Source: an uncultured Candidatus Saccharibacteria bacterium
GTDB taxonomy: Bacteria; Patescibacteriota; Doudnabacteria; UBA920
Length of the DNA stretch: 64,000 bases
Direction: 5' to 3'
NCBI GenBank assembly: GCA_964416765.1
Contig: CAYQEU010000001.1
Location: 549,357-613,356, forward strand
A program made the position numbers and the translations under genes. The notes under the pieces are model-generated. The model made no database searches, had not been told where the DNA came from, and saw nothing but the letters and a program-made list of their open reading frames with translations. Positions 1-64,000 of this stretch are shown here, piece after piece; within the stretch, counting starts at the first letter, position 1, and every line of letters starts with the position of its first letter.

Positions 1-1170
1 CAGCATTTCGGAAACCTGGCCAAGCGAGTTACGGTCAACAGAACCTTTTTCAAGATTATCACGGCGCACGGCTTTTATCTGGCCGCCCTCAACTTCCATG
101 GCACCGACTTCCAACCGAAGCGGCACGCCCTTCAGTTCCCAGTCATTAATCCGCCGACCAAGGCTGCTGTGAAAATCCGTATCCAACTGAGCGCGGATAC
201 CCGACTGTTTCAAATCGGCCACCAGGTTGCGGGCATATTCTTCAATTTGCTTTTGGACGTTTTCATCCCTGTTAGAAAGCGCCACAACAATAACCTGGAT
301 AGGGGCAACCATTGGCGGGAGCACCAAACCAGAATCATCTCCATGGGTTAAAACCAACCCCCCAATGGAACGGGTCGAGAATCCCCAGGAAGTTTGGTGA
401 ACCGACTGCTTATCTCCCTTGTCATCAAGGTAAGAAACGCCGAAGGCCTCGCCAAAATTAGTTCCAAGGTAGTGAGAAGTCGCTGCCTGTAATGCTTTAC
501 CGTCCGGCATAATCAGTTCAATACTGTAGGTCGCGTCCGCACCGGCGAATTTTTCGTTTTCGCTCTTTAAGCCGACGTAAGGTGAAGCGGCGAAATATTC
601 TTCGTAAAACTTCCGATACCATTCCAGGGCTTCCATGACCATTGTCATGGCATCCTCTTTATCGGCATGGGCGGTGTGCCCTTCCTGCCAGAGGAACTCT
701 GAGGTGCGCATGAACGGGTAGGTTCGTTTTTCCCAGCGCACAACGTTGCACCATTGGTTAAGCTTCATCGGCAAATCACGGTGGCTGGAAATCCAATCGG
801 CAAATTTTTGGGTAATAACTGTTTCTGAGGTGGGGCGAATTGCTAGCGGCTCAGCCAGCTCTTCTCCCCCGCCGTGGGTGACAACTGCGAGTTCAGGAGA
901 AAAACCTTCAACATGCTCCTTTTCCTTTTCAAACAGGCTCATCGGCACGAACAAAGGAAAGTAAACGTTTTGCACGCCGCCTTCTTTGAACCAGGAATCC
1001 AGCACGGTCTGCGCTTTTTCCCATAGGGCAAAGCCGTTAGGGCGCAAAATCATACAGCCTTTTACATCAGAATATTCAGCCAGTTCCGCCCTTAGCACCA
1101 CGTCGTGGTACCATTCAGAAATATTCTCTGATTTCTTAGTTAAACCTTTCTTTTCAAATGCTTTTTCCAT
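1..1170 (-). CDS. proS: Prolyl-tRNA synthetase, archaeal/eukaryotic-type class II (partial; C-terminus beyond window start)
   Basis: My own minus-strand translation from ATG at 1168-1170 gives MEKAFEKKGLTKKSENISEWYHDVVLRAELAEYSDVKGCMILRPNGFALWEKAQ..., which is typical of the archaeal-type ProRS N-terminus. The ORF runs open to position 1 and is not in the ORF track because it is truncated. Confidence 0.8.
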   Translation of the reverse strand, partial: MEKAFEKKGLTKKSENISEWYHDVVLRAELAEYSDVKGCMILRPNGFALWEKAQTVLDSWFKEGGVQNVYFPLFVPMSLFEKEKEHVEGFSPELAVVTHGGGEELAEPLAIRPTSETVITQKFADWISSHRDLPMKLNQWCNVVRWEKRTYPFMRTSEFLWQEGHTAHADKEDAMTMVMEALEWYRKFYEEYFAASPYVGLKSENEKFAGADATYSIELIMPDGKALQAATSHYLGTNFGEAFGVSYLDDKGDKQSVHQTSWGFSTRSIGGLVLTHGDDSGLVLPPMVAPIQVIVVALSNRDENVQKQIEEYARNLVADLKQSGIRAQLDTDFHSSLGRRINDWELKGVPLRLEVGAMEVEGGQIKAVRRDNLEKGSVDRNSLGQVSEML

Positions 1171-1171
1171 G

Positions 1172-2308
1172 TTAGCCAATAATATGTTTAAAGAGTGAAG
1201 TGGACAATACGTCACGCGCGGTAACTACAGCCATGAGGAGCAAGAGAAGGACAAACCCGACGGCATTCGCGGTCTGCTCCCATTGCGGGTTATTGCGTTT
1301 GCCCCGTATCTTTTCAATAAATAGGAACAGGACACGGCCCCCATCCAATGCCGGGATAGGCAAGCTGTTAAGCAGTGCCAGGTTAAGCGATAGGAAAGCG
1401 ACAAATTGCAGTAACGGAATAAATCCAACCCGGGCCACCTGTCCAGTTAACTGAGCTATCTTGACTGGGCCGCCAATATTAGCAAACCCTTGTCCCGAAG
1501 TAAACAAACCTACCAAACCGAGGACAATAGCTTTTAGCTGGTTTACTGAAGTAAGCAAGCCGCTCCAAATGGATTGATACCAAGGAAGGCGAAGCGTCCC
1601 CACATTCGCGAGCCCTATGCCAGTAGGACCGGAGTTCTCCGGTGGATTTGCGTTTGAATCCACGCCGATGTCCATGGTTTCATTAAGCCGTTTGATTTCA
1701 AAAATTATTTTTTCACCTTTGTGGCTGAAAATGAACTGTCGGGCTTCATCCAGGCTGGCAAATGACTGGCCGTCTATGCTCACGATAGTATCTCCAGGCT
1801 GTAATCCCGCTTGGGAAGCCGGAGATTCGGGCATAACATCAATAATCGCGACTCTGGGGCTGGTTAAAGTCCCGCCATGCGGGATACTGTCGCTTTCAAC
1901 CGCAACCGGCAGACCTACCGCATACCCAATTGAGAGCAAAACCCATGCCAAAACAAAATTCATCAATACGCCTGCCAGCAAAGTAAACAGCCGTGGGAAA
2001 AACTTTTGATTAATAAAACTCCGTGGGTTATTTTCCGCTTCGTTATTCTCCCCCAGGATCTTAACGAACCCGCCAAGCGGAATCCAGTTCAAAGAATATA
2101 TAGTAGTGTCCTGCCGAGGCGGGGTTTTGGAACCGATTACTTTCCATGCGCCGTCAACCTTTTGGAAACCGACCAGCCGGGGCGGAAAGCCAAAACCAAA
2201 CTCGTGGACTTCCATTCCACTGCGCTTGGCTACTAAAAAGTGTCCCGCTTCATGTACGAACACCAGTAAACCCAGTACGATTACGAAAATTATTATAGTT
2301 ACTATCAT
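1172..2308 (-). CDS. rseP: Site-2 protease / RIP zinc metalloprotease (M50) with PDZ domain
   Basis: N-terminal TM segment followed by HEAGHFLVA (HExxH) motif; internal PDZ-like segment; C-terminal TM segments. Confidence 0.85.
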   Translation of the reverse strand: MIVTIIIFVIVLGLLVFVHEAGHFLVAKRSGMEVHEFGFGFPPRLVGFQKVDGAWKVIGSKTPPRQDTTIYSLNWIPLGGFVKILGENNEAENNPRSFINQKFFPRLFTLLAGVLMNFVLAWVLLSIGYAVGLPVAVESDSIPHGGTLTSPRVAIIDVMPESPASQAGLQPGDTIVSIDGQSFASLDEARQFIFSHKGEKIIFEIKRLNETMDIGVDSNANPPENSGPTGIGLANVGTLRLPWYQSIWSGLLTSVNQLKAIVLGLVGLFTSGQGFANIGGPVKIAQLTGQVARVGFIPLLQFVAFLSLNLALLNSLPIPALDGGRVLFLFIEKIRGKRNNPQWEQTANAVGFVLLLLLMAVVTARDVLSTSLFKHIIG

Positions 2309-2856
2309 TAAATGGTCATTAATTCTTGTTCCTTGTCTTCAGCGCCGGTTTTAATCTTGGCGTTATAGTCATCGACGGCATCCTGTAGCTTCTTCTGCTC
2401 GCGGGAAACATCATCCTTGGTCAAATCCCCATCGCTTTCCCCTCTCTTCAATTCTTTCATTACTTCTTCGCGTACCTGCCGCACTCCAATGCGCGCGTTC
2501 TCCGCCATTTGCCCGACAAGCTTTACCATTTCTTTCCGGCGTTCTTCAGTTAGCGGAGGTAAATTGATACGAATAACATTGCCGTCGTTGCCCGGAGTGA
2601 AACCCAGATTGGCGGCAATAATTCCCTTTTCGATTTCCTGAATTTGGCTCTTGTCCCATGGACTTATCGTGAGAGTCTTGGCATCGCTTACCGTAACAGC
2701 GGCTACCTGCTGAAGAGGGACTTTCGTGCCATAGCTTTCTACCATAACTGTAGCGAGCAGAGCCGGATTGGCGCGCCCCGTACGGACACTGCCCAATTCA
2801 TGGTGGAAGTGTTCGATTACCTTTTCAAAATTTTCCTTGTATTGCTGTATATTCAT
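2308..2856 (-). CDS. frr: Ribosome recycling factor
   Basis: 182 aa with the characteristic RRF sequence pattern (VRTGRANPALL..., ISPWD..., NLPPLTEERRKE). Start overlaps the rseP stop. Confidence 0.9.
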   Translation of the reverse strand: MNIQQYKENFEKVIEHFHHELGSVRTGRANPALLATVMVESYGTKVPLQQVAAVTVSDAKTLTISPWDKSQIQEIEKGIIAANLGFTPGNDGNVIRINLPPLTEERRKEMVKLVGQMAENARIGVRQVREEVMKELKRGESDGDLTKDDVSREQKKLQDAVDDYNAKIKTGAEDKEQELMTI

Positions 2857-2865
2857 AAAAATTAA

Positions 2866-3930
2866 TTATTGATTAGATACTCCCGCGTATACCAACTGTG
2901 TATTACTGGGGTTTACCAAAAGAGCGCTTACCGGGATCTTAGAATTCGAGTTTTGTGTTTGCCACGAGTAACCCCCGTCCGTGCTTTTATATATAGTAAG
3001 GCCTACAGCCGTATATACCAAACTGTCATTGTTGGGGGAAGTTGCCAGAGCTCGGATTTCGGCCTGCTGGTCCTGCACCGGCAAAATCAGGCGGCTCCAA
3101 GTAGAGCCCTGGTCAAGGCTGCGGAACAAGCCGTTGTTGGTTGCAAGGTAAATTGCTCCTGAGCCCACGGCAAACGTGTTATAGCTTCCAACATTGGAAA
3201 AAGCGGAAAGAAAAGGTATACTGGATGAATTTTCCCCCGTTTGCCCGGTTGTGTTGGTAAAAGTTTGCCCGTCCGCTGACTTAAACATTCCCCGATTGTG
3301 GATTAGCACCAAAAGTGATCCGCTGAACGATTTAATCCCGGTTACCCGGCTTTGGAAATTTTGGACCAGTTTCCAGCTCAAACCACCGTCGTCGCTTCGA
3401 ACTATGTTTCCATCGTTCATGCCAATGTATACCCGCTGTGACGTTTCCGGGAGCACAACCTGAACGGCGTTGCCGGAGGTCGCTTCGTTGTAAATCTCCT
3501 GCCAAGTTTTACCTGCATCCCTAGTTACCAAAACCCGTCCATGGTTAGTGGAGATTCCGGCGGCGTAGATAATATCAGCGTTGCTAGGGTCAAACGCAAA
3601 ATCCATAATACTGAACTTGCTGAGAATTTGGTTCCAGGTCGTCCCCCCATCTTCCGAAACGTACATGCCGTTGTCATAACTAGAAGCATAAACCACATCA
3701 GGAGCACCGGGCTTAAATTTTAGCGCGGAAATACTGGCTGACCCAATGCTAGCCTGCTTAGAATCTTTCATGTTGTCGGAAAACTGCCAGTCCGTACCGC
3801 CATTGGCTGAGCGGAGCACGCCGGCCCCCTGGACTTTACCGGAACCTAAAAAGATATCACAACCGGCTCCCATGGTGGCGATAACAGTTAAGACCAAACC
3901 TATTTTTGCAATTTTGGTAAAAATATTCAT
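2866..3930 (-). CDS. Lipoprotein with BNR/Asp-box repeats (Ycf48-like / sialidase-like beta-propeller)
   Basis: Lipoprotein-type signal ending in GAGC. Repeated S/TxDGGxTW Asp-box motifs (DGGTTW, DAGKTW, DDGGLSW, DQGSTW, TDGGYSW). Confidence 0.6.
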   Translation of the reverse strand: MNIFTKIAKIGLVLTVIATMGAGCDIFLGSGKVQGAGVLRSANGGTDWQFSDNMKDSKQASIGSASISALKFKPGAPDVVYASSYDNGMYVSEDGGTTWNQILSKFSIMDFAFDPSNADIIYAAGISTNHGRVLVTRDAGKTWQEIYNEATSGNAVQVVLPETSQRVYIGMNDGNIVRSDDGGLSWKLVQNFQSRVTGIKSFSGSLLVLIHNRGMFKSADGQTFTNTTGQTGENSSSIPFLSAFSNVGSYNTFAVGSGAIYLATNNGLFRSLDQGSTWSRLILPVQDQQAEIRALATSPNNDSLVYTAVGLTIYKSTDGGYSWQTQNSNSKIPVSALLVNPSNTQLVYAGVSNQ

Positions 3931-4748
3931 AAGAGCAATCGTTGTAAAACTAATTTTTTGTTTAAGTTTGAACGGAGAAGTCCCAAAGCATCAACGGTCT
4001 TTCGCATCGCCAGGCTGAAGCCCGGTTCTGTTGCAAGCTGACTGCGTTGTTTCGCAAGCAAAAGCATAAGAACTTCGCGCAAGGTTTCCGTGTCTTCACT
4101 GCCTAATTCCGAAATTGTTAATAGCTTGTCAGCAGTGGGCGCTGTTGCCGCTTCCGCTAGCCGCTTTGACCAAGCCATAGCCTGGACCAATCCTTTGCCA
4201 TTCTTAGCGAGCTCTATCAATTTTGCCGGGGAACCCGAGGCGAGCGTAAACATTTCATCGGTAACTTCTAGCCCCCTCTCCGTCGCAAAACCTTTCAGGT
4301 CAGCGGAACTGAGGCGGTTAAACGGTATGACACGGGTACGAGACAGTACGGTGGGGACAGGCTGGCGGGAACTGATTAAAACTAAAATTGTACTGGGAGT
4401 AGGTTCTTCCAGGGTTTTCAGCATTGCGTTCTCGATTGCCGCGTTGGCCAAATCAAAATTGTTCAGCACCGCTACTTTTTTCTCACCTGCCAAGGGCTTG
4501 GAAGAAACGAGCGATAAAAACTCCCTTATGCTCTGAACGGAATTACTGTCTTCATTGGCCAGATCAAGCTCCAACAAGTCTACCACTTTACCATTCAATA
4601 TCTGGCTGGCAAATTCGCCCGCAACCAAACGCTTCCCGACACCCTGAGGACCGTAAAACAAATAGGCATGCGCGAACTGACCATTTTTAAACTGGTCAGC
4701 TAATTGCTGCCTAGCAGGTTTGTGTCCAAAAATGGGGTTTTTTTCCAT
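3927..4748 (-). CDS. holB: DNA polymerase III delta-prime subunit
   Basis: AHAYLFYGPQGVGK P-loop-like motif, LKTLEEP motif, typical size (273 aa). Confidence 0.75.
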   Translation of the reverse strand: MEKNPIFGHKPARQQLADQFKNGQFAHAYLFYGPQGVGKRLVAGEFASQILNGKVVDLLELDLANEDSNSVQSIREFLSLVSSKPLAGEKKVAVLNNFDLANAAIENAMLKTLEEPTPSTILVLISSRQPVPTVLSRTRVIPFNRLSSADLKGFATERGLEVTDEMFTLASGSPAKLIELAKNGKGLVQAMAWSKRLAEAATAPTADKLLTISELGSEDTETLREVLMLLLAKQRSQLATEPGFSLAMRKTVDALGLLRSNLNKKLVLQRLLL

Positions 4749-4801
4749 GAAAATGGTGTTTTTACCCTAAAATTATACCATTTTCGGACGCTTACTCAAA
4801 G

Positions 4802-5167
4802 TTATTTATTGGAATTGCCGGGGGTTTTAGGGGCAGTCCCCAGGTCTACCTCATTGCTGTAGTAACCCTGGCTCTCACCGTTGGAATTATTGGTAGCTTT
4901 GTTGGTATTAGCATTGCCGTTTTTATTCGTGTTGGCTTGGGCGTTGGAATTATTGGCGTTGCTTATGTTTGACTGGATATTTTGGTTCAACGCGTTGTTA
5001 ACAGGGAGCGGATTAGTGTTGTCGGGGGTCCCACTGTCAGCGTTTTCCAGATTCGTTTCTACCACGGGAACTTGGGTTTGGCTTTTACCATAAATATATA
5101 ACCCAACCAATGAAATAATGAGTATGGCAAGGATTATATATAAAACTTTGTTTTTCATTTGTTTCAA
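4802..5167 (-). CDS. Small membrane-anchored protein with Asn/Thr-rich low-complexity ectodomain
   Basis: N-terminal TM (LYIILAILIISLVGLYIY) followed by N/T/A-rich low-complexity sequence; no recognisable domain. Confidence 0.4.
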   Translation of the reverse strand: MKQMKNKVLYIILAILIISLVGLYIYGKSQTQVPVVETNLENADSGTPDNTNPLPVNNALNQNIQSNISNANNSNAQANTNKNGNANTNKATNNSNGESQGYYSNEVDLGTAPKTPGNSNK

Positions 5168-5206
5168 ATTAATGCCGATGTTATTCTACCCTCGAATTAT
5201 ACACCC

Positions 5207-6094
5207 ATGCCCAAAACAGTTGAAGCCAAGCCTAAAATACTAGTTATAGTTGGTCCCACCGCAAGCGGAAAAAGCGAATTAGCCGTTAAACTAGCCAAAA
5301 AAATTAATGGTGAGGTACTGTCTGCCGACAGCAGACAAGTTTACCGTCTCTTAAATATCGGAACCGGTAAAGTTAAAGGTAAATTCAAGGGTACGCCGCG
5401 CGGGGAAGCATATATGTATAAAGGCGTACCTCATTATGGAATTGATATAGCAGATCCCAAACGCCAGTACTCAGTAGCCCAATTCCAACGATACTCAAAG
5501 CGGGTAATTGCCAATATATTGAAACGCGGAAAGTTGCCGATCGTGTGCGGTGGTACCGCGCACTGGGTTGACGCTGTGGTATACCAACAAAATTTTCCGG
5601 CTGTGAAGCCAAACTTGGCTTTAAGAAAAAAGCTGGAGAAACTTCCGGCGGAAAAGCTGTTCGCGAAACTGGAAAAACTGGATGCCCGGCGCGCAAGCGT
5701 AATTGACCGGCATAACAAGCGCCGGCTCGTCCGGGCGCTGGAAATTATTGACGCTACCGGCGAAACGGTTCCTCATCTACTGGAAGAATCCCCCTATCAA
5801 GCAACCTGGCTGGGCATCAGAACTGACATGGAAGGATTGCGAAAAAATATCAGAGAACGGCTAAACAAGCGAGTTAAACAGGGGATGTTTAACGAAGTAC
5901 AAGGTCTCCGCGGCAACGGGTTGTCCTGGCAGCGGTTATGGGACTTAGGGCTTGAGTACCGGTGGTGCGCGGAATATTTGAAAGGTAATTTGTCAAAATC
6001 TGATGCCCTTGAAAAATTGGAGACCGAAATCAACAAATACGCCAAGCGCCAAATGACCTGGTGGAAACGGAATAAAAAAATTGAATGGGTTTAA
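5207..6094 (+). CDS. miaA: tRNA dimethylallyltransferase
   Basis: GPTASGKS P-loop and SADSRQVYR motif typical of MiaA. ATG at 5207 (MPKTV...) preferred over the track start 5159, which overlaps the upstream gene. Confidence 0.85.
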   Translation: MPKTVEAKPKILVIVGPTASGKSELAVKLAKKINGEVLSADSRQVYRLLNIGTGKVKGKFKGTPRGEAYMYKGVPHYGIDIADPKRQYSVAQFQRYSKRVIANILKRGKLPIVCGGTAHWVDAVVYQQNFPAVKPNLALRKKLEKLPAEKLFAKLEKLDARRASVIDRHNKRRLVRALEIIDATGETVPHLLEESPYQATWLGIRTDMEGLRKNIRERLNKRVKQGMFNEVQGLRGNGLSWQRLWDLGLEYRWCAEYLKGNLSKSDALEKLETEINKYAKRQMTWWKRNKKIEWV

Positions 6095-7599
6095 CCATTC
6101 AATTTTTTTCTGAGCAATTCATTTACCACTTGGGGGTTTGCCTGTCCTTTCATTTCTTTCATTACCATTCCCACTAGGAACCCGAAAGATTTTTCCTGGC
6201 CCGCTTTGTAGTCGGCTACCGCTTTTTCGCTGGCGGCAATGACTTTGTCCACGGCGGCTTCAATGGCACCTACATCGCTCACCTGGACCAGACCTAAATC
6301 TTGGACTATATTGTCCGGTTCCCCGCCTTTTTCGTACATCACTTTTAGTACCTGTTTACCCGCGGAGGAAGAGATTTGGCCAGCGTCGATGAGCTTTATA
6401 AGTTCAGCAAGATTTTCGGGGGTTACTTTAGAGTCAGCCGGGTTGTCTCCCGTGGTTTTAAGAAGCGCGGAGAATTCTTGCAGGCACCAGTTTGCCGCTT
6501 GTTTGACCAGCTTGTTGATGTCAGCCGGGCTGCTATCTGCGGCTATCCAGGCTTTCAGCTCACTGACTACATCTTCGAAATAGTAATTGAGTTCTTTCCA
6601 GGAAATAAGGTTTTCAATATCAGCCAATGGCAGGCCGTATTCTTCCATGAATCGTTTACGCTTCGCTTCCGGCAGCTCGGGCAAACGTCCGCGCAGGTCT
6701 TCCAAATACTCTTGAGTAAAATGCATTACGGGCAAGTCAGGGTCAGGGAAATAACGGTAGTCATTAGCTTCTTCCTTGCTGCGCTGTTCCACGGTCTGGT
6801 TGAGCTTCTCATTCCAGCCCATTGTTACCTGTTTGGGCATCTCCCCTTTTTCAAGCAATTCAATTTGGCGTGGAACTTCATAATTGATCGCGGCTTCCGC
6901 AAACTTAAAGGAGTTGATGTTTTTCACTTCCACTTTGTACTTCGGCAAAGTTTCCTCGCCTGGTTTGCGCACCGAAATATTCGGTTCGCAGCGCATAGTT
7001 CCTTTTTCCATATCTGCATCGCTGGCACCGACGTAGCGCACAATATTGCGCAATTCCTGCAGGAAAATGCGCGCTTCTTCCGCGCTTTCGATGTCAGGCT
7101 CAGTAACGATTTCTAACAAGGGAGCTCCAGCGCGGTTGTAGTCTACCAGAGAGTAAGGTAACCCTTCCGGGTGAACGTTCTTACCGGCATCCTCTTCCAG
7201 GTGGGCCCGGGTAATTCGCACGCGCTTGGTCCGCATGCCAGCTTCAGCGGTTGCATCGGGGATCTGAATATCAACATAACCCTTTTGGGCAATCGGTTCA
7301 TCGTATTGGGAAATTTGGTAACCTTTGGGCAAGTCTGGGTAGAAATAATGCTTGCGGTCGAATTTGGAGTATTCAGGAATTTCGCAGTTCAATGCCAAAC
7401 CGGCCATAACACCCAGGCGTATAGCTTCTTTATTTACCACGGGTAAGGTTCCGGGCTCAGCGGTAACAATTTCATCTATATTAGTGTTGGGACTCTTCTC
7501 GTTCGGGTCATTGGGCGCCGGGCCAAACATCTTGCTCTTTGTCGCAAGCTGGACATGGATTTCCAACCCAATAACCGGTTTGTAGCCTTTATTTTCCAT
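6091..7599 (-). CDS. gatB: Asp-tRNA(Asn)/Glu-tRNA(Gln) amidotransferase subunit B
   Basis: MENKGYKPVIGLEIHVQLATKSKMFG... is a canonical GatB N-terminus. Start at the internal Met gives a 1-nt TAATG overlap with the gatA stop. Confidence 0.9.
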   Translation of the reverse strand: MENKGYKPVIGLEIHVQLATKSKMFGPAPNDPNEKSPNTNIDEIVTAEPGTLPVVNKEAIRLGVMAGLALNCEIPEYSKFDRKHYFYPDLPKGYQISQYDEPIAQKGYVDIQIPDATAEAGMRTKRVRITRAHLEEDAGKNVHPEGLPYSLVDYNRAGAPLLEIVTEPDIESAEEARIFLQELRNIVRYVGASDADMEKGTMRCEPNISVRKPGEETLPKYKVEVKNINSFKFAEAAINYEVPRQIELLEKGEMPKQVTMGWNEKLNQTVEQRSKEEANDYRYFPDPDLPVMHFTQEYLEDLRGRLPELPEAKRKRFMEEYGLPLADIENLISWKELNYYFEDVVSELKAWIAADSSPADINKLVKQAANWCLQEFSALLKTTGDNPADSKVTPENLAELIKLIDAGQISSSAGKQVLKVMYEKGGEPDNIVQDLGLVQVSDVGAIEAAVDKVIAASEKAVADYKAGQEKSFGFLVGMVMKEMKGQANPQVVNELLRKKLNG

Positions 7600-9053
7600 T
7601 AGCGCGGACCTTTCTTGTGCCAATCAGTCACTTGCTGAAAAGCATGGCCAACATTAAACACCTTTTGTTCATCCCATTGCTTGCCCATAACCTGCATTCC
7701 TACCGGTAGGTTTTCGGAAAAACCTGCAGGGACAGAAACAGCTGGCAAACCGGCTAAAGATGAGGGGATGTTTAATTGGTCGGCGATATACCCAAACAAT
7801 GGGTCTGAAGCAGCTTTGCCCAACGGCAAAGCAACGTTAGGAGACGAAGGAGCAACCAAAACATCAACTTTTTTAAATACTTCTTCGAACTCATTCAAAA
7901 TCAAACGACGCACCTTTTGCGCTTTTTTATAGTAAGCATCGTAATAACCTGCGGACAAAACATATGTACCGGTCATAATACGACGTTTAGCCTCATCGCC
8001 GAAACCTTCGGCGCGGCTTTGCTTGTATACATCAAGAAGGCTTTGCGCTTCCTTGCTGGTGTGGCCATACCGAATGCCGTCATAGCGGGCTAAGTTGGAG
8101 CTGATTTCACTCGGGGCAACAATAGCGTAAACCAATGAACCGTATTTTGTGTTAGGCAAACTGACTTTGACCAGCTCGGCTCCCAGCTTCTCCAATTCCT
8201 TAATTCCTTCCATTACCGCTTGCTTAACCCCATCTTCCATACCCTCGACAAAGTACTCATCGGGGATACCTACTTTCAAACCTTTAATATCAGGGCTTAA
8301 ATTAGCAAAATAATTGGGTACATCATGAGGGCCGGTGGTGCCATCTTTAGGGTCTTGTCCCGAGATTACGCTGGCAATCATTGCCAAATCCTCAACTGAA
8401 TGAGCCATAGCCCCGGGGCTATCCAAAGATGAACCCATGGCGATAACACCATATCGACTAACTCGGCCATAGGTTGGTTTCCAACCCGAAACTCCGGTCA
8501 GTGAAGCCGGCTGACGAATACTCCCTCCTGTTTCCGTGGCTAATGCCCAAGGTATTAAACTCCCGGCCACGGCACTTGCCGAACCGCTCGATGAGCCACC
8601 GGGCATGCGTGTGGTGTCCCAAGGGTTTTTGGTGGCGCCAAAAGCGGAAGTTTCCCCAGAAGACCCATGAGCAAATTCATCCAAGTTGGTTTTTCCTAAT
8701 AGCACTGGCTTGTGTTCTTTCAGCTTCTTAATCACCGTGCCATCGTAAGGAGGAATGTAATTATCCAAAATTTTAGACGCGGCTGTGGAACGGATTCCTT
8801 TGGTAACAAATAAATCTTTCGCCGCGTATGGGATGCCGCACAAAACTGGGTTTCCCCCCGCTGATGCTAAATAATCATCAGCGATTTGGGCGTCCTTCAG
8901 CGCTTCTTCTTCCGTCACCGTAATAAACGCGTTTAATTCCGGGTTTTGTTCCTTAATGCGCGCTAAAAAATATTCCGTCAGTTCTTTTGACGAAACTTTT
9001 TTCTCATCCAAATTTTTGCGTAATTCCGCGAGTGTCAGTGTTTCCCAGTTCAT
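7599..9053 (-). CDS. gatA: Glu-tRNA(Gln) amidotransferase subunit A
   Basis: Amidase-signature GGSSSGSASAVA motif; 484 aa. Confidence 0.9.
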   Translation of the reverse strand: MNWETLTLAELRKNLDEKKVSSKELTEYFLARIKEQNPELNAFITVTEEEALKDAQIADDYLASAGGNPVLCGIPYAAKDLFVTKGIRSTAASKILDNYIPPYDGTVIKKLKEHKPVLLGKTNLDEFAHGSSGETSAFGATKNPWDTTRMPGGSSSGSASAVAGSLIPWALATETGGSIRQPASLTGVSGWKPTYGRVSRYGVIAMGSSLDSPGAMAHSVEDLAMIASVISGQDPKDGTTGPHDVPNYFANLSPDIKGLKVGIPDEYFVEGMEDGVKQAVMEGIKELEKLGAELVKVSLPNTKYGSLVYAIVAPSEISSNLARYDGIRYGHTSKEAQSLLDVYKQSRAEGFGDEAKRRIMTGTYVLSAGYYDAYYKKAQKVRRLILNEFEEVFKKVDVLVAPSSPNVALPLGKAASDPLFGYIADQLNIPSSLAGLPAVSVPAGFSENLPVGMQVMGKQWDEQKVFNVGHAFQQVTDWHKKGPR

Positions 9054-9358
9054 AAAATCGCTTTCACCTTATAAAATCCGTCTTTCGTTTCCGGCGCGCC
9101 GGCCAGAATATCGTCACGGTCTTCAGTACGAACCGGTTCATCTAAGCGCTGGACGTTTTCCAGTCCGGTGACGGAGCTGACGATCTCCAAATTTTCAGTG
9201 TCGACTTTCTGCAAATCCGCCACGTAATCCAAAACCGTGCTGAGCCCCTGCTGAAATTTTTCCACTTCTTCAGGGCGCAATTCAATGCGCGCCAATTCGG
9301 CTATTTTTTCAACTTCTTCTTTGCTTAACATAAGGTAATTATAGCTATTACCCGCCAA
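9050..9358 (-). CDS. gatC: Glu-tRNA(Gln) amidotransferase subunit C
   Basis: About 100 aa with a GatC-like sequence (LSKEEVEKIAELARIEL...). Sits immediately upstream of gatA with a 4-nt overlap. Confidence 0.8.
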   Translation of the reverse strand: MAGNSYNYLMLSKEEVEKIAELARIELRPEEVEKFQQGLSTVLDYVADLQKVDTENLEIVSSVTGLENVQRLDEPVRTEDRDDILAGAPETKDGFYKVKAIL

Positions 9359-9378
9359 AAAATAAAGACATAATTAAA

Positions 9379-9404
9379 GGGCACTCGGTCGAAACTTTGT
9401 GCCC
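9379..9404 (-). terminator. Intrinsic terminator/attenuator hairpin (GGGCAC...GTGCCC) between the orphan transcript and gatC
   Basis: 6-bp GC stem with 14-nt loop, followed on the minus strand by TTTAATTATG..TTTATTTTTT and on the plus strand by TTTTCC. It lies 20 nt upstream of the gatC start. Confidence 0.45.
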
Positions 9405-9452
9405 TTTTCCGTGTTCCATGATAACCTCAACTGTTTTGCCGGTTGGCAAAGA

Positions 9453-9705
9453 CTACTCGTAAGAGCCTTCGTGGTTTCCCGGCGACCATGTTCGTGGGTC
9501 ATCCGAAAGACTAGGTCTTTGCTTTTCGCCCGAGCATTCCCGGCGCTGGTTATCTTCCGTAGTGTCCGCCACTCGTTGCGGCGTTTCTTCGTGTTTCTTT
9601 TCGTTACACTGCATATCTGATACGGTCTCCTTGTTATAGCTTCCCCCTTGTTCTTTTCCTGAAATAAAAAGTAACCCGCCGATTCTCGCGGCGAGATTAC
9701 ATGTG
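9453..9705 (-). ncRNA. Orphan transcription unit: candidate sRNA or cis-regulatory leader of gatCAB (also contains a 53-aa charged ORF 9453..9614 with an AGGAG SD)
   Basis: Bounded by a perfect promoter (9712..9740) and the hairpin at 9379..9404. No conserved protein. I looked for RNase P, SRP and T-box signature motifs and did not find them. Confidence 0.35.
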
Positions 9706-9711
9706 AGAGAA

Positions 9712-9740
9712 AGTATACAATTTTCAGGCACAAAAGTCAA
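9712..9740 (-). promoter_or_regulatory. Sigma-70 promoter, TTGACT-N17-TATACT
   Basis: Minus-strand -35 TTGACT (9740..9735), 17-nt spacer, -10 TATACT (9717..9712). Confidence 0.55.
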
Positions 9741-9795
9741 GGCTTTCATTGCCAGGTCACGGGTGATATACTAACTATATAAGTAAAAATACATT

Positions 9796-10344
9796 ATGTT
9801 TCTAGCAATAATTATTGTAGTTGTTATTTTGGCCATTTTGGCCTTTCTGTACAATTCGCTGGTTTCGGCACGTAACCGCGTGGAAGAAGCCTGGAGCGAT
9901 ATTGAAGTGCAATTAAAGCGCCGGTATGATCTCATTCCAAATCTTGTTAATACGGTAAAGGGTTATGCAGCTCAGGAATCAGGAGTATTGGAAAAAGTTA
10001 CCGAAGCTCGCACTCGGGCTATGGGAGCGCAGACAGCTGAAGAAAAGTTGAAAGACGAAAATGAATTGTCCGGCACATTAAAAAGTTTGTTCGCCGTAGC
10101 CGAAAATTACCCGGACCTTAAGTCGAACCAGAACTTCATGCAGCTCCAGTCGGACTTAACTGACACTGAGGACAAAATTCAGGCCGCTCGCCGTTTTTAC
10201 AACGGCAATGTCCGGGATTACAATACCAAACTACAGATCTTCCCCACCAACATTTTCGCCCGCGTGTTCGGGTTTACCACCAAACAATTCTTCGACATCC
10301 CTGATGGCGGCAACGAAAGCCAGCCTGTCGAAGTTAAATTCTAA
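9796..10344 (+). CDS. lemA: LemA family membrane protein
   Basis: N-terminal TM followed by a LemA-type conserved block (RNRVEEAWSDIEVQLKRRYDLIPNLVNTVKGYA). Confidence 0.85.
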   Translation: MFLAIIIVVVILAILAFLYNSLVSARNRVEEAWSDIEVQLKRRYDLIPNLVNTVKGYAAQESGVLEKVTEARTRAMGAQTAEEKLKDENELSGTLKSLFAVAENYPDLKSNQNFMQLQSDLTDTEDKIQAARRFYNGNVRDYNTKLQIFPTNIFARVFGFTTKQFFDIPDGGNESQPVEVKF

Positions 10345-10346
10345 AA

Positions 10347-11246
10347 ATGCTCACTTACACTGAAATATCAAAAAACAAAAGCGAATCAGCGCTGCTGGTT
10401 TTTCTATTCCTCGTCTTTATCATCGGTTTAGGCTGGATATTTTCCCGCGCCTACAATTCCCCTGGTTTGCTTTTTGTCGCGGTAATTTTTAGCACGGTAT
10501 CGGCTCTTGTTTCCTATTACTTTTCTGATTCTATTACTTTGGCAATTTCGCAGGCTAAACCGGTCGATCAAAAAAGCAACCAGGAACTTTACCGGTTGGT
10601 GGAAAACCTCACTATTGCCGCCGGTCTCCCCATGCCAAAAATATACGTAATCGAGGACACCGCCATGAACGCCTTCGCTACAGGACGTGAGCCAAAACAC
10701 GCGGTTATCTGTTATACCAGCGGTATCTTGCAGAGACTGAATAAAGCCGAACTTGAAGGGGTTACCGCGCATGAACTATCGCATGTTGGAAATTACGATA
10801 TCCGTTTCATGACATTAGTCGTGGTTTTAGTGGGAATAGTGACTTTATTGGGCGATTGGTTTTTGCGGATCTCATTCTTTGGGGGACGACGTCGCAGCGA
10901 TAATAATGATGGCGGACAGATTTTCATGCTGATTGGCTTGGTTCTCGCTATCCTTTCACCTATAGTGGCTACTCTCATAAAATTGGCAGTTAGCCGCAAG
11001 CGTGAATTCCTGGCGGACGCTTCCGGCGCATTGCTGACCCGCTACCCTGAAGGGCTGGCTTCCGCTCTGCAAAAAATCAGCGCGGATACGGAACCTCTTG
11101 AAGCCGCCAATAAAGCGACGGCCCATCTATATATAGCAAACCCGCTAAAGGGAAATTCCGGGGGCGTATCGTGGTTCGCGAATTTGTTTAACACTCACCC
11201 TCCTATCGAAGAACGGATCAAACGGCTTCGCGAAATGGGAATGTAA
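10347..11246 (+). CDS. htpX: M48 family zinc metalloprotease HtpX-like
   Basis: HELSHVGNYD (HExxH) motif and multiple TM segments; conserved LemA-HtpX gene pair. Confidence 0.85.
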   Translation: MLTYTEISKNKSESALLVFLFLVFIIGLGWIFSRAYNSPGLLFVAVIFSTVSALVSYYFSDSITLAISQAKPVDQKSNQELYRLVENLTIAAGLPMPKIYVIEDTAMNAFATGREPKHAVICYTSGILQRLNKAELEGVTAHELSHVGNYDIRFMTLVVVLVGIVTLLGDWFLRISFFGGRRRSDNNDGGQIFMLIGLVLAILSPIVATLIKLAVSRKREFLADASGALLTRYPEGLASALQKISADTEPLEAANKATAHLYIANPLKGNSGGVSWFANLFNTHPPIEERIKRLREMGM

Positions 11247-11741
11247 CTATTTCGCCAGCTTCGTTACCACGCCAAAACGAAAACCTCGCGACAGCAAGCG
11301 TTGCATGAACTTTTGCTTCTCTTCATACGGCAGTGCCCGTAGCTCGGGGAGGCTAATCTTTTTTTCCGCGTAGCGCTTGGCAATTTTGTATTCGTCATCT
11401 TCACTAAGTTCATTTTCCAGGATCGTTTGGATCAGGCGGTCAGGCAACTTCTTTTCTTTCATCTTCTTCTTGATCATAAACAAACCGTAAGTCTGGTACT
11501 CTTTGAAGTTCCGAAGATAAACCTCGGCATATTCCTCGTCATTCAAGTATTTCTGCTCCAGCAATTTGCTTATAACTTCTTTGACAACTGTTTCGGTGTA
11601 GCCGCGTCTTTTCATCTTTTCTTCCACTTCTCCCACAGTCCGCATGCTGAGTCCTAACAAAAAGATGGCGTAGTTGTAACCATGTTCAACGCTTTCTGGC
11701 TCCTTCAGGGTTTTTTTAGGTCTTCTGGAACTTTTGATCAT
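11247..11741 (-). CDS. recX: Regulatory protein RecX
   Basis: 164-aa helical-repeat protein with a RecX-like pattern (YAIFLLGLSMRTVGEVEEKMKRRGY..., YLNDEEYAEVYLRN). Confidence 0.7.
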   Translation of the reverse strand: MIKSSRRPKKTLKEPESVEHGYNYAIFLLGLSMRTVGEVEEKMKRRGYTETVVKEVISKLLEQKYLNDEEYAEVYLRNFKEYQTYGLFMIKKKMKEKKLPDRLIQTILENELSEDDEYKIAKRYAEKKISLPELRALPYEEKQKFMQRLLSRGFRFGVVTKLAK

Positions 11742-11792
11742 AGCCGTTCGTTTATATTAGTAGAGGTAGTATATCAAACTCTAGCCCAAGGC

Positions 11793-11821
11793 TTGACAAA
11801 CATGCTACAATAAGGTATAAG
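11793..11821 (+). promoter_or_regulatory. Sigma-70 promoter TTGACA-N17-TATAAG upstream of clpC
   Basis: -35 TTGACA 11793..11798; 17-nt spacer; -10 TATAAG 11816..11821. Only 9 nt separate it from the ATG, so the leader is near-zero length. Confidence 0.5.
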
Positions 11822-11830
11822 AAACAAACG

Positions 11831-14383
11831 ATGAACAATTTTACATTTATTTTGGAGCGTTTATCCAGCAGGGCAAAAAACGCTCTTATCGCCGCCCAAT
11901 TAATATCCGAAGAGTTACAGCACGACCATATTGGTACGGAGCATCTTTTGTATGGAATAATCGCTGAAAAGAGCTCTTTTGCAGCTGAAATCTTGATTAA
12001 GGCAAAGGTTACTCCGGATATCGTAAAAACCGAACTAGAAAGCGTCAACAGCAACAACCATGCTGCCGTTTGGAAGCCTATTCTGTCCGAAAACCTTAAG
12101 TTAACTATTGAGAAATCGGCAATTGTGGCCAGCCAATACGGCTACCAATTTATCGGCACCGAGCACTTCCTGTACGGCCTCATTACCACTCCAACCAATA
12201 AAGGCAAAGTAATCTTGTCCCAATTAGGTATTGATATTGCCGAACTGGAACAAAACCTTATAGCGGTATTTGAAAACATTTCCAAATTCCCCGAAATTCC
12301 CAATGACCAGCACAGCCATGGTCCGCAAGGACAAGATCGTTTCGGTGCCGGCCCGCAAAATGTCGACATGAAGAAAGGCAATATGCTGGAATATTTCACC
12401 ACCGACCTAACCAAGAAAGCCGCCGAAGGAAAAGTTGATCCAGTAATCGGGCGCAAGAAGGAAATCGAACGGCTTATTAGCATTCTCGGCCGCCGCACCA
12501 AGAACAACCCAGTCCTCATAGGTGAAGCTGGCGTCGGTAAAACCGCCATTGTCGAAGGTCTGGCTTTAGCTATCGCCCGCCGCGAAGTGCCAGACACTCT
12601 CCTGGACAAGAAAATTTTAAGCTTGGACCTGGCACTTATTGTGGCTGGCTCCATGTTCCGTGGTGAATTCGAAAACCGCCTAAAGCAAATTATCGACGAG
12701 GTAAAAGCCAACCCCGACATTATTCTCTTCATTGATGAGCTCCATACCATGGTTGGCGCTGGAGCCACTACCGGGAGTTTGGATGCGGCCAATATTTTGA
12801 AGCCGGCTTTGGCTCGCGGGGAAATGCGCGCGATTGGCGCTACTACCTTGGCGGAGTACAAAAAGCACATAGAACATGACGCAGCCCTGGAACGTCGTTT
12901 CCAACCTATCCTTGTAGAAGAACCTTCCCAGGAAGAATCCATCGAGATTTTGAAAGGCTTGCGGCCTAATTACGAACGCCACCACAACATAGCCATTACG
13001 GACGAAGCCATAAAAGCAGCGGTGGAACTTTCCAGCCGCTACATCCAGGACCATTTCCTCCCTGACAAAGCCGTAGACCTGGTGGATGAAACTGCAGCCT
13101 TCCTTCGCAGCACTCAGGCCGGTTCCAAAGCACTCCGAGCCAAGAAGAAGATTGAACATGACCTACAAGCTTTGGAAGAAGAAAAAACTAAAGCAGTATT
13201 GGCCCAGGACTTCAACACCGCACTTCACCTTCGCTCCCAGGAAGAAAAGTTAATGAAGCAAAAGGAAGAACTCGAAAAGGGCGAGGAAGCCAAAGAATTT
13301 GCCCCTACCCAGTCGATCACTGCACAGGATATTGCCAACACAGTATCGTTAATGACCAAGATTCCCCTGCAGAAACTCTCGCATAATGAAGTCGGCAAAC
13401 TCGTAAATCTCGAAAAAATCCTGAAATCCCACGTAGTTGGGCAGGATGAAGCGATTACGGAAATAGCCAAAACAGTGCGCCGCAGCCGCGCTGGCATCAC
13501 CGACCCTAACCGTCCGATCGGTTCATTCATCTTCCTTGGTCCAACCGGGGTAGGAAAAACAGAAACTGCCAAGGTAATTGCTCGGGAGGTGTTTGGAGAT
13601 TCCGAAGCTCTTATCCGCGTGGATATGTCTGAATTTATGGAACGCCATAATGTTGCCCGCTTAATTGGTGCCCCTGCCGGTTATGTTGGCTACGAAGAAG
13701 GTGGCCGTCTGACCGAAGCAGTACGCCGCCGTCCTTACGCTGTTATACTGTTTGATGAAATTGAAAAAGCCCACCCTGATGTGTTCAACATCCTCCTCCA
13801 AATTCTGGAAGATGGCCACTTAACTGACGCTTCGGGAAAAAAGGTTAACTTTGCCAATACTGTAATTATCATGACTTCAAACATCGGCATGAGGGAACTC
13901 ACTGTCCAGGCCGCCAAAATCGGTTTCGCCGATAAAGAAGAAAAAGATGAAGAGAAGTTAAACCTGCAAAAGCAATACGAACAGATCAAAGAAAACGTAA
14001 CCGAAAGCCTCAAGCATGAACTCCGACCGGAGCTGCTGAACCGTATCGATAAAATCCTGGTGTTCCAGCCGCTTGGCTTTGACCAACTCAAAAAGATTTC
14101 TGCTATCCAAATTTCCGAGCTGGCTGCCCGCATGGCAAAGCAAAACATCGAACTCAAAGCCGGTCCGACAGTGGCGAAATTTATTGCCGAACGAAGCTTT
14201 GACAAAGCCCAGGGTGCGCGTTTCATCCGCAAGAACATCCAGGACCTAATCAGTGATCCTTTGGCGGAGATGGTTATCAGCCAAGACCTAAAGCAAGGCG
14301 CCACGGTAAAAGTTGAAGTAAGAAAAAACAACTTGCATCTGGACATTCAGTTGAAAAAGTCTAAGGTTGCGGTTCCTGCCTAA
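11831..14383 (+). CDS. clpC: ATP-dependent Clp protease ATP-binding subunit, ClpC/ClpB-type Hsp100
   Basis: Clp N-domain repeats, two AAA+ modules (GEAGVGKT and GPTGVGKTE Walker A motifs), short middle linker, 850 aa. Confidence 0.85.
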   Translation: MNNFTFILERLSSRAKNALIAAQLISEELQHDHIGTEHLLYGIIAEKSSFAAEILIKAKVTPDIVKTELESVNSNNHAAVWKPILSENLKLTIEKSAIVASQYGYQFIGTEHFLYGLITTPTNKGKVILSQLGIDIAELEQNLIAVFENISKFPEIPNDQHSHGPQGQDRFGAGPQNVDMKKGNMLEYFTTDLTKKAAEGKVDPVIGRKKEIERLISILGRRTKNNPVLIGEAGVGKTAIVEGLALAIARREVPDTLLDKKILSLDLALIVAGSMFRGEFENRLKQIIDEVKANPDIILFIDELHTMVGAGATTGSLDAANILKPALARGEMRAIGATTLAEYKKHIEHDAALERRFQPILVEEPSQEESIEILKGLRPNYERHHNIAITDEAIKAAVELSSRYIQDHFLPDKAVDLVDETAAFLRSTQAGSKALRAKKKIEHDLQALEEEKTKAVLAQDFNTALHLRSQEEKLMKQKEELEKGEEAKEFAPTQSITAQDIANTVSLMTKIPLQKLSHNEVGKLVNLEKILKSHVVGQDEAITEIAKTVRRSRAGITDPNRPIGSFIFLGPTGVGKTETAKVIAREVFGDSEALIRVDMSEFMERHNVARLIGAPAGYVGYEEGGRLTEAVRRRPYAVILFDEIEKAHPDVFNILLQILEDGHLTDASGKKVNFANTVIIMTSNIGMRELTVQAAKIGFADKEEKDEEKLNLQKQYEQIKENVTESLKHELRPELLNRIDKILVFQPLGFDQLKKISAIQISELAARMAKQNIELKAGPTVAKFIAERSFDKAQGARFIRKNIQDLISDPLAEMVISQDLKQGATVKVEVRKNNLHLDIQLKKSKVAVPA

Positions 14384-15042
14384 TGAAGTCGGCCACGTCG
14401 GCCCCTTACTCAATTCTAAACCTGGTTTACAAAACTCTCTTCCCTCTGAAATGCGCAAGCTGTAACAAGGAAGGGAGTTTTTTGTGTATCACCTGTGAAA
14501 ATCAACTTTCCTATTTGGTAGCAAGTCCAACCGTGATTCCCCCTCACATTGACCGAATAATTTCTTGTTTCCGTTATGAATTTCCTATCAGCCAAATGAT
14601 CATCATGGGCAAATACAATTTTATTCCGGGAATATTTGATTATCTTGGTCAGCTTGCCGCGGAATACCTCGAAAACACTGGGATTAACCTCGGGGACTCC
14701 GTATTTTGCCCTGTCCCCCTTTCCCCCCAACGACTGCGTTGGAGAGGATTTAACCAGAGCGGACGTTTATGCCACGCACTTTCCAAACATACCGGCATAC
14801 CAACCCACAACTTACTGAAACGTGTTAAAAACACCAAGACCCAGAAAAACCTTAACGCGGAGGCGCGGGAAAAGAACATGGCTGGGTCATTTGGGCTTAA
14901 TACACCTGCCAACACCCTTTCAGCTAAGATTATTCTGGTAGATGACGTGGTTACAACCGGCTCAACACTCCTGGCAGCCGCGGCCACCCTAAAAAGCGCT
15001 AATTACCGCCAAATCCAAGCCCTAACCATTGCCAAAGACTAG
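14383..15042 (+). CDS. comFC: ComF family protein (phosphoribosyltransferase-like competence protein ComFC)
   Basis: N-terminal CxxC...CxxC zinc ribbon (CASCNKEG...CITCEN) and C-terminal PRTase motif ILVDDVVTTGSTL. ATG overlaps the clpC stop (TAATG). Confidence 0.75.
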   Translation: MKSATSAPYSILNLVYKTLFPLKCASCNKEGSFLCITCENQLSYLVASPTVIPPHIDRIISCFRYEFPISQMIIMGKYNFIPGIFDYLGQLAAEYLENTGINLGDSVFCPVPLSPQRLRWRGFNQSGRLCHALSKHTGIPTHNLLKRVKNTKTQKNLNAEAREKNMAGSFGLNTPANTLSAKIILVDDVVTTGSTLLAAAATLKSANYRQIQALTIAKD

Positions 15043-15102
15043 GCTGAAACCCTGGAAATAATTGAGCATACATGCTAAAATACAGCAGTATTTATTATCA
15101 TT

Positions 15103-15196
<94 letters not shown>

Positions 15197-15361
15197 GAGA
15201 ATACGAAGTATTCTTGTCGTAGGAGATCCCTAACAAGGACGCAGTCGAAGCGACCAGGGGCCTCTCCGCCAGAAATTGCCCCACAAAATAGAACCGCAAT
15301 AATCAAGGTAATATGGTAGAATAAAGCCACCGAGAGGTGGTATTTTGTCGCCTTGTAACAT

Positions 15362-15970
15362 ATGGAAAACAATCTCGTCTATAGTGATAGCAGCCTAAAA
15401 TCAGCGTTTCAGCCAGCTTCAAACCGGCTTGAGTCGCTGCTTGAAGACGCCAAAAACGGCAGTGATGCCGCCTTTTCCAAATTGTACGACCTGTACTTCG
15501 ATAAGATTTTCCGGTTTGCGTTTTACCGCGTGAGCCACAAGGAAGTAGCCGAGGACATAACCGAAGAGGTTTTCATCCGCGCTTTCACTTCCCTGTCATC
15601 CCTGGGCAAAGCCTCTTCTTTTGAATCATGGCTTTACCAGATCGCCCGTAACCGCATTATCGACTATTACCGGGCTAAAAAATTGCTTTTGCCGATTGAC
15701 GACCTGGAGAATACCTTAGAATACGAAACCAATGTCATCGACAGCGTTAACCTGAAGTTCGATCAGAAAGTGTTCCTTAAGGTGCTGCGCGAACTGCCCA
15801 ATGACCAGCAAACCATTATCCGCCTGAAGTTCTATGAAGATCTTTCCAACTCTGAGATTGCCGACATTACTGGCAAAACCGAAGGGTCAATAAGAGTCAT
15901 TCAACACCGGGCCTTAGCTAAACTTAAAGAATTAATCGACGAATTTAAAAATTCGCAAGATGCACAATAA
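15362..15970 (+). CDS. ECF-family RNA polymerase sigma factor (sigma-70 regions 2 and 4)
   Basis: 202 aa with a region-2-like block (YDLYFDKIFRFAFYRVSHKEVAEDITEEVFIRAF) and a region-4 HTH (SNSEIADITGKTEGSIRVIQHRALAKLK). Confidence 0.85.
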   Translation: MENNLVYSDSSLKSAFQPASNRLESLLEDAKNGSDAAFSKLYDLYFDKIFRFAFYRVSHKEVAEDITEEVFIRAFTSLSSLGKASSFESWLYQIARNRIIDYYRAKKLLLPIDDLENTLEYETNVIDSVNLKFDQKVFLKVLRELPNDQQTIIRLKFYEDLSNSEIADITGKTEGSIRVIQHRALAKLKELIDEFKNSQDAQ

Positions 15971-17141
15971 TTTTGATGAAATTTTAGACCGTGCTGTAAC
16001 CGAGCTTGCCGAAGGGAAATCCCTGCAGGCGGTTTTGGCTAATTATCCCGAACATGCCAAAGAGCTTTCAGAGATTTTGCCTATGGTGGCCCCAGCAATG
16101 TCTTTGCCAAAAAATGAAGTTCCCCGCCCGAACCGCCGCCGCCGTTATGTTGCCGCTTTGCACGTTCCTCTGCAGGTTCGATTACAAAGAATTATTCGTA
16201 TTGCTCTAATTCCCGCAACCGCTATTTTTCTCCTTGTAGGCTTGGGTCATTTCGCGCAAGCTGCCCAGCAGGCCTTGCCTGGTTCCCCCTTATTCGGAAT
16301 TAAACTACTGGCGGAACGAACTCGTGTTGCGGTAACTCTCGACCAAACCCAAAAAGCCAAATTGGAACTCGGTTATTCCCAAAAACGACTTTCAGAGGCG
16401 CAGACCGTATTGCAACAGGTAAACAGTTCCTCAGACCAAAAGCTTGCCGCTTTAAATGAGCTGAAAGACCAAACCCAGAAAACCCTTTCAGTAGTGCCCC
16501 AAATAGCGACCAGCAACGCCATCAACAATAAGGATGATTCCTTGTTAAAAAACCTGATTGCAGTAAACAACCAGCAAAAAAACTTGTTACAGAATATTTC
16601 CGGCAAGGATGAAGCTAAGGCTATTGCCACCACTACTCTTCAAGTAACAGAAGACAGCCAAAAAGCGATAGCTACATTACTGGCCGCCGTAAATGACCAA
16701 ACCCTGGTTGATTTGCTGGATCGCCAAATTTCAATAACCGGTACTGTTTCCGCCGTAGACTATAAGAACCAAAAAATTACGGTTGAAAACAACTCTTTTT
16801 CCATCAACTCTTCCACGGACATTAAATCCGGTGACGCTACTTTAAAGTTGGCTGATATCCCGGCTAAAACTCAGGTTACGATTGTGGGCAATAAGACCAA
16901 AGATGGGATTGTCGCCAACAGCATCAATGTTATTGTTTTGGCTGCCGCGCCGGCTAAGGGTGAAGTTAAGGGAGTTTCGACAGCCGCGAAAAACACGGAA
17001 AAAACCGAATCGACCAAGCCCCCCGCCCCAAAAAACGACAATACCGACTCGAACCAGGTTCCCAGCAATACTAACGCTACACAGCCTGACCCAAACAAAG
17101 TAACGGGCGGTTTCATTATCGAGCAGCCTGACCAACCATAA
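15960..17141 (+). CDS. Putative anti-sigma factor (single-pass membrane protein, DUF5667-like ectodomain)
   Basis: Overlaps the sigma gene stop. N-terminal cytoplasmic helix region, one TM (IALIPATAIFLLVGLGHF), and an extracytoplasmic Q/N/T-rich domain. The call rests on gene context. Confidence 0.45.
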   Translation: MHNNFDEILDRAVTELAEGKSLQAVLANYPEHAKELSEILPMVAPAMSLPKNEVPRPNRRRRYVAALHVPLQVRLQRIIRIALIPATAIFLLVGLGHFAQAAQQALPGSPLFGIKLLAERTRVAVTLDQTQKAKLELGYSQKRLSEAQTVLQQVNSSSDQKLAALNELKDQTQKTLSVVPQIATSNAINNKDDSLLKNLIAVNNQQKNLLQNISGKDEAKAIATTTLQVTEDSQKAIATLLAAVNDQTLVDLLDRQISITGTVSAVDYKNQKITVENNSFSINSSTDIKSGDATLKLADIPAKTQVTIVGNKTKDGIVANSINVIVLAAAPAKGEVKGVSTAAKNTEKTESTKPPAPKNDNTDSNQVPSNTNATQPDPNKVTGGFIIEQPDQP

Positions 17142-17232
17142 TTCCACCGCCCATCATTCCGGGCTGGCTGCCCAAACCATTGGTTAGCCACTCCGGAGCG
17201 ATAGTAATACGGAAAGAAAAAGAAAAACAACA

Positions 17233-17266
17233 ACGGCCGAATTCTAGAGATAAGGCCGTTTTTGTA
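17233..17266 (+). terminator. Intrinsic terminator after the anti-sigma gene
   Basis: 7-bp stem AACGGCC/GGCCGTT with 14-nt loop, followed by TTTTTGTAT. Confidence 0.5.
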
Positions 17267-17279
17267 TACCCGGGAATAT

Positions 17280-17288
17280 TGGTATAAT
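17280..17288 (+). promoter_or_regulatory. Extended -10 promoter TGGTATAAT for tRNA-Ser(TGA)
   Basis: TGGTATAAT lies 15 nt upstream of the tRNA 5' end. Confidence 0.5.
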
Positions 17289-17303
17289 TAGCATACCCGA
17301 CCT

Positions 17304-17391
<88 letters not shown>

Positions 17392-17522
17392 GAGAATACA
17401 AGCGCAAAGCGCTCAAAAATGCTATAATATATACAAATACAAACTATCATTCTAACTATGGCCAAAGGCAATAACTCCCAGAAAAAAGAAAAGAAGAAAC
17501 CAAAAAAAGCCAAAAAATAGAC

Positions 17523-17990
17523 ATGGCGGAACGAACCTACTTATCGTGGGAAGCGCCGGAATTCCAGCACTACCCCAAAAACTTTACGTGGTACATCACT
17601 TTAGGGATAATTGTCCTTTTAGTTTTAACTTTTGAGCTACTCCAAAAAGATTTCTTTGGAGCCATCAGCCTGGCGGTCATTGCCGTCTTCATTGTTATCT
17701 TCGCCATGCACCAGCCGAAACGGATCAATATTGATTTGACTAGTGACGGCATCCATATCGAAAATAGTTTTATCCCCTACGAACAGATGAAATATTTCTG
17801 GATCGTGGACAATGATAACCACCGGACCCTTAACCTTGAGACCACCGCGTATATCAACCGGACCATCTTAATAGAATTAGACAGTCAGGATCCCGACGAA
17901 GTACGGGATATCATGGTCCAACAGGTACCCGAACACTCCAGCACCGAAGAAACTTTTATCCAACGGCTGATCCACCGCCTCAAGTTTTAA
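17523..17990 (+). CDS. Hypothetical two-TM membrane protein
   Basis: Two hydrophobic helices (ITLGIIVLLVLTF, AISLAVIAVFIVIFAM); no recognisable domain. Confidence 0.45.
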   Translation: MAERTYLSWEAPEFQHYPKNFTWYITLGIIVLLVLTFELLQKDFFGAISLAVIAVFIVIFAMHQPKRINIDLTSDGIHIENSFIPYEQMKYFWIVDNDNHRTLNLETTAYINRTILIELDSQDPDEVRDIMVQQVPEHSSTEETFIQRLIHRLKF

Positions 17991-17994
17991 TTTA

Positions 17995-18070
17995 GCTTCC
18001 GTAGCTCAGTGGATAGAGCGTCTCCCTCCGGAGGAGAAGGCCGCAGGTTCAATCCCTGCCGGGAGCACCA
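17995..18070 (+). tRNA. tRNA-Arg (anticodon CCG), CCA encoded
   Basis: Acceptor GCTTCCG/CGGGAGC, D-arm GCTCAGTGGATAGAGC, anticodon stem TCTCC/GGAGA with loop CTCCGGA, T-arm GCAGGTTCAATCCCTGC, discriminator A, CCA. Confidence 0.9.
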
Positions 18071-18101
18071 TCGAATTTCCGGAAACGGATTTTTTTTATT
18101 T

Positions 18102-20159
18102 ATGAGCACCTTAGACCAGCCCATCACTTCCCTGCCGGGAGTCGGTCCGGCGGCCGCTAAAAATTTCAGCCGCCTGGGAATAAACAACGTGCATGACCTG
18201 CTTTGGCATCTGCCTCTGCGTTTTTTGGATTTTCGCCATACCATACCCGTGTCCGAAGTTAAGCAGGGTCAAAGCGTGACCCTGCAGGGCACAATTAAAA
18301 CCATAACTTCGTCTTTTGCTTTCCGGGGCAGGCTTTCGAGGGCCGAGGCAGTGCTTTCCGACAAGACCGGTTCAATTAAAATTATTTGGTTTAACCAGCC
18401 CTATATCGCAAAAACCTTAGCATCCGGTGACGAAGTGGCGGTCGCGGGCAGCGCGACATATTACAAAAACGTTTTACAACTCCATAACCCCATTTACGAG
18501 AAGTTGGGAAGAGATAATGTCCACACCGGCCGCTTGGTCCCCGTTTATGGCGGCAGCACTGTTGTGTCCAACAGGGCAATGCGCAACGCGATGGCGGCAG
18601 CTTTGCCCGCGGCAGACCAGGAAGAGGAGACCCTCCCGGAATCAATCCTAAATAAATTCAAGCTGCCCTCGATTGGGACGGCACTCAAAACATTACATTT
18701 TCCAGAACAGGAAACCGACCTGGACCAAGCCCGTAACCGAATCGCTTTTGAAGAGCTCCTTGTCCACCAGCTGGCCGTGCGCCTGAGGGAAAAGCGCAAG
18801 CAAACTGATCAGGCTCCTATATTACCCATCCAAACCGACCAGATTTCTGAAGCCCTGCACGACCTTCCTTTCACCCTAACTCCCGGCCAAAAACGCGCCT
18901 TGTGGGACATTATGCAGGACATGGCCAGCGGCACGCCTATGGTTCGCCTGCTCCAAGGTGACGTGGGCAGCGGTAAAACCTTGGTAGCGGCCTTTGCCGG
19001 ACTGGAAGCAGCCATTGCGGGATGGCAGACTGCTTTTGTAGCTCCCACGGAAATACTAGCGGTTCAACATTATAAGTACCTGCAAAAGTACCTCCCATAT
19101 GTTTCAGTGGGCCTGCTCACACGAAATTTTGCCGAAGCTAATTCCAACAAGTTCACCAAAAAAGAACTGCTGGGCTTAATTACCTCTAACAAAATCCAGA
19201 TCTTGGTTGGCACTCACGCTGTCCTCCAAAAAGAAGTTGATTTCAATAAATTAGGTTTGGCCGTCATAGATGAGCAGCACCGTTTTGGAGTGGAACAACG
19301 TTCCTTTATGCTAAGCCGCGAAAATTTTGCCAATCTCACACCTCATTTGTTGTCGATGTCGGCGACACCCATCCCGCGCACCCTGGCACTGTCGTTTTAC
19401 GGCAGTTTAAAGATTTCCACCCTCAACACCATACCCCAGGGAATAAAACAGATTTCGACTAAAGTTGTCGCGGACGCTGGCCGCGAAAAAGTATATGAAG
19501 ATATAAGAAAGCATATTACTGAAGGAGCCCAAGCTTTTGTTGTCACTCCACGCGTGGAAGAAACGGAAGCCTCGTCGTTAAAATCAGTAAAGACGGAATT
19601 TGAGCGCCTGCAAAAAGAAGTATTCCCGAAAATACCCTTGGGACTGCTTTATGGCGGTATGAAAGGCAGTGACAAGGAAAAAGCTATGTCAGAATTTGCC
19701 GAAGGAAAAACAAAAATCCTAGTATCAACATCAGTTATCGAAATCGGCATCGACGTACCGCAGGCTAATTACATAGTCATTGAAGGAGCGGAGCGGTTTG
19801 GGTTGGCTCAACTGCATCAACTGCGCGGCCGGGTGGGCCGGGCCGGCCAGAAGAGTTACTGTGTGTTATTTACTAATTCCGAAGATGGAAAAACATTAGA
19901 ACGCCTGAAGTTCTTTGCTAGCTGTTTGGACGGTTTCCAGTTGGCCGAAAAGGATTTGCAGCAGCGAGGATTCGGCAACTTGTTCGGCACTGAACAAAGC
20001 GGTTTTGCTTTTGAATTCTCCCGTTTCTTTACTTCCAAAACCGCGGCCGACGCCCAGGCGGGTGCTTTAGCACTACTTAAAAAAAGCCCTACATTGAAGG
20101 CTTTTCCTCAGTTGCTAAAAAAAGTTCGGCCCCTGCTCGAAAACAGCCACGCAGAGTAA
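18102..20159 (+). CDS. recG: ATP-dependent DNA helicase RecG
   Basis: Wedge-domain N-terminus, helicase motifs (GDVGSGKT, VIDEQHRFGVEQR, QLRGRVGR). Start taken at ATG 18102 (MSTLDQP...) because the track ORF start at 18009 lies inside tRNA-Arg. Confidence 0.85.
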   Translation: MSTLDQPITSLPGVGPAAAKNFSRLGINNVHDLLWHLPLRFLDFRHTIPVSEVKQGQSVTLQGTIKTITSSFAFRGRLSRAEAVLSDKTGSIKIIWFNQPYIAKTLASGDEVAVAGSATYYKNVLQLHNPIYEKLGRDNVHTGRLVPVYGGSTVVSNRAMRNAMAAALPAADQEEETLPESILNKFKLPSIGTALKTLHFPEQETDLDQARNRIAFEELLVHQLAVRLREKRKQTDQAPILPIQTDQISEALHDLPFTLTPGQKRALWDIMQDMASGTPMVRLLQGDVGSGKTLVAAFAGLEAAIAGWQTAFVAPTEILAVQHYKYLQKYLPYVSVGLLTRNFAEANSNKFTKKELLGLITSNKIQILVGTHAVLQKEVDFNKLGLAVIDEQHRFGVEQRSFMLSRENFANLTPHLLSMSATPIPRTLALSFYGSLKISTLNTIPQGIKQISTKVVADAGREKVYEDIRKHITEGAQAFVVTPRVEETEASSLKSVKTEFERLQKEVFPKIPLGLLYGGMKGSDKEKAMSEFAEGKTKILVSTSVIEIGIDVPQANYIVIEGAERFGLAQLHQLRGRVGRAGQKSYCVLFTNSEDGKTLERLKFFASCLDGFQLAEKDLQQRGFGNLFGTEQSGFAFEFSRFFTSKTAADAQAGALALLKKSPTLKAFPQLLKKVRPLLENSHAE

Positions 20160-21509
20160 CTACTCTAGAAAACGAACCAATTCCTGGACGCGGCTGGCAA
20201 AAGTCGCGTTCCCTTTTATCTTTCCTTTATTGCCGCCAATTATCACATTTTTGAAAGCCAACTTTTCGGCTTCCTTTAGCCGTTTGTCGGCCTGTGCCAC
20301 CCCACGCAATTCTCCCAGCAGGCCAATTTCCCCAAACGCAACCAAATCTTCTGGCAAAGCGCGATTTTTAAATGAAGACAATATCGCCAAAGCAACGGGC
20401 AAATCAGCCGCGCGTTCCTGGATCTTAAAACCACCCGCGACGTTAATGTACACGTCATGGGTGTTTAGTTCCAAACGCAAACTTTTTTGTAAAATGGCAA
20501 GCAGGAGCTGGAGCCTGTTGACGTCAAATCCGGACGTTGCCCTCTTGGGGTAGCCAAATGACGACGGGTTGGTTAAGGCCTGGACTTCCAGAAACAACGT
20601 TTTGTTGCCCTCAAGCACCGCTGCAATACAGCTGCCTGGCAATGCTGACCCGCGGTTCTCCAAAAACATCAACGACGGGTTTGCTACTTCCTGCAGGCCT
20701 TCATTGGTCATTTCAAATACGCCCACTTCCCCAACACTGCCAAAACGGTTTTTACTGCTGCGCAGCAAACGCAAACTCAAAAAACGGTCGCCTTCCAAAT
20801 ATAAAACCGTGTCGACCATATGCTCGATGGTTTTCGGTCCGGCCAACATGCCCTCTTTGGTCACGTGACCAATAAGCAAAACGGCGATGTGGTTTTCCTT
20901 GGCGACCCGCATGAGGGCATTGGTGCAGTAACTTAATTGGCTCACTCCCCCAACCACGCCGCCAATTTCGGAAGAATTCAGTGTCTGGATGGAATCAATT
21001 ATGGCGAGGTCAGGGTGGTCGGCCACCATGGTATCTAAAATTGTTTCCAGATTGGTTTCCCCCAAAATCTGGATATCAGCACCGTCGGGCAAACGGCGAC
21101 TGCGCATCTTAATCTGCTGTGGGGATTCCTCACCGGAGATATACAATACTTTGGAATTCTCTCCCGCCATGTTAAGGGCGACTTGTAAGGCCAAGGTCGA
21201 TTTCCCAATTCCCGGGTCGCCGCCCAGCAATAAAAGGCTGCCCGGGACGATTCCGCCGCCCAGCACTGTGTCTAGCTCCGAAACCCCGGAAGATATACGG
21301 TCGAACTTAAGCTCTCCGACCTCACTTAAAGCCAGAATTTGGCCCAAGGCAGCTCCCGAACGGCCGGGCTTGGCCTTGGCACCGGATACGCGTTTTTCCT
21401 CGAAGGTATTCCATTCACCGCATTCCGGGCATTTGCCTTGCCAACGCTGGCTTTGGTACGCGCAATTGGAGCAAATATAGATTGTCTTGTCTTTAGTGGC
21501 CATGGTCAT
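20160..21509 (-). CDS. radA: DNA repair protein RadA/Sms
   Basis: N-terminal C4 zinc finger (CSNCAYQSQRWQGKCPECGEW), RecA-like Walker A (GGDPGIGKSTL), Lon-like C-terminal domain. Convergent with recG with zero spacer. Confidence 0.9.
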   Translation of the reverse strand: MTMATKDKTIYICSNCAYQSQRWQGKCPECGEWNTFEEKRVSGAKAKPGRSGAALGQILALSEVGELKFDRISSGVSELDTVLGGGIVPGSLLLLGGDPGIGKSTLALQVALNMAGENSKVLYISGEESPQQIKMRSRRLPDGADIQILGETNLETILDTMVADHPDLAIIDSIQTLNSSEIGGVVGGVSQLSYCTNALMRVAKENHIAVLLIGHVTKEGMLAGPKTIEHMVDTVLYLEGDRFLSLRLLRSSKNRFGSVGEVGVFEMTNEGLQEVANPSLMFLENRGSALPGSCIAAVLEGNKTLFLEVQALTNPSSFGYPKRATSGFDVNRLQLLLAILQKSLRLELNTHDVYINVAGGFKIQERAADLPVALAILSSFKNRALPEDLVAFGEIGLLGELRGVAQADKRLKEAEKLAFKNVIIGGNKGKIKGNATFASRVQELVRFLE

Positions 21510-21519
21510 TAAATAATAA

Positions 21520-21550
21520 CACTCCCTCTACGCTTTGGTAAGAGGGAGTG
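21520..21550 (-). terminator. Terminator hairpin at the end of the T4SS-like operon
   Basis: 10-bp stem CACTCCCTCT/AGAGGGAGTG with 11-nt loop, followed on the minus strand by TTATTATTTAAT. Confidence 0.45.
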
Positions 21551-21565
21551 TATTAGGAAGTTGAG

Positions 21566-22735
21566 CTAGGATGCCGGGTTGGCGGTTTTCAAGTTCAGGT
21601 AGTAGAGGCTTTGGTCTTGAAAGTTCTTAAAGAATACATTGCTACCGGTCTGGTCAGGGAAGATATTCCGCGCGTCCACGGGAATCCCAAAATCATACTT
21701 TTTCTGCGTACCGGAGGTGCTAATAACATACAAAATATCCTGGGTTAAGCTGCCGGATCCTGCCGTACCGGTATTTGGGACCGCGGCGTAAATGGTCTGG
21801 CCGTCTTTTGAGAACGAAGCTTTTTCCACGGTGGTTTGGACATTGAGGTTCTTTTCATCCCCTGTGGAAAGGTCACCCAGCCACAAACCATACTTCTGGG
21901 TTTGAGGATCCCTCTTACCAAACAGGAACTTGTTATTATCAGGGCTCCACTTTACGCCAAGGTTGTACCCGTCTTTGATAATGGACTTGAATACTTTACC
22001 ATCTGGAGAAACAAAATTAATTGCGTTGATCGCCCCGGAATTATTAAATCGATAGAACAAAACACTTTTACCATCCGGGGAAACCTTAATTTGGTTATCG
22101 CCTTCGTACAGGTCGCTTAACTGCTTATAGCCGCTGGTGTCAGGGTTGCCCGAATTCAGGAAAGCCTTCCCGTCATTGTTGTTTTGCCACACAAACAAAA
22201 TTTGACCCGTTGTCCCAAACCAGTCGAGAGACTGAACTTCGGCGGGGAGGTCAACATACGCACCCTTACTGCCATCGTAGTAACTCCAGGTAGTACGGCT
22301 GCCACTATTAAATGCTGCAATAAAATTCTGTCCCGTGGGTGCCCAATACACTTCGCTGATGTTAGACTTCTGCGGAATGGTTAGCTCCCTCTTGTTGCTT
22401 AGAACTACTTTATCTCCGGAATTTTGAAGATCTGTCGTATATAGCTGTCCTTGAGCGTTGAAGTAAGAAATGCCTTGGCCATTAAAGTAGAGGGCTGGCG
22501 CCACTACGCTGTCATCAGTCAGTTTCTGGGCCTTGTTGCTGGAGGAGGAAGTATCGTCTGTGTTGGTATTGTCATTTTGACCAGTATTATCTGGGATTAC
22601 TATAGTATTGTTCTGGTTCTGATTTGCGTTGCTATTTGTATTGGATTTCCGCGAACGCAGGAAAATCAGCAATCCTAATGCCAGTACAATAAGCAGGAAA
22701 ATCGCTCCCAAAATGGCTATGGCTTTTTTGTTCAT
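21566..22735 (-). CDS. Membrane-anchored PD40/TolB-like beta-propeller protein
   Basis: N-terminal TM, N/T/Q-rich low-complexity linker, then repeated motifs WAPTGQN, VSPDGKSVLFY, FVSPDGK, WSPDNNKFLFG typical of PD40 repeats. Confidence 0.5.
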   Translation of the reverse strand: MNKKAIAILGAIFLLIVLALGLLIFLRSRKSNTNSNANQNQNNTIVIPDNTGQNDNTNTDDTSSSSNKAQKLTDDSVVAPALYFNGQGISYFNAQGQLYTTDLQNSGDKVVLSNKRELTIPQKSNISEVYWAPTGQNFIAAFNSGSRTTWSYYDGSKGAYVDLPAEVQSLDWFGTTGQILFVWQNNNDGKAFLNSGNPDTSGYKQLSDLYEGDNQIKVSPDGKSVLFYRFNNSGAINAINFVSPDGKVFKSIIKDGYNLGVKWSPDNNKFLFGKRDPQTQKYGLWLGDLSTGDEKNLNVQTTVEKASFSKDGQTIYAAVPNTGTAGSGSLTQDILYVISTSGTQKKYDFGIPVDARNIFPDQTGSNVFFKNFQDQSLYYLNLKTANPAS

Positions 22736-22808
22736 CGTTGTGGTATTTTTGTTTCTTGAAGCTAAATAACTGCCTATATTATAACATATTTCAGCCTAGC
22801 CGGCAAAA

Positions 22809-23639
22809 TCAATTACCCTTGGCGGCTTGGTCAATTAAAGTCTTATATTCGCTATAGAGGTTAGACCCTTCGTCCTTCTTCCCGTTTATGAATATGGTAG
22901 GGGTAGCCCTCACACCTGAATCCTGGCCTAATTTAAACTGCTGGGCAACCGCCTGGGCGGTATCGGGGTTCTTTATGCAGGAATTATATTTCGCCATGTT
23001 TAGGCCCGCTTGTGTGGCCAGCTTTTTGAGCTCAGCGTCCGTAAACACCCCGCTGTTTTCCAACCCCTGGGTATGGTATAGCAGATCGTGATAAGGCCAG
23101 AATTTGTTTTGTTGACGGGCGCATTCGGCTGAGATGGCCGCTGAAGTTGATTCATCGCCGAGGAAAGGAAAGTTAAGGAAATAAAACTTTACTATGCCCT
23201 TATCTATATAATCGGACTTAATCTTGGCAAAAGCATTGTCCTGGAAATCCTTGCAGTAAGGGCATTGAAAATCAGCAAACTCAATCATTGTTACAGGAGC
23301 ATCAGCAGACCCGAGCATTGGGTAGTTTGGGGAAAGAGGAATTTCCACCACGGTATTGGGGTCGGAGTTTGAATTGGTATTGCTGTCGGCCGAGTTAAGG
23401 GTGTTTTGCTGGCCACCCGGCAAATTTACGTTAAATAGGCCAAATCCCGGCACTTTTCCAGATGAAAAGATAACGCTCAGACCAATAATTGTTGAACCAA
23501 TAAGGATGGCAAAGATTATTCCGAGATATCCTAGTACTGATTGACCCTTTTCCGGCCTGTATTCCGAATCGTAATCTTCATAGATTTCTTCGGTGTCCTC
23601 CGGGTGAATGTGGGTTGAAAGTCGTTTACGTTTTTCCAT
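22809..23639 (-). CDS. Membrane-anchored DsbA-family thiol:disulfide oxidoreductase
   Basis: N-terminal TM plus thioredoxin-fold active site CPYC (FADFQCPYCKDF). Confidence 0.75.
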   Translation of the reverse strand: MEKRKRLSTHIHPEDTEEIYEDYDSEYRPEKGQSVLGYLGIIFAILIGSTIIGLSVIFSSGKVPGFGLFNVNLPGGQQNTLNSADSNTNSNSDPNTVVEIPLSPNYPMLGSADAPVTMIEFADFQCPYCKDFQDNAFAKIKSDYIDKGIVKFYFLNFPFLGDESTSAAISAECARQQNKFWPYHDLLYHTQGLENSGVFTDAELKKLATQAGLNMAKYNSCIKNPDTAQAVAQQFKLGQDSGVRATPTIFINGKKDEGSNLYSEYKTLIDQAAKGN

Positions 23640-24277
23640 TATTTTTTATTTCTTCTTATAAACATTATAACAAATACCGCCACAATAGCTACCGCCAACA
23701 TGACAAACACCAGGATCAAAATATTGAATAGCCTGATAGCCGGATCACCTGAGGCATTTGTGTTATTAGCATTCTGGTTGGTTGGGCTGTTGCCGTTGCT
23801 TACTGTCCCGCCGCAATCCATGGGACAGTTATTCTTGTTTTCCCCGGCCTGGGTTTGGCACGACTTATCGTCGTTGCAAATAGCCGTTTTGCTTACCGAC
23901 ACCACCAGCATCGGTTGGTTATCAACGTTGCTTTTATAAAAGGCCACGGACTTAGCGTCGCCAAAATACGGGGCTATAATCTCATTGTCCCCTTCCAAAA
24001 GATCAAAGTGAAAATCACCGAGAGTCTGGTTAGAGAGTGAAAACACGCGGCCATAATACAGGCCGGGACCGTCAACAAATTGCTCGGATATGAAATCATA
24101 GGGCAAAACATCCTTCACTATAGGGGTTAGGTTTCCGTTTTCAAAACGTAAATGGAACTTATACTCCATGGGCCCTAAATCATACGATGAGTCGGCGCTG
24201 GATTGGGCACGGGCCTGATTCGCCAAAAACAGAAGCGCAAGTAGGGCAGAAAATAACAATATCGTTGTCTTTTTCAT
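23639..24277 (-). CDS. Secreted Cys-containing protein with C-terminal TM anchor
   Basis: Signal peptide (MKKTTILLFSALLALLFLANQARA), Cys cluster (CNDDKSCQ...CPMDCGG), C-terminal TM followed by RRNKK. Confidence 0.4.
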   Translation of the reverse strand: MKKTTILLFSALLALLFLANQARAQSSADSSYDLGPMEYKFHLRFENGNLTPIVKDVLPYDFISEQFVDGPGLYYGRVFSLSNQTLGDFHFDLLEGDNEIIAPYFGDAKSVAFYKSNVDNQPMLVVSVSKTAICNDDKSCQTQAGENKNNCPMDCGGTVSNGNSPTNQNANNTNASGDPAIRLFNILILVFVMLAVAIVAVFVIMFIRRNKK

Positions 24278-26106
24278 TAGTTACCTCCTCCGCCATTAAA
24301 TTTAATGTAGCAAGCAAAAACGTACTGGGCGTACTTTTGGCCTTCCTCCACGTACTTATTGCACTGTTGGTGCCCGGCATCGGTCCACAGACATTCCCAC
24401 GACTTCACGGGGCTACCATCGCATCCGGTTTCTCCGGAACAGCTGGTATATTTGCCGTCAGCTACACGACAGTAGTCCGGCCCGCGGTTATAACCGGCGG
24501 CGATATTGCGAACCTCAACCCTCGGTTTACCGCAGGATCCGGCGGCAATAGACTGGAAATACTTAAGCGACATGCAAATTTGTTCGGTAGGATGGCTTTT
24601 GCGCCATTCACGGCTGGAATTGTAATCGTTGGAGCACTGCGGCCCGTATGTATTAGCCGCTCCGGTAGTAAATTGCATCAGACCAGCCGCACCTGTGTGT
24701 GATTCGGCATTAGGGTCACCCCCCGATTCTTGAGTCATGATAGCTTTCAAAAACGCTGAAGTATTGGCAACGCCGGGTATAGGTCCGTAGCGTGCCACAG
24801 CGGCGTCTACCTGGCCCGCCCAATTATTGACCGCGGCTATTTTGGACGCGTTAGTGCAATTACCCCCGAGCTTACCCTGACACAAATTTACGTTGCTAAA
24901 CAAACAACTCCCGCCAGGAGGAGTGAACGTACCCACGGTTTCATCACCGGAAACACTCCCCGCGCTTCCTCCAGCGCCACCACCGCCAAAATCCCCACCT
25001 TTTACACCGCCAGGATTGTTAAACGCCGTACAAAATGAGTCACTACTGGTAGTGGCACTGTCTATGACTCCCCCCACGGCACCGCCGAGCGGTCCGCCTA
25101 CCGCGCTTCCTACTGCGGCTGCCGGGTTACAATAGAGGTACAATCCCACAAAAATTGCCAATATCGTGGCTTCTATTACCATGAAATCCATAATAACGAT
25201 CCCAATCTTTTCCCACCACACAAGGCCCTGCATAACAGCCAGTTCTTTTACGAAAGGGATGGAACCCGCCGCCCAATACACATTTACCGCTGCAAGGGGT
25301 ATTACTAACCCTATTGTGGGAATAAGGGTGCCAAATATTAGTGCTCCCAGCAGGAATAAAACGAACACCACTATTTTGGTGACCGCCCTAATGAAATAGT
25401 GCATGGCTTCTTTAGGGTGGCCCTTGGCCAGTTCGATTGTACCGTCTATAGCGTCAGAAATACCCAAGCTTATTGCAATTACAATTAGCTGAGCAAGGAT
25501 TTCAGTAATACCAAAGGTTTCCAAGGCACCTGCTGCACCCAAAGCTTCTACACCTACCTCCAATCCACCCTCAACCACAGCGTCCGCGCCAATTTTCGCA
25601 CCTTGCTTTACAACCTGCTCAGTGCCTTCCTTAACAACATCCTTTGCACCCGTCTTAACCAAATTCTTTGCGCCTTTTTCCACTCCCTCCTTTACGCCTT
25701 CTTTTGCTTCGCCTTTAAAACGCTGGTTCAGGTACCTTTTGATTTCTTCCTTACCCTCTTTCTTGATGTAGTCTTTGGCCTGCTGCTTTAGTTCTTCACG
25801 GTCCATGGTAGGGCTAAACCCTGCTTTGTTAAGCTTACCCAACATACCACCGGTTTTGGAATCGAGCTTCGATAAAAGCTCTTTTCCTTTAGCAGTCACT
25901 TTTTTTCCGGCTTCAGTATTGGCTAAATAATCGGTCCCCTTAGAAAAAGCTTTCTTCTTTGCCTGATTCGCTATTGTGTCCCTAATACCCCCTGATTTCT
26001 TGGATGAACTTGAAGAATCAGAAACACCCTGGCCAGACGCTTGGACGTCTTCACCAGGGTTTATACTGTCAGCGCCCCGCCTGTTTCGAGTGTCATCAAA
26101 CAACAT
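24277..26106 (-). CDS. Polytopic membrane protein with C-terminal lytic transglycosylase (SLT, VirB1/TcpG-like) domain
   Basis: K-rich cytoplasmic N-terminus, 4-5 TM helices, Gly-rich linker, Cys-rich C-terminal domain with the SLT catalytic signature AIMTQESGGDP...GAAGLMQF. Confidence 0.65.
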   Translation of the reverse strand: MLFDDTRNRRGADSINPGEDVQASGQGVSDSSSSSKKSGGIRDTIANQAKKKAFSKGTDYLANTEAGKKVTAKGKELLSKLDSKTGGMLGKLNKAGFSPTMDREELKQQAKDYIKKEGKEEIKRYLNQRFKGEAKEGVKEGVEKGAKNLVKTGAKDVVKEGTEQVVKQGAKIGADAVVEGGLEVGVEALGAAGALETFGITEILAQLIVIAISLGISDAIDGTIELAKGHPKEAMHYFIRAVTKIVVFVLFLLGALIFGTLIPTIGLVIPLAAVNVYWAAGSIPFVKELAVMQGLVWWEKIGIVIMDFMVIEATILAIFVGLYLYCNPAAAVGSAVGGPLGGAVGGVIDSATTSSDSFCTAFNNPGGVKGGDFGGGGAGGSAGSVSGDETVGTFTPPGGSCLFSNVNLCQGKLGGNCTNASKIAAVNNWAGQVDAAVARYGPIPGVANTSAFLKAIMTQESGGDPNAESHTGAAGLMQFTTGAANTYGPQCSNDYNSSREWRKSHPTEQICMSLKYFQSIAAGSCGKPRVEVRNIAAGYNRGPDYCRVADGKYTSCSGETGCDGSPVKSWECLWTDAGHQQCNKYVEEGQKYAQYVFACYIKFNGGGGN

Positions 26107-26118
26107 GAGCGCGAAAGG

Positions 26119-27960
26119 TTAATTTATTTCTTCTTTGCTTTCCTTGATTTCCAGGAGTTGTTTCGGGTCAGTGGTAATAATTTGGTCTTCTACGTAAGAC
26201 CCATAAATTTTGATGGCGGCGTGCTTGAGACCGGCAAAGAAAATCCCTTCGCCCACATCACTTTCAAGCAAAAGATACTTTTCCCCCTCGGTCAGGAAGA
26301 ATGTTTCGGCAATAACATCAATAGCCGCTGGGCTTTGCTTAAGCAACAATTGGATGGAGGAGTTGGTTACAATTGGTTTCCCATAAGGACTGTTCATGAA
26401 ATCGGCAACGTCCTGCGTAATAGTAGTCAGGCCGAGGTAGTACTTGCGGCAGCGCTTGGCAATACCGAACACGAAGCGAGCGGAGTCTTCGTGCTGCATC
26501 ATAATCCAGGCTTCATCCAGCACCAGAATGCGCCTCTTCATTTCACTGCGCACCAAATTCCAGATATGGCCCAAAATGATATACATGGCAATCGGGCGGA
26601 GTTGATCCTCCAAATCACGAATTGAGAATACCAGGAGTTGGTTGCTTAAGGTAACGTTGGTCGGCTGGTTCAGCAATCCGGCAAAGGTACCTTCGGTGAA
26701 TTTAGTAAGGCGTTGGGCCAAGCTTTCGGCGCCAACCATTTCCCCAAGAACCTCGATAAGGTCATTCATTACCGGTGGTTCCACAGTGCGCAGATCGCTG
26801 TTTTCAGTTATATCCTTCTTGGCGTAGGTTTGCCATAAGGCCTTATCCATGAGAGCTTCTTCGGTAGGGTCCATCTTTCCCAAAATCAGACTAAACAAGC
26901 CGAGCAGGTTGATAATTCCACTGCGCAAAATGTCGGCAGTGTCTTCGTCTTCAATTGCAGCCGGGAGGTCGAATGGATTAATACGGAAGTCAGAGTTAAG
27001 AGATATATTAAGGTATGTCCCGCCGACAGCGTCGGACAAATGCTTGTACTCGTTTTCCGGGTCAACAATGATGACTTCAGTGCCCACCATGAGCGACCGA
27101 AGTACTTCGAGCTTAATAGCATACGACTTACCCGCACCGGATTTGGCAAACACGACGAAATTAGCGTTTTCCATTTTGAACCGGTCGAATAAAATTAAAC
27201 TGTTGTTATGCCGGTTAATCCCGTACAAAATGCCGTCATTCCCCGTAAGGTCCGAAGAAACAAACGGGAATGTAGTGGACAGCGGGGAACTGTTAAGGTT
27301 ATTGGCAATATCAAGCTCGTCCAGCCCAAGAGGCAGGGTAGAGTTAAACCCCTCTTCGGTCTGGAACAAAGCGCGTTTGGTAACCACCAGTTTCGCGCCC
27401 AAAGAGCTTTCCAAAATAGTAGAGCTCTTTTCCAGTTCATCTTTGCTGTTGGCGTATATGGTAAAGTAAAGGGCAAACCGGAAATACTTCTCCGTACCCT
27501 GGGATAGATCGTCACGCAATGATTCTACGTCCTGGTAAGCAGTTTGGAGAACCGGATCGCGAACCATCCCCTTTTCTTCATTTATGCTTATTTGCGAGCC
27601 AATTTCCCCCACTTTAGCCTTTAGCTTTTTCAAAATTACAGCCGAATCAATGGGATAAATGAACATGGACACATCCAGCTCACCTTCAGAGTTGATGACA
27701 AAAGACAGCCAGTTAGTTGAAAGCATACGCGGGTATGCCAGCACGAAAAAGGTACGGGCATACTTGTTGTTGAGTTGGAAGTCGTTGCTTTCAAAGTGCA
27801 AAGCCGAAGGAGCGAGCAAATCCTTCATTGTGGTCAGCCCTTCGCGGTAGTTCTTTTCCACCTCAGCAAGACGGGCATTCTCGTCTAAAGTACCCTTAAG
27901 CTTGGCCAGCTCCTGCTTTTTCTTTTCGAGATCAGTTTCGTTTAGTTTAAATAACGCCAT
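26119..27960 (-). CDS. VirB4/TrbE/CagE-family T4SS ATPase (C-terminal ATPase portion)
   Basis: Walker A (VFAKSGAGKSYAI), Walker B (ILVLDEAWIMM) and surrounding blocks typical of VirB4-type ATPases. Confidence 0.75.
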   Translation of the reverse strand: MALFKLNETDLEKKKQELAKLKGTLDENARLAEVEKNYREGLTTMKDLLAPSALHFESNDFQLNNKYARTFFVLAYPRMLSTNWLSFVINSEGELDVSMFIYPIDSAVILKKLKAKVGEIGSQISINEEKGMVRDPVLQTAYQDVESLRDDLSQGTEKYFRFALYFTIYANSKDELEKSSTILESSLGAKLVVTKRALFQTEEGFNSTLPLGLDELDIANNLNSSPLSTTFPFVSSDLTGNDGILYGINRHNNSLILFDRFKMENANFVVFAKSGAGKSYAIKLEVLRSLMVGTEVIIVDPENEYKHLSDAVGGTYLNISLNSDFRINPFDLPAAIEDEDTADILRSGIINLLGLFSLILGKMDPTEEALMDKALWQTYAKKDITENSDLRTVEPPVMNDLIEVLGEMVGAESLAQRLTKFTEGTFAGLLNQPTNVTLSNQLLVFSIRDLEDQLRPIAMYIILGHIWNLVRSEMKRRILVLDEAWIMMQHEDSARFVFGIAKRCRKYYLGLTTITQDVADFMNSPYGKPIVTNSSIQLLLKQSPAAIDVIAETFFLTEGEKYLLLESDVGEGIFFAGLKHAAIKIYGSYVEDQIITTDPKQLLEIKESKEEIN

Positions 27961-28664
27961 TATTTTGTTTCGGGGGTTAGAGTTACGTTGTCCAATTGGC
28001 TTGCGTCAATTAGAGGTGCAGACTCAAAATTATAAGAGTTGTAGATCAATTCGATGATTTGCTCAGTATTTAACTTTACGGCACGCAGCCCCATGGCATT
28101 CAAGTTGCTGACCACGCTGGTTACGCGCTCTTCCAACATGGAGCGATGGTGTTCAAAATTGGCTTCGCGTTTAGTTATGGCTTTGGCCCGGCCGCGCGCA
28201 AATAAGGAAGAAAAGAACCCGCCGCTGTCTGAACCGATACTTTCATTGTAAGGGACGACGCAGTAAAAATTCTTGTTCATGATATTCCCCGTTTCCACCA
28301 GTTGGTTGATGAACTCGATATACTCGCCAGTCTGCATGCGCAGCAACTCATTGGTCTGCTTCTCCATCATGTCCTTCAGTTTTTCGGTATAACTGCCAAT
28401 ATCCATGCGGCGGCTTTGCATGATTATCTGAATGGAAAAATCCAGCGAATTCAAAAACCGCTGGTAGGAAAATATAAGGGCGTCCTGCTCGCTTTGGCTT
28501 TTCAAGTCAAAGTTAGTGGAAGATACCGCCACCACCGCCCGCAGAGTCCCGTCATCCATAATCATGGTATCCTGCTTGATCTCTTTGGTGCGCAGGAAAT
28601 TCTGGGTGGGATTTATCGATTTATGATGTTTGTTTTGTTTTTTCTCCATCGACAATGTGTTCAA
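27960..28664 (-). CDS. VirB4 N-terminal-domain-like protein (split VirB4, translationally coupled to the ATPase)
   Basis: Pattern MIMDDGTLRAVVAVSSTNFDLKSQSEQDALIFSYQRFLNSLDFSIQIIMQSRRMDI resembles the conserved VirB4/TrbE N-terminal block. Stop/start overlap at 27960. Confidence 0.45.
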   Translation of the reverse strand: MNTLSMEKKQNKHHKSINPTQNFLRTKEIKQDTMIMDDGTLRAVVAVSSTNFDLKSQSEQDALIFSYQRFLNSLDFSIQIIMQSRRMDIGSYTEKLKDMMEKQTNELLRMQTGEYIEFINQLVETGNIMNKNFYCVVPYNESIGSDSGGFFSSLFARGRAKAITKREANFEHHRSMLEERVTSVVSNLNAMGLRAVKLNTEQIIELIYNSYNFESAPLIDASQLDNVTLTPETK

Positions 28665-29082
28665 TGAGCGAATGCTCTTCCGATGCTTGCTGCTGCAAGA
28701 GATAATTCATTTCTTTAATGCGCACCAGTGCGTTGCCTTGCGCCTTTTCCGGTGCTTCTTCCGTGATGGTCGCCTTCCCCTGGCTTTCTACCAAGCTTTT
28801 CCCTTGTTTATGGAAGACAAAATGCTTTGGCTCAAAACTGGAGCCGGCTAAGGCAAACATGGAATTATACAACGGCCTGCCATTTACCTTGATAAAGACA
28901 ATGGCCAAGGCAGGAATTCCGATAAAAACCAACACGAATATTAGTAAAAGTACGCTGTGGCTAAGGTTCCAAGTCAAAAAGGCCAGGACCCCCACACCGA
29001 ATAAAATCCCGAACTGTTTAAAGCCCAAACCCGCTACGAGTTTGTCTTCGATATCGGTAAATTGAGGGACGTTATATTGCAT
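28621..29082 (-). CDS. VirB3/PrgI-like small two-TM protein
   Basis: 153 aa, two adjacent TM helices near the N-terminus, immediately upstream of VirB4 as in monoderm T4SS operons. Confidence 0.4.
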   Translation of the reverse strand: MQYNVPQFTDIEDKLVAGLGFKQFGILFGVGVLAFLTWNLSHSVLLLIFVLVFIGIPALAIVFIKVNGRPLYNSMFALAGSSFEPKHFVFHKQGKSLVESQGKATITEEAPEKAQGNALVRIKEMNYLLQQQASEEHSLIEHIVDGEKTKQTS

Positions 29083-29109
29083 ATTGGCCCCTTAATTATA
29101 CCATATGAA

Positions 29110-29898
29110 CTAGCTAAATTGAATTGATTTTAGCAAATCAGAGAAGGCTTCAAATTCGGCTTTAGACATCAAGCTTTTGCCTTCCCACTGTTCAGGAAAA
29201 GCCCCCGCGGGGCTGCTTAAAGCAGCGCGGCCGGTATCCAGGTATGTCTGGTATAAGAGGCTCTTCTCTAAATAAAACAGAACTTCAAAGTAATTAGAAG
29301 CCGCAACAAGTTTTTTGAGCGCAGGGATAAGTCCCCCGTCCATAGTCCTCATGCTTCCTAAGGTTAGCAGAGAGGCGTCTTTAGGCTGGTCCAACTCCTT
29401 GGGGCCTGGTGGCTCCGGTTTTACGGGTTTGGACGCGGCTTTCGGGTAAGAAACCGGCGGCTTAACTGCTCCCGCCGAAGTGACGGTTCTTTTGCCGTCG
29501 GTTAGCCGGCCTTCGGGTCTCGTGCCGGTTAATTCCTTCTCCTCCATAGCCTGACGCAAATTTGCTTCCCATTGCTTTAACGTGCCGCGCTTGCGGGACG
29601 TTGGCAAAGGAAACTTCGGCAAGTTTGAAATGTGGCTTAGGGGCATTTTCTGGGGCTGGGATGGAGTTGCGACTACGGGCGGTGTTGCCTTGGCGGGAGT
29701 AGTAGCTGGCGTGGTGGCAGGCGCTCCGGGTTTAGCAGCCGCTGATGGGCCAGGACCTTCCAAAATCGCCTGCAACTCTGAAGCCTGCTTGTCATTCATT
29801 ACAATAAGCATATCCAACCATTCCGCCTTTTCCGCGTCGCTGAGCATGGTGGAGGAATGAATCATCTGCTTAAGTTTTTCCATTTGCTGTGATTGCAT
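29110..29898 (-). CDS. Hypothetical cytoplasmic protein with Pro/Ala/Thr-rich linker
   Basis: No TM and no recognisable domain; in an operon with T4SS-like genes. Confidence 0.35.
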   Translation of the reverse strand: MQSQQMEKLKQMIHSSTMLSDAEKAEWLDMLIVMNDKQASELQAILEGPGPSAAAKPGAPATTPATTPAKATPPVVATPSQPQKMPLSHISNLPKFPLPTSRKRGTLKQWEANLRQAMEEKELTGTRPEGRLTDGKRTVTSAGAVKPPVSYPKAASKPVKPEPPGPKELDQPKDASLLTLGSMRTMDGGLIPALKKLVAASNYFEVLFYLEKSLLYQTYLDTGRAALSSPAGAFPEQWEGKSLMSKAEFEAFSDLLKSIQFS

Positions 29899-29899
29899 G

Positions 29900-31333
29900 C
29901 TAGCTTTGCTTTCTGCTTCTTAATTCGTCCAGTTTTTTGGCGATATCATCCGCGCTAGGGCCCGTTTTTATTTCCGCTGGCGCCACGGGGAGCTGGGAAG
30001 GAACTGCAAGAGCCGCCGCTTTCGAAGGCTCATTCGCTATGGGTTTTACTGCCGGTTTGTCTGCTTCTTTGTCCGCCGGTTTTCGTGATGGTGTTTCGAT
30101 CTTTGGCGCTGGGTCGAACACAATTCCTCCTCGCCCCTTTGTGCGCTGGTTCAAGAAGTCTTGGATGTTCATGGGCGGATTGGCAGTCCGGATATTCATC
30201 TCCTTGAGTTTTGCCTTAATCTCTTCATCTACTTCACTGGATTTGGGTGGTACCACTGGAGCAGGCTTGTCCTCAACTATGTAGCTTTCGGCCGGAAGCT
30301 TGGGCTTGGGTGCTGCGGGTACGAATTTGGCCGCCGGTGCCGGCTTAGGCATGGATGCCTCCACGGGTTTAGGTGGCTGGATAGGAGCTGGCTGGGGTTT
30401 TACTGCCGCAGAAGCCGGTTTGACGACGGCTGTAGGTTTAACCAATTCGGAATTGGTCACCGGTGTTGGTACACTAATCTCATACTTTTCCTCGGACGCA
30501 GGCTGAATGGGAATGTCTTCTTCGATAGGCGGAGCTATTTCAAAATGGGGTTTCAGCAACCAACGATAAAAATCAATTAATTTCAAAAATAGTTTTTTCT
30601 CTTCGGCGTTTAAGGTTTGGACGTTTTTGGACGTAGAAACGTATTTGGCTTCGTCATATGCGTCACGGCCGCTATTTACTGAAGTTAAATAGGGGCGGGC
30701 GTCTTCCAGCCAGTTCTTAATGTAAGGCAATCGCTGCCCATCAATACTGGTCAATTTGGTTGACCCTAGAATCTCTTCGTTTTGGTCCAGCGCCTGGATA
30801 AATTTTTGGGTCCAGGTTAAGTCAAAATTGGCCTGTTCAATAAGGAAGCGACGTTCAAAGCTGGCCAGCAGGTTCAGTCGGGGCAAAAAATAGAGGATGT
30901 CATTGCGCAGGATATCAGCCCATTCCTCGTCGGACAGGTCGTCAAAAACGCCAACTTCAAAAATATTAATAGCGTCAATAAGGTCTTGTCCTACCTGAAT
31001 GTCTTTGCTGTTAATCCACCCTGGCAAATCGCGCATTAAACCGATAGCATACGTGCCAAAATTAAAATCAGCGTCGTCAATGACTGTCTTCAGAAACTCT
31101 GGAACTCCACGGATATCACCGTCGTGGGCCTTTTTACCGAGGTCAGCCAGCTTTAATATGACATTAACCAAAGAATCCTTTATCAGTTCAAAATCGCTGC
31201 TGTTTATGACCTTCCAGATAAGATCCTGGGAATGCTCTCCCAAATTAGGGATTGCAGCAAGGACTGACTGCTTTTGCGCGTCAGTCCAGTTTGATTGGCT
31301 GATTAATTGTGTAAATTCTTCTATTGAAGCCAT
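29900..31333 (-). CDS. Hypothetical protein with long Pro/Lys/Ala-rich C-terminal region
   Basis: No TM and no NTPase motifs; in an operon with T4SS-like genes. Confidence 0.35.
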   Translation of the reverse strand: MASIEEFTQLISQSNWTDAQKQSVLAAIPNLGEHSQDLIWKVINSSDFELIKDSLVNVILKLADLGKKAHDGDIRGVPEFLKTVIDDADFNFGTYAIGLMRDLPGWINSKDIQVGQDLIDAINIFEVGVFDDLSDEEWADILRNDILYFLPRLNLLASFERRFLIEQANFDLTWTQKFIQALDQNEEILGSTKLTSIDGQRLPYIKNWLEDARPYLTSVNSGRDAYDEAKYVSTSKNVQTLNAEEKKLFLKLIDFYRWLLKPHFEIAPPIEEDIPIQPASEEKYEISVPTPVTNSELVKPTAVVKPASAAVKPQPAPIQPPKPVEASMPKPAPAAKFVPAAPKPKLPAESYIVEDKPAPVVPPKSSEVDEEIKAKLKEMNIRTANPPMNIQDFLNQRTKGRGGIVFDPAPKIETPSRKPADKEADKPAVKPIANEPSKAAALAVPSQLPVAPAEIKTGPSADDIAKKLDELRSRKQS

Positions 31334-31341
31334 CGATTATA

Positions 31342-34300
31342 CTAGAATGTTTTTCTATATCTTGGTTCTTTCCTCTCAAAATCGCTGCTAGGAACAATCT
31401 TCGGCTCGTCATCGTTGACTGACGCAGGATTAGGGTTGGCGTTCGGGGTGAAAGTTTGCCCTGCCGGAGCCGGAGTGCTTGGAGCAGCTTGTCCTTGTAG
31501 ATAATTCTTCCTGAATAATGCGATTTTATCGGCGGCTCTGGCCAAAGAATCGGCTTCGGTCATGTTTGGGTTCTGTTCTCTAAATGCTTTGGCCACCTTT
31601 TCGACAGCTTTAGGATCTTCACTCAAGGCTCCTTCATATTTAATTTTCTGGGCCTTGTTAACACGCGTAGCATTTTTATAATTAGTCTCATCCGCATCTA
31701 CTATAAAATGTGCGGCTCCTCCACTCATGATATACCTGTTTTGGCTGTCTTTCTCCGCAATCGCAGAATGGTGGCCATTTCGTGCAATGTCTTGAGGTTC
31801 CCATTTTCTACGCTGGGCAGTTTGATACTCATACATATCTTTCATGTCTTTGGCGCTTTCAGTGTCTCTAATTTTCAAGTTTCCACTTTTGTCACGATAA
31901 GTAAGCCCCATCAACGCCTGGTTTCGTTTGGAAAAGCCTACGCCATTTATAGATTCCAAAACGCGTGCGGCATAGTCTTCGCTAAAAATACCATGCTCAA
32001 CCTGAGCTTTCATAAAGTTAAGGATATCCTTGGATAATTCACCAGTTTTTTCGAAATGATTGTTCGCATCTTCTGAATAACGATCCATTGCGGTATTTAA
32101 GCCATTGGCTTGGGCCAAGGCTAACAAGCTTCCCGCTTGTTGAGTCATACGAGTATTGCCGCTACCTTGGTGCATACCATGAAGCAATTCCTGCACTTGG
32201 TATTCTTCATCCTTGTCTTTCATGTGGTCAGCGTGATGCGCCGCTTCGTGGTCGAGCGTGCTAAAGTACTCATCAGAAACAGGACCGCCACCCAAAAGTG
32301 TTCGTCCTCTGACTTTAATACCTTTGCGGAAAGTATCAAAGGCTTGTCCCTTAACCTGCTTCTCCTGCGCTTCCTTCTTTTCCGTATCCTGCGCTTTATA
32401 ACCTTCGTATTGACGCTTGGGCGTAAGGGCCATACCCAAAGCTTTCAAAGCGCCACCCTGCAGGCCACCCTTTCCTTCTCCTCTTTCAATTAACCTCATA
32501 GCCTGATCAGTCTTGTATCTATTGGCCCTATCAGCAGCAGCCGCACCCCCAGCCTTAGCCGCTTTCCCATACCATTCAAATGGCTTGCGCATTCCCTTTT
32601 CCGCAAAGTTGGCTACTGCTTGCCCACCGTACGTACCGGAACTGGAAGCTGCCTTAAGGCCAACCAAGATAAACAAGATAGTTAAAATTTGACTGCCAGC
32701 GAGGTAAACAAACTGTGAAATTTCCCCGCTAACTTTTTGACTGGCCAACAATTGGGAAAAAGTCCCCTGGTCACGCAGCATGGTGGTCACAAAAACCGCG
32801 GACAGGTTCAGGAAGAATGCCAAAACCGGGGTCATGAAAGCATACTTCAAAAAGTGCGTCCACCAACTTCTGGTGTAGCTGGCTGTTTGGGGCAGGACAT
32901 TCGCCACATAAGCTAGTGGCGATACTAGTAGTAATATCCAAAGGGCCACTATTCGAATTACCAGGAAAGCAGCCAAAGCCAGGAAAGTAAAGAACGCGCC
33001 CAACGCCAATGCCAAGGCGAATATAGGCTTCGTTAGGTTGGCAAACGAGGCGCCGGCCGTGGTAGCGTTGCCGGTGCTGAAGTTACTGGAGTCGGTGAGT
33101 TTGTTGATCGGCTCAACCATCAACTTGCTGCCCAAAGCGCGAATTACATTGGTGCTATCGGGCAGAAACTGTTGTTGCACGGTATCGGCAACGCCCAATA
33201 CGGCCTGGCCAAACACAAGACTAAAGTTAACCAACAAAGCCGCTATAACTACCTTAACCAGCAAGTGCTTATAGTTGTAGCTTTCCAACCGGAATAATGT
33301 ACCCAACCCAATAACCAGCAATATAACAATAAAGAAAATGTTGCAGAGGTTGCGGATGAGCTGCCACCCCAGGTAAATGGCTTCTACGAACACGTCCTGG
33401 TAAGGGTGAACCTGGAGGAGAGACTCAATTAACGGCGCTACCACGTTTGAAAACGCCCAATAAATAATTCTTACATGGGCGAGGATGTAATAAGTTAAAA
33501 TCCTATTTAAAATATCCGCGAGAGTTGAACCGGTACCCCCTAGCGTGCCACTTCCTCCGGTATTGTCAGTAGTGTCTGGCGGTTTATCTTTATCGGCTAA
33601 GTAAGCTGCTTTACCCGCATCAGTATTTGCGTAAACTTTAACATTGATTTTCCTGACAAGATCGGAAGAAACATACGCCGCTTCGGTGCTGCCCGGCAAA
33701 AGCCAATTGGAATAACCGACATATGGAAAAACGTAAAGAGTGTTGATCTGTCCTGTGTCAGAGGCTTTGTTAATTCCATAGGATTCACGGGTGGCTTTAT
33801 CTAAAACAATGTCTGTGGATGCTGGTTCATTCGCGTTTATTGTAAGATATACCGGAAATATTGCGTTGCTGGTTATAAGATATGGGGCAGCTAACTTTTG
33901 GGAACAGCTTCTAACATTAGTGCTAAAGACGACTCCCCCCGAACACAATGTCGCAGGGTCGGCGTTGGTGTATATTAGTCCGAATCCCACAATTTGCCTC
34001 GCGCTCGGCATGACCTTGTCGACATATAAATTGTCCCATCCCACACCCCCTGCGTTGTAGCCGCTTATATAAAGCTTGTCCGGCTTAACCATGGACAGAC
34101 TGGCTGTAATCTTAATAGGGCCGCTCCCCGTACCGGCTGCATCAACCGGACCATCCTTATCAACCAATACACGGAAAAAATCCCCGGGTTTAAACGGATC
34201 AATTTTTACGCCTATATCATCAACACCAAAGTTTCGCTGTGAAAGGTCGGCTTTTGCCGGATTTGAATTCGCAAAAAACACAGTAATTGCAAGCACAAAT

Positions 34301-34353
34301 ACTGTGGTAAACCCTAGGAAGATAGATTTTAGTTTTGGTTTCTTGAAAGTCAC
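31342..34353 (-). CDS. VirB6/TrbL-like polytopic membrane protein with large N-terminal ectodomain and ~470-aa C-terminal cytoplasmic extension
   Basis: GTG start, signal/anchor, ~300-aa ectodomain, then 6+ hydrophobic helices (e.g. IFALALALGAFFTFLALAAFLVIRIVALWILLLVSPLAYV), then a long charged tail containing HEAAHHADH. Confidence 0.5.
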   Translation of the reverse strand: MTFKKPKLKSIFLGFTTVFVLAITVFFANSNPAKADLSQRNFGVDDIGVKIDPFKPGDFFRVLVDKDGPVDAAGTGSGPIKITASLSMVKPDKLYISGYNAGGVGWDNLYVDKVMPSARQIVGFGLIYTNADPATLCSGGVVFSTNVRSCSQKLAAPYLITSNAIFPVYLTINANEPASTDIVLDKATRESYGINKASDTGQINTLYVFPYVGYSNWLLPGSTEAAYVSSDLVRKINVKVYANTDAGKAAYLADKDKPPDTTDNTGGSGTLGGTGSTLADILNRILTYYILAHVRIIYWAFSNVVAPLIESLLQVHPYQDVFVEAIYLGWQLIRNLCNIFFIVILLVIGLGTLFRLESYNYKHLLVKVVIAALLVNFSLVFGQAVLGVADTVQQQFLPDSTNVIRALGSKLMVEPINKLTDSSNFSTGNATTAGASFANLTKPIFALALALGAFFTFLALAAFLVIRIVALWILLLVSPLAYVANVLPQTASYTRSWWTHFLKYAFMTPVLAFFLNLSAVFVTTMLRDQGTFSQLLASQKVSGEISQFVYLAGSQILTILFILVGLKAASSSGTYGGQAVANFAEKGMRKPFEWYGKAAKAGGAAAADRANRYKTDQAMRLIERGEGKGGLQGGALKALGMALTPKRQYEGYKAQDTEKKEAQEKQVKGQAFDTFRKGIKVRGRTLLGGGPVSDEYFSTLDHEAAHHADHMKDKDEEYQVQELLHGMHQGSGNTRMTQQAGSLLALAQANGLNTAMDRYSEDANNHFEKTGELSKDILNFMKAQVEHGIFSEDYAARVLESINGVGFSKRNQALMGLTYRDKSGNLKIRDTESAKDMKDMYEYQTAQRRKWEPQDIARNGHHSAIAEKDSQNRYIMSGGAAHFIVDADETNYKNATRVNKAQKIKYEGALSEDPKAVEKVAKAFREQNPNMTEADSLARAADKIALFRKNYLQGQAAPSTPAPAGQTFTPNANPNPASVNDDEPKIVPSSDFERKEPRYRKTF

Positions 34354-34377
34354 TTATTTAGAGCGAATTGCACCTTG

Positions 34378-34413
34378 ATTATACCATAAAAGCCCTTGGA
34401 ATACCAAGGGCTT
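34378..34413 (-). promoter_or_regulatory. Hairpin plus extended -10 (TGGTATAAT) internal promoter ahead of the VirB6-like gene
   Basis: Minus strand: 10-bp stem AAGCCCTTGG/CCAAGGGCTT with 4-nt loop (34413..34390), then TTATGGTATAAT (ext -10 at 34386..34378). Confidence 0.4.
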
Positions 34414-34417
34414 CTTG

Positions 34418-35611
34418 TTAGCGAAGGTACCGGTCAATACATCTGCTTATATCCGCCGATATATTGGTGGTTCCTTTTATGCAGGCCTGGAATTGGTCGA
34501 TGTCGCCAAAGGTTTCCTGCTGTTTGGAATCGAGGATTGCTGAACGATTTTGGGCGTAAGCCGCTGTACAATCCGCAGCTCCCCTTTTGGCGGCTTCCTG
34601 CTGCTGTGGTGTAACCAATACAGGGTCGCTATCATATATCCCCTGGGAACTTCCATCAATACATTGGCTCAGGCCCATGCTATCCGTAGGACTATCAGGG
34701 TAGGGTAAGTCGGTGCCGCCCCCTCCGCCATTATCCTCATTGGGAGCAGCGATGTTAAGTACTCGACCCGAAGGGGCTTGGTTATCCAGACAAACCATGT
34801 CGAATGGCGCGCAACCCGCGGCCGCGTGGGAATTAATATAACCTTGAAGCGAAGGATCAGAGTAATCCCTAACCATATGAGAATATGGATTGGCAAGAGA
34901 AACGTCATAAAGAGGAGCGGCGCTGGGGTTGGAGCCCTCAGTGCCGGTGCTGACGCCTAGTACCCGGCTCGATAGCTGATAATCAGAAACCAGTTTGGCG
35001 CAAGTGCTCGCGTTGGTCTGGTCATCACACAAAGTCACGCACTTGCTTGCAGTACCGCAAGCGGCAAAGTCACGGCTAGAAAGCAAGCCAACAGCCATGC
35101 GCGTTGCTACGTCAATCATGTCCGGTTTCATGTAACCTTGTTTGACTGAGAAGGTGGCACAAAGCGGTACATGGGTAAGCTGGTCACAAAAATCCAAACA
35201 AGCTTGCTGACTAACACAGTTGTGTAATTCCGTGATTGGGTAAGTGTAACCGAGCATGTAAGTTTTGATGGGCGCGGTTGGCTGCATGTCAGAAGCGGTC
35301 ATAATAACTGCTGCCGCTCCCCCGTTGGAAGTCGTGCTAATTCCGCTCGGCTGGCCCGGGAATGGATTAACATAAATTCCCTGCAGCGGATTTGCCTGCG
35401 GATTGTCGCTCGCTCCCAACACCGTGCCTTTGTCTTCCGGCAATGAGCTCGCGCTGGACTGTGCCGCCGCCACTACATTACCAGTCACTGGCTTGCCCTG
35501 ATGGATGGCAAACTGGGTCCGCACCGACTTGACCAAGTAACTGGTCAGCCCAATGGTCATGAGTGCGGCCAGGAGCAGTAAGCTTAATTGTGTTTTTCTT
35601 TCAACGCTCAT
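34418..35611 (-). CDS. Membrane-anchored Cys-rich extracytoplasmic protein
   Basis: N-terminal TM, ~20 Cys residues; no recognisable domain. Confidence 0.4.
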   Translation of the reverse strand: MSVERKTQLSLLLLAALMTIGLTSYLVKSVRTQFAIHQGKPVTGNVVAAAQSSASSLPEDKGTVLGASDNPQANPLQGIYVNPFPGQPSGISTTSNGGAAAVIMTASDMQPTAPIKTYMLGYTYPITELHNCVSQQACLDFCDQLTHVPLCATFSVKQGYMKPDMIDVATRMAVGLLSSRDFAACGTASKCVTLCDDQTNASTCAKLVSDYQLSSRVLGVSTGTEGSNPSAAPLYDVSLANPYSHMVRDYSDPSLQGYINSHAAAGCAPFDMVCLDNQAPSGRVLNIAAPNEDNGGGGGTDLPYPDSPTDSMGLSQCIDGSSQGIYDSDPVLVTPQQQEAAKRGAADCTAAYAQNRSAILDSKQQETFGDIDQFQACIKGTTNISADISRCIDRYLR

Positions 35612-35616
35612 ATAAA

Positions 35617-37248
35617 TTATTTATTGCCCGATGTTTGATGCTGGTTCGGCAGGTTCGGGTTCGTGTTACTCAGCTGTCCTTTAAGCTGCGCCAATCCTTC
35701 GTTAATCCCTACCGGCAGCAAAGAGTTGGCGGTGTTGGAAAGGAATCCGCCAAAAGTGGTTCCGTTCTGAATGCCGAACAATTCGTCCGCTACTGTTTTA
35801 CCAAGCTTGGAAGCGATTTTGCCAGCCAGGGTTGGATGAGTGGTGTTGTATTTGGTCTGGTCGAACAATGACTGCATCCACTTATCGGAAGCATTGTGGG
35901 CTTCCTGGGCTAGAGTCTTGATGTTGCGGTCGCAAGGTTCGAGTATGCCCGTACCAACTTTATTCTGAAGGTCGTTCAGGGCCTGCACGGCGGCATTGTA
36001 AACCTGCTGCGCCTGGTCAATCTGGTCTTTGATGGCGCGGTCAACATCCGAAATTCCGGTATTGCCACCGCCCTGATTTTTCAAAATCTGCAAGGCTAAT
36101 GCAGCTTCGCCCACCTTATTAGTAGCTGCCGCCAGGTCGCTGTTGATCTTAGTTTGTTCTGCGGTCTTATCAGTACAAGTTCGGACGTTCTTAAACTGGT
36201 TGCCGGTTTGCATTTCCTGCTGAGCCAATTTGTCGCTATCAGCCAGGAAGCGGTCCACGTCAGACATCCCGGTGTATAGATGAGTTTCCGACCAGCTGCG
36301 TTCGTCCCCGGCGTCGGAGACTTTGCCCCAGTAATCAGGGCTTGTCCAGTCCAGCGTGTCCGCGGAAACCTGGTATTTACTGGCTTCAACAGCGGCCAGG
36401 TTCTTGGCAGTAGTAAGTCCGGTCACATCACCCAGTACCTGATTCTTGTATAAGGATGCCGCAATCAACCGGGTCCGTTCATTTCCTTTAGCGGACTTGT
36501 TGATTTCCTGGATGCCATAGATTTGGCTTTGCAATGCTTGCTTGAGCAGGTCAGGGTCACGGTTACCCAATACACTACTTAGTGTCTTGATGCCGCGAAT
36601 GGAAGCTTCCTGCTGCACCGCCATGGTAAAGTTGTACATTATTCCTTCGAACACGTCGGAGAAAGCCTGGTCCTCTTGCTGTTCGTATTGGGCAAGTTGG
36701 GTCTGCAAGTCAGCTTTCTTTTGGTTGATGATAGTGCGGTTATGTTCGATGTTATCCGACTGGGAGATACTCGCGCCTTTTGCGTTGTCTACCGCGATAG
36801 AAAGCGGTACCCAGCAAGCGGTAAGTTGGTTCAATGTCGAATCAACTTTGTAGGCCGGGAAAAACGTATTGCTTACGTCTGTTTTGTCAGAACCAGCAAT
36901 AACTTTGCCAGCCCGGTCGGCCAAGTCCAAAAAGATATTTGAATCGTTAAACTTATCACAGTAAGTCGGGTTGAGGAGCTGGTCAGTTACCACGCGTTCC
37001 CAAGGGGTACCGTCGGCCACAAATTTAGCGGTGCTAACAGCAGCGTTGGTTGTCGTCGAAACAGAAGTGACACCAGTAGTAACGGTGGTAGCCGCTCCTT
37101 CAATTTCTTGAGGGGGATCTGCGCAAAAGAATGGTGGGCAGGGAATTCCGAAAACGGCTTTTGTTTGATGGTGCGGATATACCAGACCTCCACAAACAAT
37201 ACTCAAGACTAGAATTGATATTGAAATTCTCTTAAAAACCAACATCAT
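35617..37248 (-). CDS. Secreted coiled-coil protein (T4SS-associated, function unknown)
   Basis: Signal/anchor, CPPFFC motif, long Q/A/L-rich predicted helical regions. Confidence 0.4.
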   Translation of the reverse strand: MMLVFKRISISILVLSIVCGGLVYPHHQTKAVFGIPCPPFFCADPPQEIEGAATTVTTGVTSVSTTTNAAVSTAKFVADGTPWERVVTDQLLNPTYCDKFNDSNIFLDLADRAGKVIAGSDKTDVSNTFFPAYKVDSTLNQLTACWVPLSIAVDNAKGASISQSDNIEHNRTIINQKKADLQTQLAQYEQQEDQAFSDVFEGIMYNFTMAVQQEASIRGIKTLSSVLGNRDPDLLKQALQSQIYGIQEINKSAKGNERTRLIAASLYKNQVLGDVTGLTTAKNLAAVEASKYQVSADTLDWTSPDYWGKVSDAGDERSWSETHLYTGMSDVDRFLADSDKLAQQEMQTGNQFKNVRTCTDKTAEQTKINSDLAAATNKVGEAALALQILKNQGGGNTGISDVDRAIKDQIDQAQQVYNAAVQALNDLQNKVGTGILEPCDRNIKTLAQEAHNASDKWMQSLFDQTKYNTTHPTLAGKIASKLGKTVADELFGIQNGTTFGGFLSNTANSLLPVGINEGLAQLKGQLSNTNPNLPNQHQTSGNK

Positions 37249-37988
37249 AGCACCACTCCGTACTGCGCGCTTAACTGGACGCGCGTTGTTTTGATTTTAT
37301 CGCCGAGGGAATAAAACAACGATGCGGCGGAAACCGCGTTGTCGTCCGGTCCATTTGGCGACATGCTTAACGCCATCTGGGCAAGCGAAGTATAATAAAC
37401 AATTTTCATCCGGTGAAACTGCTCAAACTGGGAAGGAACTTTGAGGTTGCGCAATTCCGCGACAACCGCTTTATAAGTTTGCGCGGAACTTTCCAAGCTT
37501 TGCGGGTCGCGGCCGGACAAAGCACCAATGGCAAAGTTGGTGCCGTACTGGCTTTCAATTTGGTGCAGTTGTAGCGCGTAATCATTCAAGTCATAACGGT
37601 CGTTGGTTTGGTAAACGTTCAAAGGCAATGAAGTAACCAGATCGGAATTCAAAACTTCCTCAGTGTCGACGCTGGTATCAAGCCCCGTGCTGGCGCCAAG
37701 AACCGCGCCGGGAGCGGACATGGTTGGGTCAAGCTCAGCGAGCTGCGATTGGGTCTGCCCATCATCGGCGGAACCCTGAGCGCCGCCCTGCTTCGCTAAA
37801 ATTTCCCGCGCCTGCGCTAGTGCTTGTTCGTAAGTCATGCCTGGCTTGTCGGCCTTGGCATGGCCAAAATTAAAAGCGCCTAAAGTGAAACCGCCGCGCA
37901 TGAACAAAGCCGCGGTTAAAGCAACGACGCTTAAAACAATAAGTTTAATGTGGCCTCTGGCAAAAGAGGTCCCGGAATCAGATTCCAT
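37245..37988 (-). CDS. Membrane-anchored hypothetical protein, first gene of the block
   Basis: N-terminal TM (IKLIVLSVVALTAALFM); preceded by an extended -10 TGCTATAAT on the minus strand (about 38062..38070). Confidence 0.4.
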   Translation of the reverse strand: MESDSGTSFARGHIKLIVLSVVALTAALFMRGGFTLGAFNFGHAKADKPGMTYEQALAQAREILAKQGGAQGSADDGQTQSQLAELDPTMSAPGAVLGASTGLDTSVDTEEVLNSDLVTSLPLNVYQTNDRYDLNDYALQLHQIESQYGTNFAIGALSGRDPQSLESSAQTYKAVVAELRNLKVPSQFEQFHRMKIVYYTSLAQMALSMSPNGPDDNAVSAASLFYSLGDKIKTTRVQLSAQYGVVL

Positions 37989-38121
37989 ATTTATTGATTG
38001 AATTGTGTTTTTGTTTCTATGTGGAACTATTTTGGTTCCGCTAGATTACTCACTATATCCTTATTATAGCATAGTTTAAGAAAAATTGCAACCGCATTTA
38101 GACGACTCTCCCCCGCGGGCG

Positions 38122-38127
38122 TATAAT
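38122..38127 (+). promoter_or_regulatory. -10 TATAAT 6 nt upstream of ATG (leaderless DUF192 gene)
   Basis: TATAAT-TAACTC-ATG; no SD sequence. Confidence 0.4.
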
Positions 38128-38133
38128 TAACTC

Positions 38134-38658
38134 ATGAAAGTTTACGGGAAAGAATTTGGGAAAGTTTTTGTAATTGTTTTGGCGGCGGTGTTGTGCTCCG
38201 TTGCCGTGGGAATTTATTTTATGGAAAATAAAACAGCGCCTGAGGCGGCTGAAGCCACCGGCGCGGCGCGTCTGAATTTTGACCACAATGTTATGTTGGA
38301 TGGAGCGAGCCTGAAGGTAGCGCTTGCCGACACCGACCAAACCAGACAGCAAGGGCTCTCCGGCCAAACCTCGCTGACGGACAGTGAAGGAATGATGTTC
38401 GACTTTTCCAACTCCGAACGGCGCCGTCCGGGATTCTGGATGAAAGAGATGCAATTCCCGCTCGACATCATTTGGGTTAAAGACAATGTCGTCATCGATA
38501 TCGCGCGGGATGTCCCGGCTCCCAACACGGGGACGGAACTTTCCAAGCTCCCGCTTTATTTCCCCCCAACTGAAATAGACAAAGTAATTGAAGTTAACGC
38601 GGGATGGTGCGCGCGCCACAACATTGGCAACGGCAGTAAGTTAACTATTAGCAAGTAA
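38134..38658 (+). CDS. DUF192 (COG1430) family protein
   Basis: N-terminal TM plus conserved DUF192 blocks (GLSGQTSLTDSEGMMFDF..., FWMKEMQFPLDIIWV). Confidence 0.65.
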   Translation: MKVYGKEFGKVFVIVLAAVLCSVAVGIYFMENKTAPEAAEATGAARLNFDHNVMLDGASLKVALADTDQTRQQGLSGQTSLTDSEGMMFDFSNSERRRPGFWMKEMQFPLDIIWVKDNVVIDIARDVPAPNTGTELSKLPLYFPPTEIDKVIEVNAGWCARHNIGNGSKLTISK

Positions 38659-39483
38659 TGGCTGTAACTCTGTCGCCAGCTTCACCCAGCTTTCCAAACT
38701 GATTTGTTGCGGACGAAGTTCGGGCGCGATGGAAACCTTTTGCAATACTGCCTCCACGGTTTCGCGGGGCAGTTTTAAATTGTTCGTTAGCGTGTTATGG
38801 ATTTGCTTGCGCTTGCCGGAGAAGCACGCGCGCAACACGCGGAACAAAAGTTTGCGGTCCATTTCAGGAAAGCGCGGCTCATCTAAAAATTCAATCCGAA
38901 CCACCGCGCTGTCAACTTTTGGTTTAGGGTAAAACTTTTCCGCCGGGACATTGAGCACAAACGTGGCGTCCGCGACCAACTGCACCGATAAAGCGAGCAG
39001 GTTCAAGTCCCCCACTCCCGCGGTGATGTTCTCCGCCACTTCCTTTTGTACCAGCACAGTGAGGCTGTCCGGTTTTTTTTCAGCGTTCACGAACAGCTGG
39101 ATAATTTTTCCGGTAACGTAGTACGGAATGTTGGCCACCACCACGTAAGAATCAAACTTCTTTAAGGCTTCCTGGAAATTAAATTTCAGGATATCATCAA
39201 TTTCAAATTTAAAATTTTTGTGTTTACCGGCCAGTTCGGTTAAGAGCGGAATGAAGCGCGGGTCTTTGTCGACCGACAAAACAAAATTCCCGGTGGCAAT
39301 AAGGTGCTGGGTGAGGTTAGCAATTCCCGGTCCCACTTCCAAAATCGCCTGTCCGGGTTTTATGCCGGCACCGTCAACAATGTCCTGCAAAAGAAAATCA
39401 TCAAGCAAAAAATTCTGTCCCAGTTTCTTGCTGGGGGAAAGGTTGTAATGGGCGAGGAGTTCCTGGAGCTGCTCTATAGTCAT
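38641..39483 (-). CDS. rsmA: 16S rRNA (adenine1518/1519-N6)-dimethyltransferase
   Basis: KKLGQNFL motif, SAM-binding EVGPGIANLT, 280 aa. Confidence 0.85.
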   Translation of the reverse strand: MTIEQLQELLAHYNLSPSKKLGQNFLLDDFLLQDIVDGAGIKPGQAILEVGPGIANLTQHLIATGNFVLSVDKDPRFIPLLTELAGKHKNFKFEIDDILKFNFQEALKKFDSYVVVANIPYYVTGKIIQLFVNAEKKPDSLTVLVQKEVAENITAGVGDLNLLALSVQLVADATFVLNVPAEKFYPKPKVDSAVVRIEFLDEPRFPEMDRKLLFRVLRACFSGKRKQIHNTLTNNLKLPRETVEAVLQKVSIAPELRPQQISLESWVKLATELQPLLANS

Positions 39484-39497
39484 ATGGTCATATAGTT

Positions 39498-41681
39498 TTA
39501 GAAGTCCGATGCTTCGTAGCGAAGCCCTGTGTCAATGAAACTGGAGGACGGCGCGTGGATGTCCAAAGCCTCCTGGGGCAGGGCGCGCAAGATGCGTGAT
39601 GGCGCGTTCACCTGGAGCGAGCCGAACACGCGCCGAGCACGGGCGTAAATTAAGTATAGCTGTTTTCGCGCGCGGGTTAACCCCACGTAAGCCAGGCGGA
39701 TCTCCTCGGCCAGCTGGGCCGGATCCAGCATGGACTGGGAGTGCGGCAGCAAACCTTCCTCAAGACCCACAAAAAATACCGTGTCGAATTCCAGGCCTTT
39801 GGCGCTGTGCAGAGTCATCAAGGTAACCGCGTCCTTCTCGTCTTCCACCTGGTCCAGGTCGGTTATGAGGGCAACCTCTTCCAAAAACGCGGTTAACCCT
39901 TCCCGCCAGGTCTGGTTTTCAAATTTAACAGCCACGTTAAACAGTTCTTGGATGTTTTCCACCCGGGCTTCACCTGCGTCGGTCCCGTCGCGCAACCAGT
40001 CTTCCATTTTGGTTAATTTTAAAATCAGCCTGAGGGCATCAGAAATCGTAGCGTGTGGGGGCAGGTTTTGGGCCGCGGATATTATAGAGTAAAAATCCAG
40101 TACTCCCTGTTTTTGTTTTGGCGGCAGGCCAATTTCCTGCAGGGCGGCCAGGAACTGGTCCAGATCTGACACTTCAGCATCCCGGGGGTTGGCACGGCGG
40201 TAATCGGCCACGAAAGTCTTAATAATAGAGTAAGACTTCTCTCCCACGCCGCGGGCGGGAACATTGACCACCCGCTTCAGGCTGACCAGATCGGTAAAAT
40301 TCAAGATCAGGCGGGCATACGCCAGCATGTCCTTGATTTCCTTGCGCTCGTAGAACTTCACCCCGCCCACAATTTGGTACGGGATACCACACTGGATAAA
40401 GACTTCTTCCAGCTCACGGGACTGGGCGTTAGTCCGATAAAGCACGGCGTAATTATTCAAGCCCGTTGCTTCGGGCGGCATTTGCGGCATACCCCAACCA
40501 GAAATACGTCCTGAACCGGCACGGCCGCTAAACCCGTCACCATACCCCGGCTTTTTAAGGAACTGGTCGAGGATAGAGAATGTGGTGGTTTCCGGCTCGG
40601 GTTCGGATTCATATTCCAGTTCCTGTGCGCTTTCCGCGTCCCCGGAAACTTGTTTGATGATCTGTCGGGCAATAAACAGAGCTTCTTCCCTGCCATCCCC
40701 GACTTCTTCCACCCATATCCGTTTTCCGGCGTCGTTATCGGTCCACAGCTTTTTCGGTTTTTGTTCCCGGTTCAATTCAATCACGTTTTGCGCCACCGCG
40801 AGAATATTTTTCGTGGAGCGGTAGTTTTGCTCCAGTTTTATAACCTGGGTTTCCGGATAGTCTTTTTCAAAATTCAGGATATTAGCGATGTCGCTACCCC
40901 GGAACCCATAAATACTTTGGGCATCATCCCCAACCACAAACAAATTCTTGTGGTGGAGGGAGAGGAGGTGGAGGAACATATATTGCGCCTGATTGGTATC
41001 CTGGTACTCGTCCACTAATATATAGCCGAAAATCTTCTGGTATTTTTCCAGAATCTTGGGGAAAGCCTGGAACAGGCGAATCGGCAGCATAAGCAGGTCA
41101 TCAAAATCCAGGGCATTTTGTTCGTACAGGAAATTTTGGTAGGCCGTGTACACCCTGACCACCATGTCGTGGAAAGATGGGTCGTAGCCTAAATTGAACT
41201 CACCCGGGGTTTGCAGAACATTCTTGGCTTTGGATATCACGCCGCGGAAAACCGTGGGCGGGAACTTTTTACCAATCTGTAGTTCATCACAAATTTCCCG
41301 AAGGACCCTCAGCTGGTCCTGGGCGTCAAATATAGAGAAGTCCCGGCCGTAACCTAGAACCGCGATTTCCTTGCGCAGGAGCCGCGCTCCAATGGAATGA
41401 AAAGTGCCCATATTAGGCATGCCAGCCATGGGAGAATTGCCTTTTTTCGAGCCCGACCCCAGTAATTTAAGCATCCGGGTCTGCATCTCCTTGGCAGCCT
41501 TATTGGTAAAAGTCAGCGCCAGGATATTTTCAGGAGCCACCAAACCCTGCTCTATCAAATAGGCGATCCGGAAAGTCAAAACCCGGGTTTTCCCGGAACC
41601 CGCGCCGGCCAAGACTAAAACAGGCCCCAGGGGGGCTGTAACGGCGGCTAACTGTCTGTCATTCAAGGAAGATAAATCCAT
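39498..41681 (-). CDS. pcrA: UvrD/PcrA-family ATP-dependent DNA helicase
   Basis: Walker A GAGSGKT, motifs DEYQDTN and YRS, 727 aa. Confidence 0.85.
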   Translation of the reverse strand: MDLSSLNDRQLAAVTAPLGPVLVLAGAGSGKTRVLTFRIAYLIEQGLVAPENILALTFTNKAAKEMQTRMLKLLGSGSKKGNSPMAGMPNMGTFHSIGARLLRKEIAVLGYGRDFSIFDAQDQLRVLREICDELQIGKKFPPTVFRGVISKAKNVLQTPGEFNLGYDPSFHDMVVRVYTAYQNFLYEQNALDFDDLLMLPIRLFQAFPKILEKYQKIFGYILVDEYQDTNQAQYMFLHLLSLHHKNLFVVGDDAQSIYGFRGSDIANILNFEKDYPETQVIKLEQNYRSTKNILAVAQNVIELNREQKPKKLWTDNDAGKRIWVEEVGDGREEALFIARQIIKQVSGDAESAQELEYESEPEPETTTFSILDQFLKKPGYGDGFSGRAGSGRISGWGMPQMPPEATGLNNYAVLYRTNAQSRELEEVFIQCGIPYQIVGGVKFYERKEIKDMLAYARLILNFTDLVSLKRVVNVPARGVGEKSYSIIKTFVADYRRANPRDAEVSDLDQFLAALQEIGLPPKQKQGVLDFYSIISAAQNLPPHATISDALRLILKLTKMEDWLRDGTDAGEARVENIQELFNVAVKFENQTWREGLTAFLEEVALITDLDQVEDEKDAVTLMTLHSAKGLEFDTVFFVGLEEGLLPHSQSMLDPAQLAEEIRLAYVGLTRARKQLYLIYARARRVFGSLQVNAPSRILRALPQEALDIHAPSSSFIDTGLRYEASDF

Positions 41682-42218
41682 AGTTCCTACCTATTATAGC
41701 ATCTTTGGATTGTAGGTCAGTTTCAGACAATTTCTGCTGACTTATGGCAAATTTACTCATATATAAGCCAAAAAGGGATTTTTTTTCCCTTGTTCAAGGG
41801 GTAAATGGCGAGCCTGGGGACAATTTTCTTGCCTGGCCCAAATGAGGTTGGTAGTATAGTTGAGGTTGACGAGCGCAGGCTCGTTTTCCAGTTAATAAGA
41901 TCGTAATAAGCGCTAGTTTAAGCCAAATTTTTGGTCGCAGCCCTAGATGTAACGAAAATGCTCAGAAAACGTTGCTGTTCCCGGAAAAATGGTATTTAAG
42001 GAGTTCGTATTTCCGCTTTCCTTCGAGCCCTGCAAAGGGCATTCAAGCGGGCTAAAACCTACGGTTTTGTAGCCCAGTACTACGTCAAAAAAACCTCTAT
42101 TGCCCTCTACAAGCGATTCCCTGAAATCGCAAGTTTTTACCGACACCGCTTCCCCGGCGTAACCCTCCGGGATAAACTCGACCATTGGGATTATGCCCTT
42201 AATTTCTCCAGCGAAATT

Positions 42219-43280
42219 TTGGTAGGTATCCTCGTCGGCGCAGTTGTTTTAATAAACGTTGGATTGTTCCGTTTTGGGACAGTTAAAGAATTCACTTATT
42301 CTGACGCTAGCCTTTCGGCTAAACTGCTCAGCTACCACTCCAGCCTCAACTCAGCCCTCTACGCCAAGGAAAACACTTTACGTACCACCATCAGCCAGGA
42401 TGGTTTGATTGCCCATGCCTACGCAGATACGACCTTGGCCACTCTAGCTGATGGCACTGACGCTTCCGCCGCGGCCAATGATGCCAACGCCACCGATGAA
42501 GATGCCACTTTCAGCGACAACATCATGGTTAAGCCAAACCCGGATTCCGTGCAGGGACTGGTTTCCAAGCAGGTTCAGATTTACGAGAGCCAGGGCGGCG
42601 ATACCCTTTCTTCCATTGCCCAGAAATTTAACATTTCCGTCAACACTATTAAGTGGGCCAACAACCTGCCGAGCGATACTGTAAAACCAGGCTGGTACCT
42701 CAAGATTTTGCCCCGCAACGGCGTTCTATACCAAGTAGACTCTAACGACACCTTGCCTGACATTGCCAATTACTTCCACGGCAATATGGACACTATTATT
42801 GCTTACAACGGTTTGGCCAACGCTGAAGATATTGATGCCGGCCAATGGTTGATTATCCCTGACGGCACCGTTCCCCCGCCGCCGGCACCAGCTCCCGCCC
42901 CGACTTCCAAACCAGCACCCAAGATTGCGACCAGAACCAAAGCAGGCACTCCGGTTATCGTGCACAACGGCAGCGGCCACAGCTTCCCTTGGGGTTACTG
43001 TACTTACTATGTTTCCACCCGCCGCAAGATCACTTTTGGCGGTAACGCCAAGGCTTGGCTGAGCAACGCGAAAGCCGCCGGATACGCTACCGGTTCTACC
43101 CCAGCTCCCGGTGCGGTCATGGTAACCACCGAAAGCCGCGCTTATGGCCACGTTGCCTACGTGGAAGAAGTCAGCGGCGGTAAAGTAAAGATCTCGGAAA
43201 TGAACTATTCAGGCTTCGGCAAAGTTGATACACGCTGGTTAGATATCGATTCCGGAGTTATCCGCGGATACATTTACTAA
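42219..43280 (+). CDS. Membrane-anchored peptidoglycan hydrolase: 2x LysM plus C-terminal CHAP domain
   Basis: TTG start with TM anchor; two LysM repeats (YESQGGDTLSSIAQKFNISVNTIKWANNL and YQVDSNDTLPDIANYFHGNMDTIIAYNGL); Pro-rich linker; CHAP Cys/His (GYCTYYV...GHVAYVE). Confidence 0.7.
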   Translation: MVGILVGAVVLINVGLFRFGTVKEFTYSDASLSAKLLSYHSSLNSALYAKENTLRTTISQDGLIAHAYADTTLATLADGTDASAAANDANATDEDATFSDNIMVKPNPDSVQGLVSKQVQIYESQGGDTLSSIAQKFNISVNTIKWANNLPSDTVKPGWYLKILPRNGVLYQVDSNDTLPDIANYFHGNMDTIIAYNGLANAEDIDAGQWLIIPDGTVPPPPAPAPAPTSKPAPKIATRTKAGTPVIVHNGSGHSFPWGYCTYYVSTRRKITFGGNAKAWLSNAKAAGYATGSTPAPGAVMVTTESRAYGHVAYVEEVSGGKVKISEMNYSGFGKVDTRWLDIDSGVIRGYIY

Positions 43281-43295
43281 TATCACAAAACACTA

Positions 43296-43320
43296 AACGC
43301 CCCCTAACCGGGGCGTTTTT
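43296..43320. terminator. Bidirectional intrinsic terminator
   Basis: 8-bp stem AACGCCCC/GGGGCGTT with 6-nt loop, followed by TTTTTCG. Confidence 0.55.
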
Positions 43321-43390
43321 CGTTATATAAAAACACGCCGCTCTTATAGGTATAGGAGCGGCGCGCTTGTGATTTGTCGCAATGTGTAGG

Positions 43391-43828
43391 TTACAGCCAA
43401 CCGGTGAAGCCGCCCCGGTATGAATGCGTGGGCGCGGGGGGTTTGTTACAGACCACCATGGGTCCTCTGCAAAATTTGCAATTTGTTTTCCCCAGCGGCG
43501 GATAATACTCGTCCTGAGGGCGGTTACAGTGGGGGCAGGTAACGTCATACGGATATGTTTCGCTCCGATAGACATCAACTGCCTTCTTCCGAGCAGTGTG
43601 GAAGCCGGGGTTTGCCTTGTCCTTTTTCTTCGCTCCGCCGTGGGCGCAGAGCTGATTCTTGAGCGTCCTGACGTTCCCCTTGGTCAGGCGCCCGAGTTCG
43701 GGAAGTTGGTTGCAGACGAACTTGCCACCAGCCCGCGAACTAAAAGTCAGGTTTGCTGCCTGAAACTGTTTAATTTGCGATGGAGACAACGATAAATTTC
43801 GGGATTTCACTCCCGCGTTAACTGCCAT
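43391..43828 (-). CDS. Hypothetical Cys-rich zinc-ribbon protein
   Basis: 145 aa with CxxC-like pairs (CNQL...CAHGG; CPHCNRP...CKFCRGP); strong SD AGGAGG 8 nt before the ATG. Confidence 0.45.
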   Translation of the reverse strand: MAVNAGVKSRNLSLSPSQIKQFQAANLTFSSRAGGKFVCNQLPELGRLTKGNVRTLKNQLCAHGGAKKKDKANPGFHTARKKAVDVYRSETYPYDVTCPHCNRPQDEYYPPLGKTNCKFCRGPMVVCNKPPAPTHSYRGGFTGWL

Positions 43829-43900
43829 TGCTGATTCCTCCTGAATCTAAAGCTTTGGTTGAAAATTTAGCAAACTACGCTAGCCAAAGCATTTCAATAT

Positions 43901-43929
43901 AACAAAAAAGGCTTGGATTATCAAGCCTT
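43901..43929 (-). terminator. Intrinsic terminator after the repeat-protein gene
   Basis: 8-bp stem AAGGCTTG/CAAGCCTT followed by a T-run on the minus strand. Confidence 0.45.
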
Positions 43930-43946
43930 TTGGTAATTGCTCTTAT

Positions 43947-45743
43947 TTAGTTCACGTCACTGCTTTGAACATCATCCGTGTCCAAGTGGATATTCTGGTT
44001 AGTGAAGGAATCCTTGGCTGAGAAGTTGATGCTCTTGAACAAGGTAAACGTATTGCCATTTTGGCCGCTTGAAGGAGTCACCTTTACTTGGAAACTTAAT
44101 CTTCTGGCAGGGTTGAAATCGCCAGTATGCGCCGACAGCGTATCCACTTTCCAGGTAAGTTTCCCGGTGGACGGATCGTAGCTTACCGCGCCCGCTTCTT
44201 TCGCGGTAATGCTGGATTTGTCGAAGTTAGAAATATTGGTGGCGATAAACCCGGTCAGCACGGCGTTGGTCATGTCATTATTGCTGTTGCGGAGGCTCAG
44301 GGTGACCTGGTAAACAGTGCTCGAGCCATTTTGCGGTGGGTTGGGGCCACTTACCACGCTTACGCTGGAAGATAAGTCCGCGGGACTGGATACCTTAAGA
44401 TTAACTGTATTTCCGGGCAAATAAGTGGAATACTCATTGGATTTAATCTTGACGTTCGAAACAACGGTTATGTTTTTACTGCTGTCTTTGGTTGCGGGGT
44501 TTCGCAGACGAACATTGTAAGACAGGGTACCGCTTTCGTTTGGGTTCAAGTGTTCGAAATTCGACACGCTGGCGGTGTTCCAGGTGATGGTGTTGTTATT
44601 GATCTCAGCGCCCCCTTCAGACTTTAGGGTCGACAGATCGATTGCCTTGGAGTCGATACTCGCCGATACACTGACGCCGGTAGCTGGCACCTGGGCGTTA
44701 TTTTGATAGTGGATGGTGAAAGTCAGCGTCGCGCCCGGGTCAACTATGCCGTCATGGGCTCCCTGGGCTTCCTGGGATACCAGCAAAGGGCTGCTTGAAA
44801 TCGTAGTGACCCAATCAGCACTGGCTTGGGAGTTATAGTTTCCCTGGTCATCCTGAACCTGGAAATCCGCTTTAAAGCTGGCTTTGGCACCAGGTTGGGC
44901 GGAGGTAAATGTTCCGCTAAAAGTGATGGTATTATCGTCGTTTTTCTTCAAATTTCCCACGTTCCAGATGTTATTGCCCAAATTAGGTTGCGGATCCGAA
45001 CCTCCATAGCTAAACCCTTCCGGGTATGTTACCTGAATACGGGCGTTTGATACGTCGTGATCTGACTCATTCTTATAGTGCAAGGTGTATGACACGCTCT
45101 GTGTGTTGGTGGCCGTTTGGGGGCCCGACAGTTCCATGAGGATGTCGGAAGCCTGCAGGCGCAAAGTATGGTCCGCTTCTTTCACGAAGTCCGAGTTGAA
45201 GTTGCTGTACTTGTAATGGAGACGCACGGTAAGCTTCTTTTCATCATTGACGCTGCCTTGCGCGTTAACCTTTATGATAACCACCGCGTTTTGGCCGGAA
45301 GAGAGGTCAGGGATGCTAAACACGCTGCCCGACAGATTTTGGGCGTTGGGCGTGCTGCTTAAATAGGTAAAGCCGTCTGGGTATACCACTTCCAATTCCA
45401 TCTTGGTTAACGTGGCGGGATCTTGGTTATCAACTTTGACCTTATACACCACCTGGGATCCGCTCGGGGCTGTAGCGGGGGCATCAATCGAAATGTTTAC
45501 GTTTGCCTCGCCACCCGGGCCTTTATTGCCCACATGGAAAGCAATGAAGGCCAGGACGCCGATTATTAGTAAACCGGCGATAATGGCCCAAATATACCAC
45601 TTATTAGCAAAATAAAAGTCCTTAACCTGCTCCCACCGGGAGGTTGGCTGCGGGCTTGGCGCGCCTGCCCCGGAGGCAGGCTGGAACTGGGTTTCGGGTG
45701 CCGGAGTGGAGGAATCCGCGACCGGACGAGTAGTAAAATCCAT
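43947..45743 (-). CDS. Membrane-anchored surface protein with repeated beta-sandwich (DUF11/CARDB-like) modules
   Basis: Pro-rich N-terminus, one TM (IWAIIAGLLIIGVLAFIAF), then ~500 aa of T/S/N-rich repeated segments. Confidence 0.45.
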   Translation of the reverse strand: MDFTTRPVADSSTPAPETQFQPASGAGAPSPQPTSRWEQVKDFYFANKWYIWAIIAGLLIIGVLAFIAFHVGNKGPGGEANVNISIDAPATAPSGSQVVYKVKVDNQDPATLTKMELEVVYPDGFTYLSSTPNAQNLSGSVFSIPDLSSGQNAVVIIKVNAQGSVNDEKKLTVRLHYKYSNFNSDFVKEADHTLRLQASDILMELSGPQTATNTQSVSYTLHYKNESDHDVSNARIQVTYPEGFSYGGSDPQPNLGNNIWNVGNLKKNDDNTITFSGTFTSAQPGAKASFKADFQVQDDQGNYNSQASADWVTTISSSPLLVSQEAQGAHDGIVDPGATLTFTIHYQNNAQVPATGVSVSASIDSKAIDLSTLKSEGGAEINNNTITWNTASVSNFEHLNPNESGTLSYNVRLRNPATKDSSKNITVVSNVKIKSNEYSTYLPGNTVNLKVSSPADLSSSVSVVSGPNPPQNGSSTVYQVTLSLRNSNNDMTNAVLTGFIATNISNFDKSSITAKEAGAVSYDPSTGKLTWKVDTLSAHTGDFNPARRLSFQVKVTPSSGQNGNTFTLFKSINFSAKDSFTNQNIHLDTDDVQSSDVN

Positions 45744-45786
45744 ATAATAAAAGAATAATAGCCCTTTTATTATATCACGAAAGGTA

Positions 45787-46512
45787 TTAAAGGTAGCGTT
45801 CAGACTTAATTTCCCGTTCGATCTGGTATGTCATGAACGAGCTGACCAGGTTATTCAAATGTTCAAGCCAATTATCATTTTCAGGCAGCTGTCCCCAGGA
45901 AGAGTTCTTAACACTTTGGTAGCCTTTCCACACGCTTTCGCTCGCGGTAGCGGAATCAGCCCCTCCCCGGCCATTGGAGTCATAGTAGAAACCGCCCTTG
46001 GAAGGACTAAACAAGAGAGGCTGGCCAGGAACGTACTCGGGGATCTCATGCACTCCCATTCCGGTTGATGTCATGGCTGCCAATTTGAACTTCAACAAAC
46101 CGATTTCAAGTTGCTCTTCGGATAGCTCCCCTGCGCTATCCAGGAAATCCAAAAACGCCGCGATGAGGCGGTAAAACTCGTCATTAGGTTGATTGTCCGG
46201 CAGCAACTTAGTGCATATTTCGGCCGCTACAAACCACAGCGCGACCCGTTCAGGCCGCGCATGGAGATTTGGATAGGTCATCTTTATTGAAGCGCGGATA
46301 AGCTTGGGCAAACTGGAATTTCCGGAAACCGCGGCATCTACCAGGAACATAGGTTGCAGTGCGTACTGCAGTTTGCTGGTGGACAGCTTGCTCGACTTGG
46401 AAACCGCGCGGACTTTTCCCACCCCTTCGGCAAGCATGGTGACAATTTCGTCCGCTTCGCCAAGCGGCTGCTTCTTTATGATGAAAGCGGTAAAACTGCT
46501 TTCTCGGGCCAT
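45787..46512 (-). CDS. recO: DNA repair protein RecO
   Basis: OB-fold N-terminus pattern (FIIKKQPLGEADEIVTMLAEGVGKVRAVSKSS). Start at the internal Met gives a TAATG overlap with the ileS stop. Confidence 0.65.
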   Translation of the reverse strand: MARESSFTAFIIKKQPLGEADEIVTMLAEGVGKVRAVSKSSKLSTSKLQYALQPMFLVDAAVSGNSSLPKLIRASIKMTYPNLHARPERVALWFVAAEICTKLLPDNQPNDEFYRLIAAFLDFLDSAGELSEEQLEIGLLKFKLAAMTSTGMGVHEIPEYVPGQPLLFSPSKGGFYYDSNGRGGADSATASESVWKGYQSVKNSSWGQLPENDNWLEHLNNLVSSFMTYQIEREIKSERYL

Positions 46513-49500
46513 TACACCCTCACTATACCAAGCCACACCACCGCGCCGCCGATGTCAGCCTGGGTCTCGTAATCCGCTTCGACTTCCAAGGAGGTTTGTA
46601 CTTGGTTAACAAAAGTTTTCCTGCGGTCCACTAACTCCACCAGAGCCCGCTCCATTTTTTCATCCGTAGTAGTGTAGTAAAGATCTACCAGTTCCCCTAC
46701 CTGCAAACCGGCTTTCTTGCGCATGTCCTGGATTTGGCGTTCCAATTTACGGGCCGCGCCCATGGCTTCCAGTTCCGGGGTCAATTCAATATCAAGAAAC
46801 GCCTGTTGTAACCGTCCTTCACCCTCCCCTGTTTTTATAGTTTCCGGACGAATGGAGGCTTTATCGACAATAGAGGTGTCCCATTCCTGGACATTCAACT
46901 CGGCAAGAATTAATTTCACCAGGTCCTTGTCCAAGTCAATGTCCGTCTGCAAACGCGCGGCTACGGCACGGAGGGGTTGGCTCACGGCGATGCTTGATGC
47001 TTTGCGGAGGGCGTGGCCGGCGGTAACAATCTGCCGAGCCAGTTCCATGTCGGACAAAATGGTTTCGTTGCTCGAACTCGGAGCTATCGGCCAGTCTTCC
47101 AAATGGACTGACTCACCGCCGGTCAGGTCACGATAGATAAAGTCGGAGAGGTATGGCATAAACGGTGCCAGGACCTTGCTGGTCTGGACTAATACGTATT
47201 GCAGTACCGCGAGCGCGGTCTTGCCACTGTCATCACCTTGCTTAATGCGGTCACGGCTGCGCCGCAAATACCAGGTAGATAAATCATTAACAAATTCCAC
47301 GATGAGCTTGCCAGCCTTAACTGTATCGTAGTTATCCAGCTCCTTGGTCACTCGGGCGACCAGCTGGTCAAGCAAAGCCAGTACCCATTGGTCGAGGACA
47401 TCCGATGTTTCGGGACGCTCGCCGGGGCTCGTTTCCTTGCTGTACATACGGTAGAACGACCATACATTGTACATCATCATGTTGACCTTGCGGCTGATCT
47501 CAGAAATAGTTTTCTCGGAAAAGTTGATATCTTCACCGTTTATGACCGGGCTTGTCAGCAAGTAAAACCGCAAAGCGTCCGCGCCGTATTTTTCTATAAC
47601 CAAGTTTGGATCCGGGTAATTGTTTTTAGATTTCGACATTTTAGTGCCGTCTTCAGCCAGAATAGTCCCGGTAGTGATGACATTCTTAAACGGAGTGCGT
47701 TCGAATATAATATTAGACACAACATGCATGACGTAGAACCAAGCCCGGGTTTGCGGGATGTATTCCACGACGAAATCCGAAGGGAATCGCTGTTTGAATA
47801 AATCCTGGTTTTCGAACGGGTAGTGGAGTTCGGCAAAAGGCATGGAACCGCTTTCCACCCAGCAGTCGATTACTTCAGGTATGCGAGTCATTGAAGTTTG
47901 ACATTCTTCACACTTCAGTTTCACCTGGTCAATGTAAGGGCGGTGCAAGTCTAGTTTTGCGAACTTCTCCGATTGGTTAAGGTTTTGTTCGTGGGAACCA
48001 GCATCATAATTTATTTCACTGAGGTTGAAGTCGGGGTAAACTTCATTGAAGTTCGTGGATTTTTCAATCAGCTCGCTTACCGAACCTATACAAGTAACAT
48101 TTTTACAATCTTTATTGTCGCACTTCCAGAAAGGCAAAGCGGTAGCCCAGTAGCGGTTGCGGGAAATGTTCCAGTCCGGCGCGTTTTCAATACCAAGCTT
48201 GAACCGTCCGTACTTTAAATGCTCGGGGTACCAGTTAATGCTTTCATTCTGCTCCAACAATTGCGGCTTGAGCTTTTGGATATTGATAAACCAGGCTGGC
48301 AAAGCGTTGTAGAACAGCGGGGTGCCGCAGCGGTAACAGTGGGGGTAGCTGTGGGTGTACGGGAGCGCTTTATAGAGCTGGTTCTTCTCCTGTAAGACTT
48401 TGATGACTATGGGGTCAGCGTCCTTGAAAAACACGCCGCGGAGATGTTGGGGCGCAATGTCCATGTACTGGCCTTTATGATCAAGCATTTCCACGCGCGG
48501 CAATTCCTTCTCTTTGGCCAGCTTATAGTCGTCTTCCCCGTACATGGCGGCATTGTGCACTACGCCGGTACCATCCGTAGTGGTGACGAAATCAGCAATA
48601 TATATTTTATGAGCGCGTCCCGATTCATCAACAATAACTCCGGGGAATAATGGTTCATAAACCAACCCTTCGAGTGACCGGGCCGAACATTCCATCTTTA
48701 TCTCATATTCCCCTTCCAAAACTTCCAAACGTTCCTTCGCTAGAATGTAGTTTTCCCCATTTTGTTCCACTACAACATATGTTATGTCGCCGCCAATGTT
48801 TAAGGAAGTGTTCCCGGGCAATGTCCACGGGGTGGTAGTCCATGCCAGGGCATAAGTGTTTTCATCGGTCAACCAGTCCACAATACGTTGGCGCGCAGGC
48901 AACTTGAATTTAACAAAAACAGATTCTTCCGTAATATCACGGTAACTGTTATCCATGGCCACCTCAAAATTAGAGATTGGGGTTTCGCACCGGCTGCAGT
49001 AAAGCAAGACTTTCCTGTCTTCATAAATCAAACCCTTGTCCCAAGTCTTTTTTAAGCCCCACCACACGCTTTCCATGAAGGAGGTATCCATGGTTTTGTA
49101 GGAATTTTCGAAATCAACCCAGCGGGCAACTCGGGAAATGGTTTTACCCCATTCTTCCGCGTAGCTCAGCACATTCTGGCGGCAAGTCTCATTAAACTTC
49201 GCGACTCCGATTTCTTCAATCTGTTTTTTACCGGAAATACCGAGCTGTTGCTCAACAATATTTTCGATGGGCAAACCGTGGCAGTCCCAACCCCAACGGC
49301 GCCGGACAAAACGTCCGCGCATGGTCTGGTAGCGGGGAATGGCGTCTTTTACCACCGACGGCAAAATACTGCCGTAGTGGGGCAGTCCGGTGGCGAAAGG
49401 CGGGCCATCATAAAAAATATAGGGTTCCCCATCGCGGGTTTTTTCCAGGGATTTCTCAAAGACCCGGTTGTCCTTCCAGTATTGCTGGATGGACTTTTCC

Positions 49501-49550
49501 AGTTCGTCAAAGTTCGGGGTATTGGATTGTGGCTTTTCGGTGTCAGTCAT
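46512..49550 (-). CDS. ileS: Isoleucyl-tRNA synthetase (type 2, eukaryote-like)
   Basis: HIGH-region PPFATGLPHYGS and KMSKS motif; 1012 aa. Confidence 0.9.
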   Translation of the reverse strand: MTDTEKPQSNTPNFDELEKSIQQYWKDNRVFEKSLEKTRDGEPYIFYDGPPFATGLPHYGSILPSVVKDAIPRYQTMRGRFVRRRWGWDCHGLPIENIVEQQLGISGKKQIEEIGVAKFNETCRQNVLSYAEEWGKTISRVARWVDFENSYKTMDTSFMESVWWGLKKTWDKGLIYEDRKVLLYCSRCETPISNFEVAMDNSYRDITEESVFVKFKLPARQRIVDWLTDENTYALAWTTTPWTLPGNTSLNIGGDITYVVVEQNGENYILAKERLEVLEGEYEIKMECSARSLEGLVYEPLFPGVIVDESGRAHKIYIADFVTTTDGTGVVHNAAMYGEDDYKLAKEKELPRVEMLDHKGQYMDIAPQHLRGVFFKDADPIVIKVLQEKNQLYKALPYTHSYPHCYRCGTPLFYNALPAWFINIQKLKPQLLEQNESINWYPEHLKYGRFKLGIENAPDWNISRNRYWATALPFWKCDNKDCKNVTCIGSVSELIEKSTNFNEVYPDFNLSEINYDAGSHEQNLNQSEKFAKLDLHRPYIDQVKLKCEECQTSMTRIPEVIDCWVESGSMPFAELHYPFENQDLFKQRFPSDFVVEYIPQTRAWFYVMHVVSNIIFERTPFKNVITTGTILAEDGTKMSKSKNNYPDPNLVIEKYGADALRFYLLTSPVINGEDINFSEKTISEISRKVNMMMYNVWSFYRMYSKETSPGERPETSDVLDQWVLALLDQLVARVTKELDNYDTVKAGKLIVEFVNDLSTWYLRRSRDRIKQGDDSGKTALAVLQYVLVQTSKVLAPFMPYLSDFIYRDLTGGESVHLEDWPIAPSSSNETILSDMELARQIVTAGHALRKASSIAVSQPLRAVAARLQTDIDLDKDLVKLILAELNVQEWDTSIVDKASIRPETIKTGEGEGRLQQAFLDIELTPELEAMGAARKLERQIQDMRKKAGLQVGELVDLYYTTTDEKMERALVELVDRRKTFVNQVQTSLEVEADYETQADIGGAVVWLGIVRV

Positions 49551-49563
49551 AGATTTATAGTTA

Positions 49564-51306
49564 TTACATTCGTTCAGGGGCCGTGATGCCCAGCAGGCCC
49601 AAGCCGTGGCTTAAGACATTGGCAGTGGCTTCAAGCAAAGCGAGGCGCTGTATCCTAATTTTCGGGTCGCTTTCCTTAATAATCGGCACGTCGTTGTAAA
49701 ACCCATTAAACGCGCTGGCTAACTCATGAAGATAATTGCATAGCAAGTTGGGTTTGTACTCCGAGGCGGCTGCGATAATGGCGTTTTCGTAGCGATTGAG
49801 CAAACGCATGAGGTTCAGTTCCGGTTCGCCTGAAAGACTTTCTATCTTGGGCGCGGCCGCTTCCCCGGCTTTTTCAAAAATACTTTTGATGCGGGCATGG
49901 GCGTACTGGATATATGGCCCGGTATTGCCCTCCAAGGAAATGGTTTGTTCGATATCAAAGTAAATCCTGGTCTGGGGTTCATAGTGCAAGTAGCCATACT
50001 TAATGGCGCCATAAGCAATTGATTCAACCAAGGCCTCATCGTCAGCCGAACCCTTCAGGCGCTCCAGAGTAGCCATGGTTTGCTTCACCCGGTCTTTCAC
50101 GCTCTCGAGCAGGCCGTCCGAAGTAATGGCATTACCTGACCGGGATGACATCTTGTCCTTGCCTAGGTAAACATGTTCGTAGGGCAAGTGGCGGAAGTTT
50201 TTTGACCAAGGGTATTCAAGCAACTCAAAAATGCGGCGGAGTACTTCAAAATGGTACGACTGTTCGCTTGCGGTGGTGACAATGGCCAGGTCAGGACTAT
50301 GCCGCCTGTTGCGAAGATCCCACAAATACATGTCCTGCGTTATGTAAATGGTGGTGCCGTCTTTCCGGAGCAAATATTTTTTGCCCAAATGCTCCTCCGG
50401 GAATGACACGCTCACGCTCCCGTCTTTTTCCTGCTGAAAAATTCCCTTCTCTACTCCAGACATGACTAAGTCACGCCCTTTGTCATAGATTTCACTTTCA
50501 AAATCAACTTCGTCAAAGGTAGTGCCTTCCTTTTCGTAGGTTTCTTTTACGCCTTCAAAAAACCAAGCGTTCATTTTTTCCCATAAGGCGCGGACTTCCT
50601 GATCCCCGGCTTCCCAGCGGCGGAGCAGTTCCTGAGCTTCATCATTGAGTTCTTGCTCTGACTGTTGGTTCACCGAAGATTTTTCACCAAACATTTTATA
50701 AAAATGCCCCACGAAATGGTCCGGTTTCATCCCCGCTTGCTCAGGGTTTTGCCCATCGCCAAATTTCATATACATGAGCACGCTCTTCATTATGTGAATA
50801 CCGCGGTCGTTGATAATTTCGCAGGTAGTCACGTCATACCCCAGCGCCTGCAGTAAGTTAATACAGGCCTTGCCGTAAACATCATTGCGGACATGGCCGA
50901 TGTGCAGGGGCTTGTTGGTGTTCGGGCTGGAATACTCAAAAACTACTTTCTTTCCTTCGCCGATTTTCGGTCCCCCCATGAACTCACCAGCTTTGAGCTG
51001 GGTGGTGCGCTCGGCAAGGGCCATGCCAGATAGCTTAAAGTTTATAAAACCGCCCGCGGCCTGAACGGACTCAAATTTATTTGCTGCGGCTTGGTCCGCC
51101 GCTGTAAGCTTTTCTGCTAAATCTGTTGCTATGGCGTTGGGGTTAGCCTTAAGCTGGCTGGCCAGCCGCATGGCAACATTGGTAAAGTAATCGCCGTGGG
51201 CGAGCTCAGGCAAACCCACTTCAATTCCGGGAATGTCCTGAAGTTTTCCGGCGGCCTGCATTTCACTCAAAATGCCCTGTAATAGCTGTAAAACGTACTG
51301 TTTCAT
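49564..51306 (-). CDS. argS: Arginyl-tRNA synthetase
   Basis: SSPNTNKPLHIGHVRN HIGH motif; 580 aa; ArgRS-type N-terminal domain. Confidence 0.9.
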   Translation of the reverse strand: MKQYVLQLLQGILSEMQAAGKLQDIPGIEVGLPELAHGDYFTNVAMRLASQLKANPNAIATDLAEKLTAADQAAANKFESVQAAGGFINFKLSGMALAERTTQLKAGEFMGGPKIGEGKKVVFEYSSPNTNKPLHIGHVRNDVYGKACINLLQALGYDVTTCEIINDRGIHIMKSVLMYMKFGDGQNPEQAGMKPDHFVGHFYKMFGEKSSVNQQSEQELNDEAQELLRRWEAGDQEVRALWEKMNAWFFEGVKETYEKEGTTFDEVDFESEIYDKGRDLVMSGVEKGIFQQEKDGSVSVSFPEEHLGKKYLLRKDGTTIYITQDMYLWDLRNRRHSPDLAIVTTASEQSYHFEVLRRIFELLEYPWSKNFRHLPYEHVYLGKDKMSSRSGNAITSDGLLESVKDRVKQTMATLERLKGSADDEALVESIAYGAIKYGYLHYEPQTRIYFDIEQTISLEGNTGPYIQYAHARIKSIFEKAGEAAAPKIESLSGEPELNLMRLLNRYENAIIAAASEYKPNLLCNYLHELASAFNGFYNDVPIIKESDPKIRIQRLALLEATANVLSHGLGLLGITAPERM

Positions 51307-51494
51307 AGAGGTAATTATAGCATAATTTCAGGCACAAATTTGACAGTATTTCGGGTTATGCTAGAGTTAAACCAGTATGAATATATCAGCTACCTTTACC
51401 TATAACTGGCATTTCTTCAGCTTTTCCCTAAAGCCGGTTTTTGGTTATGTAGCTATCAGATAGTACCACCAGGTACAAATCAGCATTCTACCTA

Positions 51495-51515
51495 CCGGCT
51501 CAGGCCGGTTTTTTT
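51495..51515 (+). terminator. Terminator-like hairpin 14 nt upstream of the HAD gene start (candidate attenuator or sRNA 3' end)
   Basis: CCGGC-TCAG-GCCGG followed by a run of 7 T. Confidence 0.4.
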
Positions 51516-51529
51516 ATTAATACACGCAA

Positions 51530-51985
51530 ATGAACAAAGTAATCATTTTTGATTTTAACAGGACAATATACGATCCCGAACAGCGCAGTCTCATTGCCGG
51601 GGCTTTGGCTATGCTTAAAGAACTCATCGGGCAGGGATTCCAGCTGCACCTGATTAGTATGGCTGCGCCATCACGGGAAGAGCTCATCAGGAATTTGGGC
51701 CTGCATTCGTTTTTTGAATCGGTTACCCTTTGTGAACATAAGAGCCTGCAAATATTTGAACAAATCCTAAAAGAGGCCGAAGCGGACATCCATCAAAGTT
51801 TCGCCGTGGGCGACCGGGTCAAAAAGGAACTTTATTTTGCCAACCAATTGGGCTTGCCTACTGTCTGGTACCGACAGGGCCGGTTCGCCGCCGAGCTCCC
51901 CGAAACCATGGCGGAGCATCCCACTTACATCGCGCATTCCCTTAGCGAAATCCCGCGCATAGTGGCCAGGCATACAAACCCTTAA
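51530..51985 (+). CDS. HAD-superfamily hydrolase-like protein
   Basis: Motif I-like IIFDFNRTIYD, motif hhhS(M) and a C-terminal Asp box (GDRVKKELYFA). Confidence 0.45.
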   Translation: MNKVIIFDFNRTIYDPEQRSLIAGALAMLKELIGQGFQLHLISMAAPSREELIRNLGLHSFFESVTLCEHKSLQIFEQILKEAEADIHQSFAVGDRVKKELYFANQLGLPTVWYRQGRFAAELPETMAEHPTYIAHSLSEIPRIVARHTNP

Positions 51986-52070
51986 TGACAGTGCGGAGTT
52001 GGAGATGCATAACCAACTCCCCGCTGCCATTAAGCAGCAAGAAACAAAAAACAAAACTTAAGGAGTGGTT

Positions 52071-53363
52071 ATGACACAAGAACTGCATGAACGACTGCGT
52101 AAAGTGGTCTCGGAAACCGGCTTGTGGAATGGGGGCGCGGGCAATCGCGCGTTCCTCCTTTCCCCTTCGGTATATGAACTGACCGCCGACAAGGCGACGG
52201 AGCTGGCCCTACTGGGTCAATCCATTAAATCCTGCTTTGCGGGACTCAACGGGATGGCGGCGGAAGTCTCCAATCCCAAAAACGGGCATTCCCGCGCCTG
52301 GCGTATCGCCCGTGCCGCTTTTACGAACGGGGTCTCCAAGCTATACGGCAACCTGCAAAGGGCGAACCCTCACCACGAGCCGCTGATTACCAAAGTGGAC
52401 TTGATGGAGGACAAGCAGGGCAACTACCTTATAGCGGAAATTGACGGCTACAACCCGCGCGGGATGGGATATTCGACGCTCGCCTCCTATCTCGCCAGGA
52501 CGGTATCCGACCAACCCCGGCTTCCGGGAGTGGCGGCGTGTCTCGCCCGTGAGTTACTCGCGGAGGGAGTGGATAAGGTTACATTCCTGTACGCCGACAA
52601 CGAACGGTTTTACCTTCCCGAGTTCACTATCTTCCAAAAAGAAATGGCAAACCACGGGGTTCAGGTAATTCTAGTTTCGGAATTGGACGACGTACTCCAC
52701 CCTTTGACGGAATACTACGTTGTCCTGCCGCAACTCAACCGCAAGCCCGCGCTGGGATCCCAACTGGCGCAGCTATATCTGGAAGACAAAGTGTTCTTCC
52801 TCATTCCGCCCAAACCCTACCTCGGCTCAAAATCCGTTCTCGCCCTGCTCAAAAACGAGGATGGCGTGGAAGAACTGGAAAACCTGCTCTGCTCCTACAT
52901 TCCCCTGCCTGAACTGGAGCGGGTCCGCCGTCACATTCCCGAAACCTACCTTGTGGGGAAAAACCCGCTCAAGCATTCGGCGCGGGCGGTCAGGAACTCA
53001 CTGGGCTTAACTTTGTGGGAAGAAGCACTCGCCTCCGCCCCCAGAGAATTCGTCCTGAAACGTTCCATCTCCAGCGGGATGAAAGGTGTGTTTTTTGCCG
53101 ACGACCACCAGTACGAATCCGCGCTGGTGGAAGCAGGCAACGCGCAAGGCTGCTTTGTGCTTCAGCGCGAAGTCGAACAGCTCGACCGCTGTTTCTCCTG
53201 CTTCACGGCGGAGGGAGCCGAAGCCGCTCACGACAACTGGCACACCCGTGTTACCGCGCATTACATTGCCGGTAATTTGGCTGACATCGTTGTAACGGCG
53301 CGCCGGGACAAAAGAGTCCACGGCTCAACGGACTGCCTTCAACTGGGAACCGTTCTTGTTTAA
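52071..53363 (+). CDS. ATP-grasp-like (glutathionylspermidine synthase-like / circularly permuted ATP-grasp) protein, probably horizontally acquired
   Basis: 431 aa; GC content visibly higher than neighbours; strong SD AAGGAG 5 nt upstream of the ATG. The family assignment is weak. Confidence 0.35.
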   Translation: MTQELHERLRKVVSETGLWNGGAGNRAFLLSPSVYELTADKATELALLGQSIKSCFAGLNGMAAEVSNPKNGHSRAWRIARAAFTNGVSKLYGNLQRANPHHEPLITKVDLMEDKQGNYLIAEIDGYNPRGMGYSTLASYLARTVSDQPRLPGVAACLARELLAEGVDKVTFLYADNERFYLPEFTIFQKEMANHGVQVILVSELDDVLHPLTEYYVVLPQLNRKPALGSQLAQLYLEDKVFFLIPPKPYLGSKSVLALLKNEDGVEELENLLCSYIPLPELERVRRHIPETYLVGKNPLKHSARAVRNSLGLTLWEEALASAPREFVLKRSISSGMKGVFFADDHQYESALVEAGNAQGCFVLQREVEQLDRCFSCFTAEGAEAAHDNWHTRVTAHYIAGNLADIVVTARRDKRVHGSTDCLQLGTVLV

Positions 53364-53465
53364 TTGGCTCTATATAATAGAGCATCAAAAGCCTGGTTTA
53401 ACCAACCACGGCTTTTCTTTTTGCTTAATTTTGTTTTATTCCCTGACAAAAGGTAAACTTAATAT

Positions 53466-54050
53466 ATGGTTTTACCACTCGATCGAATAATCCAGCTTCT
53501 GGAAGAATCAAAATACCTCCTGCTTTTTCCAATATCAATTATGGAAGGGCCCATTGTCAGCATTTTGGCTGGTTTTATTTCTTCCCTGGGAAAAATGAAC
53601 CCCTTCATCGCCACCGGGATTGTCATATTGGGCGACCTAACGGGCGACACCGCATACTATTTAATCGGGCGCTATGGGCGGAAGGGCATAATTTTAAAAT
53701 ACGGCAGGTTTTTGGGGATTACGGAAGCCAACGTAAACCGTATGGACGACCATTTTGAAAAGAACACCGGCAAGACGTTACTGTTTGGCAAGTTTGCCCA
53801 CGCCCTGGGCACCCCAATCCTGTTCGCGGCTGGTATAGCAAAAGTTCCCTTCGGCCGTTTCCTCCTATACAACTTCGTGGGAACCGTTCCCAAATCGGCC
53901 GTACTCGTTTTGATAGGTTATTACTTTGGCAGCAGTTACCAAAAAATTAACGGCTACTTCGACAACGCCACTTACATTGGCATCGGCATAGCCGTCGTGC
54001 TGGTAATAGCTTACGTGCTGTTTACCCGCTACGCGAGGGAGAAGGTATGA
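53466..54050 (+). CDS. dedA: DedA/VTT-domain membrane protein
   Basis: Characteristic DedA pattern (LLFPISIMEGPIV...GKFAHALGTPILFAAGIAKVPFGRFLLYNFVG). Confidence 0.8.
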   Translation: MVLPLDRIIQLLEESKYLLLFPISIMEGPIVSILAGFISSLGKMNPFIATGIVILGDLTGDTAYYLIGRYGRKGIILKYGRFLGITEANVNRMDDHFEKNTGKTLLFGKFAHALGTPILFAAGIAKVPFGRFLLYNFVGTVPKSAVLVLIGYYFGSSYQKINGYFDNATYIGIGIAVVLVIAYVLFTRYAREKV

Positions 54051-55234
54051 GAATAGCCATGTTCACCGAAAACTTCTACCCGGAGTTGAGCGGCATCAGC
54101 GATTCCATAATGACAATTTCCAAAGCGCTGGCCAGCCGCGGCCATGAGCTGCATATTTTCGCGCCCCGTTACTCAAAGAAAAATTACGTCCATCTTAAAT
54201 TGGATTACAAAGAACCCGATCTGGGCGAAGGCGTGCATTTCCACCGCTTGTTTTCTTTTCCTTTCCCTGGCCCCACCGGACAGGCCCGTTTGGTTATCCC
54301 AACAGGGCTTCGAACCCTGGCCGTAAAAAAAATCCAACCTGACGTCATACATACTCATATGTTTTTCGGCGTTGGATGGGAAGGATTGCTGGCAGCCAAA
54401 ATACTGGGACTTCCTTTCATGGGCACGAGCCACACGCCAATTGGTGAATTCGTTAAATACTCCCCGCTCCATGGCAAATTCTTTACCGCGCTAAGTGAAC
54501 GCGCGGTGGCATGGTACTACAACCGCTGTGACTTCGTTTCTGCCCCGTCCCAATCCGTTCTGGATGAGATGGCGCAGTACGGATTCCGCAAGCCGCATCA
54601 AGTTTTGTCCAACCCAATCCAGCTGGATAGCTTTAAGCCGGTGGACACTCAAACAAAGCACAAACTCAAGGAAAAGTTCGGGCTAGGCGAGCGCTCTATT
54701 CTGTACACTGGCCGTCTGGCGGAAGAAAAGCACATTGATGTCATCCTGCGCGCTTTTGCCCTGGCGAAAGGAAAGCATCCTGGCTTGACCCTCGCCATCA
54801 CGGGACGCGGCCAGGCGGAAAGGGACCTCAAAAATCTGGCCAAAAGCTTGAGCGTGGCAGATTCGGTAAAATTCCTTGGTTTCCTTGATGACACCCAGTT
54901 TGCCGAACTCTACCAGGCATCTGATATTTTCGCCATTGCCAGCACCGCCGAAACCCAAAGCATTGCCCTCATGCAGGCCCTGTCCACCGGAATTCCCTCG
55001 GTGGTAGTAAACGCGCGCGCGCTCCCTCAGTACGTTAACGAATCCAACGGTTTCGTGGTCCCCATCGGCGACTTCCAAACAATGGCCGCCCGGTTTAATG
55101 AGCTAATTGATGACGAACAGGTATATAATAAGCTTAGCAAGGGTGCCAAGGTTTCCGTGGCCTCCCTTTCCATAGACAAAATCGCCGACGAATGGGAACA
55201 GCTATATACGATGATCATTAAACAAAAACCATGA
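54047..55234 (+). CDS. Glycosyltransferase family 4 (GT-B fold)
   Basis: EX7E-type motif region (ASTAETQSIALMQALSTGIPSVV); 395 aa; ATGA overlap with dedA. Confidence 0.8.
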   Translation: MRIAMFTENFYPELSGISDSIMTISKALASRGHELHIFAPRYSKKNYVHLKLDYKEPDLGEGVHFHRLFSFPFPGPTGQARLVIPTGLRTLAVKKIQPDVIHTHMFFGVGWEGLLAAKILGLPFMGTSHTPIGEFVKYSPLHGKFFTALSERAVAWYYNRCDFVSAPSQSVLDEMAQYGFRKPHQVLSNPIQLDSFKPVDTQTKHKLKEKFGLGERSILYTGRLAEEKHIDVILRAFALAKGKHPGLTLAITGRGQAERDLKNLAKSLSVADSVKFLGFLDDTQFAELYQASDIFAIASTAETQSIALMQALSTGIPSVVVNARALPQYVNESNGFVVPIGDFQTMAARFNELIDDEQVYNKLSKGAKVSVASLSIDKIADEWEQLYTMIIKQKP

Positions 55235-55968
55235 AGTTAAGTTTCGTTATCCCCGCTTACAACGAAGAGAACTATGTGGGAGAATGTCTCAAGGCCATTG
55301 CCGCCGAAACTGCAGGTGCCCAATACGACACCGAAGTCATTGTGGTTAACAACGCCAGTACTGATAACACCAAAGCCATTGCGGAGCGGTTCCCCGGAGT
55401 AATAGTAGTGGATGAGATGCAAAAAGGTTTGGTTAAAGCCCGCCACGCCGGTTTCGTGCGCGCCACCGGGGAAATAATCGCCAATATCGATTCCGACACC
55501 AGGATCAGCAAAGGCTGGCTGAAAAAAGTGATGTCGCAGTTCGAAGAGCACCCCAGGTTAGTAGCCCTCAGCGGACCATTCGTTTATTACGACATGTCGG
55601 CGGAATTTAATTTTGTCGTTCATCTCTACTACTATATTGCTTACTTGATGTATCTGGTGAACCGGTTTGTCCTGCGGCACGGCAGCCTCCTCCAGGGCGG
55701 CAATTTCGTGGTCAAAAAAACCGCGCTCCAGCAGGTGGGCGGCTTCGATACCAGCATCGATTTTTTCGGCGAAGACGCGGATGTCGCCCGGCGCATGGTC
55801 AAAGCCGGCCAGGTAAAATTTATGCTTGGTCTGAAAGCCTACTCCTCCGGCCGCCGCCTCGCCGGCGAAGGAGCACTCAAGACCGGTTGGAAGTATCTGG
55901 TAAATTATGTTTGGATAATGCTGCTTGGAAGGCCCTACCACACCGCGTCATCCGACTTCAGAAAATAA
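55231..55968 (+). CDS. Glycosyltransferase family 2
   Basis: N-terminal SFVIPAYNEE, VIVVNNASTDNT, DSDT motifs typical of GT2. Confidence 0.8.
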   Translation: MKLSFVIPAYNEENYVGECLKAIAAETAGAQYDTEVIVVNNASTDNTKAIAERFPGVIVVDEMQKGLVKARHAGFVRATGEIIANIDSDTRISKGWLKKVMSQFEEHPRLVALSGPFVYYDMSAEFNFVVHLYYYIAYLMYLVNRFVLRHGSLLQGGNFVVKKTALQQVGGFDTSIDFFGEDADVARRMVKAGQVKFMLGLKAYSSGRRLAGEGALKTGWKYLVNYVWIMLLGRPYHTASSDFRK

Positions 55969-56018
55969 TCGCCCCAAGGGCGATTTTTTTATCCCCCAAA
56001 CAATGTTAAAATTAACCC

Positions 56019-56447
56019 ATGGCGCTAATCGCAAAGAACAAACGAGCCACATTTGATTACGACATCAAGGATACTTTTGATGCCGGTTTAGTATTGTCCG
56101 GTGCCGAAGTGAAATCCGCCAAAGCCGGCAACCTGTCCATGACAGGCAGCTACGTGACCGTCGCGCAAAACGGCGCCAACCTCGTGGCCCTGCACATTGG
56201 CCCTTATCCCTACGCCCCCAATGAGGGCTACAACCCCACCCGTACCCGGCAGCTGCTCCTCAACAAATCCGAACTAAACTCGCTAATAGGCAAAGAGAAA
56301 GGGTTGGCTATCATTCCATTGGAAATATTCCACAACAACCGCGGCCTGGTCAAAGTCAAAATCGGACTGGGTCGGCCGCGCAAAAAAGAAGACAAACGCG
56401 ACTACCTCAAGAAGCGCGAAGATATCCGCGAAATCCGAGAAACCTAA
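56019..56447 (+). CDS. smpB: SsrA-binding protein
   Basis: 142 aa with a canonical SmpB sequence (ATFDYDIKDTFDAGLVLSGAEVKS...GLGRPRKKEDKRD). Extended -10 TGTTAAAAT lies 6 nt upstream of the ATG. Confidence 0.9.
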   Translation: MALIAKNKRATFDYDIKDTFDAGLVLSGAEVKSAKAGNLSMTGSYVTVAQNGANLVALHIGPYPYAPNEGYNPTRTRQLLLNKSELNSLIGKEKGLAIIPLEIFHNNRGLVKVKIGLGRPRKKEDKRDYLKKREDIREIRET

Positions 56448-56448
56448 A

Positions 56449-56991
56449 ATGAGCAGACTTCGAGAGGGAATCTATCTAGGCATAATCATAATTCTGCTGG
56501 CCGCCTGCATCAGCCTGGGCTACAGCAACGTGTGGGTGCCGCAAAACGACGCCAAGGTTTTCTATAACCGGGACACCGGACTTGATGACCAAGTTATGGG
56601 CGTTATCCAAAGCGCGGATAAGTACGTCTATTTCGGCATATACACTTTCACTAAAACTGACATTAAAGATGCCTTGCTCGGAGCCAAACATCGAGGCCTG
56701 GACGTGCAAGGTGTCACCGACAAGCAGCAATACGCGGCAATAGATGCCCAGAAAAAAATAATTGATGAGCTGCGTGCCGCGGGCATCCCCATTGCGGTGC
56801 AAACCCACAGCGCCATAATGCACGTAAAGCTCATTGTCACGGATAAGGGCTACGCCTCGGGTTCCTACAACTGGACGGCCAGCGCGACCAAAGAAAACGA
56901 TGAAGTTCTCGAAGTGGGCCATACTGAAATCGTACGGAAACAATATTACCAAATCATACGACATATACTCCGAGAATACCCGCCCGCATAA
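56449..56991 (+). CDS. Membrane-anchored phospholipase D-like (Nuc-type) nuclease
   Basis: N-terminal TM; single HKD motif (MHVKLIVTD...GSYNWT); start is 1 nt after the smpB stop. Confidence 0.65.
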   Translation: MSRLREGIYLGIIIILLAACISLGYSNVWVPQNDAKVFYNRDTGLDDQVMGVIQSADKYVYFGIYTFTKTDIKDALLGAKHRGLDVQGVTDKQQYAAIDAQKKIIDELRAAGIPIAVQTHSAIMHVKLIVTDKGYASGSYNWTASATKENDEVLEVGHTEIVRKQYYQIIRHILREYPPA

Positions 56992-57011
56992 TAATATGCT
57001 AAAATAACTTT

Positions 57012-57290
57012 ATGGATCACAATAGCTTAGTCGATATCTTCTTTACCCTCACCGGTGTCGCGGTAATCATTATCACCATTTTGATTGCCATCATCGCCAT
57101 CTATGTTATAAGCGTTTTTCGAACCGTACGCCGCATCGTACGCACAGCGGAATTCGCGGCCAACGTGGTTAAAGAAGATTTTGGAGAATTGAGGACTAAC
57201 CTCAAAGAGCAGGGGCTAAACTTTTTCGCTTTCGCGAATTTCTTCAAGAATATTGCCAAAAAGCGCATCATTCCAAACCGAAAAAAATAA
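57012..57290 (+). CDS. DUF948 (YtxG-like) small membrane protein
   Basis: 92 aa, single N-terminal TM then a charged helix. Extended -10 TGCTAAAAT lies 6 nt before the ATG. Confidence 0.45.
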   Translation: MDHNSLVDIFFTLTGVAVIIITILIAIIAIYVISVFRTVRRIVRTAEFAANVVKEDFGELRTNLKEQGLNFFAFANFFKNIAKKRIIPNRKK

Positions 57291-57306
57291 TTAACAAAAC
57301 AATATT

Positions 57307-57768
57307 ATGGCTTTAAAAAAGTCCCAAAAAACCGCAGTAGCGGTAGGTGCCGGTTTAGCCGGACTCGCTGCCACAGCCGCCGGCGTTTACTTCATGACCG
57401 GCAAGAACGCCAAGAACCGCAAGAAGCTTGCCACCTGGGCAGGCAAGATGCAGAAGGAAGTTCTCACTGAACTCCACAAAATGGAAAAGGCAACCAAGGC
57501 AAATTACAATAAGGTAATTGATACCGCCGCCAAAAACTACAAGACCCTGAAGTCCGTCAGCCCGGTCGAATTGGCCGCGCTGGCCAACGAGATGAAAGGC
57601 CACTGGGATTCCATTCAGCAGGAAATGCAGATGGCAGCTTCCAAGGTCCGTAAGGTAGTGCCACGCAGCGCCAAGCGCCCCAAGGCCAAAGTCGCGGTAA
57701 AGAAGGCCCCTGCCCGCAAGACCGCCGCAAAGAAACCGGCAGCAAAAAAAGCCACCCGTCGGAAGTAG
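57307..57768 (+). CDS. YtxH-like protein with Lys/Ala-rich histone-H1-like C-terminal tail
   Basis: N-terminal AVGAGLAGLAATAAGVYFMTGKNAKNRKK (YtxH signature), C-terminal KAKVAVKKAPARKTAAKKPAAKKATRRK. Confidence 0.5.
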   Translation: MALKKSQKTAVAVGAGLAGLAATAAGVYFMTGKNAKNRKKLATWAGKMQKEVLTELHKMEKATKANYNKVIDTAAKNYKTLKSVSPVELAALANEMKGHWDSIQQEMQMAASKVRKVVPRSAKRPKAKVAVKKAPARKTAAKKPAAKKATRRK

Positions 57769-57780
57769 AAACATAAATTT

Positions 57781-57808
57781 AAAATCCCCCATACGGGGGA
57801 TTTTTTTA
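57781..57808. terminator. Bidirectional intrinsic terminator
   Basis: AAATCCCCC-ATAC-GGGGGATTT flanked by T-runs; shared by convergent genes. Confidence 0.6.
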
Positions 57809-58420
57809 TTCTGCTTTTTCGGGAAGAAACTCCGTCAGCCTGGCAGCAGCCTCGGGGATTTGTGCCGCCCGGGAACCATATATTTGCTCCAGTTTCAGGG
57901 TTAACCCATGGACATCACCAAAGTTATAAAAGTCCTGCTGCGTTGGGTACATGCGCTTAAACTTTGTAAAATCTTGGATAGTCATGTTCTGGGCCAGGTC
58001 ATAGTTGTTATGGACACAGTGCGCTATTATAGATTTTGCGTACCCGTTATCCTGGATTTCTTTCCATTGCTGTTCAGTGACGTATTCCTGCGCGGAATCC
58101 GGGATAGTGAGTTCACCGGTTGGGAATTGTTCCATCAGCGAATCGCGGGCCTCGCGGAGGCGCTGGAGCTGGGCATCGTACTGCCCCACTGGAACCAGGT
58201 CGAACTCTGCCCCGCCCTTCGGAAAATTATCGGCATTGCCAGTCATGGGATAGGTCGGACTTTTGCCGCTCAAGTCAGCCAGCCGCGCCACTTTGGCGTC
58301 ATATGCTTTCTGGACTTCATTGGCCGTGGGATTGGGATTATCAATACCCAAAATCTCTAACGGTGATTTTGCGCTTTCAACCTCACTTGCGGCCGGATGG
58401 CCAAATTCTGATTCAGACAT
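57806..58420 (-). CDS. Hypothetical protein
   Basis: 204 aa, acidic, no TM. Weak J-domain-like N-terminal resemblance but no HPD motif. Confidence 0.4.
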   Translation of the reverse strand: MSESEFGHPAASEVESAKSPLEILGIDNPNPTANEVQKAYDAKVARLADLSGKSPTYPMTGNADNFPKGGAEFDLVPVGQYDAQLQRLREARDSLMEQFPTGELTIPDSAQEYVTEQQWKEIQDNGYAKSIIAHCVHNNYDLAQNMTIQDFTKFKRMYPTQQDFYNFGDVHGLTLKLEQIYGSRAAQIPEAAARLTEFLPEKAE

Positions 58421-58471
58421 ATAGTAAGTTTAGTAAGGTTATTATACCAAAATAGGCTGGTTGTGAGGATC

Positions 58472-58500
58472 TTGACAAAATGCCCAAAAAGGTGTATAAT
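58472..58500 (+). promoter_or_regulatory. Consensus sigma-70 promoter TTGACA-N17-TATAAT driving tmRNA
   Basis: -35 TTGACA 58472..58477; 17-nt spacer; -10 TATAAT 58495..58500. The mature tmRNA 5' end is 10 nt downstream. Confidence 0.75.
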
Positions 58501-58510
58501 ATGTATTCAT

Positions 58511-58902
58511 GGGGATGCCGGATTTTGACAAGACGGAAACCTCAATTGATATGCAAGACGAGCAAGCATTCTAACTCGCAAATCTGGTATGCAACAATAA
58601 ATGCTAACGCATTTTCTAAGGTAAAGGAAGCTATGGCTTTGGCCTTCGCTCCTGTACCTGTACTCGCCTAACATAACTGGCTAGTACCCTGGCCCTCAGG
58701 TCTCCCTGCTTGAGGACCACCAGGTTCATTTTGGGATATAGCTTTATGGTTTGATTTACGCCGTAAAGTGGAACATTGGTAAATCAACTTTTGTTCTTAG
58801 CTGTCCACCGCTTGGGCAAAAGTACTTTGATGGACTAATCTTGTGACCAATCAGTTTGGGAATTTGTTTTGGACGCGAGTTTAACTCTCGCCATCTCCAC
58901 CA
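58511..58902 (+). ncRNA. ssrA: tmRNA (SsrA), ~392 nt including encoded CCA
   Basis: 5' GGGGATGCCGGATTTTGACAAGACGG and 3' GGACGCGAGTTTAACTCTCGCCATCTCCACCA closely match the E. coli tmRNA termini. Acceptor pairing GGGGATG/CATCTCC, T-arm GCGAG-TTTAACT-CTCGC. UCGCAAA resume-codon context, as in E. coli. Confidence 0.85.
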
Positions 58903-58992
58903 AAATAGGTTTGCCTAGCCCGCAGGGCGCAGGCAAAGCGAGATTTTGGTAGGATGCTGAGCCGAAGGCGAAGCGCCACCAAATAATTTTTA

Positions 58993-59018
58993 AACCGCGT
59001 TTCAGCGGTTTTGTTATA
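58993..59018 (+). terminator. Intrinsic terminator downstream of tmRNA
   Basis: AACCGC-GTTTCA-GCGGTT followed by TTGTTATATT. Confidence 0.45.
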
Positions 59019-59028
59019 TTATAACTAC

Positions 59029-59457
59029 ATGACACTTTCTCCTTTAACCAAACAGGCCATTACACACACCTTACACTGTCTTCTTGGGTGTTCCATTGGA
59101 GAGGTGGGCGGCATGGCAATAGGCACGGCATTCCACTGGCACAATATCACCATGACAATTGTGTCCATTGCGCTCTCCTTTGTTTTCGGGTATTTACTTA
59201 CCACTCTTTCCCTGGTTAAGAAAGGCTCCCAGATAAAGCAGGCTGTGAAAGCCGCCGTCGCTACCGATACCGTGTCAATCATCTCCATGGAATTGATTGA
59301 CAATGTTTTTGTTTGGTTAATACCTGGGGCATTGGATGCCACATTAAACCAACCATTGTTTTGGCTGAGCCTCTTAGCCTCTTTAGTGGTTGCTTTCTCT
59401 TTGACTGTTCCCGTGAACCGTTGGTTCATAGCCGAAAAGGGTCATTCGCACCACTAG
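59029..59457 (+). CDS. DUF4396 domain membrane protein
   Basis: HCLLGCSIGEV motif and 4 TM helices. ATG at 59029 preferred because the track start at 59011 is TTG inside the terminator. Confidence 0.55.
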   Translation: MTLSPLTKQAITHTLHCLLGCSIGEVGGMAIGTAFHWHNITMTIVSIALSFVFGYLLTTLSLVKKGSQIKQAVKAAVATDTVSIISMELIDNVFVWLIPGALDATLNQPLFWLSLLASLVVAFSLTVPVNRWFIAEKGHSHH

Positions 59458-59511
59458 CCCTCTCTCCAATCCCCGGACACGCAAGCGTTGGGGCATGTTA
59501 TAATTATTTCT

Positions 59512-59862
59512 ATGAATAACTTACAAGATGTATTTAGCAGAATCCGCGAAACGCGGGTCAAAGCAAAACAGATTCGCGCCATGTATAAAGACTCCCTGGC
59601 GCAACACCCCGAGTACAAAACCATAGTGGAAAAAATAGACGCTCTGAAAGAGCAGAAGAAGCAGATTGAAACCCAGGTTAAAGACGACCAGCTGGCGGAA
59701 TTCCAGAAGCTAGATGCATACAAAATGCACGTTAAGAATGATTTAGAGATGCTGTCGGACTTGGCTTTAAATCAGTTAGTTTCGGGCGAGACCGTGGAGG
59801 TTGTTGACGAAGACAATAACAAATACGAACCTTTGTTCACGGTTAAGTTTAAGAAAGCATAA
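59512..59862 (+). CDS. Hypothetical coiled-coil protein
   Basis: ATG at 59512 (MNNLQDVF...) is preceded by TATAAT-TATTTCT, so it is probably leaderless. The track start at 59488 is TTG. Confidence 0.4.
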   Translation: MNNLQDVFSRIRETRVKAKQIRAMYKDSLAQHPEYKTIVEKIDALKEQKKQIETQVKDDQLAEFQKLDAYKMHVKNDLEMLSDLALNQLVSGETVEVVDEDNNKYEPLFTVKFKKA

Positions 59863-59873
59863 ATATAGATTAA

Positions 59874-59897
59874 AAAACCGCCCGTGTGGGCGGTTTT
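59874..59897. terminator. Bidirectional intrinsic terminator
   Basis: AAAACCGCCC-GTGT-GGGCGGTTTT, shared by convergent genes. Confidence 0.55.
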
Positions 59898-59909
59898 TAT
59901 ATATTTGTT

Positions 59910-62900
59910 TTACTCCCAATTTAGTTCCCCAACCGGGCGGGTGGAAAGAACTTTGGTTTGGGAAAGTTTAGTGTCTGAAGAGTTTACTTTGACTGCCTTG
60001 GTGTAGTCATATCCCCAGGAAGCCAAGACATCCATGGAAGGGATGCCGACCAGGCCGTCTTTGCCCATTAGCTGAAGAGTTTTGCCGTTTAGCACCAAAG
60101 TACCCTTTCGGTGAGCCTCGGTGGAACTGTCGATATTAGAATCGCTGGCCATGAAGGACACATCACCGGTCTTGGCAGTGGTGAAACTAAAGCCTAAAGC
60201 TTTAAACACCGCAGCAGAGGTAAAGGCTGCCTTCTTGCCGTCAGTAATGAGATAGCAGGTGCCCTTGTCAGATCCCCTGTCAGAACAGATGATGCTGCCG
60301 TCACGGGGGGGAATATACGAGCCGGCGGAAAGGGCCAGGTCACCTTCTTGCGCGATCGCTACGTTAGCAAAGGTGTTGAAACCGTAAGACAAGAAAGCGG
60401 CGGCGGAAGTGTAAGCCCGGCGAGTGCCGTCTTTGGTGATGGTATAAATGGTTCCGTCAGATAACTTTACGTTTGCTCCGGTCGCGCTACGGGCAGAAGG
60501 CACAGTAGGAGTTTTCGGAACTGCCGGAGCTGCTGGTGCGGGACCACCTCCGGAGGATGCGGGGGCATTGCCCATAAGGCTAAACATCGAGAAGCTGGAA
60601 GTATTACAAGTGACAGTATTAGCTGTTGTATCAACCACGCACCCTGTTAGAGGAGTCCAAGCACCACCACTGTAGTGGTAGATGACCAGGGAGGTTTCGT
60701 TAATTCCGGACACGTCGGCATCATCGTACGTAATTGTAATGGAAAGCGGGACCGAGAATGAGGTGACGGCTGTTGAGGGTCCGGTCAGGGATTTTAATTC
60801 GTACGTATGGGTGCCTGCTGCCAGGAATCCGTTTGGTAGGCCTACAGCGTTCAAAGCACTTGTGGAATCCAGCTTTAAGATCTGGAAAGTCGCGTCACTA
60901 CCCACGGCGTGGGCAGGAACATCCAACGACAAGCCGGTGCCGCCGCTGGTCAGCTGGACGTTGCCACCGCTGGAGTCGGTTACCGGATTAGAGGTACTGC
61001 TGGTCACCGTAGAGGAACCGGTACAACCGCTGGTGGTAAAGGTATGGTCAGTATCGGTCGCTAAATTACCAGTAGCGTCATTGGAACGGACGCGGTAATG
61101 GTAAGTAGTACAAGCTACCAAGGAAGGTAAATTCACTGTGTGGCTGGTTACCCGGGGAGCGGTGTCGGTTTCAGATGTTGTACTGCCGTAGCTAGCGCTC
61201 AAGCCATAGTTAACAATGGAAGAAGAAGCTTCGTTGGTAGACCAACTAATGGAAGCAGAGGTTGTCCCGGCGGATGCGGCAGTAGAAGAAATCACCGGCG
61301 CGGTGGAATCTACCGTAATTGGCTCGTCAAAGTGCACGGCCCAGTTGTATAAAGTATTGCCATACGATGAAGTAGTTGGGTCAGTGTCGCGTAGGTTTCC
61401 TCCAGCGGCCCCTGCGGAATGAGACCCGGCATCCACGCCGGCTGTACCCGTGTAAGCGTAACGCAAGCGCTGGTTAGACCCGGTCGGGGTTTGGTTCAAT
61501 GTTATGGCGACGGTGTCATCGCTTACGATTGCCACAGAAGTGATGGATGCCGAGGAAGTGCTGTCGAAATATTCAAATCCCTTGTTGGCAATGGCCTGTT
61601 CGATGGTCGTGTCGAAAGCCAAAACGCCGGCTGGGACATGAAATTTCGCGTAAATGACGTTGCTGCTGCGAGTAATAGTCTCAGGAGACAGTGGTCGCCA
61701 ATCTTCGTGGTCAACCACAACTTTTTTTATTACCTTACCGTAGTATTCGCCCAGCCAGCGATAGCTAGCCGCGGTTAGGTGGTGTCGGTCAGAATAGTTA
61801 AAAAAGTATTTCGGGGTAACCAAATATATTTTACCCGGGTTATCGAGCGAGGCTTTATACTGATAGATAGGGATCTGTGAGGTCGGAGTGTTAGCGTAAG
61901 AAGAGAAGTATGAGCTCATCTGGTCAATAAAGAATGGGATAGTGCCGCTCTGCCCGGTGATTGCTTTATAATCGGTTTCCATGTCGTGCTGCCATTCAAC
62001 GAGATAGCCTTCGTACGTAGGACCGCTGACACCATTAAAGTTGTCGGTCTCACCGTGGATACTGGTGGTAGCAACCACGCGGGACATTTTGCCCTGGGCG
62101 GCAGCTGCGGTCTTTACGTTGGTAACCTGGTTCAAACCGGTGCTGTACGGGCCCGTGCCCTTTTTGAGCTGGGAGTAGGTATAGCCACTAACCCCATAGT
62201 TGGTAAGCGCAATATTGTACCCATTTCCGGCGACTTTGCCGGTGATAAAGTTGGCTAAGGCACTGCCCATGGTTTCAACACCGCTTTCAACGAGCGGGGT
62301 AAAGCTGCCGCCGGCGCCCATTCCACCGCCCGCTCCGGTAAGCATGACGTTGCTGTAAGGCTGGGTGGTAGTCAGGGCCGGGGAACCGCCAACACCCACG
62401 GATAAGGACTGTCCGGTAGAAACAATTTGGTTGATGTAGTCGACTTGGGCTACCTGCGCGGAAGCCGCGCTGAGAGCCGGGGAACCGGTGGTAGGGCTTA
62501 CGCTCGCCACGGGAGTAACCTCAAACTTTAGGTATTGGCCGATGTCGTTTGTGGTAACGGTATAGCTAATTCCGGTAGCGCCCGGAATGGCAGTGTAAGT
62601 CCCGCCCGCGCTGCTGGAGCGAAGCCACCGATAAGTGGAAGTTGCCTCACTGTTCCCATTGGCATCAGCAAAAGTGTAAGTACCAGTCAAAAGCTCATCC
62701 ACTGAGGCTGTCCCGCTAATGGCCACTGAAAGCGCGGTGGGAGCAGTAGGCGTGGAAGAAATGGGGGTTGCGTTGGCTGAAGATGAAGGATCGCTAGTTC
62801 CATTGGCGTTGACCCCCATGACCCGGAAATTATAAGCTAAACCATTCGTCAGCCCGGTAACGGTGGTTGAGGTGGAAGCAGATGTCCCATCGACAAAAGT

Positions 62901-64000
62901 AGACCAGGAACCGCTGGTGCTAAGTTTATACTGGATAACGTAGTCGGTAATAGCGGCACCGTTGTCCCCTCCCGAAGCCCAGGTAAGGCCAACCTGGCCG
63001 TCGCCGGCTGTTGCGTTAAGACTGACCGGGGCAAATGGCCCCGTAAGCGGTTCGATTATTCTGACGTCATCGTAAGACGCTGTTCCCCCGCTGGATATGC
63101 CGCTGCCAATCCAGAAAGGCTTGTTGGTAAAGGTGCCGCCCGTAAGCGTAGCGCTTGCCGTACCTGAACCATTTACGTAAACCTTGGCACCCCCTGCCTG
63201 TAAGGCCACGATTTTAAAAGTTATGGGAACACCATTCGTGCACGAGGTTAAACCTGATAATGTCTGAGGGGAGTTGGCCTGGTTACTGCCGTTCAGCCAA
63301 TAGTATATTTCCCAGTTGCTCGAATTAGCCAAAAAAATGTAGGCCGCGGAGCTGCCCGTGGTGAAATCAAAATCCCCATACCCTGCCGCTACGGCAACAT
63401 TGGAACCGCAGGCAGTCCGGCTTACGGAAAATTCCATGCTAACATCCCCATTGGTGCGGTCATAAGTATCGGTGGTGTATATCCCATCTTGGGAACTCCA
63501 GGCATGGGTACCGCTCACAATATTGAGGGAGCCGTTTTGGGTGACACTGCCGGTTGTGCCTCCTAATCCTCCGGCGTCAACTTCATTCCATTTTGATGTA
63601 TCAATTGTAGTCCCGGTGAAAAAGTCGGACATTGTCACTGGAGCCGGTGTCGCGCTGATGGTGCTGGAAACAGCGCCGGTACCCACAGAGTTAACCGCTG
63701 AAACCCTAAAATCATATTGAGAATTGTTTGTTAATCCGGTAACAGTAGCCGAGGTTGAGGTTGATGTGTCGTCGGAAAAGGTGGTCCATGAGGAATCACT
63801 GTGGAGCTTGTATTCCACTATGTAGTCCGTAATGGCAGCGCCGCCGTTAGAGATTGGCGCACTCCAGGACAAAGACGACTGGGAGTTTTCACTGCTGGTG
63901 GCCGTCAAACTTTGAGGCGCGCTCGGTACGCTGAGTGCCGGTGTGGCAGTGGCCGTGGACGAAGCAGCGCCAGTGCCTACCGAGTTAACAGCCGAAACCC
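59910..64000 (-). CDS. Giant secreted multi-domain surface protein (FN3 repeats, SGNH/sialate-O-acetylesterase-like segment, C-terminal beta-rich domains); N-terminus beyond window end
   Basis: >1330 aa with no stop before the window edge. Repeated fibronectin type III-like modules (…AITDYIVEYKL…TGLTNNSQYDFRVSAVN…) and a GQS-containing esterase-like segment (IVSTGQSLSVGVGG). The DNA repeat period is ~280 nt. Confidence 0.55.
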   Translation of the reverse strand, partial: VSAVNSVGTGAASSTATATPALSVPSAPQSLTATSSENSQSSLSWSAPISNGGAAITDYIVEYKLHSDSSWTTFSDDTSTSTSATVTGLTNNSQYDFRVSAVNSVGTGAVSSTISATPAPVTMSDFFTGTTIDTSKWNEVDAGGLGGTTGSVTQNGSLNIVSGTHAWSSQDGIYTTDTYDRTNGDVSMEFSVSRTACGSNVAVAAGYGDFDFTTGSSAAYIFLANSSNWEIYYWLNGSNQANSPQTLSGLTSCTNGVPITFKIVALQAGGAKVYVNGSGTASATLTGGTFTNKPFWIGSGISSGGTASYDDVRIIEPLTGPFAPVSLNATAGDGQVGLTWASGGDNGAAITDYVIQYKLSTSGSWSTFVDGTSASTSTTVTGLTNGLAYNFRVMGVNANGTSDPSSSANATPISSTPTAPTALSVAISGTASVDELLTGTYTFADANGNSEATSTYRWLRSSSAGGTYTAIPGATGISYTVTTNDIGQYLKFEVTPVASVSPTTGSPALSAASAQVAQVDYINQIVSTGQSLSVGVGGSPALTTTQPYSNVMLTGAGGGMGAGGSFTPLVESGVETMGSALANFITGKVAGNGYNIALTNYGVSGYTYSQLKKGTGPYSTGLNQVTNVKTAAAAQGKMSRVVATTSIHGETDNFNGVSGPTYEGYLVEWQHDMETDYKAITGQSGTIPFFIDQMSSYFSSYANTPTSQIPIYQYKASLDNPGKIYLVTPKYFFNYSDRHHLTAASYRWLGEYYGKVIKKVVVDHEDWRPLSPETITRSSNVIYAKFHVPAGVLAFDTTIEQAIANKGFEYFDSTSSASITSVAIVSDDTVAITLNQTPTGSNQRLRYAYTGTAGVDAGSHSAGAAGGNLRDTDPTTSSYGNTLYNWAVHFDEPITVDSTAPVISSTAASAGTTSASISWSTNEASSSIVNYGLSASYGSTTSETDTAPRVTSHTVNLPSLVACTTYHYRVRSNDATGNLATDTDHTFTTSGCTGSSTVTSSTSNPVTDSSGGNVQLTSGGTGLSLDVPAHAVGSDATFQILKLDSTSALNAVGLPNGFLAAGTHTYELKSLTGPSTAVTSFSVPLSITITYDDADVSGINETSLVIYHYSGGAWTPLTGCVVDTTANTVTCNTSSFSMFSLMGNAPASSGGGPAPAAPAVPKTPTVPSARSATGANVKLSDGTIYTITKDGTRRAYTSAAAFLSYGFNTFANVAIAQEGDLALSAGSYIPPRDGSIICSDRGSDKGTCYLITDGKKAAFTSAAVFKALGFSFTTAKTGDVSFMASDSNIDSSTEAHRKGTLVLNGKTLQLMGKDGLVGIPSMDVLASWGYDYTKAVKVNSSDTKLSQTKVLSTRPVGELNWE

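Follow-up and report, generated by a model that had tools for sequence, protein, structure and literature searches.

The interval 58511..58902 on the plus strand is very probably a functional ssrA gene, which would encode the standard one-piece tmRNA of a Patescibacteria (CPR) bacterium with the tag ANAFSKVKEAMALAFAPVPVLA. It is an ordinary member of the known tmRNA family with a modestly interesting structural variant, an A:U pair at the elbow of the tRNA-like domain. The covariance model RF00023 from Rfam matched this interval end to end (model positions 1–374 of 374, E = 1.7e-46) and scored above threshold, at 120.4 bits where the gathering score is 47, bearing out the original prediction of a tmRNA gene in this place; the interval given there, 58472..58902, spans the −35 hexamer to the encoded CCA. 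The same gene is present in separate assemblies (L007, L009 and L098) and is therefore not an assembly artefact. Feature coordinates are collected in Table 1, and by the window we mean the whole 64-kb stretch of DNA that was analysed.

Table 1. Coordinates of the tmRNA gene, its predicted parts and its neighbouring features in the window
Feature	Position	Strand	Description
smpB	56019..56447	+	142 aa, C-terminal tail present; 2.06 kb upstream of the tmRNA
Sigma-70-type promoter	58472..58500	+	−35 TTGACA 58472–58477, 17-nt spacer, −10 TATAAT 58495–58500; 12/12 consensus positions
Mature tmRNA (ssrA)	58511..58902	+	392 nt, one-piece, encoded CCA end; RF00023, 120.4 bits
5′ half of tRNA-like domain	58511..58529	+	Acceptor strand GGGGAUG; stemless D-loop CCGGAUUUUGAC
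Pseudoknot 1 (PK1)	58559..58592	+	Stem 1 58559–58562/58575–58578; stem 2 58566–58568/58590–58592
Tag reading frame (predicted)	58603..58671	+	Resume codon GCU 58603–58605; 22 codons, ANAFSKVKEAMALAFAPVPVLA; stop UAA 58669–58671
Helix 5 (H5)	58660..58687	+	GUACUCGCC / GGCUAGUAC; stop codon at the start of the loop
PK2, PK3, PK4	58688–58736, 58741–58787, 58788–58835	+	Two-layer RNAalifold, 31 sequences
T-arm and 3′ acceptor strand	58875..58902	+	GCGAG UUUAACU CUCGC, CAUCUCC, ACCA
3′ trailer of the primary transcript (predicted)	58903..59016	+	Hairpins 58908–58939 and 58940–58990, then intrinsic terminator

Architecture, transcript ends and gene neighbourhood

The pseudoknot-rich body expected between the termini was recovered in full, PK1 to PK4 included: RNAalifold on 31 clade members returned the acceptor stem, H2, PK1, H5, PK2, PK3, PK4 and the T-arm, with many compensatory changes. 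In the acceptor stem, GGGGAUG pairs with CAUCUCC over 7 of 7 pairs, with a G:U at pair 3, and is followed by ACCA. G3:U is the alanine identity pair, and through it the tmRNA would be charged with alanine. The T-arm consists of a 5-bp stem, paired in 100% of cells, and a 7-nt loop reading UUUAACU as against the tRNA-type UUCRANY, and the D-loop carries GA as against GG. All 124 cells of PK1 stem 1 were paired and compensatory changes occurred, the stem covarying among relatives as UGAG/CUCA, CGGG/CCCG and CGAAG/CUUCG. Five of the 10 pairs of helix 5 were changed on both sides in the RNAalifold analysis, and L011 has a compensated GUUC/GAAC in this helix. For PK2 to PK4, both stems of each were recovered, with 4–9 pairs per stem and two-sided changes in most pairs.

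The claim of a textbook promoter also held, as all 12 consensus positions match and no other perfect promoter match occurs on either strand of the window (chance expectation 0.05). The same TTGACA-N17-TATAAT is found in L011, L014, L016, L017 and L056, about 70 nt further upstream of G1. Transcription would run from this promoter to the terminator at around 59011, with a predicted start at about 58506–58508 that would leave a 3–5-nt leader for removal by RNase P, and the precursor would be trimmed to 392 nt. A terminator scan placed the intrinsic terminator as a stem-loop at 58992–59011 followed by a U run. The trailer, which would be removed by 3′ processing, has a fold energy of −46.7 kcal/mol (z = −3.85), and its hairpins are kept with compensatory changes in L016 and L056 and partly in L007/L009. 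It is absent from L098 and therefore dispensable. A permissive Rfam search returned no family for the trailer. Within it, a duplex is predicted between AUUUUGGUAGG and the CCACCAAAAU end. The second CCACCAAAU of the trailer was considered as the duplicated att site of a genomic island and rejected: the interval is only about 85 nt and gene-free, and the repeat belongs to a conserved hairpin.

SmpB is the obligatory protein partner of tmRNA. Its gene lies 2 kb upstream, as originally proposed, and the product matches Pfam PF01668 at 140.4 bits (profile positions 1–138 of 143) and NCBIfam SmpB equivalogs above cut-off. The SmpB encoded there would bind the tmRNA, which would then enter stalled ribosomes. 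The order smpB, PLD-like gene, two small ORFs, minus-strand ORF and tmRNA is kept in relatives. In L018–L021, where SmpB is 69–74% identical, no tmRNA was found within 6 kb of smpB, and the synteny is therefore limited to the closest group. A scan of genome contigs for SmpB gave six loci, only two of which (L002 and L003) were useful; L001, the closest relative in these contigs, had no tmRNA on its 8.9-kb contig.

The elbow pair of the tRNA-like domain

The elbow pair of tRNA, G19:C56, is almost invariably G:C. Here, the equivalent of G19 is A58522 (tmRNA position 12), with the Rfam alignment placing G11 A12 under the consensus GG, and the equivalent of C56 is U58882 (tmRNA position 372). The predicted Watson–Crick pair A12:U372 would hold the tRNA-like elbow, and the swap, which departs from the sequence consensus, appears to preserve the structure. 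Among 75 unique related tmRNAs, this pair is G:C in 37, A:U in 30 and U:A in three; the remaining five, which belong to a single clade, combine C at 56 with U or A at position 12, and 12:56 pairing is thus not universal. When reduced to 48 distinct sequences of the tRNA-like domain, the sample contained 30 GC, 13 AU, two UA and three unpaired states, with no G:U or other one-sided state, and the covariation signal was lost on sliding the partner column. Shuffle statistics overstate independence because the relatives are phylogenetically related; on an NJ tree, the pair seems to have undergone about five independent double switches.

The likeness to the tRNA elbow lies in the contact of the second G of the D-loop with the third nucleotide of the T-loop (for anatomy, see PMC7912444), here with Watson–Crick geometry indicated by covariation. 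The difference is that the tmRNA alone has switched, whereas the tRNAs sampled from the same loci keep G:C (GG/UUC in 4 of 4). We tentatively suggest, with somewhat less than even confidence, that across a large clade of Patescibacteria the tmRNA, and not the tRNAs, swapped its near-universal G19:C56-type pair to A:U and at least two further times to U:A, and that a conserved tag bearing an amphipathic motif, about 22 residues long, is found in this same clade.

The D-loop could be read in another register, in which G10 and G11 would act as G18 and G19, the T-loop U would form a G·U wobble and A12 would be left unpaired. The GG at positions 10–11 is invariant, although the scan pattern required GG, and the five-sequence clade with U or A at 12 and C56 seems to need such a shift. 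However, positions 12 and 56 change together through G:C, A:U and U:A with no one-sided state in the 48 sequences, and the U:A class (CGGU with UUA) would yield a G·A mismatch in the shifted register. Whether judged by the Rfam alignment or by its distance from the conserved GAC, A12 falls in the column of E. coli G14, which corresponds to tRNA G19. We consider the shifted register unlikely and retain the A12:U372 pair.

Tag reading frame and detection by ARAGORN

The tag frame had been described as ambiguous, an ambiguity that was not borne out: spacing from PK1, the bases at −4 and −5 and the coding signature all point to GCU 58603 as the resume codon and to the 22-codon ANAFSKVKEAMALAFAPVPVLA as the predicted tag. 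The start of a tag is known to lie some 10–12 nt after PK1, with A86 (−4) as the main, nearly invariant determinant of frame and U85 (−5) protected by SmpB (PMC2481249; PMC3929946). GCU 58603 lies 10 nt 3′ of PK1, and the AAUAAAU before it supplies the U at −5 and the A at −4. In each of the 33 relatives the codon in this column begins with G (GCN in 27), and all 33 clade ORFs run for 17–25 codons to a C-terminal hydrophobic residue plus Ala. Synonymous and non-synonymous codon differences among the relatives numbered 152 and 133 in this frame, compared with 46/261 and 38/281 in the shifted frames, and nucleotide differences by codon position were 81/106/237. The UAA stop (58669..58671) sits in the loop of helix 5. 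Translation would resume at GCU 58603, add A + ANAFSKVKEAMALAFAPVPVLA and terminate at this UAA.

The two frames originally described do exist, one as an ORF from GCA 58578 that stops at 58605–58607, the other as a +1 frame ending in FAPVPVLA with its stop at 58669–58671. For the latter, a tag of 22–26 residues had been given, of which the 22-codon form stands and the 26-residue form falls. The 26-codon form, ATINANAFSKVKEAMALAFAPVPVLA, would arise by resumption four codons earlier at GCA 58591. This codon shares its frame with the 22-codon tag, no stop is met upstream of 58603 as far back as 58480, and GCA occupies the 58591 column in 17 of 33 relatives. It is thus the PK1 pairing and the −4/−5 rule, and not stop codons, that exclude the longer tag. 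The codon lies within stem 2 of PK1 (58590–58592 pairs with 58566–58568), which puts the start 0 nt after PK1 rather than the usual 10–12 nt, and both −4 and −5 are G, where the key determinant is A at −4. The other 16 relatives have GGC, ACA, AAA, AAU, AGC or GUA in this column, which is not a conserved start, and the four additional codons show no protein-level conservation. Resumption at GCA 58591 is therefore very unlikely, and GCU 58603 remains the predicted start.

As a check on the gene, ARAGORN gave a divided answer: with default settings it did not call the tmRNA in the window or in the sub-region, but it did so at 97% of its thresholds. The shortfall was less than 3% of the threshold, and the label at reduced thresholds was 'tmRNAp' (low score). 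In a substitution scan, A12→G alone or U372→C alone restored the call, as did C58579→U, which destroys a decoy GCA in PK1. The A:U elbow is thus one reason that helps to explain the miss, together with the decoy GCA. When the tRNA-like domain was made canonical, after a one-base change or at the 97% thresholds, ARAGORN reported the tag as ANAFSKVKEAMALAFAPVPVLA. In the collected sample it missed 8 of 30 tmRNAs with an A:U elbow compared with 4 of 37 with a G:C elbow. Many annotation pipelines use ARAGORN, and a functional-looking tmRNA that falls under its default threshold is an annotation problem. The mechanical ORF list contains a spurious 63-aa ORF (58480..58671) overlying the tmRNA gene, which may get annotated instead where the gene is missed. 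Recovery of tmRNA per genome, in the accessible part of the source, is 0.78 for Patescibacteria versus 0.96 for Pseudomonadota (PMC11915505); ARAGORN misses may contribute to the lower figure.

The missing default call and the tmRNAp label at reduced thresholds might instead reflect a decaying or non-functional tmRNA copy that was rejected for the loss of the conserved C56 from its T-loop, which reads UUUAACU and not UUCAACU. This T-loop change appears, however, to be compensated by A12 in the D-loop, and the A:U state recurs in 30 unique tmRNAs that come from many samples, keep the full architecture and carry a tag under purifying selection. The gene is also the sole tmRNA in the window, its promoter is a perfect match, and smpB is intact close by. 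Decay is highly improbable on these grounds, and we take the gene to be functional.

There is next to no chance that the tag is the short ANLVCNNKC read from GCA 58578, for which the existing ORF, the A at −4 and the rescue of the ARAGORN call on removal of this GCA by C58579→U might speak (the software may also be distracted by the GCA), as the GCA belongs to the 3′ side of stem 1 in PK1, a strand that covaries with its 5′ counterpart, and the supposed resume context UCGCAAA is really this strand plus the PK1 loop, aligned to the Rfam consensus CCUCGUAAA. At −5 the base is A; in E. coli, the corresponding change, U85A, impairs selection of the frame (PMC2481249). The homologous column is GUA in 24 of 33 relatives and GCA in just two, the frame gives incoherent ORF lengths and endings in relatives (for example, RIF, NIC and PNF), and the C-terminus is not a hydrophobic residue followed by Ala.

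The tag, its degradation and comparison with known systems

Like E. coli SsrA (RF00023), this tmRNA has an acceptor stem with G3:U and ACCA, a stemless D-loop, a T-arm, H2 and PK1–PK4; in both, the resume region is single-stranded and has U at −5 and A at −4, the tag begins with 'AN', the stop lies in the H5 loop and smpB is the partner. Also common to the two is a precursor that has a short leader at its 5′ end and a structured trailer at its 3′ end (PMC3968760), both ends being predicted from the sequence here. They differ in the tag, which has 22 codons and ends in VLA here but has 10 codons and ends in LAA in E. coli, and in the conserved amphipathic internal motif found here in contrast to the SspB-binding AANDENY there. 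Further differences are the elbow (A:U here, G14:C343 there), a D-loop that is 1 nt shorter here between G7 and GG, and a length of 392 nt compared with 363 nt.

The tag was originally called unusually long, which is true in comparison with E. coli but not within the clade, where 17–27 codons are the norm. Clade tags of 17–27 residues share the motif AN.FSKVK.A.A.AF...P..LA; the predicted 22-codon tag is normal for this clade, and long tags with a conserved motif appear as a clade trait. Its C-terminus is PVPVLA, and the hydrophobic VLA end is typical of an ssrA-type degron. The conserved amphipathic N-terminal part, NAFSKVKEAMALAF, probably offers an adaptor or protease a second surface to recognise.

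Mycoplasma and Mesoplasma tmRNAs encode 27-residue tags that are read by Lon (PMC8403727). There, as here, the bacteria are genome-reduced and the tag is more than twice the usual length with a hydrophobic ...FA or ...LA end, and many clade tags end in AFA, resembling the ...YAFA of Mycoplasma. The tags lack sequence similarity, however, and ClpXP is absent from Mycoplasma, whereas a ClpC-like ATPase whose residues 697–699 form an IGF-type loop is encoded in the window. This ATPase would imply a ClpP partner, and a switch to Lon does not seem to be indicated. We infer from sequence the expression, processing and charging of the tmRNA as well as the protease that would read its tag.

The curated tmRNA database of the Williams laboratory (2025) holds, according to the accessible part of its description, 5,275 tmRNAs from 6,765 Patescibacteria genomes (PMC11915505), and very probably already includes tmRNAs of this broad type. 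The accessible text and supplements of that source, the latter without tag sequences, make no mention of the tag motif or of the 19:56 swap. If undescribed, the swap would be a natural three-state covariation proof of the Watson–Crick pair between the D-loop and T-loop of tmRNA, and would also mark a lineage whose tmRNAs are harder to detect for pipelines built on ARAGORN. The elbow covariation is small, clean comparative structural evidence and leaves the understanding of tmRNA function unchanged. Fixing the predicted tag as (A)ANAFSKVKEAMALAFAPVPVLA provides a peptide to seek in proteomics or degradation studies on CPR bacteria, and the tag motif, if undescribed, would point to a clade-specific recognition partner, adaptor or protease.

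Identity and architecture of the tmRNA gene

The Rfam covariance model RF00023 matched 58511..58902 (+) over model positions 1–374 of 374, scoring 120.4 bits (gathering score 47; E = 1.7e-46). This bears out the original prediction of a tmRNA gene; the interval given there, 58472..58902, starts at the -35 hexamer and ends with the encoded CCA. The same gene is found in independent assemblies (L007, L009 and L098, loci from related genomes or metagenomes, as are all L numbers below) and so is not an artefact. The smpB gene, placed by that prediction about 2 kb upstream, lies 2.06 kb upstream (140 bits against Pfam PF01668, and above cut-off for the two NCBIfam SmpB equivalogs).

Relatives were collected through SmpB homologues and their contigs, and by one metagenome scan with a pattern constraining the acceptor stem only (GGGGATGNCGG...CCATCTCCACCA), the output of which was filtered to 80 true tmRNAs, 75 of them unique. 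From 31 unique sequences of the window's clade, RNAalifold, run a second time on the columns left unpaired, recovered the canonical tmRNA plan, with both-sided changes in most pairs of the variable helices; a pseudoknot-rich body thus folds between the termini, as had been anticipated. The gene has all testable defining features of a one-piece tmRNA but one: in place of the consensus sequence, GG in the D-loop and UUC in the T-loop, it has what appears to be a compensated pair.

Features of the tmRNA locus and of other genes in the window
Feature	Position	Strand	Remark
SLT transglycosylase	24277-26106	-	type IV secretion-like cluster
VirB4/TraG-like ATPase	26119-27960	-	type IV secretion-like cluster
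TrbL/VirB6-like protein	31342-34353	-	type IV secretion-like cluster; 1003 aa
Clp/Hsp100 ATPase	11831..14383	+	850 aa
smpB	56019..56447	+	
Promoter	TTGACA 58472-58477, TATAAT 58495-58500	+	17-nt spacer; 12/12 consensus positions
Acceptor stem	58511-58517 with 58892-58898	+	RNAalifold
Helix 2	58529-58558 with 58839-58871	+	RNAalifold; three segments
PK1 stem 1	58559-58562 with 58575-58578	+	RNAalifold
PK1 stem 2	58566-58568 with 58590-58592	+	RNAalifold
Helix 5	58660-58669 with 58678-58687	+	RNAalifold
Tag stop (UAA)	58669..58671	+	at helix-5 loop
PK2	58688-58736	+	RNAalifold
PK3	58741-58787	+	RNAalifold
PK4	58788-58835	+	RNAalifold
T-arm	58875-58879 with 58887-58891	+	RNAalifold
Trailer hairpin 1	58908-58939	+	after CCA
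Trailer hairpin 2	58940-58990	+	after CCA
Intrinsic terminator	58992-59011	+	after both trailer hairpins

The promoter, already named in the original prediction, is the sole perfect TTGACA/TATAAT match in the 64-kb window, both strands counted, where 0.05 would be expected by chance. It is conserved, because L011, L014, L016, L017 and L056 carry the same consensus promoter (TTGACA-N17-TATAAT), but about 70 nt further from G1: in these relatives it stands some 70–100 nt before the tmRNA 5′ end and leaves a leader of about 70 nt. The promoters of the window, L007 and L098 lie just 10 nt from G1, and from the inferred transcription start this lineage would have a very short leader of about 3–5 nt.

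Reading frame and character of the tag

Across 33 relatives we compared three candidate resume codons, GCA 58578, GCA 58591 and GCU 58603. GCA 58578, which would give ANLVCNNKC with a stop at 58605-58607, belongs to stem 1 of PK1, in its 3′ strand; this stem covaries (UGAG/CUCA in L024, CGGG/CCCG in L064, CGAAG/CUUCG in L059). Its column holds GUA in 24/33 relatives and GCA in just 2/33, the ORFs read from it have unrelated lengths and ends, and its context UCGCAAA, originally taken for that of the resume codon, aligns to the PK1 consensus CCUCGUAAA in the Rfam model. GCA 58591, which would start a 26-codon tag, is located in PK1 stem 2 and is preceded by G at -4 as well as at -5; just 17 of the 33 relatives have alanine codons there.

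GCU 58603 lies 10 nt 3′ of PK1, preceded by AAUAAAU with U at -5 and A at -4 (clade consensus A(-6) U/C(-5) A(-4) A A U). Its column carries a G-initial codon in 33/33 sequences, GCN in 27, and all ORFs read from it in the clade have 17–25 codons and end in a hydrophobic residue plus Ala. These features agree with experimentally derived rules: A86 (-4) is the dominant, nearly invariant determinant of the frame, U85 (-5) is SmpB-protected and may be replaced by C or G though not by A, and the tag starts about 10–12 nt after PK1 (PMC2481249; PMC3929946). A comparison of eight distinct 22-codon tags counted 81/106/237 nucleotide differences at codon positions 1/2/3, and 152/133 synonymous/non-synonymous codon differences in the GCU 58603 frame compared with 46/261 and 38/281 in the shifted frames, a pattern of coding selection that confirms this frame. 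ARAGORN, too, reports the GCU 58603 tag after one base change or with thresholds at 97%. From the position of PK1, the resume-codon rules, coding selection and ARAGORN, the predicted tag is ANAFSKVKEAMALAFAPVPVLA, after the tmRNA-borne alanine. Of the two tags originally proposed, the frame ending in FAPVPVLA (stop 58669..58671) therefore stands, in its 22-codon form, and ANLVCNNKC (stop 58605) falls; the observation was correct in substance and the supposed ambiguity is resolved.

Documented tags have 8–35 residues, most commonly 10 (PMC3968760; PMC11915505). Almost all tags in the sampled group have 17–27 codons, so that the length first thought unusual is a clade trait rather than a peculiarity of this gene. 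The group motif, AN-(A/T/L)-F-(S/A)-(K/R)-(V/A)-K-x-A-(L/F/M)-A-x-A-F-A ... P-x-(L/V/F)-A, persists at SmpB identities down to about 50%, as in L003 with ANTLARVKSTLASAFRSLATVPALA. The window's tag ends in the hydrophobic-Ala of the usual ssrA type, and its N-terminal part, which is conserved and amphipathic, may offer a second recognition surface. The closest analogue is the 27-residue tag of Mycoplasma, which Lon reads in a genome lacking ClpXP (PMC8403727). The window, however, carries a Clp/Hsp100 ATPase gene whose product falls short of the NCBIfam cut-offs for ClpB and for ClpA. With a short middle domain and an IGF tripeptide (residues 697-699) at the position of the ClpP-docking loop, this protein looks ClpC-like, and a ClpP partner is therefore probably encoded elsewhere in the genome.

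RNAalifold also predicted a helix inside the tag frame, 58619..58627 with 58651..58659 (+) (AGGUAAAGG / CCUGUACCU), which sets the K-V-K codons against the P-V-P codons, with 82% of cells paired and both-sided changes in 5/7 pairs. This signal could be real or a by-product of coding constraint.

Covariation of the elbow pair

In the Rfam alignment, tmRNA positions 12 and 372 line up with the GG of the D-loop and the UUC of the T-loop, and they are the predicted equivalents of tRNA G19 and C56; we take them to correspond to E. coli tmRNA G14 and C343. For this correspondence we used the helix 12 numbering of E. coli tmRNA (PMC1168896). In tRNA, G19-C56 is the Watson–Crick pair of the elbow (PMC7912444). 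The pair (12:56) is G:C in 37 of the 75 unique tmRNAs (30 of 48 distinct sequences of the tRNA-like domain, TLD), A:U in 30 (13 of 48) and U:A in three (2 of 48); the other five combine U or A with C (3 of 48, unpaired). No one-sided changes at 12:56 were found among the 48 distinct TLD sequences, and the covariation signal vanishes on sliding the partner column.

A neighbour-joining tree built without columns 12 and 56, rough and with long deep branches, nests one large A:U clade, to which the window belongs, among G:C lineages; this clade gave rise to U:A twice (L027 with L097, and L045), and the A:U sequences L059 and L129 are placed among G:C relatives. This rough tree suggests about five independent double switches. 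The exceptions (L033, L044, L087, L094 and L079) form one clade with U or A at position 12 and C56 kept; their D-loop is longer by one or two nucleotides and retains GG at positions 10-11, suggestive of a register shift, and either the elbow pair was lost or the GG at 10-11 took over.

The switch is specific to tmRNA, since the 362 kb of A:U-class loci contained four tRNAs, all with GG and UUC retained. Because an A:U pair keeps the geometry, we read the swap as neutral and structure-preserving. Two single sequences have C at T-loop position 2, the site of conserved U55 (L078, UCUAACU; L074, UCCAACU), and may be sequencing errors or rare variants.

Flanks, genomic context and annotation

The 3′ trailer folds with -46.7 kcal/mol (z = -3.85). 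Its hairpins show compensatory changes in L016 and L056 and recur partly in L007/L009; they are absent from L098, though its tmRNA is nearly identical to the window's, and matched no family in an Rfam search. The invariant core AUUUUGGUAGGAUGC (also written UUUGGUAGGAUGC) shows complementarity to CCACCAAAAU at the 3′ end of the tmRNA itself and similarity to the tmRNA's 5′ strand, and the trailer (58903..58990, +) ends with a second CCACCAAAU; a role in 3′ processing is possible. In L102 and L110, the tmRNA 3′ end (CCGCCATCTCCACCA) is repeated about 100-130 nt downstream of the gene, which looks like an att-type direct repeat from integration at ssrA. The 3′ flank (59011..59862, against 8885..9023 in L007) differs among genomes with 99% identical SmpB: in the window and L098 a DUF4396 gene and a 124-aa ORF precede a large FN3 surface protein, which in L007 and L009 directly follows the tmRNA. 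This fits a rearrangement hot spot.

The GC content (46–53%), homologues on contigs as long as about 1.2 Mb, a type IV secretion-like cluster (24277..34353, -), several intervening ORFs of which had no Pfam match, and VirB4-like homologues of 78–81% identity, assigned to Candidatus Doudnabacteria bacterium or Patescibacteria group bacterium by name, not phylogeny, fit a Patescibacteria (CPR) genome. The SmpB proteins of L002 and L003 (labelled uncultured Gammaproteobacteria bacterium), which also have this clade's tmRNA type, and of P0061 (an SmpB homologue labelled Candidatus Limnocylindria bacterium) group with the Patescibacteria-like clade, and these labels look unreliable. L003 also holds an Rfam tRNA match (7632..7760, +; 47.6 bits) with a 62-nt insertion in the anticodon-loop region, not called by ARAGORN. 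A curated database lists 5,275 tmRNAs from 6,765 Patescibacteria genomes (PMC11915505); in the literature searched we found no discussion of Patescibacteria tmRNA tags or of the 19:56 swap.

ARAGORN, proposed with the original prediction as a check, did not call the tmRNA gene at default settings; the miss is marginal, because lowering the thresholds to 97% of their defaults is enough for detection. Detection is restored by 34 of 1,176 possible single substitutions, only two of them within the TLD, A12->G (58522) and U372->C (58882); C58579->U, which abolishes the decoy GCA in PK1, likewise restores it. Default misses affect 8/30 A:U tmRNAs versus 4/37 G:C tmRNAs. Mechanical ORFs over the gene lie at 58480..58671 (+, 63 aa, starting in the promoter spacer and taking in the tag frame), 58507..58674 (-, 55 aa) and 58835..59035 (-, 66 aa). 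Of modest interest are the covariation of the elbow pair, the long tag motif shared across the clade, and an effect on annotation: where the tmRNA is missed, the 63-aa ORF could be annotated as a hypothetical protein.
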